Source: Roseobacter sp. (GTDB lineage: Bacteria > Pseudomonadota > Alphaproteobacteria > Rhodobacterales > Rhodobacteraceae). From it: a stretch of DNA of 64,000 nt. Location of the stretch: positions 881 through 64,880 of the forward strand of contig NZ_JAHEHZ010000001.1 in assembly GCF_024639605.1 (NCBI RefSeq), written 5' to 3'. Below the pieces are notes generated by a model that was given only the letters and a program-made list of their open reading frames with translations, was not told where the DNA came from and made no database searches. Both the position numbers and the translations under genes were made by a program. Below, piece after piece: positions 1 to 64,000 of the stretch (position 1 is its first letter; each line of letters begins with the position of its first letter).

Positions 1-218
1 GGCACAATTATCAGCGCACCCACTGAGGCCAGTACCGCGTTCATGCCCGGGCTTCTGAACCCGATGCCGAACATCAGCGTGATGAAATAAAACACAAACG
101 CCCCGCCCACGCAGATGATGATGCTCTGCAGGATACCGTTATGAGTAAAGCCCGTGCGTTCGGCGACATATCCGACGATGCCCGCGATGACGACTGTGCC
201 GATCAGTGTTGGAAACAT
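1..218 (-). CDS. Small hydrophobic membrane protein, runs off the left edge (MFPTLIGTVVIAGIVGYVAERTGFTHNGILQSIIICVGGAFVFYFITLMFG...); possibly GlsB/YeaQ/YmgE-like
   Basis: Translated by hand; ATG at 218 preceded by AGGAG just after the fmt stop; about 3 hydrophobic segments; not in the ORF track. Confidence 0.65.
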   Translation of the reverse strand, partial: MFPTLIGTVVIAGIVGYVAERTGFTHNGILQSIIICVGGAFVFYFITLMFGIGFRSPGMNAVLASVGALIIV

Positions 219-229
219 GCGCTTTCTCC

Positions 230-1135
230 TCAGAGGACCGTGCCGGGGGCCAGAAGCCGGCCCCGCAGGAATTCATCAGCGTTTTGCGGGCTGCCACCAG
301 CACGTTGCAGGCGTATGAGCTCAACCGCATCCTCTCCACAGGCGACCCGCAGCGGGTTGTGCAGCACAGTGCCGGGAACGCCCTCGCCGTCGGCAATTCG
401 CGAGGCCAGCAATTTGATGCGGGTTTCTCCCTGCGTCGTCCAGGCGCCGGGAAACGGCGAGAGCCCGCGGATCCGGCGGTCGTTTTCTTCTGCCGGGCAG
501 GTCCAGTCAATGTGCGCTTCAGCTTTGTCGACCTTTGCTGCATAGGTCACGCCGGTCTCAGGTTGCGGTTGCGGCACCAGCGTCGGCAGGGCTTCCAGCG
601 CCCGGGTGATCAGCGCTGCCCCGATCGCGCTCAGCCGGTCGTGCAGTGCGCCTGTGGTTTCTTCGGCGCCGATCGGCGTGGCCTCGCGCAGGAGCACCGG
701 GCCGGTATCGAGCCCAGCCTCCATCTGCATAATGCAGACACCGGTCTGCATGTCTCCGGCCATAATCGCGCGGTGAATCGGAGCCGCCCCGCGCCAGCGT
801 GGCAACAGACTGGCATGGATGTTCAGACAGCCCTGCGCGGGGGCATCCAGAACCGCCTGCGGCAGGATCAGACCATAGGCCACCACAACCGCCACATCCG
901 CGTTCAGAGCTGCAAAGTCTTTCTGCGCCTCTTCGGATTTCAGCGAGACCGGGTGACGCACATCCAGTCCCATTTCGCGGGCGCGTGCCTCAACCGGGAC
1001 CGGTCGTTCCTTTTTGCCCCGGCCTGCGGGGCGCGGCGGCTGGCAATAGACACAGACAATCTCATGGCCGGCGGCAACCAGCGCTTCCAGTACCGGCACG
1101 GAAAACTCCGGCGTTCCCATGAAAATCACACGCAT
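230..1135 (-). CDS. fmt: Methionyl-tRNA formyltransferase
   Basis: [13 protein letters not shown]-terminus, [19 protein letters not shown] motif, next to def genes. Confidence 0.98.
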
Positions 1136-1150
1136 AACCCGTCCCGCCCT

Positions 1151-1648
1151 TCAGCCGCGCAGCTTGCGCGCTTTGCGCAGCAGCATATCCCGTTTCACTT
1201 TGCTCAGGCGGTCGAAATACATTCTGCCGTTCAGGTGATCGATCTGGTGCTGCACGCTCGTGGCCTCCAGCCCGACGAAATCGCGCCGCGCCGTGGCGCC
1301 GGTCTCATCCAGAAAGCGGACAGCGACACCGCGAGGTCGTCTGATAACCGCACTGAAGCCCGGAAGGTTCGGGCTCGCCTCATCATGCTCGTTGAAGACG
1401 GAGGACGCATCAATGATCTCCGGGTTGGCCATCCTGATCCGCCGGTCACGCGCATCCGAGGCATCGACCACGGCCACCCGCAGCATCACGCCGATCTGCG
1501 GCGCGGCCAGCCCCACGCCAGGCATCGCGTCCATCGTCTCGATCATATCGTCCCACAGGGTGCGGATTTCATCCGTGACAGCCCCGACCGGTTCCGCCAC
1601 GGTTCGCAGACGCGGATCGGGCCACATCACAAAAGCGCGCTGTGTCAT
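1151..1648 (-). CDS. def: Peptide deformylase-like protein with degenerate metal/catalytic motifs
   Basis: GVGLAAPQIG intact, but EASPN replaces EGCLS and QHQIDH replaces QHExDH. Confidence 0.88.
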   Translation of the reverse strand: MTQRAFVMWPDPRLRTVAEPVGAVTDEIRTLWDDMIETMDAMPGVGLAAPQIGVMLRVAVVDASDARDRRIRMANPEIIDASSVFNEHDEASPNLPGFSAVIRRPRGVAVRFLDETGATARRDFVGLEATSVQHQIDHLNGRMYFDRLSKVKRDMLLRKARKLRG

Positions 1649-2148
1649 GTCAGTGCTGCGTCCCGTAAGCGCAGCAGATTATCCCGGACCGGTTCACTCA
1701 GATGATCCAGAGTGACAACGCCGTTCAGGTGATCAAGCTCATGCTGCACACAAGCCGCCTCAAACCCCTCAAACCACGCGTGCTGCTGCGCGCCCTGCAG
1801 ATCGGTCCAGCCCATCCTGACCCGTGCCGGGCGCGTTACCCCCGCCAGAACGCCGCGGATCGATAGGCAACCTTCATCTTGTGTCACTTCGTCCTCGGAG
1901 ACTGAAATCAGCACAGGGTTGATAAAAACCACCGGCGCGGGCTCTGCATCTTTCCAGCGCGCATCGATCACAAAAATACGTTGCATCACACCCACTTGCG
2001 GGGCAGCCAGGCCGCGCCCGGGTGCAGCATACATCGTCTCGAGCATGTCCGCAGCGAGGCGCGCGATATCGGGTGTGACGGCAGGAATATCCGCACAAAC
2101 CTGAGCCAGGCGCGGATCCGGCCACTGCACAATCGGCAGGATGCTCAT
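1645..2148 (-). CDS. def: Peptide deformylase
   Basis: GRGLAAPQVG, EGCLS and QHELDHLNG motifs intact. Confidence 0.95.
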   Translation of the reverse strand: MSILPIVQWPDPRLAQVCADIPAVTPDIARLAADMLETMYAAPGRGLAAPQVGVMQRIFVIDARWKDAEPAPVVFINPVLISVSEDEVTQDEGCLSIRGVLAGVTRPARVRMGWTDLQGAQQHAWFEGFEAACVQHELDHLNGVVTLDHLSEPVRDNLLRLRDAALT

Positions 2149-2663
2149 GCGCGCGCCAGTTCGCGTTTCAGTTTGACCATCTTGCGGGTGATCATCTGGC
2201 GCCGGAGCGGCTTGAGATAATCGATAAAGAGTTTGCCATCGAGGTGATCGATTTCATGCTGTGCACAGGTCGCCCAGAGCCCGGAAAATGTCTCCTGCTG
2301 CTCTTTGCCATTCCGGTCGATCCAGCGCACATCTACTTCCGCCGGGCGGGTGACATCGGCAAACTGTTCAGGGATAGACAGGCAGCCTTCCTCATAGACG
2401 CTGGTCTCGTCTGAGGCCGCGATGATTTCCGGGTTGAACATAATCAGCGGGCGGGGTGTTTCATTCTCGCCTTTCACGCAATCGAGCACAATCAGACGCT
2501 CCGGCACGCCGACCTGAGGTGCCGCCAGCCCGATACCCGGTGCATCATACATCGTTTCCAGCATATCATCCGCCAGTGTGCGCAGCGCATCGCTGAGATC
2601 AGCAACAGGGGCGGCGGTCTTTTTCAGCCGCGGGTCAGGATGCAGAAGGATGTTGCGTTTCAT
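2145..2663 (-). CDS. def: Peptide deformylase (likely main copy; alternative start 2672)
   Basis: GIGLAAPQVG, EGCLS and QHEIDHLDG motifs intact. Confidence 0.96.
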   Translation of the reverse strand: MKRNILLHPDPRLKKTAAPVADLSDALRTLADDMLETMYDAPGIGLAAPQVGVPERLIVLDCVKGENETPRPLIMFNPEIIAASDETSVYEEGCLSIPEQFADVTRPAEVDVRWIDRNGKEQQETFSGLWATCAQHEIDHLDGKLFIDYLKPLRRQMITRKMVKLKRELARA

Positions 2664-2773
2664 GGCTTTCATTTAGGCGAGGAATGCCCGCGCTGCAACA
2701 CACAGAGCGCAACGGCCCCTTGCAGAGGAGCACAAACCGGTTAGCTATGCAGCATCATGTTCAGGAGAAAACG

Positions 2774-3970
2774 ATGACCGTCCAGCCCGTTACCGACCCG
2801 CGCTTTGATACCATGATTGACCGTCGCGGCACCCACAGCGGCAAATGGGACTACATGGAGCGCCTTTACGGGGTGTCGCCGGACGACGGGATTGCCATGT
2901 GGACCGCGGACAGTGACTGGCCCACAGCACCCTGCGTGATCGACGCGGTGCGGCGTGCGGCGGATCACGGGATTTTTGGCTACGTGCCGGCTTATGATGA
3001 CTACCACGCCGCCATTCAGTGGTGGATGAAGAACCGGCACGGCTGGGAGATCGGGCAAAACTGGATCCTGACGGCACAGGGTCTGGGCAACGCAATTGCG
3101 GTCGTGCTCGATGTCTGCAGCGCGCCCGGAGACCATGTGGTGACATTCACGCCAGTCTATCATGAATTCCGGCTGAAGATTAATCGTGCGGGTCGGCACG
3201 TGACCGAATGTCCGCTGACGCGTGACGGTGACCGCTATGAGCTTGATCTTGAGGACGCGCAGAGCCGGCTAACCGGCAACGAAACTGTGCTGCTCTGGTG
3301 CTCGCCGCAAAACCCTTCGGGGCGGGTCTGGACGGCGGATGAACTGCGCGCGGTGGCGGATTTTGCGCGCCGCAATGATCTCATTCTCGTGTCAGACGAG
3401 GTGCATCAGGATCTTGTCTATCCGGGTCACCGGTTCGTGCCGATGCATGTGGCAGCACCCGACATCACCGACAGGCTCATCGTTGCTACGGCGGCGTCCA
3501 AGACTTTTAATATTGCGGGCCAGCGGACGGGCAACATGATTATCCCCGATGTTACTCTGCGCAAGCGTATTGCTGCACGCCTCAGCGACCTTGATTACAA
3601 ACCTTCATCACTCGGGCTTATGATGATCGAAGCGGCCTACTCCGAAGAAGGTGCCGAATGGGCGGACGCCCAGGTACGGTATCTGTCGGAAAACGTAGCG
3701 CTTTTTAACTCGGCGATGGATGCCATTCCGGGCGTGCACGCGCTTCCGCTGGAAGCCACGTATCTGGCATGGGTCGACTTCTCCGGTACCGGTATGAGCT
3801 ATGAGGAGATTTCGGAGCGGGTTCTGAAAACGGCCCGCATCGCACCAAGCGCAGGTCCCGACTTCGGAACCGGCGGCGAAAGCTTCCTGCGCTTTAATCT
3901 GGCGACACCAAGGGCACGGGTTCAGGAAGCCTGTGACCGTCTGACGGCCGCGTTCAGCGACCTGCAGTAG
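2774..3970 (+). CDS. MalY/PatB-family PLP enzyme (cystathionine beta-lyase-like)
   Basis: MWTADSD, LCSPQNPSGRVW-like, SDEVH and ASKTFNIAG (PLP Lys) motifs; AGGAG before ATG 2774. Confidence 0.92.
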   Translation: MTVQPVTDPRFDTMIDRRGTHSGKWDYMERLYGVSPDDGIAMWTADSDWPTAPCVIDAVRRAADHGIFGYVPAYDDYHAAIQWWMKNRHGWEIGQNWILTAQGLGNAIAVVLDVCSAPGDHVVTFTPVYHEFRLKINRAGRHVTECPLTRDGDRYELDLEDAQSRLTGNETVLLWCSPQNPSGRVWTADELRAVADFARRNDLILVSDEVHQDLVYPGHRFVPMHVAAPDITDRLIVATAASKTFNIAGQRTGNMIIPDVTLRKRIAARLSDLDYKPSSLGLMMIEAAYSEEGAEWADAQVRYLSENVALFNSAMDAIPGVHALPLEATYLAWVDFSGTGMSYEEISERVLKTARIAPSAGPDFGTGGESFLRFNLATPRARVQEACDRLTAAFSDLQ

Positions 3971-4328
3971 GTTCGGCCTGTCGTCCGTCGGCGATCAGGC
4001 CAACGGGCGTATCGTCGGGAAGTTCGAAATCGAGTGCGGCTTTTCCCGTGACAGCGGTGGCGCGTTTGAACTCGTACTGCATCTCGCCCGCTTCTTCTTC
4101 GGCGGCGACGATCAGACACTGAAAAAGATGGACGCTCCCGTCGTAAAGATCGACGAAGCCGCGAAGCGAAGGGCCCCCGGCCTGCGTCGTGAAGCCGGAT
4201 TTCCACATACGCAGCACGGGCGTCAGTTCTCCGGCCACATCTACCCTCAGACGGGTGGATTTGCGCAAAGCCGCAAGGCGCGCCTCATTCAGACCGTCCT
4301 GAATTTCTTTGGAAAAGATCGCTTCCAT
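3954..4328 (-). CDS. Hypothetical protein (~124 aa)
   Basis: ORF with plausible composition in the gap between two convergent or divergent genes; start moved to MEAIFS. Confidence 0.7.
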   Translation of the reverse strand: MEAIFSKEIQDGLNEARLAALRKSTRLRVDVAGELTPVLRMWKSGFTTQAGGPSLRGFVDLYDGSVHLFQCLIVAAEEEAGEMQYEFKRATAVTGKAALDFELPDDTPVGLIADGRQAEPTAGR

Positions 4329-4505
4329 ACCACTGCACTCCGTTAACATACGGTCTCAGGTTGGCGTCTGATGTACAAAAATCAAGTAAAGAATTCATAG
4401 TTTTGCCACAGTTATGTGCGCGCCTGCCGCCCCGCCTGCGCATTTCTGCCGGTATGCCCTCCTGACCCGCAGGGCTAAGTTCATCAGCAAAATAAGGAGT
4501 TCAAC

Positions 4506-5480
4506 ATGGGTCTTCTCGTTGACGGCGTATGGCACGACAAGTGGTACGACACCGGGTCCACCGGTGGAAAATTCAAACGCGCGGATGCAAAATTCCGGAA
4601 CTGGGTAACGCCCGATGGTGCGCCGGGGCCGTCCGGCGACGGGGGCTTCGCCGCCGATTCGGGGCGTTATCACCTCTACGTCAGCTACGCCTGTCCATGG
4701 GCTCATCGTGCGCTGATCTTTCGAAAGCTCAAAGGGCTGGAGCCGCATATCGAGGTATCGGCGGTTCACCCCGACATGCTGGGGGACGGCTGGACGTTCC
4801 GGACAGATGAATGCGGGGCGACCGGAGACCGGCTCTATGGTCTGCCATTCGCCCGCGACATCTATACCCGCGCAGACCCGGTGTTCTCCGGGCGTGTAAC
4901 AGTGCCTGTCCTGTGGGACAAAGAGCGTGAAACAATTGTCTCGAATGAGAGTTCCGAGATCATCCGGATGTTCAATTCCGCATTTGACAGGGTGACGGGG
5001 AACACGGACGACTACTGGCCTGCTGGTCTTCGCGAGGCGATCGCGCCGGTCAATGACAGGATCTACGACACCCTCAACAACGGTGTTTACAAATGTGGTT
5101 TTGCCACCAGCCAGGAGGCCTATGACGGCGCGGTGCACCCGCTTTTTGACACACTGGACTGGATTGAGGCGCGCCTGACAGACAACCGTTATCTGATGGG
5201 CGACCGTCTGACCGAAGCGGACTGGCGCCTTTTCACGACGCTGATCCGGTTTGATCAGGTCTATCACCTGCATTTTAAATGCAACCGCCGGCGGATCATT
5301 GATTACCCGGCAATGCAGGGCTATCTGCGCGAGCTTTATCAGATGCCTGGTGTCGCGGAGACTGTGAACTTTGACCACATCGTCCGGCATTATCATTACA
5401 GCCACGAGACGATCAATCCGCACCGAATCATCCCGATCAACCCTGTGCCGGATTTTGACGCGCCGCACGGGCGCGGCTGA
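4506..5480 (+). CDS. Glutathionyl-hydroquinone reductase (YqjG/omega-like GST)
   Basis: MGLLVDGVW start, YVSYACPWAHR, TVPVLWD and IVSNESSEI motifs; AAGGAG RBS. Confidence 0.93.
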   Translation: MGLLVDGVWHDKWYDTGSTGGKFKRADAKFRNWVTPDGAPGPSGDGGFAADSGRYHLYVSYACPWAHRALIFRKLKGLEPHIEVSAVHPDMLGDGWTFRTDECGATGDRLYGLPFARDIYTRADPVFSGRVTVPVLWDKERETIVSNESSEIIRMFNSAFDRVTGNTDDYWPAGLREAIAPVNDRIYDTLNNGVYKCGFATSQEAYDGAVHPLFDTLDWIEARLTDNRYLMGDRLTEADWRLFTTLIRFDQVYHLHFKCNRRRIIDYPAMQGYLRELYQMPGVAETVNFDHIVRHYHYSHETINPHRIIPINPVPDFDAPHGRG

Positions 5481-5488
5481 TCTGCGGT

Positions 5489-5875
5489 TCAGGCCGGCGA
5501 GGGCCCAATGTGCTCGTCCTTGTGCCCGTGGTGCTCCACCATGGCTGTCAGGTCGTCCGGTGGCGTGCGGGTCGGAAGGAACGCACAGGCATTTGAAACC
5601 ACAGAAAAGATCGATCCGTCGGAGAAAAACGAAGTATTGGTGACAAAAATGATCCGCGCTTCAGGGTGGCGGTAGCTGGCATAGTCCGCAATTGCGAGTG
5701 CTGAGCCTTCTGCAATGACCAGGTTCATGACGATCACATCGACATCGTACGAACTCAGGAAAGCGATGGCCCGCCCCTGATCTGCCACGCGCGACACGGC
5801 CATGCCGGCACGCTCAAGGTGCCCCTGCCAGAGACCTCCGAGATTATTGTCGCATTCGACGATGAGAACTTTCAC
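5489..5875 (-). CDS. osp: Single-domain atypical response regulator (Osp-like pseudo-receiver); GTG start assumed
   Basis: Receiver fold pattern KVLIVE...DVIVMNL...IIFVT...FFSDGSIF; acceptor Asp is Asn and the conserved Lys is absent; upstream CtrA box. The osp symbol is recalled from resemblance to R. sphaeroides Osp. Confidence 0.65.
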   Translation of the reverse strand: MKVLIVECDNNLGGLWQGHLERAGMAVSRVADQGRAIAFLSSYDVDVIVMNLVIAEGSALAIADYASYRHPEARIIFVTNTSFFSDGSIFSVVSNACAFLPTRTPPDDLTAMVEHHGHKDEHIGPSPA

Positions 5876-5932
5876 GAAAATACCTACCGAATTACTAATT
5901 GTAACGCATGACACTGTCGTCGGCTTGAAAGT

Positions 5933-5947
5933 TTAACAAATATTTAA
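5933..5947. promoter_or_regulatory. CtrA-binding site (TTAA-N7-TTAA)
   Basis: TTAA CAAATAT TTAA, an exact full-site match 58 bp upstream of the Osp-like gene. Confidence 0.75.
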
Positions 5948-6199
5948 TTTGCCGGCACCTGTACAAATACGCGGCGTCCGGCTTGCGTCGGTGGCCATAA
6001 TCCGCTTTCTCAAAGCCTGCGACGCGCGGATTAACGCCTGGAAATTCACTCAACTCAAAGGTGAATATTATTTCACTCAGCTCAAATCCGCAAGTCTGCG
6101 CGTGTGGATCGCCCTGGTCGTCGAACCTGACCGGGGTTTCAGCATGATATCAGCTGCCTGCAGCCCCGGCATCCCGGACCCGGGGTCCGGAGACCCCTC

Positions 6200-7108
6200 T
6201 TGAGTCTGGCTGCCCTGCTCATTTTCGCGCTTTTACTGGACGCGCTTTTCGGGGAGCCGGCGTGGCTGTGGTCACGCCTGCCCCACCCTGCCGTGCTCAT
6301 GGGACGGCTTGTCGGCGCGCTCGACCGCCGCCTGAACACCGGAGACAGGCGCGGGGCAGCGGGGGCCTTTGCCGCGGTGATTCTCGTGGCGACCGGCCTT
6401 GTCACGGGATTTCTGCTCTCGCTGGCGGGGCCGCTCGCCGAAATCATCATTGCGGCCGTTCTGCTCGCACAGCGCTCTCTGGTCCAGCACGTCGTGGCAG
6501 TGTCTGCGGGGCTGCGGTCTTCCTGCGATGAAGGTCGCGCCTCCGTGTCAATGATCGTCAGCCGCGACACCTCTGCGATGGATGAGAGCGCCATTGCCCG
6601 CTCCGCAATCGAAAGTGCGGCAGAGAACCTCTCGGACGGGGTAATTGCACCCGCGTTCTGGTTTCTGATCGGCGGACTGCCCGGCATTGTCACATACAAA
6701 CTGATCAATACGGCTGACAGCATGATCGGCTACCGCACTGAGAAATACGAAGCGTTCGGGCGGGCTGCCGCACGGCTCGATGATCTGATGAACCTGATCC
6801 CGGCCCGTCTGACAGCGCTCCTGCTCGCTCTGGCCGGGCGCGTCACTGATCTGCGCGGCGTGCGTGCGGATGCCGGGCTGCACCGCTCGCCCAACGCGGG
6901 CTGGCCTGAAGCGGCCCTGTCGCGCGCGCTCGGGATCGCGCTCTCGGGGCCCCGCGCCTATGACGGCAGGATGCAGGATTTTGCCTTCGTCAATGAAAAC
7001 GGCAGGCGCGTGCTCTCTGATGTGGACATTGACACCGCCATCGCCATGCTGTGGCGTGCCTGGGCTCTGTTTCTGGCCTTGTGTTTTGTTCTTGTCATCC
7101 TGTTCTGA
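6200..7108 (+). CDS. cobD: Adenosylcobinamide-phosphate synthase CbiB/CobD
   Basis: [51 protein letters not shown] motifs. Confidence 0.95.
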
Positions 7109-7121
7109 ACGGAGTTCCGCG

Positions 7122-8291
7122 ATGCGTCCTGCCTCACTCATCCTCGCCCTGACCCTTGCCACAGCCCCCCTTGCAGCCCAGGCCTGTGGCGGCTCGTTTT
7201 CCGCTTTCGTCGCGGATCTCGAGCGCGAGTCAGTGTCACGCGGACATGATCCGGCGGCGGCCAGACGTTTCTTTTCCGGGATCCGGCAAAGCCCTTCTGT
7301 GCTCAAAGCCGACCGCGCCCAGGGTGTCTTTCAGAAACCCTTTATCGATTTTGCCCGCAATCTCATCTCGACCTCCCGTCTGAAACAGGGTCAGGCCAAG
7401 AGCGGACAGTATGATGCAGTTTTCGACCGGATTGAGCGCAATTACGGAGTGAACCGCGGCGTACTGCTGGCCTTTTGGGCGTTCGAGACCGATTACGGAG
7501 GTTTTCAGGGTAATTTCAACACCGCCAACGCGCTGGTGACGCTGTCGCACGATTGCCGGCGGCCTGAGCTTTTCCGCCCCCAGGTCTTTGCCGCCCTCGA
7601 GCTTTACGAGCGCGGCGCTTTTGATCCGGCCACCACCACAGGCGCCTGGGCCGGTGAGATCGGCATGGTGCAGATGCTGCCCCGCGACATCATCGAAAGC
7701 GGTGTGGACGCTGACGGCGACGGTCGTGTCTCGCTGAAAACTTCCGCGCCGGATGCACTGACCTCCGGGGCCGCAATGCTGAGCAGCTTTGGCTGGCGGG
7801 CAGGTGAGCCATGGCTGCAGGAAGTGCGCGTGCCGGCCGGCATGGACTGGTCACAAAGTGGTGTCGACGTGGCAAAGCCGGTACGCGAGTGGGAAGCCAT
7901 GGGCGTTTCCGCACGCTCCGGGAACCTGTCCCGCGGGCTCACCGCGTCCCTCATCCTGCCACAGGGGCATAAGGGGCCGGCCTTTCTCGCGTATCCGAAT
8001 TTCAATGTCTATTTCGACTGGAACCAGAGCTTTACCTATGTGCTGACGGCCGCCTATTTCGCCACCCGGCTGGAAGGGGCACCGGTCTTTGACGCGCGCA
8101 CACCAGAGCCCGGCCTGTCTGGCGCAGACATGAAATCGTTGCAGCGCAAGCTTCAGGCGCGCGGCTATGACGTTGGAAAAATCGATGGCATCCTTGGCGC
8201 GGGGACCCGGGCCGCGGTGCAGAAAGAACAGGCCCGACTTGGTCTGCCGGCGGATGCCTGGCCCACACCTGCGCTGCTGGCGCGTCTCTGA
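7122..8291 (+). CDS. Lytic murein transglycosylase (MltB/SLT_2) with C-terminal peptidoglycan-binding domain
   Basis: Signal peptide, FWAFETDYG, GAWAGEIGMVQMLP, C-terminal GYDVGKIDGILGAGTRAAV. Confidence 0.92.
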   Translation: MRPASLILALTLATAPLAAQACGGSFSAFVADLERESVSRGHDPAAARRFFSGIRQSPSVLKADRAQGVFQKPFIDFARNLISTSRLKQGQAKSGQYDAVFDRIERNYGVNRGVLLAFWAFETDYGGFQGNFNTANALVTLSHDCRRPELFRPQVFAALELYERGAFDPATTTGAWAGEIGMVQMLPRDIIESGVDADGDGRVSLKTSAPDALTSGAAMLSSFGWRAGEPWLQEVRVPAGMDWSQSGVDVAKPVREWEAMGVSARSGNLSRGLTASLILPQGHKGPAFLAYPNFNVYFDWNQSFTYVLTAAYFATRLEGAPVFDARTPEPGLSGADMKSLQRKLQARGYDVGKIDGILGAGTRAAVQKEQARLGLPADAWPTPALLARL

Positions 8292-8374
8292 CGTACAGGC
8301 CGTTAACGTCTTTTTAGCCGCTTTTGTCTAAAACCCTACGCGAAACAATCATTCAGGTTTGTTTTCTACCTTCC

Positions 8375-8404
8375 GACCCTGTCCGGGCCAGCCCCGGCAG
8401 GGTC
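8375..8404. terminator. GC-rich hairpin between convergent genes
   Basis: GACCCTG(T)CCGGG-CCAGC-CCCGGCAGGGTC inverted repeat. Confidence 0.5.
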
Positions 8405-8771
8405 ATTGTTTCTGAGCGGGCCGGACGGGATATCGTTCGCCATCTTCGGTAAGCAGCACAATGCGCCCGGCGCTCTCCACATACCTGTCACATCGCGAAA
8501 AACCATTAAAGTAAGCGATACATACCGTCCCGTCAGCGGCGATACTGTAGCGACCGGGCGCAGACTGACCGCTTACATAGGTATAGGAATAAGTATCGCC
8601 CGGTCCGTAAGCCGAGCGACCGCCGTCATAAAAGACAAGCGTCCGGCCCGCCGTAAGGGTATCGACCTGTTCGGCTGTCAGGCTTCGGTCACTGTCGCGC
8701 AGTGCCCAGTCCTGAGACAGACCAGGCCCCGCGGAAAGAGATATGCAGATAAAAAGCGCCAGATGTTTCAT
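8403..8771 (-). CDS. Small exported hypothetical protein (122 aa)
   Basis: Signal-peptide-like MKHLALFICISLSAGPGLSQ, beta-rich body, Cys pair; follows smc. Confidence 0.75.
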   Translation of the reverse strand: MKHLALFICISLSAGPGLSQDWALRDSDRSLTAEQVDTLTAGRTLVFYDGGRSAYGPGDTYSYTYVSGQSAPGRYSIAADGTVCIAYFNGFSRCDRYVESAGRIVLLTEDGERYPVRPAQKQ

Positions 8772-8821
8772 CGTGTCACGCTCGCACAGAAGCCGGCCCG
8801 TGCGCATACACGTTCAGGTGA

Positions 8822-11800
8822 TCAGGCAACCATCGTTTCGGCTTTTTTCAGATCCACAGATACCAGCTGGCTCACACCCTGCTCGGCCATCGTCACACCA
8901 AAGAGCCGGTCCATCCGCGCCATCGTCACCGCGTGGTGCGTAATGATCAGGAACCTTGTATCGGTCTGACGGCACATCTCATCGAGCAGATCGCAGAAGC
9001 GCGTGACATTGGCGTCATCGAGCGGCGCGTCCACCTCGTCGAGCACGCAGATCGGCGCAGGATTGGCCAGAAACACCGCAAAGATCAGCGCCATAGCCGT
9101 AAGCGTCTGCTCACCGCCCGACAGAAGGCTCAGCGTACTGAGTTTCTTGCCCGGCGGCTGGCACATGATTTCGAGGCCGGCTTCCAGCGGATCATCGCTT
9201 TCGACCATCACCAGATTGGCCTCGCCGCCACCGAAAAGGTGTTTGAAGAGCATCGCGAAATTCGTGTTCACCTGCTCAAACGCTGTCAGCAGACGCTCGC
9301 GTCCTTCACGGTTGAGCCCGGCGATGCCGCTGCGCAGTGCCCGGATAGCCTCTTCAAGATCGGCCTTTTCGCCGGTGAGCGTGTCGTGCTCGGCCTGGAC
9401 TTCTTTTGCGTCCTCTTCGGCCCGCAGGTTGACCGCGCCCAGGGCATCCCGCTGGCGTTTCAGCCGGTTCACATCTGCGTCGAGCGCGTGCACATCCGGC
9501 ATGTTTTCAGGTGTCACATCAAGCTGCCCCAGAAGCTGCGCGGGTGTGACCTGCGCTTCATCTGCAATCCGTTCTGCGGCCACGGCGACAGTCTCGCGGG
9601 CGGCTTCACTGCGGGCTTCGGCACCGGCACGGGCCTCGCGCGCCTCAGAGGCGATGCGCCCGGCCTCACGCTCGACACGGGTCGCCTCGCGCAGCGACGC
9701 TTCACCTTTTGACAGCGCATCCGCACTTTCTGCTTTGCGCACTTCTGCGGTCGCAATGGCCGCGCTCAGTTCTTCGCGTTGCGTGGCCAGAGCGGCAGGT
9801 GCGGCCCCGGCTTCTTCAAGCTCTGCTTCGGCACCTGCCTTGCGCTCTGCCAGCTCCGCCGTGCGTTTCTCCGCCGTCTCAAGCCTGTGACGCCAGCCGC
9901 TGATTTCTTTTGTGACCTCCTGTGATCGACGCGTACGTGCCTCACCTTCACGGCGCAACTCGTCATGAGCCGACCGGCGCGACATCATTGTGATGCGGGC
10001 GGCCTCTACGGCGATCCGTACAGCCTCCACCGCCTCGCGCGCCTCGGTCAGATCGCCCAGCTCCTCCAGCGCGCGTTCGGCTTCTTTCAGACGTGTGCGA
10101 GCGGCCATCGCCTCTTCTTCGTGGCGCGCCACAGCGAGGCCCAGCGATTCCAGTTTACCTTCTGCAAGGTTCCGGTCAGCTTCTGCGCGGCTCAGCGCCC
10201 GGCCTGCCTCGGCCACAAGCCGGTCGGCGTCACGCCGCGCCTGGCGCGCCATCTGATCGGCGCGTGTGAGATCTGCCAGCCGGGCGGTCAGACGGTCGTG
10301 TGCGCCCTTTGCGCCCTCGGCCTTTTGCGTCGCTGTCTCAAGCCCCTGTTTGAGCTCCTCAAGCCGGTTAAGCTGCTGCAGGCGCAGTGCTGCTGCCGAT
10401 GGTGCATCCTCTGCCCAGGCCCGGAACCCGTCCCAGCGCCACAGATCGCCCTCCACCGACACCAGCCGCTGACCGGGTGCCAGATCGCGCTGCAGGCGTG
10501 GCCCGTCATCGGCATCCACGAGACCGATCTGGGAAATCCGCCGCGCCAGGACGCCCGGCACCGTAACAAAAAGGGAAAGCGGCTGCGTGCCCGCAGGCAA
10601 AGCCTGATGCGCGTCATAAGCGGGCAGCACAGCCCAGCCCGAGGGGCCGTCATCGGCCACCTCTGGCGCGCGCAGATCATCCGCCAGGGCCGCCCCAAGC
10701 GCTTTTTCATAGCCCGGTCTGACATGGACATGATCAAGCACCTGCCCGCCCTCGGCTGTATCCCGGGCCACCAGTTTGGCCAGTGCACCGGCTTCTGCGC
10801 GCAGAGCATTGGCTTCTCCCTCGGCCTCCGAGCGGAGCGCCCGGGCGTCTGCCTCACGGGCCTGCGTTTCAGCGCGCGCGTCTTCGGCCTCCTGCAGGGC
10901 ACTGTCGGCATCCGCGGCGGTTTTAACCGCCTGCTCTTCTGCGGCTCTGGCGGTGGCGTAATCACTGCCGGCTTTCTCCAGCGCGGCCTGGCTCACCGCA
11001 ACCGCTTCGCGTGCGCGGGCTGCTTCGCCCCCGGCGCGGCTTTCGGTTTTGCGGCTGTCTTCCAGCAGGCGCTGCGCAGACTGATGGCGGGCCGCCAGCC
11101 GCGCCATATCTTCTGTCTGCTGGGACATCTCGCTCTCGCGGGTCTGCAGCACCGCAGCCGCCTCACTGGCCACGCCGGCAGCCCCGGTCAGCTTGTCCTC
11201 ATGGCCGAGGGCGGCCTTCTCCAGCTCCCGCGCTTCCCATTCCAGCCGCTCGATGGTTTCGCCCGCGTCCTTATTCAACCCGCCCTCGCGCTCGATATCC
11301 CGGGTCAGCTGGGCAATCCGCCCGGTCAGCGTTTCGATCAGCTGTTCGGCGCGTGCCTCCTGATCACTCAGCGTGTCGCGCTGCACGGCAAGACGCTGCA
11401 GCACGGCGGCGGCAATCGCCTCTTCCTCGCGCAGCGGGGGCAGAGCCGCTTCGGCCGCCTCGCGGGCTTTGGCGGCCTGTTGAACGGCGCTTTCGGCCTG
11501 TGCGGCTTCGGTTACTTTCACCCGCAGTGCGTCTTCCGCACGGCTACGGGCTTCGTCGGCCTCGCGCCAGCGGCGATAGAGCAGCATCCCCTCGCTGCGG
11601 CGCAGCTCATTGCCGATTTCGCGGTAGCGCGCGGCCTGACGTGCCTGACGGGCCAGTTGCGCCAGTTGTGCCGCCAGCTGCTCGATCACATCATCCACGC
11701 GCGCGAGATTGGTCTCGGCACCCTTCAGTTTCAGCTCGGCTTCATGCCGACGCTGGTACAGGCCACTGATGCCGGCGGCTTCCTCGAGGATCCTGCGACG

Positions 11801-12277
11801 GCTCTTTGGCCTGGCGTTGATCAGCTCTGCAATCTGGCCCTGGCGCACCAGCGCGGGGCTGTGCGCACCCGTCGAGGCATCCGCGAAAAGCATCTGTACG
11901 TCGCGCGCCCGAACGTCCTTAACGCCGACCTTATAGGCGCTGCCTACATCGCGGGTGATGCGTCGTACGATCTCCAGCGTGTCGTTGTCATTAAACCCTG
12001 CCGGCGCCAGACGCTCGGAATTGTCGATATGCAGCGCCACTTCGGCAAAATTACGCGCCGGACGCGTCGCCGCCCCGGCAAAGATCACATCCTCCATGCC
12101 GCCGCCGCGCATCGCAGTGGGGCGGTTTTCCCCCATCACCCAGCGCAACGCCTCCAGCAAATTGGATTTCCCGCATCCATTAGGACCTACAACGCCGGTC
12201 AGCCCATCCGCGATGATCAGATCGGTCGGATCGACGAAGCTTTTGAAGCCGGTCAGTCTGAGTTTCGAAAAGCGCAA
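8822..12277 (-). CDS. smc: Chromosome segregation protein SMC (~1151 aa, TTG start)
   Basis: LRLTGFKSF, Walker A GPNGCGKSN, coiled coils, hinge, LSGGE signature, LDEVDAPLD Walker B. Confidence 0.98.
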   Translation of the reverse strand: MRFSKLRLTGFKSFVDPTDLIIADGLTGVVGPNGCGKSNLLEALRWVMGENRPTAMRGGGMEDVIFAGAATRPARNFAEVALHIDNSERLAPAGFNDNDTLEIVRRITRDVGSAYKVGVKDVRARDVQMLFADASTGAHSPALVRQGQIAELINARPKSRRRILEEAAGISGLYQRRHEAELKLKGAETNLARVDDVIEQLAAQLAQLARQARQAARYREIGNELRRSEGMLLYRRWREADEARSRAEDALRVKVTEAAQAESAVQQAAKAREAAEAALPPLREEEAIAAAVLQRLAVQRDTLSDQEARAEQLIETLTGRIAQLTRDIEREGGLNKDAGETIERLEWEARELEKAALGHEDKLTGAAGVASEAAAVLQTRESEMSQQTEDMARLAARHQSAQRLLEDSRKTESRAGGEAARAREAVAVSQAALEKAGSDYATARAAEEQAVKTAADADSALQEAEDARAETQAREADARALRSEAEGEANALRAEAGALAKLVARDTAEGGQVLDHVHVRPGYEKALGAALADDLRAPEVADDGPSGWAVLPAYDAHQALPAGTQPLSLFVTVPGVLARRISQIGLVDADDGPRLQRDLAPGQRLVSVEGDLWRWDGFRAWAEDAPSAAALRLQQLNRLEELKQGLETATQKAEGAKGAHDRLTARLADLTRADQMARQARRDADRLVAEAGRALSRAEADRNLAEGKLESLGLAVARHEEEAMAARTRLKEAERALEELGDLTEAREAVEAVRIAVEAARITMMSRRSAHDELRREGEARTRRSQEVTKEISGWRHRLETAEKRTAELAERKAGAEAELEEAGAAPAALATQREELSAAIATAEVRKAESADALSKGEASLREATRVEREAGRIASEAREARAGAEARSEAARETVAVAAERIADEAQVTPAQLLGQLDVTPENMPDVHALDADVNRLKRQRDALGAVNLRAEEDAKEVQAEHDTLTGEKADLEEAIRALRSGIAGLNREGRERLLTAFEQVNTNFAMLFKHLFGGGEANLVMVESDDPLEAGLEIMCQPPGKKLSTLSLLSGGEQTLTAMALIFAVFLANPAPICVLDEVDAPLDDANVTRFCDLLDEMCRQTDTRFLIITHHAVTMARMDRLFGVTMAEQGVSQLVSVDLKKAETMVA

Positions 12278-12377
12278 GGCGGGCCCAGTCGTGTGATTCC
12301 GTTTCTGCCCTGCAGCCTGGCGTCCGGAAGGGACGCAAGTCAACCTAAAGCCACCACTGGCTGCGGCTCCCAGACAC

Positions 12378-12386
12378 TTATCCACA
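12378..12386 (+). promoter_or_regulatory. Consensus DnaA box
   Basis: TTATCCACA about 100 bp upstream of smc; weaker TGTGGATCT at 12469-12477. Confidence 0.55.
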
Positions 12387-12481
12387 ACATATTGAGACAA
12401 TCCCGGCAAAACTTTGCCAGTTGATTGACAATCCCGGCCGCAAACGGTCGGATGGCACGGTATTTTTCTGTGGATCTGCGG

Positions 12482-13093
12482 ATGCGCTTTTCGGCCCTGA
12501 TTTTCTTTGCGATGACGGCGACGCCTGCTCTTGCCTTTGCGGCCGCTACTGGCGTGCCTGCTGAAACCTTTGGCTACGGATTCATGAAAGGGCTTGCCCA
12601 TCCTGTCGCCGGCTTTGAGCATCTGCTCTTTGTGCTCGCTGTGGGGGCGGCAGCGGCGCTCGCCGGCCAGGCTTTGCCGGGAATTCTCAGCTGGGTTGCA
12701 GGGATGACCGCCGCGTCACTGGTCATCCTGCAGAGCGGCGAACTGCCCGTTCAGGAGGTTCTTGGCGGCGGCGCCCTTGTCCTCATCGGCGGGCTCATTG
12801 CTTCAGGGCGACGGCCCTCTGTACCGCGTCTGGCGATCGTTTTCTTTCTGGGCGGGGTGCTGCAGGGCGCCGTCTTCAGCGCGGGCATTCTCGGGCCACT
12901 GACTGCACCGGGGCCTGCCGGGCTTGCCGGATATCTCGCGGGCTTTGCTGCGACCCAGACCCTGATCGCCTGTACGGCCGCACTGCTGGCCGCGGGCGTG
13001 CGGCCGCTCTCGGTGCGCCTGGCCAGTGCCGCTATGCTAAGCGCCGGTGTGCTGCTGTGCTTTGAAATGGCCGAGGCGGCTCTGGCCGGCTGA
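12482..13093 (+). CDS. HupE/UreJ-family membrane protein (Ni/Co permease family)
   Basis: Signal-like N-terminus, GLAHPVAGFEHLLFVLAVG motif, multiple TM helices. Confidence 0.8.
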   Translation: MRFSALIFFAMTATPALAFAAATGVPAETFGYGFMKGLAHPVAGFEHLLFVLAVGAAAALAGQALPGILSWVAGMTAASLVILQSGELPVQEVLGGGALVLIGGLIASGRRPSVPRLAIVFFLGGVLQGAVFSAGILGPLTAPGPAGLAGYLAGFAATQTLIACTAALLAAGVRPLSVRLASAAMLSAGVLLCFEMAEAALAG

Positions 13094-13128
13094 GCCCTGT
13101 CACAAAATGAATTGCTGCGCGTCTGATC

Positions 13129-13147
13129 TGGTCATATAATTTGACCA
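13129..13147. promoter_or_regulatory. FadR-family operator palindrome
   Basis: TGGTCA-TATAATT-TGACCA 13 bp before the regulator ATG. Confidence 0.75.
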
Positions 13148-13160
13148 ATCAGGAGTATTC

Positions 13161-13931
13161 ATGCCTTTCCGACCCGTCCAGTCAGAGAAACTATCGACCG
13201 CCGTGGTGCGCCAGATCGAAGAGCTGATCCTGCGCGGCATCCTGAGGCCTGGTGAGCGCCTGCCGTCTGAGCGCGAGCTTGCAGAACGCCTGCAGGTCTC
13301 CCGGCCCAGCCTGCGCGATGCCATCGGCGCCCTGCAGGACCAGGGTCTGCTCAGCACGAGGGCCGGTGCCGGTGTCTATGTGGCCGAGGTGCTGGGCTCC
13401 GCCTTCGCGCCCGCGCTGGTGGAGCTTTTCGCGCGCCATGACGAGGCGGTATTTGATTACATCTCCTTCCGGCGCGACATGGAGGGACTGGCCGCTGAAC
13501 GCGCAGCCCGGCTGGCGTCCGCGACTGACCTGGAGGTCGTGCAGACCGTCTTTGATAAGATGGAAGCCGCCCACAGCAGGCGCAGCGCCGAGGACGAGGC
13601 ACGCCTCGATGCCCAGTTCCACATGGCGATTATCGAGGCCAGCCATAACGTGGTCATGCTGCATATGATGCGTTCGATGTATGACCTGCTGCGCGGCGGC
13701 GTCTTTTATAACCGCCAGATGATGTTCCGCCAGAAATCGACGCGCTCCGAGCTGCTCGACCAGCACCGCGCGATCAATGATGCTCTGCAGACACGCGACC
13801 CGCAAGGCGCGCGCGCCGCTGTCGAGAGCCATCTGAATTATGTGGAAAGCGCGCTGCGCGATCAGGCCCGCACCGTGCGCAATGAAGAAGTCGCCCGCCA
13901 GCGGCTGGATCACGAAACTGCACAGACCTGA
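13161..13931 (+). CDS. GntR/FadR-family regulator (GlcC/LldR/PdhR-like)
   Basis: PGERLPSERELAERLQVSRPSLRDA wHTH plus FCD domain (FH..I..ASHN). Confidence 0.93.
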   Translation: MPFRPVQSEKLSTAVVRQIEELILRGILRPGERLPSERELAERLQVSRPSLRDAIGALQDQGLLSTRAGAGVYVAEVLGSAFAPALVELFARHDEAVFDYISFRRDMEGLAAERAARLASATDLEVVQTVFDKMEAAHSRRSAEDEARLDAQFHMAIIEASHNVVMLHMMRSMYDLLRGGVFYNRQMMFRQKSTRSELLDQHRAINDALQTRDPQGARAAVESHLNYVESALRDQARTVRNEEVARQRLDHETAQT

Positions 13932-13943
13932 GTAACTCAGCGC

Positions 13944-13979
13944 AAAGAAAAGCCCCGGTCACAATGCTGTGCCGGGGCT
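13944..13979 (-). terminator. Rho-independent terminator of the F0 operon
   Basis: AGCCCCGG...CCGGGGCT stem preceded by an A-tract (U-tract on minus). Confidence 0.75.
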
Positions 13980-14016
13980 GATTAATTGCGCGGGATGCCC
14001 CGCAATCTGTGCTGGA

Positions 14017-14586
14017 TCAGTGCAGTTTTTTCTCGACCTGGCCTATGGCGTCATCGATCAGAGCGTTGGCATCTGACGCTGACAGCTGTTTGGCAATCAC
14101 TTCGCGGGCTGCGGCGATCGCAATGGTCACCGACTGGTCGCGAACGTCTTTGATTGCGGCGGCCTGAGCGTTGGCGATCTGCTCTTCTGCGGCTGTCATG
14201 CGGCGCTGCAGCGACACTTCGAGATCAGCGCGGGCCTGCTCGGCGGCGAGCTTTGCGTCTTCTCTCGCAGAGGCTACGATGCGGTCCGCCTGATCCTGAA
14301 CCTCCCGCTGCTTGCGCTCATAGCTGGCCAGAAGGGCCTGGGCTTCGTCACGAAGCGCACGCGCCTCATCAAGCTCAGACTGAATGCCCTCGGCACGCTT
14401 GTCGAGCATACCCATCAGCAGCGTCGGCACCTTGTAATATACAAGGATCGCGATGAAGAGCAGGAAGGCCAGCAGCACCACAAAGTCGGTGTTTGCAAGC
14501 GAGAAGAACACATCCCCCGCAGCAAAGGCCGGATTGGCAACCGCGAGGGCCGCGCCGAATGTCGTCAGGCTGGTCAGAAAACGCAT
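14017..14586 (-). CDS. atpF: ATP synthase F0 subunit b
   Basis: TM helix then [19 protein letters not shown] coiled coil; operon context. Confidence 0.95.
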
Positions 14587-14590
14587 GATT

Positions 14591-15127
14591 TTATCCTTTC
14601 AGCCGGCTGTCCACGGCAGAGGTGATGGCCTGATCGTCAGCCTTGCCCCCCAGCGCAGTAACCAGTTCCCTGGCCGTGTCCGCCGCAACGACTTTGACCG
14701 CATCGAGCGCACCGGCGCGGATCTCTGCGATGGCCTGTTCAGACCCGGCGCTTTTCGCCGCAATCTCTTCGTCGGCTTTTGCGATCGCCGCGTCCAGATC
14801 CGCCTGAATTTCTGCTTTGGTTTCGGCCACGATGCGCTGTGCTTCGGCACGGGCATCCGCGAGCGCCTTGTCATAGGCGGCCTCGGCCTCCTGCGCTTTG
14901 ACCTTCAGGTCTTCGGCAGCAGCAATATCGTTGGTAATGGTGCCCTGACGTTCTGAAAGGACAGACGCGATGCGCGGCAGCGCCACGCGCGACAGAACGA
15001 AATAGATCGCCAGCAACGCGAGGATCAGCCAGAAAATCTGGTTTCCCCATGTGGAGAAATCGAGTTGCGGCATGCCCGGAGCCGTCCCGGTTGTTCCCGC
15101 AGTTTCTGTTGCGACTTCTGTTGCCAT
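14591..15127 (-). CDS. atpF2: ATP synthase F0 subunit b'
   Basis: [17 protein letters not shown] motif; GGAGG before ATG 15127. Confidence 0.93.
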
Positions 15128-15213
15128 GTCGGCCTCCAAATCGTCAGTCAGCAGCCGGGCCGCGCAGGAAATCCCGCGCCGCCCGGTCGGTAAGGAGTGT
15201 CGTCGTCGTTATA

Positions 15214-15438
15214 TCAGACGGCGAACATCAGCAGCAGGGCGACGAGGAACGCGAAGATCCCGAGCGCTTCTGCAAAAGCGATACCGATGAAAAGTGTTGC
15301 TGTCTGGGATGCGGCCGCCGAGGGGTTGCGCAGAGCGCCTGCGAGGTAGTTGCCTGCAACGTTACCAACACCGATGGCTGCTGCCCCGGAACCGATTGCT
15401 GCCAGACCTGCGCCGATGTGTGCGAGTTCGCCTTCCAT
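15214..15438 (-). CDS. atpE: ATP synthase F0 subunit c
   Basis: GxGxG helix, ALRNP loop, FAEALGIF with H+-binding Glu. Confidence 0.98.
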
Positions 15439-15493
15439 GTGAATTCTCCTTACGATTGGAAGTTGAGTAGTTGAACGGTCGTTTCCGTTCGGA

Positions 15494-16240
15494 TCAGTGA
15501 TGCGGGTGAAGCGCGTCCTTCAGGTAGACGCACGTCAGAATGGTGAAAACGTAGGCCTGGATGAAGGACACCAGCACCTCAAGGCCGTACATCGCAGTAA
15601 TCGCCAGCACGGAGACCGGGCTTACCAGCGTGATAACGGCAAAGCCTGCGAACACCTTAATCACCGCGTGGCCGGCCATGACGTTACCGGCAAGACGAAT
15701 AGAGTGGCTGACGGGCCGTACAAAGTAGGAAATCAGCTCGATGATCGCGAGGATCGGCCGCAGTGCAAGCGGAGCAGAGGCCACCCAGAAGAGGCTCAGA
15801 AAGCCCGCGCCGTTTTTGACGAAACCGAGGATCGTCACGGTCAGGAACACAGCCAGCGCCAGTACTACCGTGACGGCGAAATGCGATGTCGGCGTAAAGG
15901 CAGTGGGGATCAGGCCCAGAAAGTTCGCACAGACGATGAACAGGAACAGCGTCATGATGTAGGGGAAATACTTCAGCCCCTCCTTGCCGCAGATGTCCTC
16001 GACCATCTTGTAGATGAAGCCATAGGCCAGTTCCGCGACTGACTGGCTGCGCGATGGCACCACCGTGCGGCGCGCGCTGCCGACGACCATCAGCAGGATT
16101 ACCGCGATGACCGCAAAACCCATCCAGAGTGCCGCGTTCGTGGGCGTGTACCAGGAGATGTCGCCGCCGAACAGAGGCTTGATGATGAACTGGTCCATCG
16201 GGTGGAATACCAGGCCGCCTTCTTCCGCTTTTTCCGCCAT
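15494..16240 (-). CDS. atpB: ATP synthase F0 subunit a
   Basis: [17 protein letters not shown] and FIQAYVF motifs. Confidence 0.98.
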
Positions 16241-16242
16241 TC

Positions 16243-16575
16243 TCAGGCTCCCTCGTCTTTCTCACCGGCCTCTTCGGCCATTTTCTTCTCCTGGATCTCT
16301 CTGGCGGATCGGAGCATCGTCTTCACTCCGGCCGCGAGGCCCAGCATCACAAACACGACCATGAACAGGGGCAGTGTGCCGAAGAGCACGTCAAGCCCGT
16401 ATCCGATGCCGAAACCGATCCCGAGACCGGCCACCAGTTCGATCACCATCCGCCAGGCGAGCTGTGCCTGAGAGTAGTGTTCATCCGCCCGGGGCTTTGG
16501 CGCCTGCGCCGTTTTCGCGGCGTTGATCCGGGCCTCAAGCTGCTCCATCTGCTGCTTCCGATCCGGGTCTGTCAT
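16243..16575 (-). CDS. atpI: ATP synthase protein I (AtpI/AtpZ)
   Basis: [23 protein letters not shown] motif; first gene of the F0 operon. Confidence 0.9.
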
Positions 16576-16606
16576 GCGTCCGTTACCCCCTGCTGGAGTT
16601 GTGTCT

Positions 16607-16635
16607 GTGCTATTGCGCCCGCGCGGGCGAGTCAA
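16607..16635 (-). promoter_or_regulatory. Sigma70-type promoter of atpIBEF'F
   Basis: TTGACT-N17-TAGCAC on the minus strand. Confidence 0.7.
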
Positions 16636-16778
16636 CCGGCTCCGGCAGGGCCTCCTCTTATCTTCAACGTATTGCTTTTAAACGTATTTCAGTATCTCTG
16701 CTGTCGCCCGGCGCGATCATGTCGCAGCTACACACCCGCCACTGAGCGGTTTTTGATTATTCAACCATCCGGTTGATT

Positions 16779-17678
16779 TTACGCTCCAGGCTCTGCGGGA
16801 CGGAAGGCGCGCGTCACCTCCAGAAGCCAGCCGCGCAGGACACGTACTGCGGTGCGACGCTGGCTTCGACTGCCGGACACCAGATAGAATGCCCCGTCGT
16901 GGATGCCGGTGTCAAAGCAGCGCACAAGCCGCCCGGTGGCAATGTCGTGAGAGGCGCATTCGGTTGATCCCAGATAGACTCCGAGCCCGTTCAGCGCCGC
17001 CTCATAGGCCAGCGGCGATTTAAGCCGCCAGGCGTTTTCGGGAAGATGCACATCCCTCACCCCTGCCGCAGCAAACCAGTCGTTCCAGATATTGTTGGAC
17101 CGGTCGCGCAGCAGCGGCAGGCTGAGCAGATCACGCGGTTCCCGGATGTTTTCCCGTGCAATAAGTTCCGGCGCGGCATGGGGATAAATTGCCGCCGCAC
17201 TCAGCAGATCTGCCGGTTCATCCAGCCGCCCCGTGTGGGCAAAGCGAATGGCGATATCCGCCTCATAGCGTTCGACATCTGCCAGCATCGGTGAAGCCTC
17301 CAGCCGGACGACGATCTGCGGGTAGGCCGCCTGAAAGCTGCGCAGCCGAGGCATGATGAAGCGCTCGGCAAAGAGCGGCTCGCTGTTGACGGTGACCTGC
17401 CCGCCTGGCACATCAGCAAGTTCCTCGGTTGCGCGGGCAATCATGTCGAGGGCCGGCAGCACCTGTTCGAGATAGGTCTGCCCGGCGGCGGTCAGTTCCA
17501 CACCGCGCGGCAGATCGCGGAACAGCTGCACCCCCAGACGCGCTTCAAGTCCCCGAACATGACGGCTGACTGCCGAGTGGCTCACGCCAAGCTCGCCGGC
17601 GGCGCGGCTGAAGCTCTGATGGCGGCCTGCGGCATCGAAGGCGCGCAGCGCATTAAGGGGAGGCAGATTACGCGACAT
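16779..17678 (-). CDS. LysR-family regulator (GcvA-like)
   Basis: LPPLNALRAFDAAGRHQSFSRAAGELGVSHSAVSRHVRGLE HTH. Confidence 0.93.
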   Translation of the reverse strand: MSRNLPPLNALRAFDAAGRHQSFSRAAGELGVSHSAVSRHVRGLEARLGVQLFRDLPRGVELTAAGQTYLEQVLPALDMIARATEELADVPGGQVTVNSEPLFAERFIMPRLRSFQAAYPQIVVRLEASPMLADVERYEADIAIRFAHTGRLDEPADLLSAAAIYPHAAPELIARENIREPRDLLSLPLLRDRSNNIWNDWFAAAGVRDVHLPENAWRLKSPLAYEAALNGLGVYLGSTECASHDIATGRLVRCFDTGIHDGAFYLVSGSRSQRRTAVRVLRGWLLEVTRAFRPAEPGA

Positions 17679-17782
17679 GAGAATACGTGACTTTTCCGCA
17701 CACTTAATGTCAAGCATTGGCGTTTGATTGATAACGTCACAGCGGTCAGAATGATGCACAACCCCATCTTAAAAGGTGTGAA

Positions 17783-18013
17783 ATGGCCGATATTCAGACG
17801 AACGTGCTTCGGCGCGCAGGAGAGATGCGTGCTAAAATCCGGCATATGCTTTCGAATGCAAGCTTTGCTTTTGACTTCTTAAGGCGGGATATGCGCCGGG
17901 ACCTGCCCGATCTCGATGACCGCATGGCGCGGGACGCAGGCATTGACCGGGCGGATCTTGAGTGGCGCCGGCTGAAGCTTCCGTCACAGCACAGCCACCA
18001 CCCGCGCGGATGA
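17783..18013 (+). CDS. Small basic protein, DUF1127-like (76 aa)
   Basis: Arg-rich segment then LDDRMARDAGI (cf. LDDxLLxDIGL); AAGG RBS; divergent from LysR. Confidence 0.6.
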   Translation: MADIQTNVLRRAGEMRAKIRHMLSNASFAFDFLRRDMRRDLPDLDDRMARDAGIDRADLEWRRLKLPSQHSHHPRG

Positions 18014-18054
18014 AGGGCTTTGCGATCGCCCCCGCGACCGGTATGACGGAGGCT

Positions 18055-18405
18055 ATGACACGCAATCTCGATCAGGTCTTTGCAGCGCTCGCCGACCCGA
18101 CCCGTCGGGAAATTCTGAATATGTTGCTGGAAGACGATATGGCCGTCACCGATGTGGCGGAGCCGTTCACGATGTCGCTGGCGGCGATCTCAAAACATCT
18201 CGGAGTGCTGACAACCGCAGGACTTATCTCGCAGGATAAGCGTGGCAGGGTCAAATGGTGCAGGCTTGAGCCGGACGCCCTGCGCTCTGCGTCCGTCTGG
18301 ATGCAGAGCTTTGGCCAGTTCGAACCGGTTAATCTGGAAGCGTTTGAGAGGTTCCTCGCCGCCGAGCTGCCCGGGGCGCCCGGCAGCGGGACTCAAACTG
18401 ACTAA
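18055..18405 (+). CDS. ArsR/SmtB-family regulator
   Basis: FAALADPTRREIL...ISKHLGVL..AGLI motif; GGAGG RBS. Confidence 0.92.
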   Translation: MTRNLDQVFAALADPTRREILNMLLEDDMAVTDVAEPFTMSLAAISKHLGVLTTAGLISQDKRGRVKWCRLEPDALRSASVWMQSFGQFEPVNLEAFERFLAAELPGAPGSGTQTD

Positions 18406-18411
18406 ATTTCT

Positions 18412-18486
18412 TTAAACAAGGCCGACCAGACTCAGGACGGCCAGGACGACCACGATAAGTCCGATGATATAAATTACGTTGCGCAT
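18412..18486 (-). CDS. 24-aa single-TM small protein MRNVIYIIGLIVVVLAVLSLVGLV
   Basis: Hand-translated; AAGGAG 7 nt before ATG; entirely one hydrophobic helix. Confidence 0.75.
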   Translation of the reverse strand: MRNVIYIIGLIVVVLAVLSLVGLV

Positions 18487-18517
18487 TTGAGTACTCCTTA
18501 ATTCATCTTGCGAAAAG

Positions 18518-19435
18518 TTAACTCGTCGAAACGCTTTGTGGTTCCCTGACAGTTTTTTCATCGTCCCTGAGGAGCAACGCCAGAGCCAGAATGGTCAGCA
18601 GCACACCGCCCGCCACCACGAAGCCCGGAGCACCGTTTCCAAGCGCGATTTCCCATCCGATCACCCACGAAGGCGTCAGATAAGTATAGGCCATGACCTT
18701 GGCGCTCGGCAGACGCAGGGTCGCGTATTGCAGCAGAACGAATGTCGCGGATGAGGCGAAAAAAGCAGTATAAACAATGGTGATCCAGACAATACCCGGC
18801 AGCGACGCCCAGGGGGTTGCGACCAGATCACGCCAGCCCCAGAGGGTGAGCAGCACGGCCCCTGCCACAAGCATGCCAAAGGTAAAGACGACAGCAGGTT
18901 CCCCGCGGTTCAGTTTACGCACCATCGGGGTATAGAGCGCATGCGCGACACAACCGAAAAAATAAATCACCTCACCGCGCCCGATCTCAAAAGCACGAAG
19001 CGCTGCGACATCGGCACGAAAGATGACCCAAAGCGCGCCAGCCGCCCCGATACAGAGTGCCACAGCCATGCGCGGTGTTGTGATCTGGCGCAGCAAAAGC
19101 CAGCCAAACCCCGCCGCGACCACCGGTGTCAGGGTAAATACCGCAGCGGCACTGACCGGTGGTGCGGTTTTGAGCCCCTCGAACATCAACACGAAATAAA
19201 TGCTGAAAAGCCCGCCCAGTACCGCATAGCGCCAGGGCGCGCGAAACGCCCCAGCCGGAACACCTGTGGTGGCCATCATTGCTGCCCCGATCACCGCGCC
19301 CGCCAGAATGAACCGCACGGCATTGAGTGCTGCAGGTGCAATCTCATTGGCGGCCATTGATCCCAGCGAAAACGACCCTGCCACCAGCGCGGAGAAGAAC
19401 AGCATGGCCGCATGTCCCCTGAGCGCCGGGGTCAC
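18518..19435 (-). CDS. DMT/EamA-family transporter
   Basis: About 10 TM helices in two EamA-like repeats. Confidence 0.9.
   Translation of the reverse strand: MTPALRGHAAMLFFSALVAGSFSLGSMAANEIAPAALNAVRFILAGAVIGAAMMATTGVPAGAFRAPWRYAVLGGLFSIYFVLMFEGLKTAPPVSAAAVFTLTPVVAAGFGWLLLRQITTPRMAVALCIGAAGALWVIFRADVAALRAFEIGRGEVIYFFGCVAHALYTPMVRKLNRGEPAVVFTFGMLVAGAVLLTLWGWRDLVATPWASLPGIVWITIVYTAFFASSATFVLLQYATLRLPSAKVMAYTYLTPSWVIGWEIALGNGAPGFVVAGGVLLTILALALLLRDDEKTVREPQSVSTS
18520..18545 (-). promoter_or_regulatory. Candidate EcfG/sigmaT (general stress) promoter of the 24-aa ORF
   Basis: GGAAC-N17-AGTT on minus strand, inside the 3' end of the DMT gene. Confidence 0.5.
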
Positions 19436-19439
19436 GGCG

Positions 19440-20318
19440 TCATACCTTCCAGTCTTTCGACTGCTCTTTGAGAAAGGTCAGAAAGGTCTGCACTTTGGTT
19501 GTGCGGTGCAGATCAACATGGGTGACGAGCCAGAGCGGGCCTGACCATTCTTCCTGACGCGGATGGACTTCGATCAGGTTGCCGGAGGCTTCGGCACCGT
19601 AAACGGGCATGAACCCGATACCCGCGCCCGCAATGATCGCCGATTCCAGCGCCCGCGTATCCGAGCTGCGAAAGGTCAGCGCCGGGGCCGGCACAAGGTC
19701 GCGCAGCCAGCGTTCGAAAGGCGCGCGGGTATCGTCGGCATCGACTGCGACAAAACGGTGATGCACAAAGCTGTCGGTGCCGTTCGGCATTCCGTTCGCC
19801 TCGATGTATTCTTTGCTCGCATAGAGGCCCATTTTCTGAACGTGGAATTTCTGCACCACATTATCGGGCTGATCGGGCACGGTGCCCGCGCGGATGGCCA
19901 CATGCGCCTCGCCGTATTCCAGCCGGAACAACCGCGTGCCGGTCAGATAGCGCACAATCACATCCGGATGCAGCCTTTGAAATTCAGCCAGCAGGGGCGC
20001 CATTCTGGGCGCGATGCTGATCAGCGAGGTCACGACAAGCTCGCCCGAAACATCATTGCCGCGCCCTTTGATGCGTCCGACAAGCTGGCTGAACTGATCA
20101 TCGGTCGCCTGAGCCACGCGCAGCAGGTCCTGACCCGCTTCGGTCGCAGTGTATCCCCTGGCATGGCGTTGAAAGAGTTTGACGCCGAGCCGCCCCTCGA
20201 GCGCATCGATATGACGGATGACCGTCGCGTGATGCACGCCGAGCACGTCTGCTGCACCACTGACCGTGCCCATTCTGGCAACCTGAAAGGCGGTTCTGAT
20301 CTCGTCCCAGTTGTCCAT
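19440..20318 (-). CDS. LysR-family regulator
   Basis: MDNWDEIRTAFQVARMGTVSGAADVLGVHHATVIRHIDALE HTH; divergent from azoR. Confidence 0.93.
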   Translation of the reverse strand: MDNWDEIRTAFQVARMGTVSGAADVLGVHHATVIRHIDALEGRLGVKLFQRHARGYTATEAGQDLLRVAQATDDQFSQLVGRIKGRGNDVSGELVVTSLISIAPRMAPLLAEFQRLHPDVIVRYLTGTRLFRLEYGEAHVAIRAGTVPDQPDNVVQKFHVQKMGLYASKEYIEANGMPNGTDSFVHHRFVAVDADDTRAPFERWLRDLVPAPALTFRSSDTRALESAIIAGAGIGFMPVYGAEASGNLIEVHPRQEEWSGPLWLVTHVDLHRTTKVQTFLTFLKEQSKDWKV

Positions 20319-20557
20319 ATTGCGCTGCACCAACGACGGTTCCGACTGTGTGCCCAGCGTTTAACGATCTGTGCGGAATTACAAGTCTGATTTCTTGAGA
20401 AGCCCGTTTCTGCTCAATGGCGCAGGGCTGCGCGCTCCACACTGACGTATCTGTTCATATTTGCACTTGAGATGTGCTTAGATCCGGATTGCGTGCGTAG
20501 AATGATAGCTTAGATCAGAGAGGCAAAGATAAACTTTTTCCAGCAAGGAAGCCCGAC

Positions 20558-21136
20558 ATGACACAGAAAATTCTCCATATCGACGCCTCTGCCCGCCTTA
20601 ACGGGTCAGTTTCCCGCCAGCTCAGTGCCGGGGTTGTTGAACGCCTCGGGGGTGATGTCACCCGTCGCGATCTGGCTGAAGGCATTCCTCAGATCACCGA
20701 AACGTGGATCAATGCGACCTTCACACCCGCTGATCAGCGCACGGACGATCAGCGCGACGCTCTTAGTTTCTCCGATGAGCTTGTTGGCGAAATCATGCAC
20801 GCGGATGTGCTTGTGATCGGGACACCGGTCTATAACTTTGCCCCGCCCGCCGCGCTCAAGGCATGGATCGACCAGATCGCCCGCGCCGGTGTGACATTCA
20901 GATATACCGATAAGGGACCCGTCGGCCTGCTGGAAGGCAAGCGCGCCGTGATCGTTCTGGCCACCGGCGGCACGGCAATCGGCTCAGAGATCGATTTTGC
21001 CTCCGGCTATCTTCGCCACATGATGGGTTTCATCGGGATCACTGACGTGGAGATCATCGCCGCAGACCGGCTGATGGCCGATGCGGAAACAGCCCTGTCC
21101 TCAGCAAAAAAACAGATCAGAGATCTCGCGGCCTGA
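20558..21136 (+). CDS. azoR: FMN-dependent NADH-azoreductase
   Basis: ILHIDASAR, PVYNFAPPAALKAWID, TFRYTDKGPVGLL motifs. Confidence 0.92.
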   Translation: MTQKILHIDASARLNGSVSRQLSAGVVERLGGDVTRRDLAEGIPQITETWINATFTPADQRTDDQRDALSFSDELVGEIMHADVLVIGTPVYNFAPPAALKAWIDQIARAGVTFRYTDKGPVGLLEGKRAVIVLATGGTAIGSEIDFASGYLRHMMGFIGITDVEIIAADRLMADAETALSSAKKQIRDLAA

Positions 21137-21239
21137 TCACTCACCCTCTCCGGCTCTGACGGCGTGCCTCCCGCGGCGCGCCGTTTTGCGTCCCGTCCCT
21201 GTCATATCTTTGCCGGAATGGTCCCCTAAGACTGCCTGC

Positions 21240-21731
21240 ATGAAAATTATCGAAGACACGCCCGACCGTCTGGTTTTCGAAAGCCGGCCTTTCCTGTTTG
21301 CCCTTATGGCCACAGCGATGACCGTCACTCTGACGGCGGTGGCTCTTGGCGCGTTCACATCCGGCGCGCCAGGCAAGGCGCTGCTCCTTGCCGCATGCCT
21401 CGTGGTGCTGGCGGTCCCGATGATCCTTGCGACATTCGAGCGCGTACAGGTCATTTTCGACGCGCGCGAGGGGATTTGCACGCTTCGGCGCCGCAATCTG
21501 CGCGGCGACGGCACCCGGGTCCACAAGCTCAGCGCTGTCACCCGCGCGATGGTGCAGACCCGGAAGGGTGACAGTGACAGTGATGATGCGCACCGCGTCG
21601 CCCTCGTGATCGGTGCCGACACCGCCGGAAACCGCCACCCCCTCACCCGTTTTCACATCAGCGGGCCGGCCGCAAAACTGGCGACCGACCGCATCAACGC
21701 CTGGCTGCGCACAACGCGCAGCGACGGTTGA
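21240..21731 (+). CDS. Hypothetical 2-TM membrane protein (paralog 1)
   Basis: MKIIEDTPDRLVFESRP, two TM helices, soluble C-terminal domain. Confidence 0.75.
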   Translation: MKIIEDTPDRLVFESRPFLFALMATAMTVTLTAVALGAFTSGAPGKALLLAACLVVLAVPMILATFERVQVIFDAREGICTLRRRNLRGDGTRVHKLSAVTRAMVQTRKGDSDSDDAHRVALVIGADTAGNRHPLTRFHISGPAAKLATDRINAWLRTTRSDG

Positions 21732-21763
21732 CAACTGATGCAGGTCACGTACCGCTGTGCGAC

Positions 21764-22234
21764 ATGAAAATCGTCTCTGATACACCCGAAAAGCTGGTTA
21801 TTGAATCAAGGCACGGATTCCGGCTCTTTGTTGCCCTGATTTTTGGTCTGTTGCTGGTCAAATCCGGGCTCTCCTCCTTTATGGCAGCACCCGGAGTTCT
21901 GACTGGGCTCTGGCTCGCGACACTTACGGCTGTGGCCATTGGCGCGCTGTGGATGCTCAGCGAGAGGGTCACGCTGACCCTTGAGGCTGACCAGCTGCAC
22001 ATCAAATCGGGCAGGCTGGGCCCCGCAGGCACCCAAAGCCTTCCTCTGGAACAGCTTACTGAGGCCCGGATCGCCGGGGGCAGCGCCAAAAAGGGCGTTC
22101 TTGAGCTCGTCCTGCGCGACGACACCGGCTCAGAGACCCTGATCCGCCCGGGCAGCGCCCCCCGTCCTTCCGGGGCGCATGAGGCCGCCGCGGCCATCAA
22201 CCGCTGGCGTGCTGCCCGCCGCGACGCACCCTGA
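21764..22234 (+). CDS. Hypothetical 2-TM membrane protein (paralog 2)
   Basis: MKIVSDTPEKLVIESRH, same architecture, both end A...IN.W. Confidence 0.72.
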   Translation: MKIVSDTPEKLVIESRHGFRLFVALIFGLLLVKSGLSSFMAAPGVLTGLWLATLTAVAIGALWMLSERVTLTLEADQLHIKSGRLGPAGTQSLPLEQLTEARIAGGSAKKGVLELVLRDDTGSETLIRPGSAPRPSGAHEAAAAINRWRAARRDAP

Positions 22235-22264
22235 CCTGTCGCGCCCTGCCGGCAACTCCGGCGC

Positions 22265-22293
22265 TTGACACGGCCTGCCTCGCGGCCTAGACG
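22265..22293 (+). promoter_or_regulatory. Sigma70 promoter of ffh
   Basis: TTGACA-N17-TAGACG. Confidence 0.7.
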
Positions 22294-22299
22294 GTCACA

Positions 22300-22522
22300 A
22301 ATCTCCGGAAGCGTCAGACTTCCGGTCCCGGATCCGTCCGGGATCGCCCCCCACCAGCGAGTTTCGCCCGTGGGGGAAAACCTGTTTGGCGCATTACCCT
22401 GCTCTCCGGCGCAGGACCGCAGCACACGACGCCGCCCCGCAAGGGCCGGCCCGATTGAGAATGACCCGCGGCGTCCCTTAAAACAGGGGTATCCCGCAAC
22501 CGACCGAAAGGGGCATCTGCCC
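22300..22522 (+). ncRNA. Long structured 5' leader of ffh (candidate ffh leader RNA)
   Basis: About 220 nt between promoter and ATG with several hairpins (CCCCCAC...GTGGGGG, GGCCC/GGGCC); an ffh-leader RNA is described in alphaproteobacteria; boundaries uncertain. Confidence 0.45.
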
Positions 22523-24019
22523 ATGTTTGAAAACCTCAGCGAACGCCTCTCCGGTGTCTTTGACCGCCTCACCAAACAGGGCGCACTCTCTGATGAGGAT
22601 GTGAAAACGGCCCTCCGGGAAGTTCGCGTGGCGCTGCTGGAAGCGGATGTCTCGCTGCCCGTGGCCCGCGATTTCGTCAAAGCCGTGCAGGACAAGGCGA
22701 CCGGACAGGCGGTCACTAAATCGGTCACCCCCGGCCAGCAGGTCGTAAAGATCGTCCACGACGCGCTTATTGACGTGCTGCGCGGCGAGGGAGAGCCGGG
22801 CCATCTCAAAGTCGACAATCCCCCGGCGCCCATTCTGATGGTGGGCCTGCAGGGTGGCGGTAAAACCACCACCACTGCCAAACTCGCCAAACGCCTCAAA
22901 GAAAAAGACGGCAAGCGCGTGCTGATGGCGTCGCTCGACGTGAACCGGCCCGCAGCGATGGAACAGCTTGCGATTCTCGGTGCTCAGATCGGTGTGGATA
23001 CGCTTCCCATTGTTAAAGGCGAAGATCCCGTCGCCATCGCGAAACGCGCAAAAACGCAGGCCGGCCTTGGCGGCTATGACGTCTATATGCTCGATACCGC
23101 CGGGCGCCTGTCAATCGACGAAGAGCTGATGTCCCAGGTCGAGGCCGTGCGCAACGTGGCAAACCCGCGCGAGACGCTGCTGGTCGTTGACGGCCTCACC
23201 GGTCAGGACGCGGTACACACCGCCGAAAACTTCGACGACCGTATCGGCATCACCGGCGTTGTGCTGACCCGGATGGACGGTGACGGCCGTGGCGGGGCGG
23301 CACTCTCTATGCGTGCGGTCACCGGCAAACCGATCAAATATGTGGGCCTCGGTGAAAAGATGGACGCGCTCGAAACCTTCGAGCCTGACCGCATCGCCGG
23401 CCGCATCCTCGGCATGGGCGATATCGTTTCGCTGGTGGAAAAGGCGCAGGAAACGCTCGAGCTTGAGCAGTCCGAAAAGATGGTCAAACGCATGATGAAG
23501 GGTCAGTTCTCGATGAATGACCTGCGCATGCAGCTTGAGCAGATGCAAAAAATGGGCGGCATGCAGGGGATGATGGGCATGATGCCCGGCATGGGTAAAA
23601 TGGCCAGACAGATCGAAGATGCAGGGCTCGATGACAGCATCCTCAAACGTCAGATCGCTCTTATCCAGTCGATGACCAAACGCGAACGCGCCAATCCTCA
23701 GATCCTCCAGGCCAGCCGCAAAAAACGTATCGCGCGCGGCGCAGGACTCGAGGTTTCAGAGCTCAACAAACTTCTCAAAATGCACCGTCAGATGGGCGAC
23801 ATGATGAAGAAGATGGGCAAAACGGGCAAAGGCGGCATGCTGAAACAGGCGATGAAAGGCATGTTCGGCAAAGGCGGCCCCTCGCCCGAGGACATGGCGG
23901 CCGGCATGGATCCCAAAGCACTTGAAGCAGCCGCGAAACAGTTGGGCGGCAAACTGCCCGGCGGTATGGGTGGCATGGGCCTGCCCCCGGGCCTTTCGGG
24001 CTTCGGCAAAAAGAAATGA
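22523..24019 (+). CDS. ffh: Signal recognition particle protein Ffh
   Basis: MFENLSERL, GLQGGGKTTT, DTAGR, TRMDGDGRGGAALS motifs; Met-rich M domain. Confidence 0.98.
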   Translation: MFENLSERLSGVFDRLTKQGALSDEDVKTALREVRVALLEADVSLPVARDFVKAVQDKATGQAVTKSVTPGQQVVKIVHDALIDVLRGEGEPGHLKVDNPPAPILMVGLQGGGKTTTTAKLAKRLKEKDGKRVLMASLDVNRPAAMEQLAILGAQIGVDTLPIVKGEDPVAIAKRAKTQAGLGGYDVYMLDTAGRLSIDEELMSQVEAVRNVANPRETLLVVDGLTGQDAVHTAENFDDRIGITGVVLTRMDGDGRGGAALSMRAVTGKPIKYVGLGEKMDALETFEPDRIAGRILGMGDIVSLVEKAQETLELEQSEKMVKRMMKGQFSMNDLRMQLEQMQKMGGMQGMMGMMPGMGKMARQIEDAGLDDSILKRQIALIQSMTKRERANPQILQASRKKRIARGAGLEVSELNKLLKMHRQMGDMMKKMGKTGKGGMLKQAMKGMFGKGGPSPEDMAAGMDPKALEAAAKQLGGKLPGGMGGMGLPPGLSGFGKKK

Positions 24020-24543
24020 CACCACGCTGCACGCATATACCGACCGGCTTGCCGGCAAAGCGCGCGCCGGCCGCCGCGGCCGCCGTGCCTGTGCTGCGCA
24101 CGGACCGGCTGCGACTGCGGGCCGCCCCGCCTGCGTGGAATGCCCTGCTGGTGCCGGACATCGCCGGACACCTCGGCGGGCCGCATTCAGATGAAGACGC
24201 ACGGAGTTCATTCTGCGTCTGTGTGGCCCGCCGGGCTCTGCACGGGCATGGTCTCCGGGCCGTGGATCACGGTGACACGGGCGCGACCACAGGTTTCGTG
24301 GAGGTGGGCCTCGAACGGGGTGATGCGGATCCTGAGCCTGACTGGATGTTCCGGCCCGCCCCCCGCAGACAGGGCTCCGCGAACGAAGCGGCGCGCGCCG
24401 CACACGACCGGGCTTTTGGTGAAGGCGGTCTCAAAACGCTGGTGAGCTATGTGCACACCGACAATTCCGCCTCCGCCGCACTGGCACAGCGCCCTGGCAC
24501 ACGCCCCCTCACCTTCACCCACCACCGGGAAGCGCTGCAATGA
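24016..24543 (+). CDS. RimJ/RimL-type GNAT, degenerate but still open (possible incipient pseudogene)
   Basis: Aligns with the two downstream GNATs, but three conserved Trp are CGG (Arg) and there is a short in-frame deletion. Confidence 0.7.
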   Translation: MTPRCTHIPTGLPAKRAPAAAAAVPVLRTDRLRLRAAPPAWNALLVPDIAGHLGGPHSDEDARSSFCVCVARRALHGHGLRAVDHGDTGATTGFVEVGLERGDADPEPDWMFRPAPRRQGSANEAARAAHDRAFGEGGLKTLVSYVHTDNSASAALAQRPGTRPLTFTHHREALQ

Positions 24544-24549
24544 CCTGCG

Positions 24550-24620
24550 CTTCTCTGGTTCACAAATATCCCCGCCGGAGGCTCCCGCAGTCCGCCGCGC
24601 GCGCACCCTCAAAGGGCGCG
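24550..24620. repeat. Short intergenic REP-like element plus (CG)n-CACCCT motif
   Basis: CTTCTCTGGTTCACAAATATCCCCGCCGGAGGC resembles Rhodobacterales intergenic repeats (recall); CGCGCGCGCACCCT at 24596-24609 recurs at 25764-25777. Confidence 0.4.
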
Positions 24621-24622
24621 TG

Positions 24623-25147
24623 ATGAAAGAGGTGCTGATCCCGACCATAGAGACCGACCGGCTCATCCTGCGCGCGCCCGCACCCGCGGATGTGGCACCC
24701 TTTGCTGCCTTTTACGCAAGCGATGCCGCAAAATTCGTCGGTGGCCCTCTGCGCGATTTTCAGGTCTGGCGCTACACCGCCGAAGTCATCGGCCACTGGC
24801 AGCTGCGCGGCTTTGGCCGCTGGATTGTCGCGCGCAAAAACACTCCCGGCGCAATTGGCCTTGTCGGCCTTCACGCACCACCCGACTGGCCTGAGCCTGA
24901 AGTGGGCTGGATGCTCTGGGACGGAAACGGCAAAGGCTACGCCGCCGAAGCGGCCCGTGCCGCCCGCGACTATGCTTATGAAACCGTTGGTCTCAACACG
25001 CTGATAAGCTCTATTGCCCCTGAAAACGCGGCCTCGATCCGGGTGGCCGAAGGCATGGGGGCGCGTCTCGAACCGAAAAACTTCGAGCATCCGCTCTTCG
25101 GCACCATGGCCGTCTGGCGCCATCCGGCACCGGAGGCGCTGTCATGA
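24623..25147 (+). CDS. RimJ/RimL-type GNAT acetyltransferase
   Basis: PTIETDRLILR, GHWQLRGFGRW, PEVGW, GKGYAAEAA, NAASIRVAEGMG. Confidence 0.9.
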   Translation: MKEVLIPTIETDRLILRAPAPADVAPFAAFYASDAAKFVGGPLRDFQVWRYTAEVIGHWQLRGFGRWIVARKNTPGAIGLVGLHAPPDWPEPEVGWMLWDGNGKGYAAEAARAARDYAYETVGLNTLISSIAPENAASIRVAEGMGARLEPKNFEHPLFGTMAVWRHPAPEALS

Positions 25148-25746
25148 ACACCACGATCCCCGTGATTGAGACCAGGCGGCTGGTGCTGCGCGGCCCGGAG
25201 CCGCAGGACTATCCGGATTTCAAAGCGACTTTCACCAGCTATCGCGCGCGCTTCATGGGCGGACCACTCAATGCTTATGAAGCCTGGATGCTCTATTCGG
25301 CGGAAATCGGACACTGGGAGATCCGCGGATATGGCATGTGGATGATCCACGACCGCCAGACAGACGAGACATATGGCATGGCCGGCGGCTGGAAACCGGC
25401 GAAATGGCCCGAAGCGGAGATTGCCTGGGTGATCTGGCCTGACAAAGCCGGGCACGGTTATGCGCTCGAGGCCACCCATGCGGTGCGCGACTATCTGTAT
25501 CGCGAGGGCCGCTGGGAAACGGCCGTCAGCTACATTGATCCCAAGAACCTGGACAGCATCCGCCTCGCGGAACGCCTCGGCGCCGTCAAAGACCCTGAAG
25601 CGGCGACCATCGACGGCAATGACGCAGTCTACCGCCACCCCGCGCCGGCGGCCCTCGACGGCACGCAGCTTGCACACGGAATCGACATGGAGATCAACCA
25701 CTACGCCGATCCGCTCTTTAAACCGAAAGGATGGGCCCTTGACTGA
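25144..25746 (+). CDS. RimJ/RimL-type GNAT acetyltransferase
   Basis: PVIETRRLVLR, GHWEIRGYGMW, GHGYALEA, NLDSIRLAERLG. Confidence 0.9.
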   Translation: MNTTIPVIETRRLVLRGPEPQDYPDFKATFTSYRARFMGGPLNAYEAWMLYSAEIGHWEIRGYGMWMIHDRQTDETYGMAGGWKPAKWPEAEIAWVIWPDKAGHGYALEATHAVRDYLYREGRWETAVSYIDPKNLDSIRLAERLGAVKDPEAATIDGNDAVYRHPAPAALDGTQLAHGIDMEINHYADPLFKPKGWALD

Positions 25747-25815
25747 ACCGACCGCCCTTCGCGCGCGCGCGCACCCTGCATGTGCGCATGCGCTTTCACG
25801 TGTCGGAGGCTCTGG

Positions 25816-26112
25816 ATGACAGATCCCGTAACACTCGCCTCCGAGGTGCTCAAAGAGCACCGTGCCAGCATCGACCGGCTCGATGCTATCCTCGTCTATA
25901 CGCTGGGCGAGCGGTTCAAACACACCCAGGCTGTGGGGAAACTCAAAGCCACTCACGACCTTCCCCCGTCCGATCCGTCGCGTGAAGCGGCCCAGATCGA
26001 GCGGCTCGAAGATTTGGCGCGTCAGGCCGATCTGGACCCTGAATTCGCCAGGAAGTTTCTCAACTTCATCATCGCTGAAGTCATTCAGCACCACCGAAAA
26101 CACCAGCAATAG
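25816..26112 (+). CDS. Chorismate mutase (AroQ type)
   Basis: RASIDRLDAILVYTLGERF...DPSRE motif; GGAGG RBS. Confidence 0.9.
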   Translation: MTDPVTLASEVLKEHRASIDRLDAILVYTLGERFKHTQAVGKLKATHDLPPSDPSREAAQIERLEDLARQADLDPEFARKFLNFIIAEVIQHHRKHQQ

Positions 26113-26184
26113 CGCCGCTCAGGTGCCTCACGACATCAAACACTGCGGGCATTCCGCCCGACACTTAAAAAGGAAAAAGATACC

Positions 26185-26601
26185 ATGGCTATGAAAATTC
26201 GTCTCGCCCGCGGCGGCTCCAAGAAACGCCCCTTCTACCGTATTGTTGCAGCCGACAGCCGGATGCCGCGCGATGGCCGCTTTATCGAAAAGCTTGGAAC
26301 GTATAATCCGCTGCTGCCCAAGGACAGCGAAGAGCGCGTCAAAATGGATGTCGAGCGCGTTCAGCACTGGATCGCTCAGGGTGCCCAGCCCACAGACCGT
26401 GTGGCCCGCATGCTGGAAGCTGCAGGTGCGACAGAGAAAACCGAGCGTAACAACCCCAACAAGGGCACGCCCGGCAAAAAAGCCCAGGAGCGCGCTCAGG
26501 AGAAAGCTGACAAGGCCGCAGCCGCAGCAGAAGCCGCAGCCGCCCCGGCAGAAGCTCCTGCCGAAGAGCCCGCAGCAGAAGAAGCCGCGGCGGAAGAGTA
26601 A
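26185..26601 (+). CDS. rpsP: 30S ribosomal protein S16
   Basis: [32 protein letters not shown]; Ala/Glu-rich tail. Confidence 0.99.
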
Positions 26602-26705
26602 GCCCCGCGCACCGTCTGTCCCCCCGGGGACAACAGGTGTTTTTGAAGACCGGTACCGCCCCCGCATCGCCCGGGGCGGTCCGTACTCCCTGAGCCGGAC
26701 AAAGC

Positions 26706-26849
26706 ATGTTCAGACCGATCCGTTCGCTGATGCTGATCTTTTTCGCCTTTCTGGCGGGAATATTCTTCGAGCGCGCCGGCTCATCGGACCGCTGCCTTGA
26801 TCGGGGCGGCGCGATGTCTGAGGGTTTGTGCATCGGAGTGGATGAATGA
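26706..26849 (+). CDS. 47-aa membrane-anchored small protein [47 protein letters not shown]
   Basis: Hand-translated; one TM helix plus C-x11-C; its TGA overlaps the rimM ATG (ATGA). Confidence 0.72.
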
Positions 26850-27352
26850 GCGGTGACAAAATCTGTGTCGGTGCCATCGGCGGCGCGTACGGCGTGCGTG
26901 GCGAGTTGCGCGTCAAAAGTTTCTGCGCCGTGCCCGAAGATCTCGAAAGCTATTCGCCCCTGACGTCTGAAGACGGAAGCCGCACCTTTCACCTCGCGCT
27001 TGTGCGCCCGGTGAAAAACGGTTTTGTGGCTCGGATCGTCGAGGTTACCAGCAAAGAAGAGGCCGACGCGCTCAAAGGCCTGCAGCTTTTTGCAGACCGT
27101 GATCAGCTGCCTTCGCTGCCTGACGATGAATACTACCACACCGATCTGATGGGGCTCGAGGTTCTCGATACAGGCGGCACGCTGCTCGGCACCGTAAAAC
27201 AGGTGCTTGATCACGGTGCCGGTGATCTGCTGGAAGTGCAGCGGCCGGGTTCATCTCAAACGGTGTTGCTGCCCTTCACGCTGGCCGCCGTGCCGACCGT
27301 GGATCTGGCCGCAAAACGCATCATCGCCGACCCGCCCGACGGGCTCTTCTGA
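26846..27352 (+). CDS. rimM: Ribosome maturation factor RimM
   Basis: [39 protein letters not shown]. Confidence 0.97.
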
Positions 27353-27353
27353 G

Positions 27354-28145
27354 ATGAGCGACGCGCCCCGCAGCCATGGCCGCAAGACTATACGACCGAC
27401 GCTGAAACCGCGCTCTCTGATGGAGGGCGACGAGGAACTCGCCGGTGTCTGGCAGGCGCGGATCGTGACGCTTTTTCCCGATGCTTTTCCCGGCGTGCTC
27501 GGGCTCTCACTCACGGGCAAGGCTCTGAGCGAAGGCCGCTGGCAGCTGTACACCCACGATCTGCGCGATTTCGGCATCGGAAAACACCGCAATGTCGACG
27601 ACACACCAGCGGGTGGCGGGGCCGGTATGGTGCTGCGTGCCGATGTGGTGGGGCCGGCCATCGAGGCCGCACAGGCCCATGCCCGCGGCCGCTGGCCCGT
27701 GCTTTATATGTCGCCGCGCGGGCGCCCCTTTGACCAGGCAATGGCCCGCGATCTGGCACGCTCAGACGGGGTCACGATGCTTTGTGGCCGCTTTGAAGGC
27801 GTGGATGAGAGGGTGTTGGAGCACTACGGGATCACCGAGGTTTCGCTGGGTGATTTTGTTATGACCGGGGGTGAACTTGCCGCTCAGGCAATGCTGGATG
27901 CGACTGTGCGACTGCTGCCCGGCGTCCTCGGCAATGCCGAAAGTACTGTGGAGGAGAGCCACGCAGCCGGACTGCTGGAGCATCCTCAATACACCCGCCC
28001 GGCAAACTGGGAAGGCAGAGAGATACCGCCCGTTCTGATGTCCGGCAACCACGGCGAGATCGAAAAATGGCGGCGCGCACAAGCTGAAGAGCTGACCCGC
28101 ACCCGCCGTCCGGATCTGTGGACGCGGCGCGACCAGTCGTCGTAA
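27354..28145 (+). CDS. trmD: tRNA (guanine-N1)-methyltransferase
   Basis: VDDTPAGGGAGMVL, LCGRFEGVDER, SLGDFVMTGGE, LLEHPQYTRP. Confidence 0.98.
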   Translation: MSDAPRSHGRKTIRPTLKPRSLMEGDEELAGVWQARIVTLFPDAFPGVLGLSLTGKALSEGRWQLYTHDLRDFGIGKHRNVDDTPAGGGAGMVLRADVVGPAIEAAQAHARGRWPVLYMSPRGRPFDQAMARDLARSDGVTMLCGRFEGVDERVLEHYGITEVSLGDFVMTGGELAAQAMLDATVRLLPGVLGNAESTVEESHAAGLLEHPQYTRPANWEGREIPPVLMSGNHGEIEKWRRAQAEELTRTRRPDLWTRRDQSS

Positions 28146-28192
28146 CATGGCCTCTGCAGCGGCCCGTCGCACCACATCTGCAGGAGGCAGAA

Positions 28193-28798
28193 ATGTCCCG
28201 GATCATACCCGTTTTAATTTTTGCAGCACTGGCCGGCCCCGGCCTTGCGGCCCCGTCATTTGACTGTGCCAAAGCCTCGGGTACGGTCGAAGAGCTGATC
28301 TGTGCCGATACGGATCTGGCGGCACTCGACCGGGTTCTGGCAGGTCGCTACAGCGCCGCGCTGGATGTGACACGGGGTCTCGACGCTGGCGCGGAAGCCG
28401 CAGAGAATGGTCTCAGGGCTGAACAGCGCGGCTGGATCAAGGGCCGCGATGAGTGTTGGAAAGCCGACGATCCGCGCGCTTGTGTTGAGGCGGCCTATCT
28501 GATGCGTGAAGGGGATCTGGTGGCGCGCTGGATGCTGCAGGAGCCTGTTGCTACCACCGCCTGGGTCTGCGGGGCGCCGGCAAACGAGCTGGTGACGATG
28601 TTTTTTGACACGCCCCTGCCCTCTGTGCGGTTCGAGCTTGGCGACGCGGTCGACACCGGCACACTGGTGCCAGCCGGCTCCGGCAGCAGATACGCCGGCA
28701 GTTTCGGGCGGTATTTCTGGATAAAAGGCGACGAGGCCACCTGGCGCGAAGCGGATCCCGATGGCACGACATACATCTGCACTGCGGCCGGCAGCTGA
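28193..28798 (+). CDS. Exported LprI-like plus MliC-like lysozyme-inhibitor protein
   Basis: Signal peptide, PSFDC.K...EELIC and EQRGWIKGRDEC (LprI-like), PAGSGSRY and FWIKGDEA (MliC-like); AGGAGG RBS. Confidence 0.82.
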   Translation: MSRIIPVLIFAALAGPGLAAPSFDCAKASGTVEELICADTDLAALDRVLAGRYSAALDVTRGLDAGAEAAENGLRAEQRGWIKGRDECWKADDPRACVEAAYLMREGDLVARWMLQEPVATTAWVCGAPANELVTMFFDTPLPSVRFELGDAVDTGTLVPAGSGSRYAGSFGRYFWIKGDEATWREADPDGTTYICTAAGS

Positions 28799-28946
28799 TC
28801 ATCTGGACGGTATGCGCCGCACAGCGCATCTCCGGTCATCCCCGAAAGCAGCAGTTAAATCCGTGGTGTTTCCGGACCTCTGAGCTGCGCGCCCGGGCCG
28901 ATGCCTGCACTGGCCCGGAACCACCCGCAAGGAGCAGGGCGGATCT

Positions 28947-29498
28947 CTATCCGGGCCCCTCGTCGCGGTCATGCCGCACCTGTACCGCATCGATCTCCCG
29001 CGGGCGCAGGATGTAGGATTTCGGTCGGTTGCGGGTGCTGATGTCACAGGCGGGTGGCTCGCCGAACTGCTGCAACGTTCCGTCCTGACCGGAAAATGCC
29101 CAGCGCCCCGCAACAAGCTGATAGGTGCGCGTTTCGTTCCCTTCGTCGTCCTGAAAAAACTGCTTGCGCCAGGAGCCTTTGATCTGCACCGGCAGGCGCA
29201 TAAACTCCACCGGCGGCACAGGGCGTCTGGACGCCACCGCCGCCTGACGCACACGGCTGTCGACCCAGCGCAGATGCGCCTCGAGCGGTCCCGTTTCGCG
29301 TGCGCGGCGACCGGCGAACACCACGGCAATCTCGGTCTCTTTCTCGAAAAAGCCGCGTACGATAAGATTGGTGGCGGACAAACGGTTAAGCTGTGGGATC
29401 ATCTCTACGGCAACGGGTCCTCCGTAGGTCCGGAAAAGTCCACGGTCCTCAAGTTCCGGCGAGATATCTTCAGCAGCAATTTTGCCCTTGCGCGGCAT
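28947..29498 (-). CDS. Hypothetical protein (183 aa), possible SSB-like OB fold
   Basis: ORF from MPRKGK; segments resemble the SSB core (see findings). Confidence 0.7.
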   Translation of the reverse strand: MPRKGKIAAEDISPELEDRGLFRTYGGPVAVEMIPQLNRLSATNLIVRGFFEKETEIAVVFAGRRARETGPLEAHLRWVDSRVRQAAVASRRPVPPVEFMRLPVQIKGSWRKQFFQDDEGNETRTYQLVAGRWAFSGQDGTLQQFGEPPACDISTRNRPKSYILRPREIDAVQVRHDRDEGPG

Positions 29499-29640
29499 AG
29501 ACCCTACCTGTTTCACAGCCCCTGGCCCCTGCCCTGCGCAGGCCGCAGGGAAAAGCCTTTCCGGCATATACCCTGGGTCTTAAGGAAACCTTTAACGCGG
29601 GAGGCCTCCCGGGGGCCGTATACGCGGCCTGCAAACCTCT

Positions 29641-29669
29641 TGATCCGGGCCGCATTCCCGCCTATACCG
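29641..29669 (+). promoter_or_regulatory. Sigma70-type promoter of rplS-rpmE
   Basis: TTGATC-N17-TATACC, about 170 nt upstream of rplS. Confidence 0.6.
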
Positions 29670-29842
29670 CGCAAATCCGGAATCGCCCGAGGCCTTCCGG
29701 TACGTTTTGCTGTGGCAAAACATGAACCAAGGAATGATGTTTGTATCCTCCCGGCGGACGCCCAAGGCGCATCCGATAACCCCGGAGCTCTGAAACGCGC
29801 AAAACTTCGCGGAACAACCGCGAGCAGATAGGAGACGATCAG

Positions 29843-30226
29843 ATGGATCTGATTGCAGAAATTGAAGCGGAACAAATCGCCGCTCTGGGGAAAGAGATCC
29901 CCGATTTCCGCGCCGGCGACACCGTCCGCGTAGGTTTCAAAGTGACTGAAGGTACACGCACCCGTGTGCAGAACTATGAAGGTGTGTGCATCGCGCGCAA
30001 CAACGGCAAAGGCATCGCCGGCTCCTTCACCGTTCGCAAGATTTCCTTTGGTGAAGGCGTGGAGCGTGTGTTCCCCCTGCATTCCACCAATATCGACAAT
30101 ATCACCGTTGTCCGCCGTGGCCGCGTGCGTCGCGCCAAGCTTTACTACCTGCGCTCGCGCCGTGGTAAATCCGCACGGATCACCGAAAACTCCAACTACA
30201 AGCCCCGCTCGGGCGCTGAAGCGTAA
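29843..30226 (+). CDS. rplS: 50S ribosomal protein L19
   Basis: [40 protein letters not shown]. Confidence 0.99.
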
Positions 30227-30237
30227 AGGCCGGACCG

Positions 30238-30459
30238 ATGAAAGCAGATACACATCCCGACTATCACATCATCGACGTCAAAATGACCGATGGCACCGTC
30301 GTGCAGATGAAATCCACATGGGGCGCCGAGGGCGACCAACTGTCGCTCGACATCGACCCTTCTGTACACCCTGCCTGGACCGGTGGTTCGTCGCGTCTGA
30401 TGGATACCGGCGGCCGCGTGTCCAAGTTCAAGAACAAATACGCAGGTCTTGGCTTCTGA
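30238..30459 (+). CDS. rpmE: 50S ribosomal protein L31 (Zn-motif-less type)
   Basis: MKADTHPDY...[13 protein letters not shown]...GGRVSKF; no Cys. Confidence 0.98.
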
Positions 30460-30486
30460 GCCACGCCATCTGCGGATGATTACAGG

Positions 30487-30521
30487 GGCCTCTCAGGAAA
30501 CTGAGGGGCCTCTTTCATTTT
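30487..30521 (+). terminator. Rho-independent terminator after rpmE
   Basis: GGCCTCTCAG-GAAA-CTGAGGGGCC then TCTTTCATTTT. Confidence 0.8.
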
Positions 30522-30551
30522 CTTCTGGTGCTGTGCAGCGAACCGGCCAGC

Positions 30552-32039
30552 TCAGATTTTCGAGAACACCCAGGCATGCTTTTCACGCCATTTCGGATCA
30601 TCCAGCATTTTGTCAGAGATCCCGAGATCGGGATTCAGCTGGTTACCGGTATCGGTGCCGAACATCTTTTTCGGAATATCCTTTCCGGCAATGACTGCTT
30701 TGTGCCAGCGCGGGCCACGTGTCCCGCTCCCCATATCGCAGAACTGGTGGCCAATGAAGATCTCCGAGTAATACTGCCCGCCGCAGCTTTTGCCGGAAGC
30801 CGACCCCAGTTTGAAGGTCTTTTTATCAAACTTGCGTTTGCGCGCCGTCTTGGTTTTCACTGAGTTCGAAACGATGCCCCAGCGCTCAATAGAATAGCCG
30901 GTGTGCTTTGACTCCAGCTTACTCTTGATCGCGATAAGGACCCGGAACGCTTCATAATGAAAGCCCAGAGCATGGGCCCTGCGGATGTCATCCAGCTTTT
31001 TCGGCCACTGAATATCACCGGATTCGCGCAGTAAAGAGAACGCCTCGAGGTTGCCCCAGTCCCTGCAGATCGCATCATGCACATCTTCGAGCCGCAACAC
31101 CGCATCGATAAAGGCCTCGTCAACTTTGAGCCCCAGATCTTTAATCGCCGCGCTGATCTTGCCCGACGGATCACCCATATTCGATTTTGTGTGGCTCCAC
31201 AGATGGCCCATCATCGTGCCCAGCATCACGCCTGTCGGGCCTGCTTTGCCGGCTGCCGTCTTCATCAGCGTCATGGCAAGATCCATGAAGAACACCGCTT
31301 TGGTATCGACCTTCTGAACGAGACCGTAATTTTTGTTAACCGTGTTCAGAAAGTGGTGATCAAACACAAGGTCGTCGCGGTACATGTTCCGCAGGTGCCC
31401 ACCGTCGCCGAACCAGTCTCTGGCGTAGGCGAAACAGGTCACTTCCCTTTCGAGATGTTTCAGAACGTTTTCCCAGGCTGCCTTCTTTTTCGCCGGGCGG
31501 CGGGGCGGCCTGATGTCGCTGATCATCTTCGGTGTCAGCCGGTCGCCCTGATCGTCCATCGGCGCAATACCGAGCTGCTTCACGATGGCGTCATAGGCGT
31601 CCTTTTCCAGACCTTCATACGCCAGTTCCGGGAAGGCCTGGCCGCTGGGCTTGCAGGTCATAACCCGTTTCAGCACATCCGCTACGGGCGAAGCGAGCGC
31701 CTTCAGTGGCGCACCGTCATTCATCCAGGCCAGATCGTCAGGCACCTCCGGAACCGCTTCCTCCTCCGGATCAGCAGTGCTGACAGGACCCGGTGTGATA
31801 TTCCCGTCGGTCAGCTCAAACGCCGGATCGCCGATATCCCGCACTGCGGCACGGATCGCGGCATGTTCTGTCTCATCTGCATCGCTGATACACACAATAA
31901 GGCGCGGAATGCGCGTGCCCGATGGTGTGACATCAAGGATTTCCGTCCGCTCCGCCAGCCCTGCAGGTACCTGCTTTTGCAGCGCGTGCAGATACTCCAC
32001 AGCGTCACCTTCACTCGTTTGTGCAATTGCCAGTTCCAA
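30552..32039 (-). CDS. Orphan hypothetical protein (495 aa)
   Basis: Long ORF, TTG start with GGGAG RBS; Lys-rich C-terminus; no family recognised. Confidence 0.8.
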   Translation of the reverse strand: MELAIAQTSEGDAVEYLHALQKQVPAGLAERTEILDVTPSGTRIPRLIVCISDADETEHAAIRAAVRDIGDPAFELTDGNITPGPVSTADPEEEAVPEVPDDLAWMNDGAPLKALASPVADVLKRVMTCKPSGQAFPELAYEGLEKDAYDAIVKQLGIAPMDDQGDRLTPKMISDIRPPRRPAKKKAAWENVLKHLEREVTCFAYARDWFGDGGHLRNMYRDDLVFDHHFLNTVNKNYGLVQKVDTKAVFFMDLAMTLMKTAAGKAGPTGVMLGTMMGHLWSHTKSNMGDPSGKISAAIKDLGLKVDEAFIDAVLRLEDVHDAICRDWGNLEAFSLLRESGDIQWPKKLDDIRRAHALGFHYEAFRVLIAIKSKLESKHTGYSIERWGIVSNSVKTKTARKRKFDKKTFKLGSASGKSCGGQYYSEIFIGHQFCDMGSGTRGPRWHKAVIAGKDIPKKMFGTDTGNQLNPDLGISDKMLDDPKWREKHAWVFSKI

Positions 32040-32167
32040 ATGATCACTCCCTGAAATGCTTCCTCCGCCGGGTAAAAACGCTAACGCAGGGTAAACAGCC
32101 TGACAATCCGTACAACCCTGGGAATATCAGGTTTTCAGTCCGGTGCTTATTCGGGATGCAGTCCCGG

Positions 32168-33037
32168 TTACACCTGCGCCTGTTTCATCCATGCCGCGAT
32201 CTGGCGCCCGATCTCAGGGCCTGAGTCTTCCTGGATAAAATGGCTGCCGGCGACCTGCACTTCGGTCTGGTTGCGCCATCTGCGGCAGAATTCCCGCGGC
32301 GCCCCTGTCAGTATGGCACCGGGCTCTGCATTCACGAACAGCTTTGGCAGCTCATTGCCGGCCATCCATTCCGCGTAAGCGGTGACCCGCGCCGTTACAT
32401 CCGCGGGCTCTCCGGCAACCGGAATCTGGCGCGGCCAGGTCAGCGTGGGCCAGCGGTCGTCGCGTGCGGCAAAGGGGCGGCGCCAGGTCGCCATCTCCTG
32501 CTTTGTCAGATCGCGCAGCACCGAGCCCGGCAGCACGCGCTCGATAAAGGTATTCCTGCCCAGGATCAGATCTTCACCCGCATCCGAGCGGAAGGCCTGA
32601 AAAAGCGGCGTGGCCGCGGGTGAGAACTCTTCCCAGCCGGCAAGCGGCCGCACAATCGCCTCCATATAGACGATGCCCGCCACCGCACCGGGGTTTTTGC
32701 AGGCCCAGTCGAACCCAAGCGCCGAGCCCCAGTCGTGGAGCACGAGGACGACATCCTTTGTCAGCCCCATGGACGCCATGAACCCCGCCAGATACCGGCT
32801 GTGCACATCAAAGGTATAGGTATCCGGCCCCGGATCAGGCAGCTTGTCACTGTTGCCCATCCCAATGAGATCGGGCGCGATAAGCCGCCCCTGTCCGGCA
32901 AGCTCCGGCATCACATCGCGCCAGAGATACGACGAGGTCGGGTTGCCGTGCAGGAACACGATCGGCCTGCCGCTGCCTGCCCCTGCATAAGCCATCTCTG
33001 CGCCGTGCACGGTAATGCGTTTATCCGCGATGCTCAC
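32168..33037 (-). CDS. Haloalkane dehalogenase (HLD-II, LinB/DhaA-like)
   Basis: FLHGNPTSSYLWR, LHDWGSALGF, YMEA, GSHFIQED catalytic pentad motifs. Confidence 0.92.
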   Translation of the reverse strand: MSIADKRITVHGAEMAYAGAGSGRPIVFLHGNPTSSYLWRDVMPELAGQGRLIAPDLIGMGNSDKLPDPGPDTYTFDVHSRYLAGFMASMGLTKDVVLVLHDWGSALGFDWACKNPGAVAGIVYMEAIVRPLAGWEEFSPAATPLFQAFRSDAGEDLILGRNTFIERVLPGSVLRDLTKQEMATWRRPFAARDDRWPTLTWPRQIPVAGEPADVTARVTAYAEWMAGNELPKLFVNAEPGAILTGAPREFCRRWRNQTEVQVAGSHFIQEDSGPEIGRQIAAWMKQAQV

Positions 33038-33055
33038 AGTGCTGCCCCCCGGTTA

Positions 33056-34084
33056 TCAGAGCCGGACCACGACCTTGCCAAAGCTGCGCCCTTCAAGCAC
33101 GTCATTGAGCGCTGCAGGCGCATTTTCCAGGCCCCCGACCACCTGTTCACGGTATTCGATCAGCCCCTGATCCAGCCAGTCTTTCATATCTTTGCGGAAG
33201 TCTTTGTAGGTCGACGCCGGAAAGCTGTCGAAGATGATGAAACCCTGTAGCTTCACCTTCATCTTCAGCACCGTGCTCATGATCATCGGCCCGTAGTCCG
33301 GCCCCTCTGGCAGGCCATCAAGATTGTACCACCCGGCCACACCACAGACGGGCACGCGCGCAAAGGCATTGAGAAGTGGCAGAACGCCGTAGAGCACTTT
33401 ACCGCCCACATTCTCAAAATAAACATCAATGCCATCCGGGCAGGCGGCGGCCAGCTGCTCTTTGAAATCGTCCGCGCGGTGATCAATGCAGGCGTCAAAG
33501 CCGAGGGTATCCACGACATGCGCGCATTTCTCCGGCCCGCCTGCCACGCCCACGACGCGACAGCCTTTGATCTTTGCGATCTGGCCCACCGTGGCGCCCA
33601 CCGGGCCCGAGGCCGCGGCGACCACAACCGTCTCGCCCTCTTTCGGCTCACCGATCAGCAACAGCCCCGCCCATGCGGTGTAGCCGGGCATACCGAGGAG
33701 CCCGAGCGACCATGAAGGGTTCTCCGGATCAGGTCCGAGGTTCATTACACCCTTCCCGTCCGAGAGCGCATAATCCTGCCAGCCGCTGCCGTTGAGGACC
33801 ATATCCCCGGGCGCAAAGCCGTCGATGTCCGAGGTGATCACCTCACCCACGACCTGCCCGGTCATCACCTCTCCGATCTTTACCGGTTCGGCATAGGATT
33901 TCGCATCGTTCATCCGCCCGCGCATGTAGGGATCGAGCGAGAGATACACCGTGCGCACCAGCATCTGTCCTGGTCCGGCCGCCGGCACGGCGCTGGTTTC
34001 GAGGCGCAGCGTGTTGTCATCGGGCATCCCGCGCGGGCGTTCGGCGAGGACAATACGACGGTTCGTTTCTGATGTCTGAGGCAT
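33056..34084 (-). CDS. NADP-dependent oxidoreductase (CurA/YncB, PTGR-like MDR)
   Basis: YLSLDPYMRGRM, LGMPGYTAWAGL, VAAASGPVGATVGQIAK, DVYFENVGG; AAGGAG RBS. Confidence 0.93.
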   Translation of the reverse strand: MPQTSETNRRIVLAERPRGMPDDNTLRLETSAVPAAGPGQMLVRTVYLSLDPYMRGRMNDAKSYAEPVKIGEVMTGQVVGEVITSDIDGFAPGDMVLNGSGWQDYALSDGKGVMNLGPDPENPSWSLGLLGMPGYTAWAGLLLIGEPKEGETVVVAAASGPVGATVGQIAKIKGCRVVGVAGGPEKCAHVVDTLGFDACIDHRADDFKEQLAAACPDGIDVYFENVGGKVLYGVLPLLNAFARVPVCGVAGWYNLDGLPEGPDYGPMIMSTVLKMKVKLQGFIIFDSFPASTYKDFRKDMKDWLDQGLIEYREQVVGGLENAPAALNDVLEGRSFGKVVVRL

Positions 34085-34296
34085 GGCGGTCTCCTTAAAG
34101 TGCATTCCGACCGTGCCTGTCCCACCCGCCGCGTGCAATGGCTTTCGGGCGCGCGTGCCCCTCTGCCACACTCTGCTCAAATTCGTACAAATCAGAGACT
34201 GATACCGGCCATCGTGGCTTCCCAAAAGGCTGCACCCCACATATAGTGCGGCCGATATAAAGCCGCGCAAAGCGGCAGGGGCAAAGGATCGGGCAC

Positions 34297-35106
34297 ATGG
34301 CGCACATTATCGTCGTCGGAAACGAAAAAGGCGGCGCGGGCAAATCGACCGTGTCAATGCATGTTGCGACCGCACTGGCACGCCTGGGTCATAAGGTCAG
34401 CGCGCTCGATCTTGATCTGCGGCAGCGCACCCTTGGGCGTTATGTCGAAAACCGGCAGGCGTTTCTGGCCAGCACCGGGCTGAACCTGCCTGGGCCACGG
34501 GTGCATGATCTGCCCGAAATCGCCGCCGAAACGCTGAAACCGGGCGAGAACATTTATGACCACCGGTTGTCGGCCGCTGTGGCAGAACTTGAACCGGACA
34601 ATGATTTTATACTCATCGACTGCCCCGGATCGCACACCCGGCTGAGCCAGGTGGCGCACAGCCTCGCGGATACGCTGATCACCCCGCTGAATGACAGCTT
34701 TGTTGATTTCGATCTGCTGGCGCGCACCGATCCCACCGGTGAGGAAATTCTCGGACCTTCCGTTTATTCAGAGATGGTCTGGAACGCGCGACAACTGCGC
34801 GCACAGGCGGGGCTCACACCCATCGACTGGATCGTGGTGCGCAACCGCATGGGCGCACAGCGTATGGTCAACAAGGAAAAGATGGAGCGCGCGATCAGCA
34901 ATCTCAGCCGTCGCATCGGATTCCGCATCGCACCGGGCTTTTCCGAGCGTGTCGTTTTCCGGGAGCTTTTCCCGCGCGGGCTGACGCTGCTCGACCTGAA
35001 AGATATCGGTGTCAAACAGCTCAATATCTCCAATGTCGCAGCCCGTCAGGAGCTGCGTGATCTGGTGAAATCCCTGAACCTGCCCGGCGTCACTGTCGAT
35101 TTCTGA
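34297..35106 (+). CDS. mipZ: Division-plane positioning ATPase MipZ
   Basis: GNEKGGAGKST, DLDLRQRT, DCPGSHT, TPLNDSFVDFDLL, RVVFRELFPRGLTLLD. Confidence 0.92.
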   Translation: MAHIIVVGNEKGGAGKSTVSMHVATALARLGHKVSALDLDLRQRTLGRYVENRQAFLASTGLNLPGPRVHDLPEIAAETLKPGENIYDHRLSAAVAELEPDNDFILIDCPGSHTRLSQVAHSLADTLITPLNDSFVDFDLLARTDPTGEEILGPSVYSEMVWNARQLRAQAGLTPIDWIVVRNRMGAQRMVNKEKMERAISNLSRRIGFRIAPGFSERVVFRELFPRGLTLLDLKDIGVKQLNISNVAARQELRDLVKSLNLPGVTVDF

Positions 35107-35962
35107 CCCGGCGGCGCCTGAGCGCCCAGAGGTTTGACACAAACAATGCGCCAACCACGATGCTGCCACCGGCCAGCGCCCAGGAGCCGGGGTTTTCGCC
35201 AACCACGGCCCAGACCAGCAGCGGCGCCAGCACGCTCTCCAGCAGCACCAGCAGGCCCACCTCGGCCGATGTGATGTAACGCGGCCCCAGCGCCAGCAAC
35301 GCCGAGCTACCCAGAATGAACCCGCCGTGCATCAGCACCAGGGGCGCCTGCTCAGGTGCCACTGAAAGCGGCGCGGCGAATGGCAGGATCACAAGGGCGG
35401 CCGCCAGATAACTCATTGCAGCCCCTGGCACCATCGAAACCCGTCGCACATGACGCGCCGCCGTGAGTGCAGCGGCAAAAAGCGCCGACACCGCGAGTGC
35501 CAGTGCATCTCCTGACCAGTGTGCGCCTTCGGTTTCGCCGGAGCCGCGCGCAATGATCGCAAGGCCCGTAGTCACCGCAAGCATCGTCAGGACCATGCGC
35601 GTGCTGACCGGCTCGCCCAGGAAGATCCGGCTGAAGAGGGCTGCGAAAACCGGCAGGGAGGCGATGATGAAGACCACATTGGCCACTGAGGTCAGGCTCA
35701 CGGCAAGCACAAAGAGCACGCCGCTGCTGCCCACGCCCAGCATATAGATCGCGCCGTATCGTCCGGCACTGAGCACAGCGCGAAAGGGTTTTGTCCCCTG
35801 CATCAGCAGGATCCCGCCACTGAGCATGCCGCCTGCGAGTGCCATCCGCCAGAAGGCGATCGTCAAAGGCTCCGCCGCGATCAGACGCACAAAAAGCGCG
35901 TCCGGCACGACCAGAAGCACGCCGAGGGTGGTGATGCAGAGACCTTTGAGGTGATCATTCAT
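35090..35962 (-). CDS. DMT/EamA-family transporter
   Basis: About 10 TM helices; start at MNDHL. Confidence 0.88.
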   Translation of the reverse strand: MNDHLKGLCITTLGVLLVVPDALFVRLIAAEPLTIAFWRMALAGGMLSGGILLMQGTKPFRAVLSAGRYGAIYMLGVGSSGVLFVLAVSLTSVANVVFIIASLPVFAALFSRIFLGEPVSTRMVLTMLAVTTGLAIIARGSGETEGAHWSGDALALAVSALFAAALTAARHVRRVSMVPGAAMSYLAAALVILPFAAPLSVAPEQAPLVLMHGGFILGSSALLALGPRYITSAEVGLLVLLESVLAPLLVWAVVGENPGSWALAGGSIVVGALFVSNLWALRRRRVRNRQ

Positions 35963-36094
35963 GGGTACGGGTCGTGACGACTTTGCGCGCACAAGTAAAG
36001 ACGCCGCCGCCCCTGAGCGGCAACGGGCTTGATCCCGCACAGGGTCACGCCATACTCTTTCTCACAGCAGAGCATCAGGGAGGTTGCAGCGCTT

Positions 36095-36310
36095 ATGAGC
36101 AAATACGGCCCGTCCCGAAGGGATCTGAGGTATCGCGCGGGCTTTGCCGTCACAGGGCTGAGCTTGACCGCAGGTGCGCTGGCCTATCGCGGCTGGCCCA
36201 CAGGCCCGGGCGGCTGGGAGGCCATAGGCATAGCGCTTGTGTTTTTCGGCGGGACACTGATCTGGGCGCTGCGCAAACTCATCCGGCAGGACTATCCCGA
36301 CGAAACCTGA
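36095..36310 (+). CDS. Small 2-TM hypothetical protein (71 aa)
   Basis: GGGAGG RBS; two hydrophobic helices. Confidence 0.65.
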   Translation: MSKYGPSRRDLRYRAGFAVTGLSLTAGALAYRGWPTGPGGWEAIGIALVFFGGTLIWALRKLIRQDYPDET

Positions 36311-36320
36311 CGCGCGCGGG

Positions 36321-36710
36321 TCAGGGGGCGGCAGCCCAGACTTCGACCTCGACCACAAACTCCGGGCGGGTAAAGCCCGAGACAATGAGCAGTGTCGATG
36401 TGGGCAACACGCTGACATCCTCCAGATACGCATCCCGCGCGACCATATACCCCGCCATATGCGCGCGGTCGGTGACATATGCCGTCACGTGGCAGACATC
36501 GCCCGCCCCCATATCCGCTTCCGCGAGAATTTGCGCGATATTTTCGAAACACATCCGCGCCTGGGCCTCTGACCCCTCGGGCACTGAGCCGTCGGCAGCG
36601 ATGGCAAGCTGACCTGCGGTGCGCACCCGGCGCAGGCCGGCGGGAAGCTCGACCCCGTGCGAATACCGGGCGACGGGGGCGGAAATACCGGGCGGGGCGA
36701 GCGCTTTCAT
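36321..36710 (-). CDS. RidA (YjgF/YER057c/UK114) family protein
   Basis: ARYSHGVE, TAGQL, PTSTLLIVSGFTRPEFVVEVEVWAA; AGGAG RBS. Confidence 0.9.
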   Translation of the reverse strand: MKALAPPGISAPVARYSHGVELPAGLRRVRTAGQLAIAADGSVPEGSEAQARMCFENIAQILAEADMGAGDVCHVTAYVTDRAHMAGYMVARDAYLEDVSVLPTSTLLIVSGFTRPEFVVEVEVWAAAP

Positions 36711-36841
36711 GGCGTGTCTCCTGTTCTCATGTCAGATCATTCTTGCGCAGGGCCACGAAATTTGAAACGGTAAGCTTACATCTCTGGCACAGATTAATTT
36801 CTCAAGGGCCGCAGTGAAGATTTCCTTTGAAGGAGGGAGAT

Positions 36842-38065
36842 ATGAACGCGCCCGTCGATGCCGTTCTGCATGACGTTCTTGTTCCACGCGCGCTGTTGCG
36901 CGATGAAGCGGGCTTTGGCGGCACGTTTGCCGGCGACTGCCTGCGCGGCGATCTGCTGATCCTGGAAGGCAGGGCCCGCGCGTTGCAGCCCGGCACTCCG
37001 GGAGAGACACCCCGCATTGTGCTGCCGGCCCTCACCGAGGCGCACTGTCATCTGGATAAATGCCACACCATCGCGCGGCTGGGCCCCGTGGGTGGCGATC
37101 TGATGGCGGCCATTGCGGCACAAAGAGAGGACAAAGCAAACTGGAGCGAAGAAGATCTGTCCCGCCGCGCACGCATCGGGCTGACCGAAGCGCAGGCCGC
37201 AGGCTGCACCGTGGTGCGCACACATGTGGACTGGGGCGATACAGCGGAGGCGCCGTTGAACTGGTCGGTTCTGACGGGTCTGGCGCGGGAGACTGCCGGT
37301 CTGACGCTGCAATGCGCGGCGCTGAACGGGATCGACCAGCACGCGGAGGATGATTTCTGTGACCGGGTGGCGCGCTGCGTGGCACGTGACAGTGGTGTTC
37401 TGGGCGCCTTTGTACTCGGCCACGAAAGGCTGCAGGACGGGCTGACTGCGATGATCAGGGCTGCTGACAAATACGGTCTCGCGCTGGATTTCCACGTCGA
37501 TGAGGGACTCAGAGACTACAACGGGCTGGAAACCATCTGTGACGCCCTGATCAGCGCACAGTTCGAAGGCCCGGTGCTCTGTGGACACGCCGTCAGCCTG
37601 ATAGACCGGCATGGTGATGACCTCGCCCGCATTCTCGACAAGCTTGTCCGGGCGCGGATATCGGTCTGCGCGCTGCCCACCACAAACCTCTATTTGCAGG
37701 ACCGGCGGGACGGCACGCCGGACCGGCGCGGGCTGACCCGGCTGCGCGAGCTTGAGAATGCGGGCGTGCCGGTTGTGGTGGGATCAGACAATGTCGCGGA
37801 TGCATTTTGCCCGGTGGGCCGGCATGACCCGATGGCTGCCCTGCACCTCGCCACACTCACCGGACACCTCGATCCGCCGATGGGCCGCTGGCTGCGGTCG
37901 GTGACGGTGGATGCCACCGCGTCCCTTGGCCTCGATCCGGTCTTCGTCGATGGCGCCGCAGCAGATGCCCTGCGCCTGAGTACCGCCCCTGATCTGGCTG
38001 GTCTAGTCGCCGGCCGCGCCCCTCTTTTTAAGCTGACAGATGTATTGCGGGAGACTGTTCAATGA
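36842..38065 (+). CDS. Metal-dependent amidohydrolase, cytosine/pterin deaminase-like
   Basis: EAHCHLDK, VRTHVD, DFHVDE, CGHA, GSDNVAD metal/catalytic motifs. Confidence 0.85.
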   Translation: MNAPVDAVLHDVLVPRALLRDEAGFGGTFAGDCLRGDLLILEGRARALQPGTPGETPRIVLPALTEAHCHLDKCHTIARLGPVGGDLMAAIAAQREDKANWSEEDLSRRARIGLTEAQAAGCTVVRTHVDWGDTAEAPLNWSVLTGLARETAGLTLQCAALNGIDQHAEDDFCDRVARCVARDSGVLGAFVLGHERLQDGLTAMIRAADKYGLALDFHVDEGLRDYNGLETICDALISAQFEGPVLCGHAVSLIDRHGDDLARILDKLVRARISVCALPTTNLYLQDRRDGTPDRRGLTRLRELENAGVPVVVGSDNVADAFCPVGRHDPMAALHLATLTGHLDPPMGRWLRSVTVDATASLGLDPVFVDGAAADALRLSTAPDLAGLVAGRAPLFKLTDVLRETVQ

Positions 38066-39468
38066 CCTCCATTTCCGGGAAAACGGATATTGACTGGGCC
38101 GCCTTTGCAGCCGAACTCACCCCCGTCGAGGTGATCAGCGAGACGGTACTGGTGAAAAAACGCAGCCGGGATTTTTTCTGGTACAGCCCGGTGCTGAATG
38201 CCGAGCTGAAAAAATGCTTTGGCGATCTGGTGGCCCGGCCAAAAACGCCCGGTGAAATGCGCCACTGTCTTGCCGTGGCCTGGAAATACAAAAGCCCCGT
38301 GGTGCTGCGCGGCGGCGGCACAGGCAACTACGGGCAGAGCGTGCCGATGGACGGCGGGCTGATCATCGAAACCACGGCCATGAACCGGATCCTTGAAATC
38401 GGTGACAGTTTTGTGCGGGTCGAGGCCGGGGCGCTCATGGCGGATATAAATGCCGCCCTGATCCCCGAAGGCCGGGAGATGGCGATGTTTCCCTCCACCC
38501 AGGATATCGCGACCGTGGGAGGCTTTGTGGCGGGCGGTTCGGCTGGCATCGGGTCGGTCGCCAATGGCGCGCTGCGCGACCCCGGAAACCTTATCGCTCT
38601 TAAGGCGCAGTCCGTCGAAGAAGTGCCGCAGGAGCACGTGTTCGAAGGCGAAGATGTGCTGCAGATCCACCATGCCTGGGGCCTCAACGGGGTGATCACC
38701 GAAGTAACTCTGCGCACGGTGCCCACGCGCGACTGGGTCGGGTGCCTTGCGACTTTCGGGACCTATGAGGCGGCCTATGCCGCAGGCTGTCAGCTTGCAA
38801 AATCCCCCGACATCGCGCGCAAGCTGGTTACGACGGTCGATGCGCGCATATGCTCCTATTTCCCCCGGCTCGAAGGTCATATCCGCCCGGAACATCACCT
38901 GCTGGTCTCGTTGCTGCCGTCCGAAGATATCGACAGGTTCCGGACCCTGATCGAGGCGGCCGGTGGTCATGTTGATCTGACGCTGACAGAGAGCGAACGC
39001 AAGGCTGCAAAACTGCCGCATGTCTTTGATTTCTCCTACAACCACACCACGCTGCAGGTGCTCAAAGCGGATCGCAGTGCCACCTATCAGCAGGTCGGTT
39101 GCCCCGTTCCGCCCGATCCGGCCGCCATTGCAGACCTGCGCCCGAAGCTCGGCGAAGACGTGTGGATGCACCATGAGTTTGCGCGTGTGGGCGGCGAGAT
39201 CGTGACCTTTGATTTGCCGATCATCTGGTACACGACGCCGGAACGACTGGCCGAAATCAATGCGACCTATGAGGAAAACGGCTTTCCCGTCTATGACGCG
39301 CATACCTGGCGGGTCGAAGGCGGTGGGCTGAAGAACGCAGATTACCGGCATCTCGCCGTCAAAAAACGCATGGACCCGGACGGGCTGCTCAATGCCGCGA
39401 AGTCCGCCGTCTGGGAGAGCGTTAAAGATCTTTCTCCGGAAGAAATTGCAGCAAAAGGAGCGCAGTGA
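38062..39468 (+). CDS. FAD-binding oxidoreductase (VAO/PCMH, FAD_binding_4)
   Basis: LRGGGTGNYGQ, ATVGGFVAGGSAGIG, HAWGLNGVIT, C-terminal DPDGLLN. Confidence 0.88.
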   Translation: MTSISGKTDIDWAAFAAELTPVEVISETVLVKKRSRDFFWYSPVLNAELKKCFGDLVARPKTPGEMRHCLAVAWKYKSPVVLRGGGTGNYGQSVPMDGGLIIETTAMNRILEIGDSFVRVEAGALMADINAALIPEGREMAMFPSTQDIATVGGFVAGGSAGIGSVANGALRDPGNLIALKAQSVEEVPQEHVFEGEDVLQIHHAWGLNGVITEVTLRTVPTRDWVGCLATFGTYEAAYAAGCQLAKSPDIARKLVTTVDARICSYFPRLEGHIRPEHHLLVSLLPSEDIDRFRTLIEAAGGHVDLTLTESERKAAKLPHVFDFSYNHTTLQVLKADRSATYQQVGCPVPPDPAAIADLRPKLGEDVWMHHEFARVGGEIVTFDLPIIWYTTPERLAEINATYEENGFPVYDAHTWRVEGGGLKNADYRHLAVKKRMDPDGLLNAAKSAVWESVKDLSPEEIAAKGAQ

Positions 39469-40379
39469 TGCAACTCAGAACCACACCGCTCGCAGAACGC
39501 TTCGGCGTGATCGTCGAGGATTTCGACCTCAGTTCGACAGACGCGGCGGGTTACGCTGCGATCCGGGCAGCATTCGAAGAGCATTCGGTGCTGCTCTTTC
39601 GCGGCCAGAGTATCGATGATGACGCGCACCTGAGGCTTGCGCGCATGTTCGGGCCCGTGGAAGACCGCCTCGCGGATGAGCGCAAAAAGGGCGAAGCTTA
39701 CAAGGTGCCTGAGGTGTCCAACATTCAGGACGACGGCAGCGTAACCTCCGAAAGCGATCTGCACACGCTGAACCTGAAGTCCAATATGCTCTGGCACTGC
39801 GACAGCACCTTTCTGCCGGTGCCGGCGCTGACCAATATCCTGATCGGACGCGTCGTAACGGAAACCGGGGGCGAAACCCAGCTAGCCTCTGCCCGCGCAG
39901 GTTGGGCGGATATGCCCGAAAAACTGCGGGCAAAGATTCGCGACAAGGGGCTCTGGCACCGATATGCGCACTCGCGTGCAAAAATTTCGCCTGAACTCGC
40001 AAAATTACCGATGTTTCACAAATGGCCCGATCAACTCTGGCGGGCAGTGTGGACCAACCCCGTGAACGGGCGGGAGGCGCTTTACATAGCCAGCCACGCA
40101 TTCAGAGTGGAGGGAATGGATCAAGGTCCGGGAGCGACACTGATAGATGAGTTAGCGTCATTTGTGACCCGTCCGGCCTATGTTTACAGTCATAAATGGC
40201 GGGTCGGCGATGTTCTGATCTGGGACCAGCGTGCCGTGCTTCACCGTGCCACACCCTGGGATTACGCCCTGCCGCGCAGGCTCTCAAGCCTTTGTGTCTC
40301 CGCCGGTCCCCAAGATGGGCTTGACGCGATGCGCCTCACTGTTGAAGATCACCCCGTCCCCCGATCAGGGGTGTCTTAA
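39465..40379 (+). CDS. TauD/TfdA-family Fe(II)/2-oxoglutarate dioxygenase
   Basis: LWHCDSTF (HxD), [18 protein letters not shown] distal His. Confidence 0.9.
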
Positions 40380-40459
40380 AAGCAGATAAACTGCATCACC
40401 AGACCGGGAAATATCCGGCATGCGTACGGTCAGAACCGTACACAACAGAGAGGAAGAAA

Positions 40460-42118
40460 ATGACATTTTTAACCCGCACCGGCAAACCGCTGCCGCAGTC
40501 CATCCTGGACGGCGCCGCGAAGTCCGGCACAGATGCTGTCAGCCGCCGCGAATTCCTGGCACTGGCCAGTGCATTCGGCGCCACAGCCGCGACTGCATAT
40601 TCGATGCTGGGCATGGCACGCCCCGCGCAGGCCGCAGGCCACAAAATGGGTGGCACCGTCCGTATCCAGCAGGAAGTCCGCGCTCTGAAAGATCCGCGCA
40701 CGTATGACTGGAGCCAGATTGCCAACTTCAGCCGCGGCTGGCTGGAGTATCTCGTGCACTATGAGAACGACGGTACCTTCACGCCCAAGCTGCTTGAAAG
40801 CTGGGAAATCAATGACGATGCGACGGTCTATACGCTTAACGTCCGTCAGGGCGTCAAGTGGAACGACGGCAGCGATTTCACCGCAGAAGATGTTGCACGC
40901 AACATCACCGGCTGGTGTGACAAGAGCCTGGAAGGCAACTCGATGGCCGGTCGTTTCGCGACGCTGATCGACCCGGAAACCGAAAAAGCACTGGACGGGG
41001 CGATCGAAGTCGTCGACAGCCACACCGTGCGCCTGAACCTGCCCGCAGCCGACATCTCGCTCATCCCCGGGATGGCAGATTATCCGGCGGCGATCGTACC
41101 GGCGTCCTATACGGCTGACACAGCGCTGTCCAACCCGGTCGGCACAGGCCCTTATCTGCCTGAGATGCTGGAAGTTGGCGTCAAAGCCGTTCTCGTGCGC
41201 AACGAAGACCACACGTGGTGGAACGAAGGCAACGGCGCTTATATGGACCGCGTCGAGTTCATCGACTATGGCACCGACCCTTCTGCTTTTGTGGCGGGTG
41301 CTGAAGCCGAAGAGATCGACATGACATATTCGATCGAAGGTGACTTCATCGACATCTTCGACACGCTCGACGGCTGGCAGCAGAACTCGGTCGTCACCGG
41401 TTCCACAATCGTAATCCGGCCCAACCAGCTGGCCGAAGTTGACGGCATGAAGCCCTATGAGGACAAACGCGTCCGGCAGGCGCTTGCCATGGCAGTGGAC
41501 AACGCGGTTCTGCTTGAGCTGGGCTATGCCGGTCGCGGCGAAGTGGCTCATAACCACCACGTCGGTCCGATGCACCCTGAATATGCCGATATACCGGCAC
41601 CCAAGTTCGATCCGGCAGCCGCCAAGGCGCTGATGGACGAAGCGGGCTTGGGTGATTTCGAGCATGAGCTCTTTTCTATTGATGACGCATGGCGCAAGGA
41701 CACCACCGACGCGGTGGCAGCCCAGCTGCGCGACGCGGGCATTAAGGTCAAGCGGACGATCCTGCCCGGCTCCACGTTCTGGAACGACTGGACGAAATAT
41801 TCCTTCTCCTCCACGAACTGGAACCACCGCCCGCTGGGCGTTCAGATCTGGGCTCTGGCCTATCGCTCCGGCGAAGCCTGGAACGAGTTTGGCTGGTCGA
41901 ATGAAGAGTTCGACGGGATCCTCACTCAGGCACTGGCGACACCGGACGTGGAAAAACGCCGCGAGCTGATGAAGCAGGGCGAGATGATTATTCAGGAAGA
42001 GGGCGTAACAATCCAGCCTTACTGGCGGTCGCTTTATAACCACACCAAAGAGGGTCTGGTCGGTGGCGATCATCACATCTCGTTTGAGATCCGTCCCGAG
42101 CAGATCGCCTGGACGTGA
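40460..42118 (+). CDS. ABC transporter substrate-binding protein, family 5, Tat signal
   Basis: SRREFLALA twin-arginine motif, [25 protein letters not shown]-like, PVGTGPY. Confidence 0.9.
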
Positions 42119-42135
42119 TCTGACGCCATACTGCG

Positions 42136-42165
42136 AAGGGCCGTGCATTGCGCGGCCCTTTTTTT
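42136..42165 (+). terminator. Rho-independent terminator
   Basis: AAGGGCCGTGC..GCGCGGCCCTT followed by a T-tract. Confidence 0.85.
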
Positions 42166-42200
42166 GTCACGCAGACGCTTTGCCATGAAAGGACCCGGAA

Positions 42201-42689
42201 ATGGACGTCACAATCTTACTCGCTCAACTCGTTGCGACCGGGGCCATTGCGGCCTGGCTTTCGACCGGGCTGCGCGACAACCTTCTGCATCCGGCGCTGA
42301 ATGAGACCTATACAGCGGAAGTGTTCAGCATGGCCCGCATGCAAAGCGAATACCCCGAAGCCTTTGACATGGTCGCGCATCGCGCCATTACAAAACGCAG
42401 AACACAAAAGATTGCCTTCCGCGCGGTGGTCGCGGTCGAAGCGCTGGCCTGTATCCTGCTATGGGTCGGCGTTGTGGCGTTGCTCATGGCGATTGCGGGG
42501 ACGGCCGGGGCTGAAACGGCGCGCGTTCTGGCCCTGCTCGGGGCCACGGCGTTTACCGCCGTCTGGGCCGGGTTTCTTGTGGTCGGCAACTACTTTTACT
42601 ACTGGTTCTGCCACGAGGGTGCGCAGAATACGCACTATCAGATGACGCTCTGGGGCCTCGGCACCATGATCCTGATCAGTCTGCCGTGA
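42201..42689 (+). CDS. Membrane protein, DUF2165-like
   Basis: 4 TM helices; DN...N...V..M and F.VVG.YF..W pattern. Confidence 0.65.
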   Translation: MDVTILLAQLVATGAIAAWLSTGLRDNLLHPALNETYTAEVFSMARMQSEYPEAFDMVAHRAITKRRTQKIAFRAVVAVEALACILLWVGVVALLMAIAGTAGAETARVLALLGATAFTAVWAGFLVVGNYFYYWFCHEGAQNTHYQMTLWGLGTMILISLP

Positions 42690-43308
42690 ACCGGCCACCG
42701 CCCGCCGCCACCGCCGCGATCAGCGGTGCCGGCACCTGCCCGGTCTGCACGGAAATCTGAGCGCAAAGTGCCCGGGCACCGGTTTCATCTGCAAGCTCAA
42801 AAAGGCGCGGCATGCCCGCAGAACTGCAGGCATCATCAATGTCTGTGATCCGGCATCTCTCCTGCGTCACGATCCGGGCGGCTGCATTTGTCAGCCCCGC
42901 AATCAGGTAAGACGCCAGCGCCCCCGCAGCCGGATCGACGCGCGTAATGCCGGCAAAACGCGCTTCTTCGCGCAACAGGTCTTCGACGAGCGGGTCAATG
43001 ACCAGACCCCCGCCGCCCGGGTAGCGGTACCAGCCAACTGCGACGCTGCGCCCCAGGCGCCCCTCAGCAACCATACGCACAAGCACCGGATTGGTCTGCT
43101 GCACCGGCGTGACCGCATTGCGGCTGGCGCGGGCGAGTTCCGGTTCCAGACCGTCGTTATCCCAGGCCTCGCAGACGCCGGTGGCAAAGCCCGCGTCCAG
43201 CATTGCTTCATCCAGTTCCCAGGGGTTGGCAAAGGTCAGCAGAAGGTGCTGAGCAAGCTCGCGCAGGGCGGCGGTCAGCGCATCTGCCAGATCAGGTGCC
43301 GGATTCAT
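42676..43308 (-). CDS. 3-hydroxyacyl-CoA dehydrogenase C-terminal-domain-only protein
   Basis: MVAEGRLGRSVAVGWYRY (cf. GxLGxKxGxGFY) and a second ID.A...G.P repeat; no GxGxxG NAD-binding domain. Confidence 0.75.
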   Translation of the reverse strand: MNPAPDLADALTAALRELAQHLLLTFANPWELDEAMLDAGFATGVCEAWDNDGLEPELARASRNAVTPVQQTNPVLVRMVAEGRLGRSVAVGWYRYPGGGGLVIDPLVEDLLREEARFAGITRVDPAAGALASYLIAGLTNAAARIVTQERCRITDIDDACSSAGMPRLFELADETGARALCAQISVQTGQVPAPLIAAVAAGGGRFTAD

Positions 43309-44195
43309 GCACCGTGCACTTCCAGAAACCGTTTAGAGGCAATAACTGCCAGCAGATCGTTCAGCGAGGACGACACCGTCCGGTTAGACGTGTTCACCTG
43401 CGCGCCGGCTTTTTCATAGGCCGGCGTGCGTGCTTCCAGCAGCCCGCGCAGCTGTTGCATGGCTGCCGGATTGCCCTCCATGGGGCGCAGATCACCCTGT
43501 TCGCGGACCCGTTGCATATGTTCTGCCGGCGATGTTCTGATCCAGATTGTATGAAACCGCTCGATCAGCCGGGCATAGGTCTGCTCTCCCGCGACGATGC
43601 CTCCTGCGACGGCAAGGATCATGCGGTCATGGCGTTCAATGACGCGGGCCAGTGCCTCGGCCTCAAGGGAGCGATATCCGTCCTCACCATAGAGGGCCAT
43701 CACCTCGGACAGCGGCATGCCCGTCTGCGTCTCGATCTCTGAGTTCAGCTCGACAAACGGCAGGCCCAGGGTCTCGCCGGCAAGTTTACCAAGGGTGGAT
43801 TTTCCCGCGCCTCTGAGCCCTGTCAGGCAGATACGGTTTGCCCGCAGGGCTGCAGGGTTTTGAACGGCCAGAACGCGGCGCACCTCGTCCTGTACCGAGG
43901 CAGGGGCCTGGCGGTAGAGAGTCACCACCCGTTGCAGGTCGCTGTCCCAGGCCGCAGTTTCCGACATCAGCGCTTCGATACGCAGATCAAGTGCTGTGGC
44001 GATGCGTTGCAGCAAAGCGATCGAGATATTGCCTTCGCCGGCCTCAAGCTGGGCAAGATACCGCGGCGAAACACCGGACAGCTCAGACAGTTCGCGACGC
44101 GGCATGCCTTTTGACTTGCGCGCTTCGCGCACACGGGCCGCAACGCGGGCGATCAGCAAAGCAGCCGTATCAGCTACAGCGGGACTGTCTTTCAT
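43305..44195 (-). CDS. boxR: BzdR/BoxR-type regulator (XRE HTH plus shikimate-kinase-like domain)
   Basis: LSELSGVSPRYLAQLEAGEGNISI HTH; ICLTGLRGAGKSTLG P-loop. Confidence 0.92.
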   Translation of the reverse strand: MKDSPAVADTAALLIARVAARVREARKSKGMPRRELSELSGVSPRYLAQLEAGEGNISIALLQRIATALDLRIEALMSETAAWDSDLQRVVTLYRQAPASVQDEVRRVLAVQNPAALRANRICLTGLRGAGKSTLGKLAGETLGLPFVELNSEIETQTGMPLSEVMALYGEDGYRSLEAEALARVIERHDRMILAVAGGIVAGEQTYARLIERFHTIWIRTSPAEHMQRVREQGDLRPMEGNPAAMQQLRGLLEARTPAYEKAGAQVNTSNRTVSSSLNDLLAVIASKRFLEVHGA

Positions 44196-44302
44196 CGCAA
44201 CTCCGGCGCTGAGAGGTAGAATAACGCATATTTAAGCTTCAGGGTCGGGCTTACAACGGGCGCGCCTTCACATTGCGCAATATGTCGCATATTTTTTCAA
44301 TC

Positions 44303-45499
44303 TCAGTAGGTCTCGACATGGTACTGGCCGGCCTCGCGCAGGCTGTCGCGCAGGTTCGGCCATGACAGGCCCAGACCCGCCGCAATATCGCTGAGTGCAT
44401 CATCCACCCCGACTTCCATTGCGCGCAACCCGCAGACGTAGATGTGCAGTTTGTCGCGCGTCAGCAGGTCCGCAATGTGACCCGACTGTTCGCGCAGCTT
44501 ATCCTGCACATACTGCTTGGGGCTGCCGTCTTCGCGGCTGAAGGCGAACTCTTTGCGCAGGAAGCTGTCAGGTACTTTCTTGAGCGGTCCGAAGTAAGGC
44601 AGGTCGCGCGGGCTGCGCGCACCGAAAACCAGCGTCATGCTGTCGCTTGCCGAAGGCGTCTCGCGCTGGCGTCGCATGGTGAATCCGCGGAAAGGTGCCG
44701 ACCCGGTGCCGGTACAGATCATCAGCAGATGCGCCTCCGGATCAGAGGGCATCAGAAAGGTCGACCCGAAAGGCCCGGTCAGTTGCACCTCGTCGCCCCT
44801 GCCCAGGTCGCAGACGTAGCCGGAGCAGACGCCGCCCTCTTCGCGTTTCACCGTCAGGGAGATATTGTTGAACCCCGGTCGCTCCCCGTCGCGCGGGCTT
44901 GAGACCGAATAGAGCCTTGGCAGGTGCGGTCTGCCCTCCGCATCCGTACCAGGCGGAATAACCCCCACACTCTGGCCTTCCAGCACCGGAAAGGGCAGCC
45001 CTGCCAGATCCAGAATGATGTGGCGAACGTCTCCCTCGCTGCCGGCATCTGTCAGCCGGTAGTTGCCCTGCACAACAGCCCGCGCAGGTTTACCGGTGTT
45101 ATAGAGGTTAATGGTGGGCTTTGTTGCTGAAGCGGGCGCGCGCGATTTGCCGCCTGCCCCTTTGTGCGCATCCGCGAGCAGAGCGGCAATGGCCTCGTCA
45201 TGTGCTTCGTTGCCGTCGCTGTCCGGATGCGCGTCAAGGCTGATGTCTTCCTGATCGGGGAGCTCTTCAAAGCCGTATTGCTCATCAAGGGTATAAGGTG
45301 TGTCGACGACGCGCCATTCATCAATTGATCCGGTCGGGCAGACCGGGATGCAGTCCATACAGAAGTTGCATTTATCGGGATCGACAACGACATTGTTGTC
45401 ATCATGCTCGATCGCGCCGATCGGGCAGGTCATCTCGCAGGTGTAACAGCGGATGCAGATTTCAGGGTCGATAAGGTGTTGCTTTACGGGTTGGTTCAT
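44303..45499 (-). CDS. boxA: Benzoyl-CoA 2,3-epoxidase reductase subunit
   Basis: KQHLIDPEICIRCYTCEMTCP and CNFCMDCIPVCP ferredoxin motifs; PRLYSVSSPRDG, MICTGTGSAPF, YVCG, VETY FNR motifs. Confidence 0.95.
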   Translation of the reverse strand: MNQPVKQHLIDPEICIRCYTCEMTCPIGAIEHDDNNVVVDPDKCNFCMDCIPVCPTGSIDEWRVVDTPYTLDEQYGFEELPDQEDISLDAHPDSDGNEAHDEAIAALLADAHKGAGGKSRAPASATKPTINLYNTGKPARAVVQGNYRLTDAGSEGDVRHIILDLAGLPFPVLEGQSVGVIPPGTDAEGRPHLPRLYSVSSPRDGERPGFNNISLTVKREEGGVCSGYVCDLGRGDEVQLTGPFGSTFLMPSDPEAHLLMICTGTGSAPFRGFTMRRQRETPSASDSMTLVFGARSPRDLPYFGPLKKVPDSFLRKEFAFSREDGSPKQYVQDKLREQSGHIADLLTRDKLHIYVCGLRAMEVGVDDALSDIAAGLGLSWPNLRDSLREAGQYHVETY

Positions 45500-45633
45500 C
45501 CGGCTCCGACGGACCGGTGCAACACAGTATCGGGAACGAATATCATATCGAGAAGCGCGGAACACATGCCTTTGCAGTCTTTGCAACCGATGCAAATCGC
45601 GCTGGATTTTGTGCCTGAATTCTGTGTCTGCAT
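45496..45633 (-). CDS. 45-aa Cys-motif small protein MQTQNSGTKSSAICIGCKDCKGMCSALLDMIFVPDTVLHRSVGAG
   Basis: Hand-translated; AAGGAG RBS at 45643-45648; CxxCxxCxxxC; TGA overlaps the boxA ATG (ATGA). Confidence 0.8.
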   Translation of the reverse strand: MQTQNSGTKSSAICIGCKDCKGMCSALLDMIFVPDTVLHRSVGAG

Positions 45634-45727
45634 GGGTCCGGTCTCCTTCTTAAGGGTCAAGGTCACGGGGGTGAGGCGTGACGCAGGCCAGTATCTTAGA
45701 GGCCCGCGCCGGGTTCTTTGATCTGGA

Positions 45728-47179
45728 TCAAGCCATGTGGAGTTTCACATATTCGAAATCACCGGGCTTGTTGTCGATGCCCACCTTGGGTGCTGCAATC
45801 CAGGAAGCGTATTTTCCCGGCTCGAAACAGGGCACCATCAGAGACTGGATAAAATCTCCGTCGGCCTTTGTCGGCAACCATTCAGCGCGGCGTTTCTCCC
45901 ATTCCTCTGACGGGATGATATTGCCATCAGGATCAACGCAAACGCTTGAAAAGACGCCGATCTGGCGGTGGAAGCCTTCGTGTGGCAGTTTCAGTTCAAA
46001 TTCCACACCTGCGCGGGCAATCGCCTTGTTCCAGCGGCCGACACCACCTGCGGCATCGCGCACATAATCATCGCGCAGCCGCATGTTGATCGCCGTCAGC
46101 GCCGGCACGTCTTCGGTCAGGATCTTACCGTCCCTGATAGAGGTTACCGCATAGGTGTCATTCTGCAGTTTGTGATCATCATCGATCCTGAGTTCCATAT
46201 ACCGGCCCTTGATCCCTGCGTTGAAGGCATTGGCGGCATTGGTCGAGACCTCCTGCCCAAAAAGATCGAGGCTCAGCGTGTAATGCAGGTTGAGTTTTTT
46301 CTGGATCGTCGGCAGGTCAATCACACCCAGATCGCGGATTTTGTTGATGTCATAAGGATCGGTGATGCCGTTCGCATTCATCGCCTCCAGGGTCGCCTGA
46401 ATGGTGCGCCCGACACCGGTCTCGCCGACGAACATGTGGTGCGCCTCTTCGGTCAGCATGAAACGGCAGGTGCGGCTCAGCGGGTCAAAGCCGGACTGCG
46501 CGAGGCTCTCAAGCTGCATCTTGCCATCACGGTCTGTGAAATAGGTGAACATAAAAAACGACAGCCAGTCAGGGGTTTCCTCGTTGAAGGCGCCCAGCAT
46601 GCGCGGCGCTTCTTCGGAGCCCGACGAGCGGACCAGCAGATCGTCGGCCTCTTCACGCCCGTCACGACCAAAGTATTTCTGCAACAGATAGACCATCGCC
46701 CAGAGATGGCGGCCCTCTTCGACGTTCACCTGAAAAAGGTTGCGCATGTCATAAAGCGAGGGCGCGGTGAGACCGAGGAACCGTTGCTGTTCAACAGAGC
46801 CCGGTTCGGTGTCGCCCTGAATGACGATAAGGCGTTTGAGCATATTGCGGTACTCGCCCGGCACCTCCTGCCAGGCAGCTTCGCCGACGTGTTCCCCCAT
46901 CGGAATTTTGCGGTCCTCCACCGCCGGCGCCAGCAGCACGCCCCAGCGATATTCGGGCATTTTCACATAGTCGAACTTGGCCCAGCCTTTGGGGTCAACC
47001 GAGACCGCCGTGCGCAGATAGACCATGCTGTCCTGAAAATTCTGCGGGATCAGATCGTTCCACCAGTTAATGTACCCCGGATGCCATTTCTCGAGCGCTT
47101 TCAGAACCTTGCGATCTGAGCTCAGCCCCACGTTGTTGGGGATCTGACTGTCATAGCTTACGTTGATCAGGTCTGCCAT
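45728..47179 (-). CDS. boxB: Benzoyl-CoA 2,3-epoxidase oxygenase subunit (di-iron)
   Basis: IPNNVGL, QGDTEPGSVEQQ, VNVEEGRHLW, EEAHH di-iron motifs; GGAG RBS. Confidence 0.96.
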   Translation of the reverse strand: MADLINVSYDSQIPNNVGLSSDRKVLKALEKWHPGYINWWNDLIPQNFQDSMVYLRTAVSVDPKGWAKFDYVKMPEYRWGVLLAPAVEDRKIPMGEHVGEAAWQEVPGEYRNMLKRLIVIQGDTEPGSVEQQRFLGLTAPSLYDMRNLFQVNVEEGRHLWAMVYLLQKYFGRDGREEADDLLVRSSGSEEAPRMLGAFNEETPDWLSFFMFTYFTDRDGKMQLESLAQSGFDPLSRTCRFMLTEEAHHMFVGETGVGRTIQATLEAMNANGITDPYDINKIRDLGVIDLPTIQKKLNLHYTLSLDLFGQEVSTNAANAFNAGIKGRYMELRIDDDHKLQNDTYAVTSIRDGKILTEDVPALTAINMRLRDDYVRDAAGGVGRWNKAIARAGVEFELKLPHEGFHRQIGVFSSVCVDPDGNIIPSEEWEKRRAEWLPTKADGDFIQSLMVPCFEPGKYASWIAAPKVGIDNKPGDFEYVKLHMA

Positions 47180-47237
47180 TGTCTCTTCTCCATCTTTTGT
47201 CGCAGGGCGCGCGCCCGTCGTGTCCTGTGCTGCGGGC

Positions 47238-48896
47238 TCACACCCGCTGTTTGTTGTAATCAGCCCTGAGACCGGTGCCATAGCGTTGCAGCGCACCCTC
47301 AGGACCAACCGCATTGGGTCTTTGAAAAATCCAGTTCTGCCAGGCGGTGAGGCGCCCGAAAATGCGCGTCTCCATCGTTTCGGGCCCGGCAAAGCGCAGG
47401 TTGGCCTCCATGCCCGTCAGCGCATCAGGGGAGAAGCTGGCACGCTCTTCCATGAAGAGGCGGACCTCGTCTTCCCAGTCGATATCGTCATAGGCATAAG
47501 TCACAAGGCCGAGTTCTTCCGCGTCAGGGGCCTCCAGCGTGTCTCCCACGCGCTGACGCAGCACCTCCACCTGTTCCGGGGTGGCCAGAAAGCGGGTCTC
47601 CAGACGGCTGAGCCCGTTGCCCATCGGGTAGCGCCCGAAGCTGGCCTCCGTCAGGGTGATCCCGGCCAGCGGCCGGTCATCGTCCTCGAATTCTTCCAGC
47701 ATCATATAGCTGCGATCGACGGCCCAGAGGATTTCCGCGAGCGGCCCTGCGAAACAGGAGCCGTGCTCAACCAGTGCCACCAGGCTGCGCGATGTCATGT
47801 CGATACGCTTGAGAACGCGTTTCCAGAGCGTCAGCACCTCATTGGCCAGCCAGTGGTCCGCGTTGTTGAGGAGCAGCGCCTCGTGAGCAACCACGGCCTG
47901 CGGATCGCCTTCGGTGCGAAATGCAATGAGGCCGATCTCGTCCTCATTGCTGCGCAGGTGCAGGATGGCGTCGTCCAGTTCGCGCGCGCACCTCAGCATC
48001 CAGGCCTGCGCGCCCTGTTCTGTGAACGCGTCCATATCGGCGACCGCGGCCTCACCGGGGCCGGTGATTGTGACGTCTGCCCGGCGTCCGGCGCGGTCAA
48101 CCGTCAAGGCGACGGTGGACCAGGTGACGCGGTCAGCGTCAAAGCTGCGCTCCAGCGGTGTCAGCCGGATGCCTTTCTGTGCGCCATGACCGGCGGCGTT
48201 CTGCGCCATTTCCCGGGCGCGGGTGGCGACCGTTTCATCAAAGGTCGCGTTCGGGATAAGCTCATCCACAAGACGCCATTTCAAAGCGCGGCTGCCTTTA
48301 ACGCCTTCCTCGACCGAGCAGAAAACATCCGCAAGATCACGGCGGACTTTGCGCTTGTCAGTGACCCGCGTCAGCCCGCCGGTTCCCGGCAGTACGGCCA
48401 GCAGCGGCACCTCGGGCAGCGCCACCGAAGAGGTGCTGTCATCGGTCAGCATGATATGATTGCAGGCCAGCGCCAGTTCATACCCGCCCCCCGCGCAGGC
48501 CCCCCGGATCGCGCAGATATAGTTCTGATTGCTGTCCTCAAGTGCCGCCTCCAGAGTGTTGCGCGTCTCATTGGTGAACTTGCAGAAGTTGACCTTGTGC
48601 GCATGGGCAGCGCCACCAAGCATGCGGATGTTCGCGCCCGCGCAGAACACTTTGTCTTTGGCAGACCGCATCACGACCACGCGCACCTCCGGATGCTCGA
48701 ACCGCATGCGCTGGACAATATCCGCAAGCTCGATATCCACGCCGAGGTCATAGGAATTGAGTTTCAGCTCATAGCCGTCAAAGAGCCCGCCTGCCTCATT
48801 GACATCCATCAGCAGTGTGGCCACCGGGCCGTCATACTCCACGCGCCAGTGACGCATGTTGTCCGGATCGGTCTGGAAATCAATTCTGTCAGCCAC
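47238..48896 (-). CDS. boxC: 2,3-epoxybenzoyl-CoA dihydrolase
   Basis: LKLNSYDLGVDIEL, FCAGANI, AGGGYELALAC, VPLLAVLPGTGG, ETRIFGRLTAWQNWIF. Confidence 0.96.
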   Translation of the reverse strand: MADRIDFQTDPDNMRHWRVEYDGPVATLLMDVNEAGGLFDGYELKLNSYDLGVDIELADIVQRMRFEHPEVRVVVMRSAKDKVFCAGANIRMLGGAAHAHKVNFCKFTNETRNTLEAALEDSNQNYICAIRGACAGGGYELALACNHIMLTDDSTSSVALPEVPLLAVLPGTGGLTRVTDKRKVRRDLADVFCSVEEGVKGSRALKWRLVDELIPNATFDETVATRAREMAQNAAGHGAQKGIRLTPLERSFDADRVTWSTVALTVDRAGRRADVTITGPGEAAVADMDAFTEQGAQAWMLRCARELDDAILHLRSNEDEIGLIAFRTEGDPQAVVAHEALLLNNADHWLANEVLTLWKRVLKRIDMTSRSLVALVEHGSCFAGPLAEILWAVDRSYMMLEEFEDDDRPLAGITLTEASFGRYPMGNGLSRLETRFLATPEQVEVLRQRVGDTLEAPDAEELGLVTYAYDDIDWEDEVRLFMEERASFSPDALTGMEANLRFAGPETMETRIFGRLTAWQNWIFQRPNAVGPEGALQRYGTGLRADYNKQRV

Positions 48897-48942
48897 GGCT
48901 TATCTCCCCACCCGCCTGTCTTCGGGATTTTATCTGAAATAT

Positions 48943-49019
48943 TGAACTATACTTCACAGAAGAGTCCATAAATCCTCGGAGTTTACGCCGGTATTATCGT
49001 TATTTTGCACTATGGTGCA
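48943..49019. promoter_or_regulatory. Candidate BoxR operators upstream of boxC
   Basis: TGCA-CTATGG-TGCA (49006-49019) and TGAA-CTATAC-TTCA (48943-48956). Confidence 0.65.
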
Positions 49020-49470
49020 GTTCGCTCTGCGCGCGGGTTTCATGAACCCAGGCACGCAGGGATCTCGGGTCAAGCCCCAGTGGCTGCTGCCCGGAGGGGC
49101 ATCGCGCCAGATGCGCCTCCACCATATCGCACAGCCGGCGCGCTGCATGCGGGCGCAGCATCAGCAGTTTCAGGCGCGCATTGGCCAGCTGGATCAGCGC
49201 CTGCACAATATCGCGCTCCGGGCTGGGATCAGAAGTCTGCATCCAGACTGCTTCCAGGACTTCGTGGCACTCCCAGTAATAGCCCGCATCGAAATAGGCC
49301 CTGCCACAGCGCAGAGCGAAACTACCCGCCAGCACATCGCTGCCCGCCCTGTCCGGCACCGTCCGTCTGATTGCATCAAACCAGTCTTCCGGGTGACGCG
49401 GAGTGCGTCCGGGGATATAGGCGTGCGACGGCACCGGCACATCGCGGGGCAGATCACTCAGGCGCGACAT
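49000..49470 (-). CDS. DUF309-family protein
   Basis: FDAGYYWECHEVLEAVW...ALIQLA motif. Confidence 0.85.
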   Translation of the reverse strand: MSRLSDLPRDVPVPSHAYIPGRTPRHPEDWFDAIRRTVPDRAGSDVLAGSFALRCGRAYFDAGYYWECHEVLEAVWMQTSDPSPERDIVQALIQLANARLKLLMLRPHAARRLCDMVEAHLARCPSGQQPLGLDPRSLRAWVHETRAQSELHHSAK

Positions 49471-50281
49471 CGGCGTTTTCGAGACGTATCAACCTTTTGG
49501 TGAAGTCACCGACGGCCGCAAGCACCGCATCCGGTGCTTCGAGATGTGGCGCGTGACCGCACTTTTCAGGAAGAAGCGTTTCCAGCGGGGAATAGATGCG
49601 GGTCTCGATCTCATCAATCTGCGCGCGGCTGCCGTAGGGGTCCTGCCCGCCCTGAACGGCGAGCACAGGCACGCGCCAGTGATCGATGCAGTCCGCCACA
49701 TTCCACGTCTCAAAGCCCGGGTCGGTCCATGCATCATGCCAGCCGTTGAATGCCATCTCCGCATCGCTATGCCAGCGCGCGAGCTTTGCGTGCAGATCAC
49801 CGGTGCGAAAGGCTTCACCGGCCTTGCGGATCGCATCAAGCCCCTGCGGCTCAGTAAAAAAATGTGGCGCCACCAGGATAAGGCCACGCACCCGCATATC
49901 GCTGACGGATCCCGCGTAGATCGCAGCGATCGTAGCGCCATCGGAATGCCCCAGAAGGATTACGTCCCGAAGCCCCGCTGCATCCATCACCGGGCCCAGC
50001 ATTTCGACCGCTTCACGGGTCATGTAATCCGGCGGCCGCGGCAATGTCACACCTTCGGAGTTCCCATATCCTGCGCGCGACCAGACAAAGACACCCAGCC
50101 CGGTCTCAGCCGCCAGCCGCGCGGGGAAGTCCCGCCACAGTGCAGCACTGCCCAGGCCTTCGTGTAACAGCACAAGGGTCGGCGCCCCGGACCCGGGCGG
50201 CGGACCGTAGCAGGCATATTCCAGCGACTTACCGCCGGCTTTCAGGCGGCCATCCGGGTGTTCTGACCAGGCGTTGCTCAC
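49454..50281 (-). CDS. Alpha/beta hydrolase (lactonase/esterase-like, box-associated)
   Basis: LLHEGLGS, GHSDGATIA nucleophile elbow, DPYG, CGHAPH; GTG start overlapping the ligase stop. Confidence 0.88.
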   Translation of the reverse strand: MSNAWSEHPDGRLKAGGKSLEYACYGPPPGSGAPTLVLLHEGLGSAALWRDFPARLAAETGLGVFVWSRAGYGNSEGVTLPRPPDYMTREAVEMLGPVMDAAGLRDVILLGHSDGATIAAIYAGSVSDMRVRGLILVAPHFFTEPQGLDAIRKAGEAFRTGDLHAKLARWHSDAEMAFNGWHDAWTDPGFETWNVADCIDHWRVPVLAVQGGQDPYGSRAQIDEIETRIYSPLETLLPEKCGHAPHLEAPDAVLAAVGDFTKRLIRLENADVAPE

Positions 50282-51819
50282 TGATCGGCTCCGCGCAGCC
50301 GGAATCGCTGGATTTTGCCGGTGGCCGTTTTGGGCAGCTCGTCCACGATGCTTATCCAGCGCGGATACTTCCATTTACCGATGCGGTTTTTGACATGCTC
50401 TTTCAGGTGCTCTGCGATCTCGCTGTCGGCTGCATCCTGCAGCACGACAAAAGCCTTTGGCTTATCGAGACCATCTTCTCCGGCGGCGGCAACGACAGCG
50501 GCTTCGAGCACCGCCGGATGGCTGGCGAGCGCCTGTTCGACCTCGAAGGGCGAGACCCAGATACCGGACACCTTGAACATATCATCCGTGCGCCCGCAGT
50601 AGACATACCGTCCGTCCGTGCGACGTTCGTATTTATCACCGGTGCGGGTCCATTCGCCCTCGAATGTTGTGCGGGACTTTTTGCGCTGGTTCCAGTAACC
50701 CGCGGCCGCTGAAGCACCGCGCACCAGCAACTCTCCGATTTCATTATCACCGACCTCAGCGCCGGTCTCATCCACAAGGCGCATATCATACCCCGGCACG
50801 GCGATACCGGAGGTGCCGTAAACATTGTCCCCGGCACGGTTGCTGAGAAAGATATGCAACATTTCAGTGGATCCGACACCGTCGAGAATGGCGACGCCGG
50901 TATGCGCCTCCCACCGCATACCGACGTCTTCGGGAAGCGCCTCCCCTGCTGAGATTGCTCTGCGAAGCGGGGTGGCGGGCGTACCCGCTTTGTCCATCCC
51001 GGCCACCATTGCGGCGTAAAGCGTTGGCACGCCGCAAAAGACTGTCGGTTGCTCAGCCGTCATGACCGCGAGCATATCCGCCGGTGTGGGACGCCCCGCA
51101 AAAAGCACAGTTGTGGCCCCTGCGGCAAGCGGAAATGTCATCGCATTGCCCAGCCCGTAAGCAAAAAACAGTTTGGCCGCAGAGAAGACCACATCGTCTT
51201 CCCGCAGGCCGAGTATATGCGCGCCATATGTATCGGCGGTAGCCTTCATGCTGGAATGTACATGTGGCACGCCTTTGGGCTGTCCGGTCGAGCCTGAGGA
51301 GTAGAGCCAGAAGGCGACCTCATCATCGGAGGCAGGCTGGGTAGCCAGAGTCCCGGCATCCCTGACAAAGGCGTCAAAAGAGGTGGTGCCCGCGGGTGCG
51401 TGATCGCCGGTGACAACGATCACGCGCAGCGTGGGGTGGCCATCGATCAAAGGCGCGACCACATCAAAGAGCGCCTCAGAGACAAAAAGAACTGCGGCGC
51501 GGCAATCGCGCAGAATTGCATCGTAGACCGGCGCAGCAAGCAGGGTGTTGAGCGGCACGGGAATGACCCCGCTCTTCAGAGCTCCAAAAAAGATCTGCGG
51601 AAATTCGATGGTATCTGTCACCAGCATCGCGGCGCGTTCTTCGGGGCGCACACCGGCGCGACGCAATGCAGCCGCAACCTGTCCGGACCCCTCTGCCAGG
51701 CCCTGATAGGTCAGCGCTCTGCCGCTGCCGGCCTCGCGGTAAGCGACTTTGTCGCCCCGCCCTTCATCAAGGTGGCGGTCGACAAACCACGTGGCCCCGT
51801 TTCCGGCAACATTCGTCAC
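50278..51819 (-). CDS. Benzoate-CoA ligase
   Basis: FWLYSSGSTGQPKG, SAAKLFFAYGLGN, LDGVGSTEMLHIF, KTATGKIQRF. Confidence 0.93.
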   Translation of the reverse strand: MTNVAGNGATWFVDRHLDEGRGDKVAYREAGSGRALTYQGLAEGSGQVAAALRRAGVRPEERAAMLVTDTIEFPQIFFGALKSGVIPVPLNTLLAAPVYDAILRDCRAAVLFVSEALFDVVAPLIDGHPTLRVIVVTGDHAPAGTTSFDAFVRDAGTLATQPASDDEVAFWLYSSGSTGQPKGVPHVHSSMKATADTYGAHILGLREDDVVFSAAKLFFAYGLGNAMTFPLAAGATTVLFAGRPTPADMLAVMTAEQPTVFCGVPTLYAAMVAGMDKAGTPATPLRRAISAGEALPEDVGMRWEAHTGVAILDGVGSTEMLHIFLSNRAGDNVYGTSGIAVPGYDMRLVDETGAEVGDNEIGELLVRGASAAAGYWNQRKKSRTTFEGEWTRTGDKYERRTDGRYVYCGRTDDMFKVSGIWVSPFEVEQALASHPAVLEAAVVAAAGEDGLDKPKAFVVLQDAADSEIAEHLKEHVKNRIGKWKYPRWISIVDELPKTATGKIQRFRLRGADQ

Positions 51820-51851
51820 GCGTCTTTCCCTCCGATGCGACCTGCGATAGC

Positions 51852-51916
51852 TGCTCTATCGTGCACCTGCGACCGCCTGTCGCAAGCGGTTCTCACGGAA
51901 AAAGCATTTTAGTGCA
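51852..51916. promoter_or_regulatory. Candidate BoxR operators upstream of the ligase
   Basis: TGCT-CTATCG-TGCA (51852-51865) and AGCA-TTTTAG-TGCA (51903-51916). Confidence 0.55.
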
Positions 51917-51938
51917 CTTTTTAGCCGATGGCTGGGAA

Positions 51939-53294
51939 TCAACCCGGCAGGAGAAAGAGTGTAATAGCCGGGAACATGACCAGAATGATGACACGAAGGA
52001 TGTCCGATCCGACAAAGAACATCACAGCCTTGTAGGTCTCAGTCATCGGCGTTTCGCGATCCATCGCGTTGATGATGAAGAGGTTCATGCCCACAGGCGG
52101 GGTGATCAGCCCGACCTCGACCACGATCAGCACGAGGATGCCGAACCAGATTGCAACGTGTTCGGGCGACATGCCGAAATCCATCGCGGAGATCACCGGA
52201 AAGAAAATCGGCACAGTGAGCAGGATCATCGACAGGCTGTCCATCAGGCAGCCGAAGATCAGATAGAACACAAGAATAATCGAGAGCACCAGCCAGGGCG
52301 AGAAGCCCTGCGTCAGCACCCAGTCGGCCATGAACTGCGGCACGCCCGAGAGGGCCAGAAAACCGTTGTAGAATGCCGCCCCCAGCACGATGAAAAAGAT
52401 CATCGCCGTTGTGCGCGCGGTGCCCAGCAGGCTCTCGCGGAAGACCGGCCAGTTGAGGCTGCCGGAAAGGAGTGCGACGAGCCCCGTGCCCATCGCGCCG
52501 ATGGCCGAACCTTCGGTCGGCGTAAACCAGCCGAGATAGATGCCGCCCACGACGAGGGCAAAGATCACCAGCACCGGCCAGGTGGCCCCCAGCGCCTTCC
52601 AGCGGTCGGCCATGGGCACCGGCGGGCGCGTGCCGGCCGATTTCGGAAAGAGACGCACATAAACGGAGATTGTCAGCATATAGCCCAGGGCCGCGAGGAT
52701 GCCGGGAATGAAGGCGGCAAGGAAGAGCTTGGCGATGTTCTGCTCGGTGATGATCGCATAGATCACCAGAATGACAGAGGGAGGGATCAGGATGCCAAGC
52801 GTGCCGCCAGCGGCGAGGGTCGCTGTGGAAAAACCGCCCGAGTAGCCGTAGCGACGCAGTTCCGGCAGCGCCACGCGCGACATCGTGGCCGCTGTGGCAA
52901 GCGACGAACCGCATATCGCACCGAACCCCGCACAGGCGCCGACAGCCGCCATTGCAACGCCTCCGCGCCGATGGCCGAGAAAGCTCTCGGCAGCCTTAAA
53001 GAGCGCGCTGGAGAGCCCCGATAGGGTTGCGAACTGGCCCATCAGCAGAAACATCGGAATGATGCTGAGCGAGTAGCTGGAGAAGGTCGTGTATGTTTCA
53101 GATTTGAGTTTTGCCAGCAGCGGCACCGGGTTGCCGTTCATCGCATAATACCAGCCGCCAAAGCCACAGAGCAGCATGGCAAGGCCAATGGGCGCACGCA
53201 GAAAGATCATTCCCAGCAGCACGGCAAAGGACCAGAACCCCAGCTCAAGCCGGCTCATATCCGCAAAGGGCAGCAGATCGAGGAAAGCGCCCAT
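51939..53294 (-). CDS. dctM: TRAP transporter large permease DctM
   Basis: IPMFLLMG, GAICGSSLATAA, GGTLGILIPPS, GLITPPVGMNLF. Confidence 0.95.
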   Translation of the reverse strand: MGAFLDLLPFADMSRLELGFWSFAVLLGMIFLRAPIGLAMLLCGFGGWYYAMNGNPVPLLAKLKSETYTTFSSYSLSIIPMFLLMGQFATLSGLSSALFKAAESFLGHRRGGVAMAAVGACAGFGAICGSSLATAATMSRVALPELRRYGYSGGFSTATLAAGGTLGILIPPSVILVIYAIITEQNIAKLFLAAFIPGILAALGYMLTISVYVRLFPKSAGTRPPVPMADRWKALGATWPVLVIFALVVGGIYLGWFTPTEGSAIGAMGTGLVALLSGSLNWPVFRESLLGTARTTAMIFFIVLGAAFYNGFLALSGVPQFMADWVLTQGFSPWLVLSIILVFYLIFGCLMDSLSMILLTVPIFFPVISAMDFGMSPEHVAIWFGILVLIVVEVGLITPPVGMNLFIINAMDRETPMTETYKAVMFFVGSDILRVIILVMFPAITLFLLPG

Positions 53295-53300
53295 CCGACC

Positions 53301-53870
53301 CTATTCCTGCGTCATCAGTGTGCGGCCGGTAAGGCTTTCAGCGACACGCAGATACGCGCACCAGAGCGCCACAATGCAGGTCACGACCGAGGCTGCAAAG
53401 CTTGCTGAATAGGCCCACCAGACCGGGAACTGCAAAAAGAACGTCGTCTCGCCATTGCCGTAGTAGCGCTGCACACCGCCAAAAAGCTGCACTGAGATCA
53501 GGATCAGCGCCGCGGTCAGTGCCACCTCCCAGAAGGCCGCCAGTGCGCGGTTGGCGGCACCTGGCAGATGCGATGTGAAGATATCAACGGTCGCATGCGC
53601 CCGGCTGAGCTGGCAGACCGGGAAAAAGGAGAAGATCGCAAAGGCGATGCCGGCTTCCAGCAGTTCGTAGTTGCCGTTCACTTCGCCAATGCCGCTGTCG
53701 ATCAGCGTGCGGGCAAAGTCTCCCAGCGTGCGTTCGGCAAAATCGGAGTGCAGCCACTTGTTCGCAGAGCGCCCGATGATCGAGACCGTTGTCAGCAGGA
53801 CAAGGCCGGTCAGGACCAGACCGCCGATCACTGCGGTGGCGCGGGCAAGAAGTCTGACGGCCTGATGCAT
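53301..53870 (-). CDS. dctQ: TRAP transporter small permease DctQ
   Basis: 4 TM helices, HATVDIF motif, lies between dctP and dctM. Confidence 0.9.
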   Translation of the reverse strand: MHQAVRLLARATAVIGGLVLTGLVLLTTVSIIGRSANKWLHSDFAERTLGDFARTLIDSGIGEVNGNYELLEAGIAFAIFSFFPVCQLSRAHATVDIFTSHLPGAANRALAAFWEVALTAALILISVQLFGGVQRYYGNGETTFFLQFPVWWAYSASFAASVVTCIVALWCAYLRVAESLTGRTLMTQE

Positions 53871-53890
53871 AAAGCACTCCGGGAGGCATG

Positions 53891-53924
53891 AAAAAGCCCG
53901 CGGTGCGGGATGCGCACCGCGGGC
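53891..53924 (-). terminator. Hairpin plus U-tract between dctP and dctQ
   Basis: GCCCGCGGTGCG-GGATG-CGCACCGCGGGC preceded by AAAAA. Confidence 0.75.
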
Positions 53925-53939
53925 CGGCTGTCACCGGAG

Positions 53940-54980
53940 TTATTCGGTGTATTTATCGATGAGCATACGCGCTTCGTCGATCAGCGCCTGACCGTCGATA
54001 CCTTTTTCGTTCATCTCAGCGACCCATTCGTCATAAATCGGCTGAGCGACGGCCTTCCACTCGGCCGTTTCGGCTTCATCGAGTGTGACGATGTTGTTGC
54101 CGCGCGCCACAGCCGCTTCGCGGGCGGGCCCGTCGCTGTCGGCCTGGGTGCCACCGGCAAAGACTGAGAACTCAACGCCGGAGTTATCGTCGATCACCTT
54201 TTTCAGATCATCGGGCAGGCCCTCATACCGGTCTTTGTTCATCGCCAGCACAAAGGTCAGCACGTAAAGCGCATTGCCCGTAAACTCGGTGTGATTGGTC
54301 ACCAGCTCCGGGATTTTCAGTGCGGCGGTCACCTCCCATGGGATCGTCGTGCCGTCGATCACGCCTTTGGAGAGGCCCTCAGGCACAGCAGGTACCGGCA
54401 TGCCGACGGGTGTGGCGCCAACTTTGCTCAGGAGCGCATTGGCCAGCCGCGACCCGCCGCGGATTTTAAGTCCTTCCATATCCGCAGGTGAGCGCACCTC
54501 TTTGTTAGCGTGGATCAGGCCAGGACCATGCACCCAGGTGCCGAGAATGTGCACATCTTTGAATTCGGTGTCTTTCATGTGGGTCTCGAACATTTCCCAG
54601 TAGGCGCGCGAGGCGGCCCGGGCGTTCGTCATCATGAAGGGCAGCTCAAAAACCTCGGTGCTCGGATAGCGACCCGGCGTATAGCCGACGACTGTCCAGA
54701 CGATATCGGCAACTCCGTCGATTGCCTGGTCCATCAGCTCCGGCGGGCTGCCGCCAAGCTGCATGGACGGATAGCGGTCGACCTTGATGCGTCCGCCGCT
54801 GTCTTTCTCGACATTGTCGGCCCAGACATCCAGCACCAGCTTTGGCACATTGGCCTGCGGTGGCAGGAACTGGTGCATTGTGAGTGTGACTTCCTGCGCG
54901 GCCAGCGGTGCAGCACCGAAGCCTGTGGCAAGTGCGGCAGCACCCACCAGATTCAGAAAATTCTTGCGTGAGATTTTCAT
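53940..54980 (-). CDS. dctP: TRAP transporter substrate-binding protein DctP
   Basis: Signal peptide, YPSMQLGG, FELPF, DMEGLKIR, LSKGVIDG. Confidence 0.93.
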   Translation of the reverse strand: MKISRKNFLNLVGAAALATGFGAAPLAAQEVTLTMHQFLPPQANVPKLVLDVWADNVEKDSGGRIKVDRYPSMQLGGSPPELMDQAIDGVADIVWTVVGYTPGRYPSTEVFELPFMMTNARAASRAYWEMFETHMKDTEFKDVHILGTWVHGPGLIHANKEVRSPADMEGLKIRGGSRLANALLSKVGATPVGMPVPAVPEGLSKGVIDGTTIPWEVTAALKIPELVTNHTEFTGNALYVLTFVLAMNKDRYEGLPDDLKKVIDDNSGVEFSVFAGGTQADSDGPAREAAVARGNNIVTLDEAETAEWKAVAQPIYDEWVAEMNEKGIDGQALIDEARMLIDKYTE

Positions 54981-55175
54981 GTGTTTCCTCCCTGAAAACC
55001 CGGGTTCGTCGCGTATCCCGCGATCTCAGACCCGATCATCCCTGACAAATTGCTATTGCAGACGAGGCGGCTTGTCACCTGTCTTTGTAACTATTGCAGC
55101 CGTCACAGAAGACCGCAGCATCCGCAGACAGGGGCGTCCTGCCCGAATCCGGAGCTGACAAAAATCAAAGAAAGA

Positions 55176-55252
<77 letters not shown>

Positions 55253-55262
55253 ATCGGCGCGT

Positions 55263-55291
55263 GACCTATGACAGCCAGGCTGCCGGGTCAA
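55263..55291 (-). promoter_or_regulatory. Sigma70 promoter of the tRNA
   Basis: TTGACC-N17-TAGGTC just upstream of the tRNA. Confidence 0.7.
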
Positions 55292-55305
55292 GGCTGAAAT
55301 GCCGA

Positions 55306-56340
55306 TTACGTGTCGCGCACGGCGTCAATCATCCGCTGCACATTGTCGGGGTCTGCATCCGGTGTAATGCCATGGCCCAGATTAAAAATGTGCGGCCCGC
55401 CCGAGAAGGCCCTGACGATCGCCTTTGTCTCATCAACCAGCGCCTGCCCGCCCGTGACCATATGGGTCGAGGCGAGATTGCCCTGTACGCAGCCATCGAC
55501 CTGCACGTGTTTTGCAGCCCAGTCAGCGCTGACCGAATTGTCGAGCGCCACACAGTCCACGCCGGTGGCTTTTGCAAAGCCAATGTAGCCGTCACCCGCT
55601 TCGCGCGGGAAACCGATGACCGGAATGCCGGGATGTTTTGCCTTCAGCGCCGCGGTGATTACGCGGGCAGGCTCCAGCGCGTATTTCCGGAAGTCATCTC
55701 CCTTGAGCGACCCCGCCCAGCTGTCAAAGATCTTGACCACTTCCGCCCCGGCTTCGATCTGTTTCGACAGATAATCGATGGTGCCTTCGGTGATCCGGTC
55801 CATCAGCGCCTCAAAGACGGCGCGGTTTTCGTTTTTCAGCGCATGCGCCGGTGCCTGATCGGGCGTGCCGCGCCCGGCAATCATATAGGTGGCAACGGTC
55901 CATGGCGCGCCCGCAAAGCCGATGAGCGTGGTCTCGTCGGGCAGTTCGCTCCGCAGGATCCGCACTGTTTCATAAATGGGGTTGAGGGTCTCGTGGATGT
56001 CACCCACGGGGCCCAGTTTGTCAAAATCCGCCTGCGACGTAATCGTTGAGAGGCGCGGGCCTTCGCCAGTTACAAACCACAGATCCGCCCCAAGCGCCTG
56101 GGGCAGCAGCAGGATGTCGGCAAAGAGGATCGCCGCGTCAAACCCGTACCGCCGGATTGGCTGCAGTGTCACCTCGGCGGCAAGCTCCGGATTGTAGCAG
56201 AGCGACAGAAAATCCCCGGCCTGCGCGCGGGTGGCGCGGTATTCCGGCAGGTAGCGCCCGGCCTGGCGCATCATCCAGACTGGCGGGGTGGGCAGGGTCT
56301 CGCCCGCAAGAGCGCGCAGTATCGTTTTCCGGGGGGGCAT
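55306..56340 (-). CDS. hemE: Uroporphyrinogen decarboxylase
   Basis: [32 protein letters not shown]. Confidence 0.98.
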
Positions 56341-56441
56341 GATCATCCTCTTTTTTCCAGGCCCTTGGTCAGGGCAGCAGCAGAACTTGTCAAGTGACAG
56401 ACGGGTTGTCAGCCCAAATTGACGCGCATAAAGATGGGCGC

Positions 56442-57386
56442 ATGACAGTGACCCTCCCCACCCCCGACTCCCCGCTGAAAATCGGCACCCGCGGCTCTCC
56501 GCTTGCTCTGGCACAGGCGTATGAGACCCGCACGCGCCTCGCGCAGGCCTTTGATTTATCCGAGGAATGTTTTGAGATCGTGGTCATCAAAGTGACCGGG
56601 GATGCGATCCAGGACCGGCCGCTGAAAGAGATCGGCGGCAAGGGGCTTTTTACCCGCGAGATCGAGGAAGATCTGCTGTCGGGTAAAATCCACATCGCCG
56701 TGCATTCGATGAAAGACATGCCGACGTTGCAGCCCGACGGGCTGATCCTCGACACCTACCTGCCGCGCGAAGACGTGCGCGATGCCTTTGTGGCCCACGG
56801 CCTGAAGGATATCGCCTCGCTTGCAAAGGGCGCGGTGGTGGGCACATCGAGCCTTCGGCGGCGCGCGCAACTGCTGCACCGCCGTCCTGATCTGCAGGTC
56901 GTTGAGTTTCGCGGCAATGTGCAGACCCGGCTTAAAAAGCTTGCTGACGGGGTCGCTGAATGCACTTTTCTGGCGGCTGCCGGGCTTAACCGGCTGGGCA
57001 TGTCGGATGTACCCGCCACGCCGGTCGATCCCGGGGATATGCTGCCTGCCGTAGCCCAGGGGGCGATCGGGATTGAGCGCCGCATCAGTGACGATAACAC
57101 CGCCGCGATGCTTGCCAAAATCCACGACACATCCACCGGGCAGAGGCTGGCGGCGGAGCGCAGCTTTTTGCTCACGCTCGACGGCTCATGTGAAACGCCG
57201 ATTGCCGGGCTGGCAGAGCTGAGCGGCGACGTTCTCTCCCTGCGCGGAGAGGTGCTGCGCCCGGACGGTTCTCAGGCAATTTCAGGATCACGCAGGGGCC
57301 CGGTGTCAGAGGGTGCTGGCATGGGCAAAGACCTCGCAGAGGAACTGCTTGCCGAAGCCGGTGACGGGTTTTTTGACTGGCACTGA
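56442..57386 (+). CDS. hemC: Hydroxymethylbilane synthase
   Basis: [42 protein letters not shown]. Confidence 0.98.
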
Positions 57387-57407
57387 GGCTCGCACCCGCC
57401 GCGCCGC

Positions 57408-58301
57408 TCAGATCCACTTGGCCAGCGGCGGCAGGCTCATCAGCACCGCGTTTGCATCATGTCCGGTTTCCAGGCCGAACTTCGTACCCCGGTCATAGAC
57501 AAGATTGTATTCCGCATAGAGGCCGCGGTGCACGAGCTGCGTGTCTTTATCTGCCTCTGACCAGTCCTGCACGCGGCGTTTGCGAACCAGCGGCACATAG
57601 GCCGGCAGAAAGGCCCGCCCGATGTCCTGCGTCAGGCTGAAATCAGCCTCCCAATCGCCGGTGCACAGATCGTCCATGAAAATCCCACCGACGCCCCGCG
57701 CCCTGTTGCGGTGCGGTACATAGAAATACTCATCCGCCCATGCTTTGAGTTTCGGGTAATGCGCCTCTCCGTGCGGGTCGAGGTGCTCTTTCTGTGTGGC
57801 ATGGAAATGCGCCGTGTCCTCATCATATTCGATGCAGGGGTTCAGATCAGACCCGCCGCCGAACCACCATGCGTGCGGGGTCCAGAACATGCGCGTGTTC
57901 ATATGGACTGCGGGCGCATGCGGGTTCTGCATATGCGCCACGAGGCTGATGCCGCTGGCCCAGAAACGCGGGTCGTCCTTCATGCCGGGGATGCCTTTGC
58001 GCGCGGCCATAGCCATCTGCGCGCGCTCTCCCAGAGTGCCAAAGACGGTCGAGATATTCACGCCGACCTTTTCAAAGACGCGGCCGCCCCGCAGGACACT
58101 CATCAGGCCGCCCCCCGCATCCGATCCGTCATCGCTGGTGCGGTGAGTCTCAGAGACCTCAAAGCGCCCGGGAGAGGCCTCAGAAAGCGGCCCCTCGCTG
58201 TGATCGCTCTCAAGCGCCTCAAAGGCCGCGACAATGTCGTCACGCAGGGTGTGGAACCAGGCGGAGGCCTTGTCTTTCTCAGTGTCGAATGTGGATGTCA
58301 T
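57408..58301 (-). CDS. hemF: Oxygen-dependent coproporphyrinogen III oxidase
   Basis: FEKVGVN, HPAVHMNTR-like, FGGGSDLNP, RGLYAEYNLVYDRGT. Confidence 0.97.
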   Translation of the reverse strand: MTSTFDTEKDKASAWFHTLRDDIVAAFEALESDHSEGPLSEASPGRFEVSETHRTSDDGSDAGGGLMSVLRGGRVFEKVGVNISTVFGTLGERAQMAMAARKGIPGMKDDPRFWASGISLVAHMQNPHAPAVHMNTRMFWTPHAWWFGGGSDLNPCIEYDEDTAHFHATQKEHLDPHGEAHYPKLKAWADEYFYVPHRNRARGVGGIFMDDLCTGDWEADFSLTQDIGRAFLPAYVPLVRKRRVQDWSEADKDTQLVHRGLYAEYNLVYDRGTKFGLETGHDANAVLMSLPPLAKWI

Positions 58302-58375
58302 AATGCGCCCGGAGTGTCAGTTTTCTCTGACACACTTTCTATCGTCAAAAGCGGGCAGACGAAAACCCGCAATCG

Positions 58376-59176
58376 TCAGTGCGCGGGTGCCAGCACCGGA
58401 TCAAGCAGGCTGCGACCGCCGTCGACCGTGATAATCTCACCGGTCATGAAAGCAGAACTTTCGGCGGCCAGAAACTGCACAGCCTCGACCAGTTCGGTTG
58501 GCCCTGCAATGCGGCCCAGCGGCGTGTGAGACCGGATATCTTCGCGCCATTCACTGTGATCAACCAGCGAGGATTTCAGCGACGCGCTCATCACCGACCC
58601 GAAAGCCACGGCATTGACGCGGATCCGCTCGGGCGCCAGCGCCAGGGCCATGGACCGCGTCATCTGATCAAGCGCCGCGGCGGCGATTGAGTATCCCATC
58701 AGTTCCGGACGGGTGTGACGAGACACAATCGAGCTGAGATTGACGATTGCACCCAGCTGCCCTTCGGGCTGATCCGCGCCCTGTTTGATCATACGCCGTG
58801 CAACCTGCTGTGAAAGCTGCAGCGCCGTCATCAGGTTCTGTTCCAGCAGCACCGAGACCGAATTGTCTTCCACGTCCATCGCATCGGTGGGCATCACCTG
58901 ACGCGAGGCGTTCACCAGAATATCCACCCGGTCAAACGCATCGATCGTGGCCGAGACCAGATTGGCGATCGTCAGGCGCTGACGCAGGTCGCCCGCGAAA
59001 TAGCGCAGTGTGGCGTCATCCTGTTCGGCGCCCCATTCTTCGCTCAGCTTTCGTTCGTCCATATCCGCGCACATGACATTGGCACCGCGGTCGGCAAACT
59101 GCCGCGCAATCGACAGGCCGATACCGTTGGCTGCACCTGTCACGATGGCAGTTTTACCTTTGATGGAAAAAGACAT
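58376..59176 (-). CDS. SDR-family oxidoreductase (atypical active site)
   Basis: TGAANGIG, IRVNAV, MTGEIITVDGG; YSIAA instead of YxxxK. Confidence 0.88.
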   Translation of the reverse strand: MSFSIKGKTAIVTGAANGIGLSIARQFADRGANVMCADMDERKLSEEWGAEQDDATLRYFAGDLRQRLTIANLVSATIDAFDRVDILVNASRQVMPTDAMDVEDNSVSVLLEQNLMTALQLSQQVARRMIKQGADQPEGQLGAIVNLSSIVSRHTRPELMGYSIAAAALDQMTRSMALALAPERIRVNAVAFGSVMSASLKSSLVDHSEWREDIRSHTPLGRIAGPTELVEAVQFLAAESSAFMTGEIITVDGGRSLLDPVLAPAH

Positions 59177-59209
59177 GGTATCCTTTCTGACGCCGCATGC
59201 GCGGCGGCC

Positions 59210-60205
59210 TTAGCGGCCACGTTTGCGCAGCGGGCGTGCTGCATGAAAGAGTTTGAACCGGTTATCGCCACCGGTCTCGCTGACCCTTGCGAAGAAACTG
59301 CCCAGGGTTTCTTCATAAGGCAAATGGCGGTTGGCAACCATCCAGAGTTGCCCCTGCGGGCTCAGCATACCGGCCGCCGCCGCGACAAAGGCCTGACCCA
59401 GAGCCGGGTCCGCCACCCGTGAGGTGTGAAACGGCGGGTTCATAACCACGCTGTCCACCGCCTCAGGCGGCCGCCATCGCGTGGCATCAGCCCAGTGAAA
59501 CTGCGCTCGCGGGTCGGTGACATTGTGGCGGGCGCATTCGAGCGCGAGGTGGCCGGCCTCGACAAGGTGCACGGTTTCGACTGAACTGCGGGTCAGGATA
59601 TGCGCCGAGAGATATCCCCAGCCCGCGCCCAGATCTGCGATGCGACGTCCCATTTTGTCCGGCAGCGCCCGCACCAGCAGGTCCGATGCCGGATCAACTG
59701 CATCCGCGGAAAACACACCCGGTGCAGTCCAGAACCCGCCGGGCTGCAAAGCAGGACGGGCGCGCCAGTCTTCGAACTGCTCCGGCGCGGCCGCGGGGAT
59801 TACAAAAAGCTTACCGTGCGCTTTTGACACCGGTCCGTTGACCGGCACCCGTTTGCGGATCTCGCGCAGGATACTGTCGATCCCGTCGGTTTTCTGTCCG
59901 TCGATAAAAACCAGCCCGTCGGTGACCGCCAGCGCATCGGCAATCAGCGCACGCGATTCGTCTTTGGACCGCACAAGGCAGACGACAGCGGCACTGAACC
60001 GGCCTTCTGCCGCGGTCGCGCAGTCGTACCCACGAGCCGTCCAGCCGTCATAAGCCGGGCTGAAGTCTTCGATGATCACGGTTTTGTTCTGCGGCACTCC
60101 CGGCAGAGCAGCGTCCGCGGGCGGCCGGAACACGGCCACTCTGTCACCACCGGACAGCGCTGTGCCACTGCCGTCTGCCAGCAGCGGCAACCGGGCGTCA
60201 ATCAT
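59210..60205 (-). CDS. Class I SAM-dependent methyltransferase (RsmC/MTS-like)
   Basis: APGVFSAD..D..S, ADLGAGWG, VMNPPFH, WMVANRHLPYE. Confidence 0.88.
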   Translation of the reverse strand: MIDARLPLLADGSGTALSGGDRVAVFRPPADAALPGVPQNKTVIIEDFSPAYDGWTARGYDCATAAEGRFSAAVVCLVRSKDESRALIADALAVTDGLVFIDGQKTDGIDSILREIRKRVPVNGPVSKAHGKLFVIPAAAPEQFEDWRARPALQPGGFWTAPGVFSADAVDPASDLLVRALPDKMGRRIADLGAGWGYLSAHILTRSSVETVHLVEAGHLALECARHNVTDPRAQFHWADATRWRPPEAVDSVVMNPPFHTSRVADPALGQAFVAAAAGMLSPQGQLWMVANRHLPYEETLGSFFARVSETGGDNRFKLFHAARPLRKRGR

Positions 60206-60209
60206 CTGA

Positions 60210-60551
60210 TTATTCTTCTTTTTCCATGGTGCACTGCAGCGGATGCTGGTGCCGGCGGGCGAAATCCATCACTTGTGCCACTTTGGTTTCGGCAATCTCG
60301 TGGCTGAAAACGCCAACGACAGCCACACCCTTTTTATGCACTGTCAGCATGATCTCAAAGGCCTGCGCATGGTTGAGCCCGAAAAAGCGTTCCAGCACAT
60401 GCACGACAAATTCCATCGGCGTGAAGTCATCGTTCAGAAGCAGGACCTTATAAAGCGGCGGGCGCCTGGTCTTTGGCTTCGTCGCGGTCAGGACAGAGGA
60501 ATCACCCTCGTCATCCGACTGGTCTGACATCATGATGGCGTCGCGGTGCAT
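60210..60551 (-). CDS. clpS: ATP-dependent Clp protease adaptor ClpS (start could be about 60533)
   Basis: [33 protein letters not shown]. Confidence 0.97.
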
Positions 60552-60637
60552 TGCTGCTCCTGATCTGCTGGTTTTTTTGCGAGTCGTGATCCGGTGTATA
60601 TAACCCGTCTGGAAATTTAGAAAAGGGGGCGCGTGCC

Positions 60638-61339
60638 ATGGTTAACCGGGTGAGCACCGTAGGGTTTGATGCCGATGACACCCTTTGGCACAATGAGCGC
60701 AGTTTTCAGATGACCCAGGCGCTCTTTGCGGGGCTGCTTGCGGATTATACCGACCGCGAGACGCTGATGGCACGGCTGGTCGCGGCGGAGCGGCGAAACC
60801 TCGGCCACTACGGATTTGGCGTGAAAGGGTTCACCCTGTCGATGATTGAGACCGCGATTGAAGTGACCGACGCCCGGGTACCCGCCGCCGTACTGTCGGA
60901 AATTCTGGAGGCCGGTCGCGAAATGCTCTCCCATCCTGTCGATCTTTTGCCGCATGCGAAGGACGCGATCGAGAAGATCGCGAAAACCCATCGCATTGTG
61001 CTGGTTACAAAGGGCGATCTGCTGGATCAGGAACGCAAGCTGGCGCAATCGGGTCTGGGCGATCTTTTTGATGCGGTCGAGATTGTGTCGGATAAAACAC
61101 CGGCGGTTTATCACACCGTTTTTAATCGTCACGGGGATGCGCCCGCGCGCGGAATGATGGTGGGTAATTCGATGAAGTCTGATGTCCTCCCGATGATCAA
61201 AGCGGGCGGCTGGGGCGTGTATGTACCGCATGAAATGACGTGGGAGCTTGAGCACGCTGCGGCCCCCGATTCCACAGAGCGGTTCCGGACTGTCGCTGAT
61301 CTCGGGGAGCTTCCCGGTCTGCTGGCTGAAATCGGCTGA
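60638..61339 (+). CDS. HAD-family hydrolase
   Basis: [28 protein letters not shown]. Confidence 0.9.
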
Positions 61340-61521
61340 ACACCTGCAGATTGTGGCCTGTATCGGCCCGGGGTGCGGGTATGCCACATAATTGCGCTTC
61401 ACTTAAAGTTAACGCAATTCCGTTAAAACAATGACTTTATTGGATTCAAATCCTGTGATAGCCTCAAAGGATAAAGCCAGTCGAAACAAATCGGCGGCAT
61501 GAGGCAGAAAAGGCAGTAATC

Positions 61522-63039
61522 ATGAAGGTTCGGCGCGCATTGCCGGCCCGTTACGGGCTATTTGTATTCGCAGCTTTGTGGATGATTGTCATCCTTCCCC
61601 TGACCGCGATGGCCGCGCCCTATGCGGCTATGGTCATGGATGCCAGAACGGGCGAAGTGCTGCACTCGCGGAATGCAGACACACGGTTGCATCCTGCATC
61701 TCTGACGAAAATGATGACGCTCTATATCGCGTTTGAAGCGGTCGAGCGCGGTGAGATCTCCCTTGATACCAAGGTGAAGATTTCGCGGTTTGCAGCATCC
61801 GAGCCGCCGTCGAAACTGGGTCTTAAAGCCGGGCAGCGCATCGCATTCCGCTATCTGATCCGTGCCGCGGCTGTGAAATCCGCAAACGATGCGGCCACAG
61901 CCATCGGCGAGGCGCTGGAGGGCTCCGAGGCTGCCTTCGCCCGCCGGATGACGCGTACCGCCAAAGCGCTCGGCATGACGCGCACCACGTTCAAGAACGC
62001 CCATGGCCTTACAGAGAGCGGGCATCTTTCTACCGCGCGGGACATGTCGATCATGGGCCGTCATATGCTCTATGATTATCCGGAATATTATAACCTCTTC
62101 TCACGCAAATCGACTAATGCCGGCGTTCGTAATGTATCTAATACCAATCGTCGCCTGCTCTCTGCCTATCGCGGCGCTGACGGCATCAAGACCGGCTACA
62201 CCCGGGCTGCGGGCTTCAACCTTGTGGCCTCAGCAGAGCGTGGCAACGAGCGTATCATCGCTACGGTCTTTGGCGGCACCTCGACAACAGCGCGCAACAA
62301 ACGCGTGGCGGAACTGCTGGACATGGGCTTTAAACGCGCGCCCAGCCGCGCCCGCCTGCAAAAGCCGCATATGCCGGTCTACAACGGACAGCCGGCACCC
62401 GCCGGGACCGTTCTGGCGTCCAGCCTGCGTCCCAGAGTACGCCCGCTTGCAGATGCGCCTGTGAATCCACTGCTGATCGCAAAAACCAACGAGGCGATCG
62501 CGGCAGCACTCGCAGGAGCGTCTGAGCCACCAGCAGCGACGCCTGCCGCGGTGACGACGCCCGAGGCGCAGGCCGCCGCAGCGGCCAGCACAGCAGGGAT
62601 CATCCCCGCAGACACCACCGCCGCCCTTGTGGCGGCTCAGGCAAGGCCTCCGGTTCAGGTCAATGAAGTGGAGATTGAAGAGTTTATCTCACTGCGTCCT
62701 GCCTTGCGTCCGACAGATGCCAGTGATGTGCCTGCCCTGCAGGAAGCGGCTGTCACCGAAGAGCCACAGATTGAGATCGTTACACGGTTGTCGACATCGG
62801 GCGGTCACCAGTGGGGCGTAAACGTGGGCCGCTATCCGAGCCGGTACAGCGCCGAACGGGCACTCGTTACCACGGCACTTGCTGAAATGGCGACGCTGGA
62901 TGGAGCACTTCGCAAGGTGGTGAAACGGCCATCCGGATTTGACGCGAACTTTCTGGGACTGACCCGGGAAAGCGCTGATCTGGCCTGCCGAAGGCTCTCC
63001 GCCCGCAACGTCAGTTGTCAGACGGTCGGTCCTTCCTGA
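61522..63039 (+). CDS. D-alanyl-D-alanine carboxypeptidase (peptidase S11) with low-complexity linker and C-terminal SPOR-like domain
   Basis: PASLTK (SxxK), SAN, IKTG motifs; WGVNVGRY tail. Confidence 0.92.
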   Translation: MKVRRALPARYGLFVFAALWMIVILPLTAMAAPYAAMVMDARTGEVLHSRNADTRLHPASLTKMMTLYIAFEAVERGEISLDTKVKISRFAASEPPSKLGLKAGQRIAFRYLIRAAAVKSANDAATAIGEALEGSEAAFARRMTRTAKALGMTRTTFKNAHGLTESGHLSTARDMSIMGRHMLYDYPEYYNLFSRKSTNAGVRNVSNTNRRLLSAYRGADGIKTGYTRAAGFNLVASAERGNERIIATVFGGTSTTARNKRVAELLDMGFKRAPSRARLQKPHMPVYNGQPAPAGTVLASSLRPRVRPLADAPVNPLLIAKTNEAIAAALAGASEPPAATPAAVTTPEAQAAAAASTAGIIPADTTAALVAAQARPPVQVNEVEIEEFISLRPALRPTDASDVPALQEAAVTEEPQIEIVTRLSTSGGHQWGVNVGRYPSRYSAERALVTTALAEMATLDGALRKVVKRPSGFDANFLGLTRESADLACRRLSARNVSCQTVGPS

Positions 63040-63211
63040 CCTGACCGCCGTCATCAGGCCTGGGGTGCTGATCCCAGGTATCGCTCAGGATACGGCGACT
63101 GTCGCCTTCGGGATCCTCGTACTGGCTGCTGCGCAGGGTATAGATAAAACCTGCCAGCCCGAGCCCGCCGAGGATCAGTGACACCGGAATGAGATAGGCA
63201 AGCACGTTCAC
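63011..63211 (-). CDS. ccoS: cbb3-type cytochrome oxidase maturation protein
   Basis: LIPVSLILG...SSQYEDPEG..RIL motif; follows fixI. Confidence 0.9.
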   Translation of the reverse strand: MNVLAYLIPVSLILGGLGLAGFIYTLRSSQYEDPEGDSRRILSDTWDQHPRPDDGGQVRKDRPSDN

Positions 63212-64000
63212 CGCTTTGCCCCGCCGACGCGAAGCGCATTGAGCGATACGGTGATTGACGACAGTGACATTGCAAGCGCCGCAATCAGCGGGGTGGCAAA
63301 GCCCGCCACCGCCAGCGGCACTGCAACTACATTATACAGTGTTGCGATGCGGAAGTTTTCCGATATCCGGCGTCTGGCTTTCCGTGATGTGGCAATGGCA
63401 TCCGCAACGGGTGCAAGATCCCGACCCAGCAGAACGATGTCTGACGCCGCGCGCGCTGCATCAAGTGCCTGAGCAGGGCTGATGGAGACATGGGCGGCGG
63501 CAAGCGCGCCGGTATCATTGAGACCGTCCCCGATCATCAGGACGCGTGCACCTTCGTCCGTAAGATCGCTGATATAGCGAATTTTGTCCCGGGGCAGCAT
63601 CTCGGCCAGTGCAGTCTCGATGTTCAGTTCTTCGGCCACGTGCTGCACCGCCGCAGGCCTGTCACCCGACAGCAGGATCACCCGAGCGCCATCCGCCTGC
63701 AGCGAGCGGATCAGATCATGCGCGCCCTGGCGCAGATTATCTTCAAACATCAGCCGGACAGGTGCATCATCACCAATCTGAAGTGCCGTGCAGAGTTGCG
63801 GCTGACCGGCGTCAGCGCCAAGCCATGCCGGACGCCCCAGCCTTACGGTTTTGCCCTGCCATGTCCCCGAGGTGCCATAGCCCGGATACTCCTGCAGGCC
63901 GGTCACAGGGGCCGGGACCATCGCACGAGGCACGGCAGCCACGATCGCTTTGGACAGAGGATGCGACGATCCCTGTGCCAGAGCCGCTGCCACTGCCATC
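63208..64000 (-). CDS. fixI: Heavy-metal P1B-type ATPase FixI/CcoI, C-terminal part (runs off the right edge)
   Basis: SSHPL, LSGD, MIGDGLND, ENF..ATLYN motifs; ccoS downstream. Confidence 0.92.
   Translation of the reverse strand, partial: MAVAAALAQGSSHPLSKAIVAAVPRAMVPAPVTGLQEYPGYGTSGTWQGKTVRLGRPAWLGADAGQPQLCTALQIGDDAPVRLMFEDNLRQGAHDLIRSLQADGARVILLSGDRPAAVQHVAEELNIETALAEMLPRDKIRYISDLTDEGARVLMIGDGLNDTGALAAAHVSISPAQALDAARAASDIVLLGRDLAPVADAIATSRKARRRISENFRIATLYNVVAVPLAVAGFATPLIAALAMSLSSITVSLNALRVGGAKR

Follow-up and report, generated by a model that had tools for sequence, protein, structure and literature searches.

A conserved Roseobacter operon around a cytosine-deaminase-like amidohydrolase and its candidate role in N-heterocycle catabolism

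Deaminases that resemble cytosine deaminase (CDA-like enzymes) are known to act on other substrates. Arad_3529 of Agrobacterium radiobacter has pterin deaminase activity (EC 3.5.4.11), as cited in PMC12391406, and PDA of Variovorax sp. F1 is likewise a CDA-like pterin deaminase, whose gene adjoins a conserved "endoribonuclease" gene (PMC9513972). We infer that this neighbor is of the L-PSP/Rid type. Both enzymes are CDA-like members of the amidohydrolase superfamily acting on pterins and folate. In Cupriavidus sp. LA-1, pterin/lumazine cluster I starts with a pterin deaminase and supplies the later steps with a molybdenum lumazine dehydrogenase, an amidase-signature isomerase and a prFMN (UbiD-type) decarboxylase; in Rhizobiales and Rhodobacterales, CDA-like genes take the place of the pterin deaminase within the lumazine clusters (PMC12391406). 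The flavoenzyme described below has a single close relative of solved structure, PDB 6V42, entitled "flavin oxygenase ... involved in folate catabolism". Our literature search turned up no paper on the reaction of 6V42, and this title is its sole functional label.

We analyzed a window of 64,000 nucleotides (the whole stretch of DNA examined) from a Roseobacter genome. Our results support the presence of a co-transcribed catabolic unit around an amidohydrolase that is CDA-like without being a cytosine deaminase. The operon is conserved and biochemically undescribed. We give an even chance to the reading that the window holds a reduced, Roseobacter-specific form ("type 1") of a widespread module for amino-substituted N-heterocycles, with a pterin or folate fragment as the most likely substrate.

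Layout and conservation of the operon

The locus comprises the following features:

35090-36040, minus strand: EamA-family (drug/metabolite transporter) membrane protein gene (Pfam EamA, 66 bits)
36321-36710, minus strand: Rid-family gene (Pfam Ribonuc_L-PSP, 61.6 bits)
36742-36812, plus strand: upstream control region, kept across related loci
36842-38065 (open reading frame from 36827), plus strand: cytosine-deaminase-like metal amidohydrolase gene (Pfam Amidohydro_3, 64.9 bits; also Amidohydro_1)
38062-39468, plus strand: VAO/PCMH-type FAD enzyme gene of the PDB 6V42 kind (FAD_binding_4, PF01565, 83.2 bits)
39465-40379, plus strand: TfdA/TauD-type Fe(II)/2-oxoglutarate dioxygenase gene (Pfam TauD, PF02668, 185.4 bits)
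40460-42118, plus strand: family-5 solute-binding protein gene (SBP_bac_5, 219 bits)
42135-42161/42168, plus strand: intrinsic terminator 3' of the binding-protein gene (12-pair GC-rich stem, then a T run)
42201-42689, plus strand: DUF2165 small integral membrane protein gene (PF09933, 112 bits)

The four open reading frames reported by the first-pass annotation, from the Rid gene to the dioxygenase gene, all match clear Pfam families, and the ATGA (38062-38065) and GTGA (39465-39468) overlaps that it described are present in the sequence, the junctions reading caATGAcc between the deaminase and FAD enzyme genes and caGTGATGca (39465-39470) between the FAD enzyme and dioxygenase genes. The dioxygenase starts either at GTG 39465 (4-nt overlap) or at ATG 39468 (1-nt overlap), 3' of AAAGGAG. 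The deaminase probably starts at ATG 36842, 3' of GAAGGAGGGAG, and not at TTG 36827. The annotation closed the cluster too early, at 40379: the binding-protein gene, the terminator and the DUF2165 gene come directly after. It reported neither a permease nor a regulator because it stopped at that point; none lies in the locus, but a binding-protein gene is adjacent, and permeases, an ATPase and an AraC-type regulator are encoded at an unlinked locus.

A genome-neighborhood analysis had been proposed as a check on the cluster. We surveyed gene order in 80 genome loci anchored on the deaminase and counted gene presence over 64 loci. The gene arrangement is not due to chance, as the order recurs in the 80 loci. 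The succession of deaminase, FAD enzyme, TauD, binding protein and DUF2165 is kept in Rhodobacterales, in a Thalassobaculaceae genome and in Gammaproteobacteria, and the FAD enzyme gene lies directly 3' of the deaminase gene in 45 of the 64 type-1 loci, through the ATGA overlap in the window. DUF2165 and the FAD enzyme occur together in 42 of the 64, the FAD enzyme without DUF2165 in three and DUF2165 without the FAD enzyme in two; the DUF2165 gene lies directly 3' of the FAD enzyme gene in the Thalassobaculaceae locus (L066), and in L070 a gap separates the two. The binding-protein gene is nearly always present (61/64).

The full form of the operon starts with a class-I amidotransferase-like gene, whose product gives a weak Peptidase_C26 (gamma-glutamyl hydrolase) signal, and a creatininase-family gene. 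Remnants of the amidotransferase N-terminus persist in loci without the gene. The window operon is a reduced copy, and both ancestral genes have been lost from the Roseobacter genome. The lack of a creatininase-like gene, which had been listed as unusual, reflects its loss in this lineage from an ancestral operon that was longer.

A second cluster type, found in Rhizobium, Alloyangia and Roseateles, combines a PRK07583 deaminase and a 6V42-like enzyme with creatininase, an NMT1-like ABC system, a flavin-reductase-like gene and a Rid gene. There too the 6V42 homologue directly follows the CDA-like gene, and with the creatininase-family and Rid genes in the same cluster the two types have their core in common. 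Type 2 differs from the window in its NMT1-like ABC system, its flavin-reductase-like gene and its LysR or TetR regulator. The window type has a binding protein of family 5 and DUF2165, with a TfdA-like dioxygenase as an option, and lacks a local regulator. The Rhizobium type-2 cluster adjoins a molybdenum hydroxylase of the PaoABC type.

Enzymes, Rid protein and transport

The metal ligands had been described as intact, and they are, in the deaminase as in the dioxygenase. The deaminase has the HxH, His, His and Asp ligands and the catalytic Glu of the cytosine-deaminase-like subgroup of the amidohydrolase superfamily: H68, H70, H218, E221, H249 and D316 do not vary among 20 homologues, and their counterparts in Escherichia coli CodA (PDB 1K6W), by alignment, are H61, H63, H214, E217, H246 and D313. 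Although the two enzymes share fold and catalytic residues, they are only 22% identical (E 1.7e-21), and CodA Gln156, Asp314 and Trp319 are replaced by Gly, Asn and Phe. The deaminase scores 261 bits on NF005759, its nearest NCBIfam model (cut-off 403), 104 on NF005748 (cut-off 438) and 87 on NF006685 (cut-off 483). Gly at 156, Asn at 314 and these sub-cut-off scores set the enzyme apart from CodA-type cytosine deaminases proper. A Rhizobium type-2 deaminase reaches 704 bits on NF005759. Type-1 and type-2 deaminases have in common HxHLDK, SDNVxDxF and a Tyr or Phe at CodA position 281, and both lack CodA Gln156 and Asp314. We regard the window enzyme as a putative pterin-type deaminase, an assignment made by gene context.

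The FAD enzyme is of the same kind as 6V42 (6V42/6V43): it has the FAD_binding_4 domain and matches 6v42_A over its full length (E 2e-96, residues 13–453). Its AF2 model (pLDDT 83) superposes on 6V42 with Z 40.3 and an rmsd of 2.5 over 443 aligned residues; the next match has Z 27.5. A short 6V42 peptide is nearest to the Rhizobium copy (79% identity). The window enzyme is ~36–40% identical to the type-2/6V42 proteins and the deaminase ~30–37% identical to the type-2 deaminases, so specificity may differ between the two types.

The dioxygenase has the HxD...H iron triad and the 2-oxoglutarate-binding Arg of the TauD/TfdA family (H111-x-D113, H260, R271/R272), and nearly all of these residues are kept in 37 orthologues. 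Its best solved relatives are the TfdA-type 2,4-D dioxygenases 5bke (E 1.2e-41) and 5j92 (E 1e-37). With TfdA (PDB 5BKE, 2,4-dichlorophenoxyacetate/2-oxoglutarate dioxygenase) it has the Fe(II) and 2-oxoglutarate ligands in common, but the gene context is different, and any parallel in the reaction is an analogy only. The TauD step had been presented as fused into the pathway core. This does not hold, as only 30 of the 64 loci carry the gene and decayed remnants, in which the C-terminus persists, are found in six more. TauD is an accessory, optional step.

The first-pass annotation had also named a RidA gene and noted that RidA proteins quench reactive imines/enamines. A divergent Rid-family gene is indeed there, but its product lacks the catalytic Arg105 of RidA (PTS aligns to PTR of TdcF), so RidA-type imine quenching is not to be assumed. 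The missing Arg105 and a TIGR00004 score of 35 bits, under the cut-off of 106, distinguish it from RidA proper (enamine/imine deaminase). The missing Arg105 also counts against a pterin reading of the operon. The gene occurs in 47 of the 64 loci, and type-2 clusters carry one too; a Rid-family gene near the deaminase matches the context of the Arad_3529 type and the presumed L-PSP/Rid neighbor of the Variovorax PDA gene. The EamA gene adjoins the Rid gene in only six of the 64 loci and is a possible, weakly linked member of the cluster; an EamA gene heads the all-in-one operon of the Thalassobaculaceae locus.

The binding protein carries an SRREFL twin-arginine signal and is predicted to be Tat-exported, periplasmic and of family 5 (peptide/opine/nickel type). 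It is the sole close member of its family in its own genome. It is not encoded together with permeases and an ATPase, and no permease genes lie at the window locus; the permeases and ATPase for this protein are on another contig (C218), where an AraC-type gene precedes them. The corresponding locus of other genera includes the binding-protein gene as well (MiaA-AraC-SBP5-Perm-Perm-ATPase in four of them), and the Roseobacter permease there is 74% identical to the permease found 3' of the binding-protein orthologue in the Thalassobaculaceae locus. The binding-protein family occurs in 100 of 121 sampled genera and the type-1 FAD enzyme in only eight, and therefore the transporter is not pathway-specific.

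Proposed chemistry and alternative explanations

From the gene presence, homology and linkage observed here, we propose the following chemical steps, each of them conditional. The binding protein would capture the compound in the periplasm and pass it to the permease pair with its fused ATPase. The CDA-like enzyme would hydrolyze the exocyclic amino group (pterin to lumazine type) with release of ammonia, and the 6V42-type flavoenzyme, which DUF2165 may partner, would oxidize or oxygenate the deaminated ring or side chain. TfdA cleaves aryl-O-CH2-R. By analogy with it, the optional dioxygenase could hydroxylate a carbon adjoining a heteroatom, for instance folate/pteroate C9, which would yield a pterin aldehyde and p-aminobenzoyl-glutamate. 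The order given in the first-pass annotation (deamination, side-chain oxidation, hydroxylation) is purely conjectural. Its broader suggestion of pterin or N-heterocycle catabolism agrees with the 6V42 match and with the lack of Gln156 and Asp314 in the deaminase, while the specific substrate and chemistry stay suppositions; a pterin or folate fragment is the best-supported substrate class. Like cluster I of Cupriavidus sp. LA-1, which has CDA-like versions in Rhizobiales and Rhodobacterales, the proposed pathway would start with a deaminase; unlike it, the window cluster lacks the Mo dehydrogenase, isomerase and decarboxylase and has a VAO-type flavoenzyme instead. The quite different enzymes of the published lumazine pathway count against a pterin reading of the operon.

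The same architecture and logic might serve another amino-N-heterocycle or cyclic amidine, such as a purine-like base (isoguanine or 8-oxoguanine type), an aminopyrimidine, a triazine-like compound, a cytokinin-like base or a creatinine-like ring, a possibility we regard as real though rather unlikely. The deaminase is equally far from every characterized enzyme, as its match to CodA and its sub-cut-off score on NF005759 illustrate, and it is 35.5% identical to an uncharacterized amidohydrolase of the atrazine plasmid pADP-1 that adjoins a BMP-type (nucleoside-type) ABC system. Creatininase-family hydrolases generally open cyclic amides, and the NMT1-like binding proteins of type-2 clusters belong to a family whose members often bind pyrimidines. 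However, the one functional label that the family has is for folate catabolism, the residues that recognize cytosine are missing, and the one CDA-like relative with measured activity that is named in the papers is a pterin deaminase. That the deaminase is instead an ordinary cytosine or creatinine salvage enzyme, neighboring unrelated oxidoreductases by chance, is suggested by the names "cytosine deaminase" and "cytosine/creatinine deaminase" that several sources give to homologues. We consider this largely refuted and highly improbable: other residues stand in place of CodA Gln156 and Asp314, every cytosine deaminase model stays far under its cut-off, stop and start codons overlap between the genes, and the gene order recurs in the 80 loci and across classes.

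The binding protein and the full operon bring up a different kind of substrate, a peptide-like, gamma-glutamyl or opine-like compound, for which the "deaminase" would be a general amidohydrolase whose target is a non-aromatic amide or amidine, with the TfdA-like enzyme dealkylating an N- or O-carboxyalkyl group. Peptides, agropinic acid (AgaA), nickel complexes or agrocinopines are the ligands of the nearest solved relatives of the binding protein, the first gene of the full operon encodes the amidotransferase-like protein with its Peptidase_C26 signal, TfdA-type enzymes cleave carboxymethyl ethers, and many members of the family have the transporter but not the enzymes. We nevertheless think this explanation improbable. 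The deaminase keeps the full nucleobase-type catalytic set (HxH, H, E, H, D), the pair of deaminase and 6V42-type enzyme is also found with a quite different, non-peptide type of transporter, and these features fit a pterin or folate fragment as well, because folate is a glutamyl conjugate.

The upstream element

Expression of the operon probably depends on an element upstream of the deaminase gene rather than on a local regulator gene. The control region contains four parts and is followed by a predicted hairpin:

36742-36749, plus strand: CTTGCGCA, part of the control region
36758-36768, plus strand: AAATTTGAAAC, part of the control region
36780-36794, plus strand: ATCTCTGGCACAGAT, an ATC-N9-GAT dyad, part of the control region
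36805-36812, plus strand: AGGGCCGC box, part of the control region
36821-36838, plus strand: predicted hairpin (UUUCCUUUG / AAGGAGGGA) over the deaminase Shine-Dalgarno (minimum-free-energy fold of 36776-36850)

The kept element is ~30 nt long. In 53 of the 80 loci, GGCACRGA-N(2-22)-AGGGCC is found once, on the plus strand, 5' of the first gene. The Roseobacter genome has seven matches to this pattern, compared with six for the reversed control, and only the window copy lies at the operon; one inspected near-match of the dyad in this genome sits inside a coding frame. A search of Rfam with the element gave no family match at E up to 5 other than chance-level ones. Covariation across the element is weak. 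The ATCT/AGAT helix shows five double changes, a number reached by one of 500 shuffles, and a symmetric operator explains these equally well; covariation in the GGC/GCC and inner helices is not above that of shuffles. The element is either an operator or an RNA leader.

It seems doubtful to us that ATCTCTGGCACAGAT ... AGGGCC acts as a small leader of a new, riboswitch-like kind sensing the pteridine substrate of the pathway, with a read-out that varies by lineage (by terminators in Shimia-type genomes, by Shine-Dalgarno hairpins elsewhere) and with the TfdA-like dioxygenase as an enzyme cleaving folate/pteroate at C9-N10. If true, such a leader and the C9-N10 cleavage would define an undescribed marine route recycling vitamin B9 fragments. 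The predicted hairpin in the window would sequester the deaminase Shine-Dalgarno, with a folding z-score that is not significant. Analogous hairpins, again with non-significant z-scores, occur with different sequences in three other loci (L034, L043 and L010).

Gene content of the locus

The first-pass interpretation of this locus holds in part. All four of the genes that it had named (Rid, deaminase, FAD oxidoreductase and dioxygenase) were found with clear domain matches, and the ATGA/GTGA overlaps said to join the last three could be read directly. The junction between the deaminase and FAD-enzyme genes is caATGAcc and that between the FAD-enzyme and TauD genes is caGTGATGca, so both downstream genes are translationally coupled. 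The end of the cluster, which had been set at 40379, needed correction: the unit runs on with a binding-protein gene, a terminator and a DUF2165 gene, and we extend it to 42689.

Features of the cluster in the window
36321-36710, minus strand: Rid/L-PSP protein; clear domain match
36780-36812: window copy of the conserved upstream element
36842-38065, plus strand: amidohydrolase of the cytosine-deaminase kind; clear domain match; start placed at the ATG behind GAAGGAGGGAG
38062-39468, plus strand: FAD_binding_4 protein; clear domain match
39465-40379, plus strand: TauD/TfdA dioxygenase; clear domain match
40460-42118: family-5 solute-binding protein gene, 80 bases past the dioxygenase gene; SBP_bac_5, 219 bits
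42135-42161: strong intrinsic terminator after the binding-protein gene
42201-42689: DUF2165 membrane protein gene, after the terminator

The binding protein carries a twin-arginine signal (SRREFL). The window, with a G+C content of ~61%, is contig C79 of a genome assembly of 260 contigs that is 90% complete. The closest named relative is Roseobacter ponti, with 86% identity for the deaminase and 95% for the FAD enzyme.

On the upstream side, the interval from EamA to Rid holds a 70-codon ORF (36098-36310, plus strand) that is convergent with Rid and codes for a small protein containing hydrophobic stretches (MSKYGPSRRDLRYRAGFAVTGLSL...). Farther out (32168-34270, minus strand, and 34297-35106, plus strand) are genes for a haloalkane dehalogenase (NF002938, 392 bits), a CurA-like NADPH curcumin/dihydrocurcumin reductase family protein (518 bits) and the division-site ATPase MipZ. 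Past the DUF2165 gene lies a benzoyl-CoA oxidation (box) cluster (42676-48896, minus strand). It encodes a 3HCDH C-terminal-domain protein, a regulator with XRE-HTH and shikimate-kinase-like parts (BoxR-like), a ferredoxin/NAD-binding reductase (BoxA-like), a PaaA/PaaC-like oxygenase (BoxB-like) and an enoyl-CoA hydratase family protein (BoxC-like). The box genes are syntenic with the cluster studied here in many roseobacters, and their regulator is kept in 34 of 64 loci, yet the two clusters look functionally separate.

Conservation, erosion and the split transporter

Through the alignment of deaminase homologues we fetched 80 loci from one-genome-per-species contigs, and determined their architectures by tblastn with the window proteins and with extra genes met in the fetched loci. 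We refer to clusters of the window's kind as type 1. Their full form is Rid< amidotransferase-like> creatininase-family> deaminase> FAD enzyme> TauD> binding protein> DUF2165>. A complete eight-gene version is present on the megaplasmid of Ruegeria sp. TM1040, a cultured strain suited to testing, where it is annotated under generic names only; the names of homologues returned by protein searches were likewise generic throughout. Genes were counted among the 64 loci with sufficient flank.

Occurrence of cluster genes among 64 loci
Deaminase: 64
Binding protein: 61
Rid: 47
FAD enzyme: 45
DUF2165: 44
TauD: 30
Creatininase-family gene: 26
Amidotransferase-like gene: 23

TauD was almost never present without the FAD enzyme in these loci. 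Six TauD-less loci (L003, L033, L034, L043, L049 and L061) retain a C-terminal TauD fragment of ~50 codons between the FAD-enzyme and binding-protein genes. Similarly, the first codons (MDKR...) of the amidotransferase-like gene are often retained in loci that lack this gene, and such N-terminal remnants follow the upstream element in L003, L009, L046, L053 and L077. What had appeared to be an MDKR... leader peptide in some loci is the remnant of this lost gene. The remnants of both genes show repeated, independent operon erosion. Together with the gene counts, they identify the window form (Rid< deaminase> FAD enzyme> TauD> binding protein> DUF2165>) as a reduced derivative. A search of the rest of the same genome for creatininase and amidotransferase orthologues returned only a 43% creatininase paralogue and weak amidotransferase matches.

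The type-1 cluster is patchily distributed: its FAD enzyme occurs in 8 of 121 genera in a family sample with one genome per genus. More distant versions are found in Gammaproteobacteria and in a Thalassobaculaceae genome (L066), where every part of the cluster shares one strand with EamA, two permeases and an ATPase. In a gammaproteobacterial relative (L070, 4869-8491) the cluster adjoins genes for an MttB-family methyltransferase and an Oxidored_FMN + Pyr_redox_2 protein.

The first-pass annotation had noted the lack of a local permease and regulator. We found a permease elsewhere in the window's genome, on contig C218, with 74% identity to the L066 permease that follows the binding-protein orthologue. 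At this locus (G000:C218:31303-36783, corresponding to L114 7304-12784) the gene for an AraC-type regulator precedes those for two permeases and a fused ATPase, and no gene for a binding protein is present. The syntenic locus in four other genera reads MiaA-AraC-SBP5-Perm1-Perm2-ATPase, and the window binding protein is the only close member of its family in its own genome (next match, 29% identity). Thus, in this lineage the gene for the binding protein stands beside those of the enzymes, and the membrane partners and the regulator are still found at the ancestral locus. The window copy illustrates how an operon is rebuilt, with front genes lost, a dioxygenase that is decaying in sister lineages and a binding-protein gene away from its permeases.

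Of the 121 sampled genera, 100 have the binding protein and 88 the permease. Certain genomes carry two binding proteins, one locus-linked and one cluster-linked, that are ~60-68% identical to each other, and the cluster copy may be a specialised paralogue that shares the permeases. Because the transporter family is common and its binding proteins possibly share permeases, the type of transporter is a weaker guide to the substrate.

Enzyme relatives and the candidate substrate

A PDB sequence search with the FAD enzyme gave one strong match, 6v42_A (E 2e-96, residues 13-453). The AlphaFold2 model (pLDDT 83) also resembled this structure most closely (Z 40.3), followed by D-lactate and D-2-hydroxyacid dehydrogenases at Z 27.5 and below. 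The entry is titled 'Crystal structure of the flavin oxygenase with cofactor bound involved in folate catabolism'. Since a literature search by PDB code, folate catabolism, flavoenzyme and gene cluster retrieved no paper behind it, the folate label comes from the depositors' title alone. That title was also the sole trace that we found of pterin or folate-fragment breakdown by such a flavoenzyme route, with no published description among the papers retrieved.

A plasmid collection likewise contains homologues of the deaminase and the FAD enzyme as neighbours in unchanged order, within a second kind of cluster (type 2) built around 6V42-like flavoenzymes. Three annotated examples, from Rhizobium ruizarguesonis, Roseateles sp. 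and Alloyangia pacifica, have in common a creatininase-family gene, an ABC system (binding protein of ~336 residues), an FAD-binding oxidoreductase, a 'cytosine deaminase' or amidohydrolase, a LysR or TetR regulator and a Rid gene. The Rhizobium and Alloyangia clusters include an NAD(P)H-dependent oxidoreductase, and a PaoABC-type molybdenum hydroxylase with maturation genes lies alongside the former. Against NCBIfam NF005759 the Rhizobium deaminase scores as a full member (704 bits) whereas the window and TM1040 enzymes reach 261 and 269 bits, which makes these two a sister group. The best match for a short peptide copied from the 6V42 alignment was the Rhizobium protein (79% over 39 residues), an indication that the solved enzyme probably comes from a type-2 cluster. 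Type 1 has DUF2165 where type 2 has a flavin-reductase-like gene. In the 64 loci, DUF2165 and the FAD enzyme occur together in 42, the FAD enzyme alone in three and DUF2165 alone in two, which hints that DUF2165 is a redox or anchoring partner of the FAD enzyme.

We aligned the type-1 and type-2 deaminases with E. coli cytosine deaminase (CodA). All of them retain the metal ligands together with the catalytic Glu, His and Asp, and the dioxygenase likewise has its iron and 2-oxoglutarate ligands intact and conserved, in agreement with the intact metal ligands noted earlier. Both cluster types differ from CodA at Gln156 (Gly, Ser, Pro or Asp), Asp314 (Asn), Trp319 (Phe) and Thr66 (Lys). This common set of replacements suggests a common substrate class other than cytosine. 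On active-site residues and model scores we rejected the reading as a cytosine or creatinine deaminase.

Pterin deaminase is said, in Fan et al. (2013), to start an 'undescribed pterin degradation pathway'. Arad_3529 of Agrobacterium radiobacter, a cytosine-deaminase-like enzyme, deaminates pterins, and lumazine clusters of Rhizobiales and Rhodobacterales have genes of this kind in place of pterin deaminase (PMC12391406). The Variovorax pterin deaminase, 37% identical to Arad_3529, acts on folate and pteroate, and a conserved 'endoribonuclease' gene adjoins its own (PMC9513972); we infer that this neighbour is of the L-PSP/Rid type. By the papers' descriptions, both enzymes share their cytosine-deaminase-like kind with the window deaminase. 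An unnamed amidohydrolase on the atrazine plasmid pADP-1 (L084, NC_004956.1 92490-93821) has 35.5% identity to the window deaminase; its gene comes directly after a BMP-family ABC transporter, with an IS1182-like element flanking it. Identity with AtzC was considered and rejected, as this is a different protein.

We consider it about an even bet that the substrate is a pterin or folate fragment, and we infer every reaction step. The best solved relatives of the dioxygenase are TfdA-type 2,4-D dioxygenases (E 1.2e-41), which hydroxylate the methylene adjoining an ether oxygen. Purely by analogy, the dioxygenase might attack folate or pteroate at the methylene adjacent to N10, which would split off the pterin aldehyde. 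Such cleavage would fit an accessory dioxygenase that widens the substrate range from free to conjugated pterins. For the amidotransferase-like protein there is a weak match to Peptidase_C26 (gamma-glutamyl hydrolase), and its scores against NCBIfam amidotransferase models stay under their cut-offs. Imine quenching, which had been proposed for the Rid protein, is not established, because this protein lacks Arg105 of RidA and TdcF (PTS for PTR) and scores far below the RidA model. Roseobacters consume algal metabolites on a major scale, and with an operon that strips pteridine nitrogen, marine models would gain a vitamin-derived source of this element.

The upstream element

There is no regulator gene within the type-1 cluster. 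In 53 of the 80 loci, a conserved element stands ahead of the first gene regardless of that gene's identity, with one site per locus. Its parts are ATCTCTGGCACAGAT, then 2-22 nt of variable sequence (often with a second ATCTC) and finally AGGGCC(G/A)C. The two-box pattern has seven matches in the window's genome, compared with six in the reversed control; of the seven, the window copy alone is located at this operon. The motif is absent from the AraC/permease locus, whose promoter region has direct repeats of its own, ATGTCG(C/T)TTTT.

The element may be either an operator or an RNA leader. Its first box is an exact ATC-N9-GAT dyad, a form classical for LysR-type sites, which suggests a regulator of that type. 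In four loci the dyad is replaced by CTC-N9-GAG; no covariation other than this symmetric change was clear (5 cells; reached by 1 of 500 shuffles), and the change fits an operator and an RNA helix equally. A wider dyad regulon was rejected: with up to two mismatches there were 12 matches in the window's genome against one in the reversed control, and the best extra match, the one inspected, lies in a coding frame; the remaining extras were taken as chance. Other candidate helices showed no excess over controls. The leader matches no Rfam family, and on this ground a THF or other known riboswitch was rejected. RNA-fold z-scores of the leaders were not significant except for the Shimia-type loci, which have a strong terminator with the GGGCCAYG box as its 5' arm (z about -2.1 to -2.4). 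In several further leaders the Shine-Dalgarno sequence is folded into hairpins that differ in sequence, and these hairpins and the Shimia-type terminators favour the RNA reading.

What the first reader, a model, noticed from the sequence alone, without database searches (positions are those of the whole stretch)
45496..45633. Unannotated 45-aa CxxCxxCxxxC peptide between boxB and boxA: a candidate extra component of the benzoyl-CoA epoxidase
Seen: a small ORF below the track cut-off with a strong AAGGAG RBS, whose stop overlaps the boxA start (ATGA, translational coupling). It carries CIGCKDCKGMC, the spacing of a bacterial [4Fe-4S] ferredoxin motif, but with Ser rather than Pro after Cys4, followed by a short amphipathic helix. 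Known: the epoxidase is described as BoxA (FAD plus two 4Fe-4S clusters) and BoxB (di-iron), with no small subunit. Inference: the peptide may be a half-ferredoxin that dimerises, an electron shuttle or adaptor between BoxA and BoxB, or an Fe/Zn chaperone for cluster or di-iron loading.
Basis: partly seen in the sequence, partly recalled or inferred. Interest (0 to 1): 0.85.

Follow-up and report, generated by a model that had tools for sequence, protein, structure and literature searches.

The report
Mini ferredoxin-like protein behind boxB
A real, conserved 45-residue four-cysteine protein sits between the two genes of the benzoyl-CoA epoxidase in marine Rhodobacteraceae, but it survives in relatives that lost that enzyme, so it looks like an optional half-ferredoxin-like helper, possibly induced at low oxygen, not a fixed third subunit.

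Summary
The ORF is real: minus strand 45633..45496, 45 aa. It has an AAGGAG Shine-Dalgarno 9 nt upstream, an ATGA overlap with boxA, and the motif CIGCKDCKGMC.

It belongs to an uncharacterised family of 42-78-aa proteins (174 sequence clusters) seen only in Rhodobacteraceae. In a one-genome-per-genus sample, about 60 of 85 boxB-carrying genera have it directly after boxB. It is followed by boxA or, in some genera, by a flavodoxin.

Its only sequence resemblance is to single [4Fe-4S] ferredoxin motifs, and that is weak and below curated thresholds.

Two results weaken the "extra epoxidase subunit" reading. About 30% of Rhodobacteraceae box clusters lack it, as do all those examined from other alphaproteobacterial families. 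The gene also persists intact without boxA or boxB in 11 Roseobacter genomes and 8 other genera, with core dN/dS 0.21 against 0.22 in box clusters.

In the genus and a few related genera it carries a conserved TTGAT-N4-ATCAA (FNR/Dnr-type) site about 91 nt upstream. This is the only perfect such site in the window.

Best reading: a self-standing, probably low-oxygen-induced, half-ferredoxin-like Fe-S mini-protein that serves BoxB where present. Metal binding, translation and regulation are untested.

The parts
45496..45633 (-). Small protein gene (45 aa). Variable N-terminal 13 residues, a CxxCxxCxxxC core, then a predicted helix and the LP[DE]xxL tail.
   Evidence: Translation. Conserved in 18 of 18 boxB-carrying genomes of the genus and in 11 box-less ones. 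dN/dS 0.22 and 0.21. Family of 174 clusters.
45562..45594 (-). Codons for CIGCKDCKGMC (Cys14, 17, 20, 24), the ferredoxin-type motif.
   Evidence: In 216 family sequences selected for this Cys spacing, the Gly before Cys4 is kept in 215 and the Pro 10 residues after Cys4 in 215. The profile matches only ferredoxin motifs in the PDB.
45643..45648 (-). Shine-Dalgarno AAGGAG, 9 nt before the ATG.
   Evidence: A GGAG-type site at the same spacing is present in all orthologues.
45496..45499 (-). ATGA overlap: the stop of the small gene and the start of boxA (translational coupling).
   Evidence: The same overlap is present in the 14 boxB-pep-boxA loci printed.
45718..45731 (.). Perfect palindrome TTGAT-N4-ATCAA (FNR/FnrL/Dnr-type site). 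Its centre is 91.5 nt upstream of the small gene's ATG, and it overlaps the boxB stop codon.
   Evidence: It is the only perfect site in 64 kb, against 0.04 expected. It is conserved at a fixed distance in nearly all loci of the genus, including the box-less ones. Consensus and use in a roseobacter: PMC5398030.
45728..47182 (-). boxB, the di-iron benzoyl-CoA 2,3-epoxidase subunit.
   Evidence: TIGR03225, 895 bits against a cut-off of 499.
44303..45499 (-). boxA, the reductase (two Fer4 motifs plus an FNR-type FAD/NAD domain).
   Evidence: TIGR03224, 519 bits against a cut-off of 459; Pfam Fer4 and NAD_binding_1.
49000..49470 (-). DUF309 gene. It is a constant member of this cluster type and is retained next to the small gene in 9 box-less Roseobacter genomes.
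   Evidence: PF03745, 68 bits. Synteny. Alignment.
47238..48896 (-). boxC, 2,3-epoxybenzoyl-CoA dihydrolase.
   Evidence: TIGR03222, 926 bits.
50278..51819 (-). Benzoate-CoA ligase.
   Evidence: TIGR02262, 723 bits.
51939..54980 (-). dctP-dctQ-dctM TRAP transporter at the head of the locus. It is the left flank shared with the box-less loci.
   Evidence: Pfam DctP, DctQ and DctM. Synteny.
43305..44195 (-). boxR-type regulator (HTH_3 plus a shikimate-kinase-like domain).
   Evidence: NF006015, 348 bits; Pfam HTH_3 and SKI.

Best explanation
The ORF encodes a real small protein of a Rhodobacteraceae-specific family, built around one ferredoxin-type CxxCxxCxxxC motif.

I read it as a half-ferredoxin-like ('semidoxin'-like) iron-sulfur mini-protein. 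Three of its cysteines would hold a [4Fe-4S] or [3Fe-4S] cluster, and two chains probably pair up.

In box clusters it is made together with the partner encoded after boxB. It is translationally coupled to boxA here and precedes a flavodoxin elsewhere. There it would serve the di-iron enzyme BoxB as an optional auxiliary redox partner. It would either pass electrons to the di-iron centre or re-reduce an oxidised, inactive one.

In this genus it appears to be its own transcription unit behind an FNR/Dnr-type site, and so would be switched on when oxygen is scarce. That would explain why it stays useful, and is kept, in relatives that lost the epoxidase.

Shown:
- It is a protein-coding gene under selection.
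- It is linked to boxB.
- It is not universal among box clusters.
- It persists without boxA and boxB.
- The FNR-type site is conserved.

Inferred:
- Fe-S binding.
- Dimerisation.
- Electron transfer to BoxB.
- Regulation by oxygen.
For: Gene reality:
- Shine-Dalgarno site, ATGA coupling and constant length.
- dN/dS 0.22 on the core, with the N-terminus nearly free to vary.
- 174 clusters of 42-78 aa in an exhaustive HMM search.

Link to boxB:
- 18 of 18 boxB-carrying genomes of the genus have it after boxB.
- In 400 genera, the strict DNA motif lies 113-288 nt after boxB on the same strand in 49 of 85 boxB-carrying genomes. Eleven more variants raise this to about 60 of 85.
- All seven public or metagenome contigs looked up place it directly after boxB. 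An eighth, whose upstream gene is cut by the contig end, places it directly before boxA.

Redox slot: the position after boxB holds BoxA, or a flavodoxin (G300, L126, L140, L141). Variants of the small protein also precede the flavodoxin.

Ferredoxin likeness:
- The profile search of the PDB finds only [4Fe-4S] motifs (HycB4 at 2.6e-4; PsaC at 6e-4 to 5e-3).
- 17 of 42 members weakly hit Fer4_2, and almost nothing else is hit.
- Designed half-ferredoxins dimerise, bind two clusters and work in vivo (PMC12648291).

Autonomy and oxygen:
- The only perfect TTGAT-N4-ATCAA site in the window lies 91.5 nt before the ATG.
- It is conserved at the same distance in box and box-less loci of the genus and in G640, G698 and G687.
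- An FnrL-like regulator with an N-terminal Cys cluster is encoded in the same genome.
- FnrL/Dnr regulators use this site in a roseobacter (PMC5398030).
Against: - No direct evidence of translation, metal binding, dimerisation or contact with BoxB.
- No member reaches a Pfam Fer4 gathering score. The residue after Cys4 is not the canonical Pro.
- AlphaFold2 models are of low confidence (pLDDT 57 and 60) and helical rather than beta-alpha-beta.
- BoxA already carries two [4Fe-4S] motifs, and BoxAB is described as working without any such protein (general knowledge of the Azoarcus enzyme), so the need for an extra carrier is unclear.
- Retention in box-less genomes shows that some function does not involve BoxB at all.
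- The FNR-type site is absent from many other genera that carry the gene.
Confidence: 0.4

Rival explanations
1. Dedicated third subunit or adaptor of the BoxA-BoxB epoxidase. The peptide would dock between BoxA and BoxB and be needed for assembly of the complex or for electron hand-over.
For: It sits between boxB and boxA with an ATGA overlap in every box cluster of the genus, and in about 70% of boxB-carrying genera of the family.
Against: It is absent from about 25 of 85 boxB-carrying genera of the family. Many of these have a boxB-boxA gap too short to hold it. It is also absent from the 29 best boxB loci of other genomes in the class-level sample. It is present next to a flavodoxin with no boxA. 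It is kept under equal purifying selection in genomes with neither boxA nor boxB.
Confidence: 0.1
2. Non-redox metal handling: a small Fe or Zn chaperone or maturation factor. It would load the BoxB di-iron site or the Fe-S clusters of its partners, in the way PaaD or DmpK-type accessory proteins are thought to work. It might act together with the neighbouring DUF309 protein.
For: Four invariant Cys. It co-occurs with DUF309 in this cluster type, and DUF309-pep adjacency is retained in 9 box-less Roseobacter genomes and in G612. DUF309 keeps conserved His, Glu and Cys positions.
Against: There is no homology to any known maturation factor. DUF309 occurs in box clusters without the peptide, and the peptide occurs without DUF309 (L079, L080, L104-L110). 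A BoxB-specific chaperone would not outlive BoxB.
Confidence: 0.17
3. Autonomous low-oxygen or redox-stress mini-protein whose function has nothing to do with BoxB, such as a sensor, a regulator partner or a general small electron carrier. Its place in the box cluster would then be a historical accident of where an FNR-driven gene landed.
For: It carries its own FNR/Dnr-type site, conserved with the gene after box loss. It is retained alone next to unrelated genes in G626, G687, G753 and G730. dN/dS is the same with and without box genes.
Against: About 60 of roughly 70 genera that carry it have it immediately after boxB, in widely diverged clusters. Most of those lack the FNR-type site. The box-less copies sit at remnants of former box loci. 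The ATGA coupling to boxA is conserved.
Confidence: 0.25
4. Not a functional protein: a chance ORF, or a cis-acting spacer or leader between boxB and boxA.
For: It is very short, falls below usual annotation cut-offs, and lacks expression data.
Against: There is amino-acid-level conservation with saturated synonymous change. Cys, Gly and Pro are invariant across 216 sequences. It is conserved in two kinds of genomic context. The chance expectation for the motif is 0.09 per window.
Confidence: 0.02

Closest known systems
Half-ferredoxins ('semidoxins'), designed and a few natural ones (PMC12648291)
   Same: A very short chain with a single CxxCxxCxxxC cluster motif. The designed versions homodimerise, bind two [4Fe-4S] clusters and can carry electrons in vivo.
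   Different: Natural candidates reported so far come from thermophilic anaerobes and have no known function. This family is in aerobic marine Rhodobacteraceae, sits in an oxygen-dependent pathway, and lacks the Pro after Cys4. Its cluster binding is untested.
Bacterial-type [4Fe-4S] ferredoxin motifs (Pfam Fer4 clan; for example PsaC, HycB)
   Same: CIGCxxCxxxC spacing with Gly after Cys1+1 and hydrophobic or acidic residues after Cys4 (compare PsaC CIGCTQCVRACPxDVLEM). These are the only significant profile matches.
   Different: It has one motif instead of two. No member passes a Pfam gathering score. It lacks the CP dipeptide and has a distinctive, nearly invariant LP[DE]xxL tail.
BoxA, the reductase of benzoyl-CoA epoxidase (TIGR03224)
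   Same: It is encoded next to boxB, carries ferredoxin-type Cys motifs and presumably feeds the same di-iron enzyme.
   Different: BoxA is a 398-aa fusion of a two-cluster ferredoxin domain with an FAD/NADPH reductase. The peptide is not a copy of BoxA's ferredoxin domain (hhalign probability 2%).
YfaE of E. coli, a small [2Fe-2S] ferredoxin encoded beside the di-iron ribonucleotide reductase that re-reduces its cofactor (from my own knowledge, not tested here)
   Same: A small Fe-S protein encoded beside a di-iron enzyme, dispensable for catalysis itself and proposed to maintain the metal centre. This is a model for how the peptide could work.
   Different: It has a different cluster type and fold (plant-type 2Fe-2S, 84 aa) and no sequence relationship.
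PaaD and PaaB of the phenylacetyl-CoA epoxidase PaaABCE (from my own knowledge; review PMC4498308 listed but not read)
   Same: Small accessory proteins of the sister CoA-ester epoxidase, showing that such enzymes can have extra small components.
   Different: There is no homology. PaaB is a structural subunit present wherever PaaAC is, whereas this peptide is optional and outlives the enzyme.

Membership tests
Bacterial-type ferredoxin (Pfam Fer4 clan) | Score above the curated gathering threshold of a Fer4 family model | tested here: not met
   Window protein: Fer4_2 at 12.3 bits against a 24.5 cut-off, E = 0.18. The best of 42 members has E = 0.0023 (Fer4_7); none is over threshold.
Bacterial-type ferredoxin (Pfam Fer4 clan) | CxxCxxCxxxC cysteine spacing | tested here: met
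   CIGCKDCKGMC. The spacing is kept in 216 of 218 small family proteins collected. Three variants next to a flavodoxin have CxxxCxxCxxxC.
Bacterial-type ferredoxin (Pfam Fer4 clan) | Pro directly after the fourth Cys, and a second motif that completes both clusters | tested here: not met
   The residue after Cys4 is Ser here and mostly R, A, L or Q in the family. There is only one motif per chain.
Bacterial-type ferredoxin (Pfam Fer4 clan) | Binds an iron-sulfur cluster | not testable with these tools
   Needs anaerobic purification followed by UV-vis, EPR and metal analysis.
Half-ferredoxin / semidoxin (PMC12648291) | A short chain with exactly one [4Fe-4S]-type motif | tested here: met
   45 aa with one motif. 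Family members are 42-78 aa.
Half-ferredoxin / semidoxin (PMC12648291) | Beta-alpha-beta half-fold that homodimerises around two clusters | tested here: inconclusive
   Monomer AlphaFold2 models have pLDDT 57 and 60 and are mostly helical.
Component of benzoyl-CoA 2,3-epoxidase BoxAB | Encoded and co-expressed with boxA and boxB | tested here: met
   It lies between boxB and boxA with an ATGA overlap. The same holds in 18 of 18 genomes of the genus.
Component of benzoyl-CoA 2,3-epoxidase BoxAB | Present wherever BoxAB is present | tested here: not met
   About 60 of 85 boxB-carrying genera of the family have it. In the class-level sample only the window's own locus, of the 30 best boxB loci, has it.
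Component of benzoyl-CoA 2,3-epoxidase BoxAB | Lost or decaying when BoxAB is lost | tested here: not met
   It is intact with dN/dS 0.21 in box-less Roseobacter genomes, six of which form one clade in the DctM tree. No boxA or boxB is present there. Eight further box-less genera keep it.
Component of benzoyl-CoA 2,3-epoxidase BoxAB | Physical contact with BoxA or BoxB, and an effect on activity | not testable with these tools
   Needs pull-down or co-purification and reconstituted assays. No natural fusion to BoxA or BoxB was found.
C4 zinc ribbon or zinc knuckle | Two CxxC pairs separated by a beta-hairpin or a longer spacer | tested here: not met
   The four Cys are contiguous within 11 residues. 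The only zinc-finger Pfam hit is one member at E = 0.05.
FNR/FnrL/Dnr regulon member | TTGAT-N4-ATCAA site at promoter distance upstream | tested here: met
   A perfect site at 45718-45731, 91.5 nt before the ATG and unique in the window. It is conserved at the same distance in the genus, box-less loci included.
FNR/FnrL/Dnr regulon member | Transcription depends on the regulator and on low oxygen | not testable with these tools
Needs reporter fusions or RNA-seq of fnrL/dnr mutants.

The most novel reading that the evidence does not exclude
This is a natural, functioning half-ferredoxin in aerobic bacteria. A 45-60-residue chain would homodimerise around two [4Fe-4S] clusters, be induced at low oxygen, and feed or re-activate the di-iron epoxidase BoxB. 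That would make it a living example of the pre-duplication stage of ferredoxin evolution, with a defined partner, a defined pathway and a genetic handle.
Probability: 0.25. Interest if true: 0.8.

Novelty: new variant of a known kind. Interest (0 to 1): 0.6.

Why it matters
The aerobic benzoyl-CoA (box) pathway is described as needing only BoxA and BoxB for ring epoxidation. Here a third, very small gene accompanies boxB in most Rhodobacteraceae that have the pathway, which points to an unrecognised accessory function at the di-iron enzyme, possibly tied to low oxygen.

Single-motif 'half-ferredoxins' are also of interest as models of the earliest electron carriers. Natural ones have so far been reported only from thermophilic anaerobes, without any function (PMC12648291). 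A well-populated family in cultivable aerobic marine bacteria would make that question directly testable. It has a clear genomic partner, a predicted regulator site, and natural 'knock-out' backgrounds that lack the partner enzyme.

The repeated survival of this 140-bp gene after loss of the surrounding pathway is itself a small evolutionary puzzle.

Tried and rejected
- **Structure.** Two AlphaFold2 runs with family alignments gave pLDDT 57 and 60. That is too poor for a fold search, so none was run.
- **Origin from BoxA.** A profile comparison with BoxA's own ferredoxin domain gave 2% probability. The peptide is not an evident duplicate of it.
- **Rosetta-stone fusions.** None found. P0058 (802 aa, ten repeats) is a spurious repeat protein. 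P0199 (581 aa, filed in the same 90% cluster as a family member) is a phosphoglucomutase-like sequence, a clustering artefact.
- **Curated families.** Pfam and NCBIfam give no family for the peptide.
- **Plasmids.** tblastn against plasmids found nothing.
- **Class-level HMM search.** It scored only 16 first-look candidates per genome, so I did not rely on it. I used direct inspection of loci and a DNA pattern with a reversed-pattern control instead.
- **boxB-pep spacer.** Its RNA fold is not exceptional (z = -1.5), and no sigma-70-like promoter or intrinsic terminator was found there.
- **TRAP transporter as obligate partner.** Considered because dctPQM-pep recurs in box-less genomes. Rejected because several distant box clusters and orphan copies have no TRAP genes nearby.
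- **RiPP precursor.** Rejected: no maturase is nearby, and the conserved part is the Cys core and C-terminus, not a leader.
- **Literature.** Searches found nothing on DUF309 function or on a small gene in box clusters.
Full report
**What is there.** All relevant genes lie on the minus strand.
- boxB ends at 45728.
- After a 94-nt spacer, an ORF runs from ATG 45633 to TGA 45496.
- boxA starts at 45499, so stop and start overlap as ATGA.

The ORF encodes MQTQNSGTKSSAICIGCKDCKGMCSALLDMIFVPDTVLHRSVGAG (45 aa). AAGGAG lies 9 nt before the ATG.

The neighbours are bona fide boxB (TIGR03225, 895 bits) and boxA (TIGR03224, 519 bits). The wider locus, in transcription order, is dctP, dctQ, dctM, benzoate-CoA ligase, alpha/beta-hydrolase, DUF309, boxC, boxB, the small gene, boxA, boxR and a truncated 3-hydroxyacyl-CoA dehydrogenase. 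A DUF2165 gene and a family-5 solute-binding protein gene converge on it from the other strand.

The window holds only three in-frame CxxCxxCxxxC motifs without a stop: two in BoxA and this one. Shuffles give 0.09.

**It is a real gene.** The genus is Roseobacter, going by the source names of homologues.
- All 18 genomes of the genus that carry boxB have the ORF between boxB and boxA. Seventeen are 45-47 aa; the divergent second cluster of G008 encodes a 54-aa form. All have a GGAG-type ribosome-binding site at the same spacing, and the 14 loci printed all show the ATGA overlap.
- Identity to the window protein falls to about 40%. The four Cys, two Gly, a Pro and the LP[DE]xxL tail stay fixed.
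- Nei-Gojobori dN/dS on the core is 0.22, with synonymous differences near saturation (pS 0.60). The N-terminal 14 residues are much freer.
- An exhaustive profile search of 1.84 billion representative proteins finds 174 clusters at E <= 0.001, almost all 42-78 aa.
- In 216 collected sequences with the canonical Cys spacing, the Gly before Cys4 is kept in 215 and the Pro 10 residues after Cys4 in 215.

**What it resembles.** No Pfam or NCBIfam model claims it.
- A family profile searched against all PDB sequences matches only [4Fe-4S] ferredoxin motifs: HycB4 at 2.6e-4, and many PsaC chains at 6e-4 to 5e-3.
- PsaC's CIGCTQCVRACPxDVLEM lines up with the family's CIGCtDCkGlCrdivELaflP.
- Seventeen of 42 members weakly hit Fer4_2, and none is over threshold.
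- It is not an obvious copy of BoxA's own ferredoxin domain.
- It has one motif, not two, and no Pro after Cys4.
- Two AlphaFold2 models are of low confidence.

So it looks like half of a ferredoxin but fails the formal family tests, and metal binding is untested. Designed half-ferredoxins ('semidoxins') dimerise, bind two clusters and function in vivo. Natural ones are reported as rare, so far only from thermophilic anaerobes, and without known function (PMC12648291).

**How it is distributed.** Every public or metagenome contig I looked up for diverse family members shows a box context.
- Seven place the gene directly after boxB. Five of these are full clusters of the form ligase, hydrolase, DUF309, boxC, boxB, pep, boxA, thioesterase, boxR.
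- L102 starts at boxB.
- L031 reads DUF309, boxB, pep, boxR.
- L029, whose upstream gene is cut by the contig end, places it directly before boxA.

In a sample of one genome per genus for 400 genera of the GTDB family:
- A strict DNA pattern for the Cys core hits 67 genomes, against 9 for the reversed-pattern control.
- boxB is present in 85.
- In 49 of those the motif lies 113-288 nt after boxB on the same strand.
- Inspection of 34 of the remaining 36 adds seven variants with C[IL][DN]C and one divergent form.
- It also adds three CxxxCxxCxxxC variants that sit between boxB and a flavodoxin.
- Two degenerate copies were also seen.
- That gives about 60 of 85. The rest have boxB followed directly by boxA (start within 125-230 nt of the fetched stretch, too short a gap to hold the gene) or by a flavodoxin.

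Outside the family I found none. Among the 30 best boxB loci of a 401-genome sample of the class, only the window's own has it. The gene is therefore a lineage-specific, optional companion of boxB rather than of boxA.

**The unexpected part: it outlives the enzyme.** Eleven Roseobacter genomes have no boxB and no boxA. They keep the small gene at the same chromosomal place, between the same dctPQM and DUF2165/solute-binding-protein flanks.
- Nine have dctPQM, DUF309, pep.
- Three loci have dctPQM, ligase, pep. One is the native locus of G008, which also holds a second, divergent full box cluster with its own copy.
- In a DctM tree, six of the DUF309-pep genomes form one clade (support 94/91) with long terminal branches. 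This fits one old loss followed by diversification.
- Core dN/dS in the box-less set is 0.21.

Eight further genera without boxB keep an intact copy.
- G135, G698, G584 and G640 have it after dctPQM.
- G626 has it beside AlkZ-like and LacI genes.
- G687 has it after an amidohydrolase that elsewhere heads the box cluster.
- G753 and G730 have it in other surroundings.

A protein needed only for BoxAB would not behave like this.

**A conserved regulatory site.** Aligning the upstream regions shows a palindrome shared by box and box-less loci.
- In the window it is TTGATCCAGATCAA on the minus strand, at 45718-45731.
- It overlaps the boxB stop codon, and its centre is 91.5 nt before the small gene's ATG.
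- It is the only perfect TTGAT-N4-ATCAA in 64 kb, against 0.04 expected. No further site appears when one mismatch is allowed.
- A site with at most two mismatches sits at the same distance in all but one locus of the genus, box-less ones included. It is also there in G640, G698, G687 and G135, but not in many other genera.
- In the box-less loci the sequence to the left of the palindrome is no longer boxB. The deletions therefore spared exactly the site plus the gene.
- TTGAT-N4-ATCAA is the FNR consensus, and FnrL/Dnr regulators use it in the roseobacter Dinoroseobacter shibae, for example 96.5 bp before the napD start (PMC5398030).
- The window's genome encodes a Crp/Fnr-family protein with an FnrL-like N-terminal Cys cluster.

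Regulation by oxygen is an inference; no transcript data could be obtained.

**Interpretation.** Firmly shown:
- A selected protein-coding gene with a ferredoxin-like Cys core.
- Primary linkage to boxB, in the slot where electron donors are encoded.
- Non-universality among box clusters.
- Independence from BoxAB for at least part of its function.

My best reading (confidence 0.4) is a half-ferredoxin-like Fe-S mini-protein, probably dimeric and, in this genus, induced at low oxygen. Where BoxB is present it would act as an auxiliary redox partner, delivering electrons or re-reducing the di-iron site, much as small ferredoxins maintain other di-iron enzymes. It would be general enough to be kept without BoxB.

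Rivals:
- An autonomous low-oxygen protein unrelated to BoxB (0.25).
- A non-redox metal chaperone, possibly acting with DUF309 (0.17).
- A dedicated BoxAB subunit (0.10).
- No function (0.02).

**Earlier notes of this scan** describe two things in other genomes: an archaeal BoxB-like enzyme followed by an optional Cys-rich mini-protein, and a box cluster with a flavodoxin in place of boxA. The second matches what I saw in G300 and others. The first is a parallel that I did not test.

Noticed in passing
L071 (G300) 7518-7976; also L126, L140, L141, and L135, L137, L139: In several Rhodobacteraceae genera boxA is absent from the cluster. A flavodoxin of about 152 aa follows boxB, then a 4HBT thioesterase and boxR. 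In three of these a CxxxCxxCxxxC variant of the small protein sits between boxB and the flavodoxin.
   Followed up: partly
window 49000-49470 (-); G295, G277, G306, G085, G259: A DUF309 (PF03745) gene of unknown function is a constant member of this box-cluster type. It also occurs in box clusters of other alphaproteobacterial families that lack the small gene. It keeps conserved WECHEVLE, RLC and RC positions.
   Followed up: partly
L103 7164-7508: In Carideicomes/Aquicoccus an extra 114-aa ORF without any Pfam hit lies between the small gene and boxA and overlaps both.
   Followed up: no
window 42676-43308 (-): A 210-aa ORF carries only a 3HCDH C-terminal domain. It looks like a truncated remnant of the 684-688-aa enoyl-CoA hydratase/3-hydroxyacyl-CoA dehydrogenase fusion that follows boxR in L028, L101 and L102.
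   Followed up: no
L099/L081 and L100/L082 (G008): One Roseobacter genome has a reduced native locus (ligase, then pep). It also has a second, divergent complete box cluster (BoxB 85% identical) with its own 54-aa CIDC-type copy and its own TRAP genes, which looks like a horizontal re-acquisition.
   Followed up: partly
L151 (G000:C79:72762-72995, about 8 kb beyond the window's right end): A Crp/Fnr-family regulator with an N-terminal CSDCPIRHRAVCAKC cluster (FnrL-like) is encoded on the same contig as the window.
   Followed up: no
L124 (G770) 114-299; L125 (G501) 135-386: Two genera have decayed copies after boxB. One is truncated right after the Cys motif, and the other keeps only two Cys.
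   Followed up: no
L031 (metagenome contig) 588-4014: A contig reads DUF309, boxB, pep, boxR with no boxC or boxA in between. Its right flank (AlkZ-like, LacI) is the same as in the box-less dctPQM-pep loci of G135 and G698, so it may be an intermediate stage of cluster reduction.
   Followed up: no
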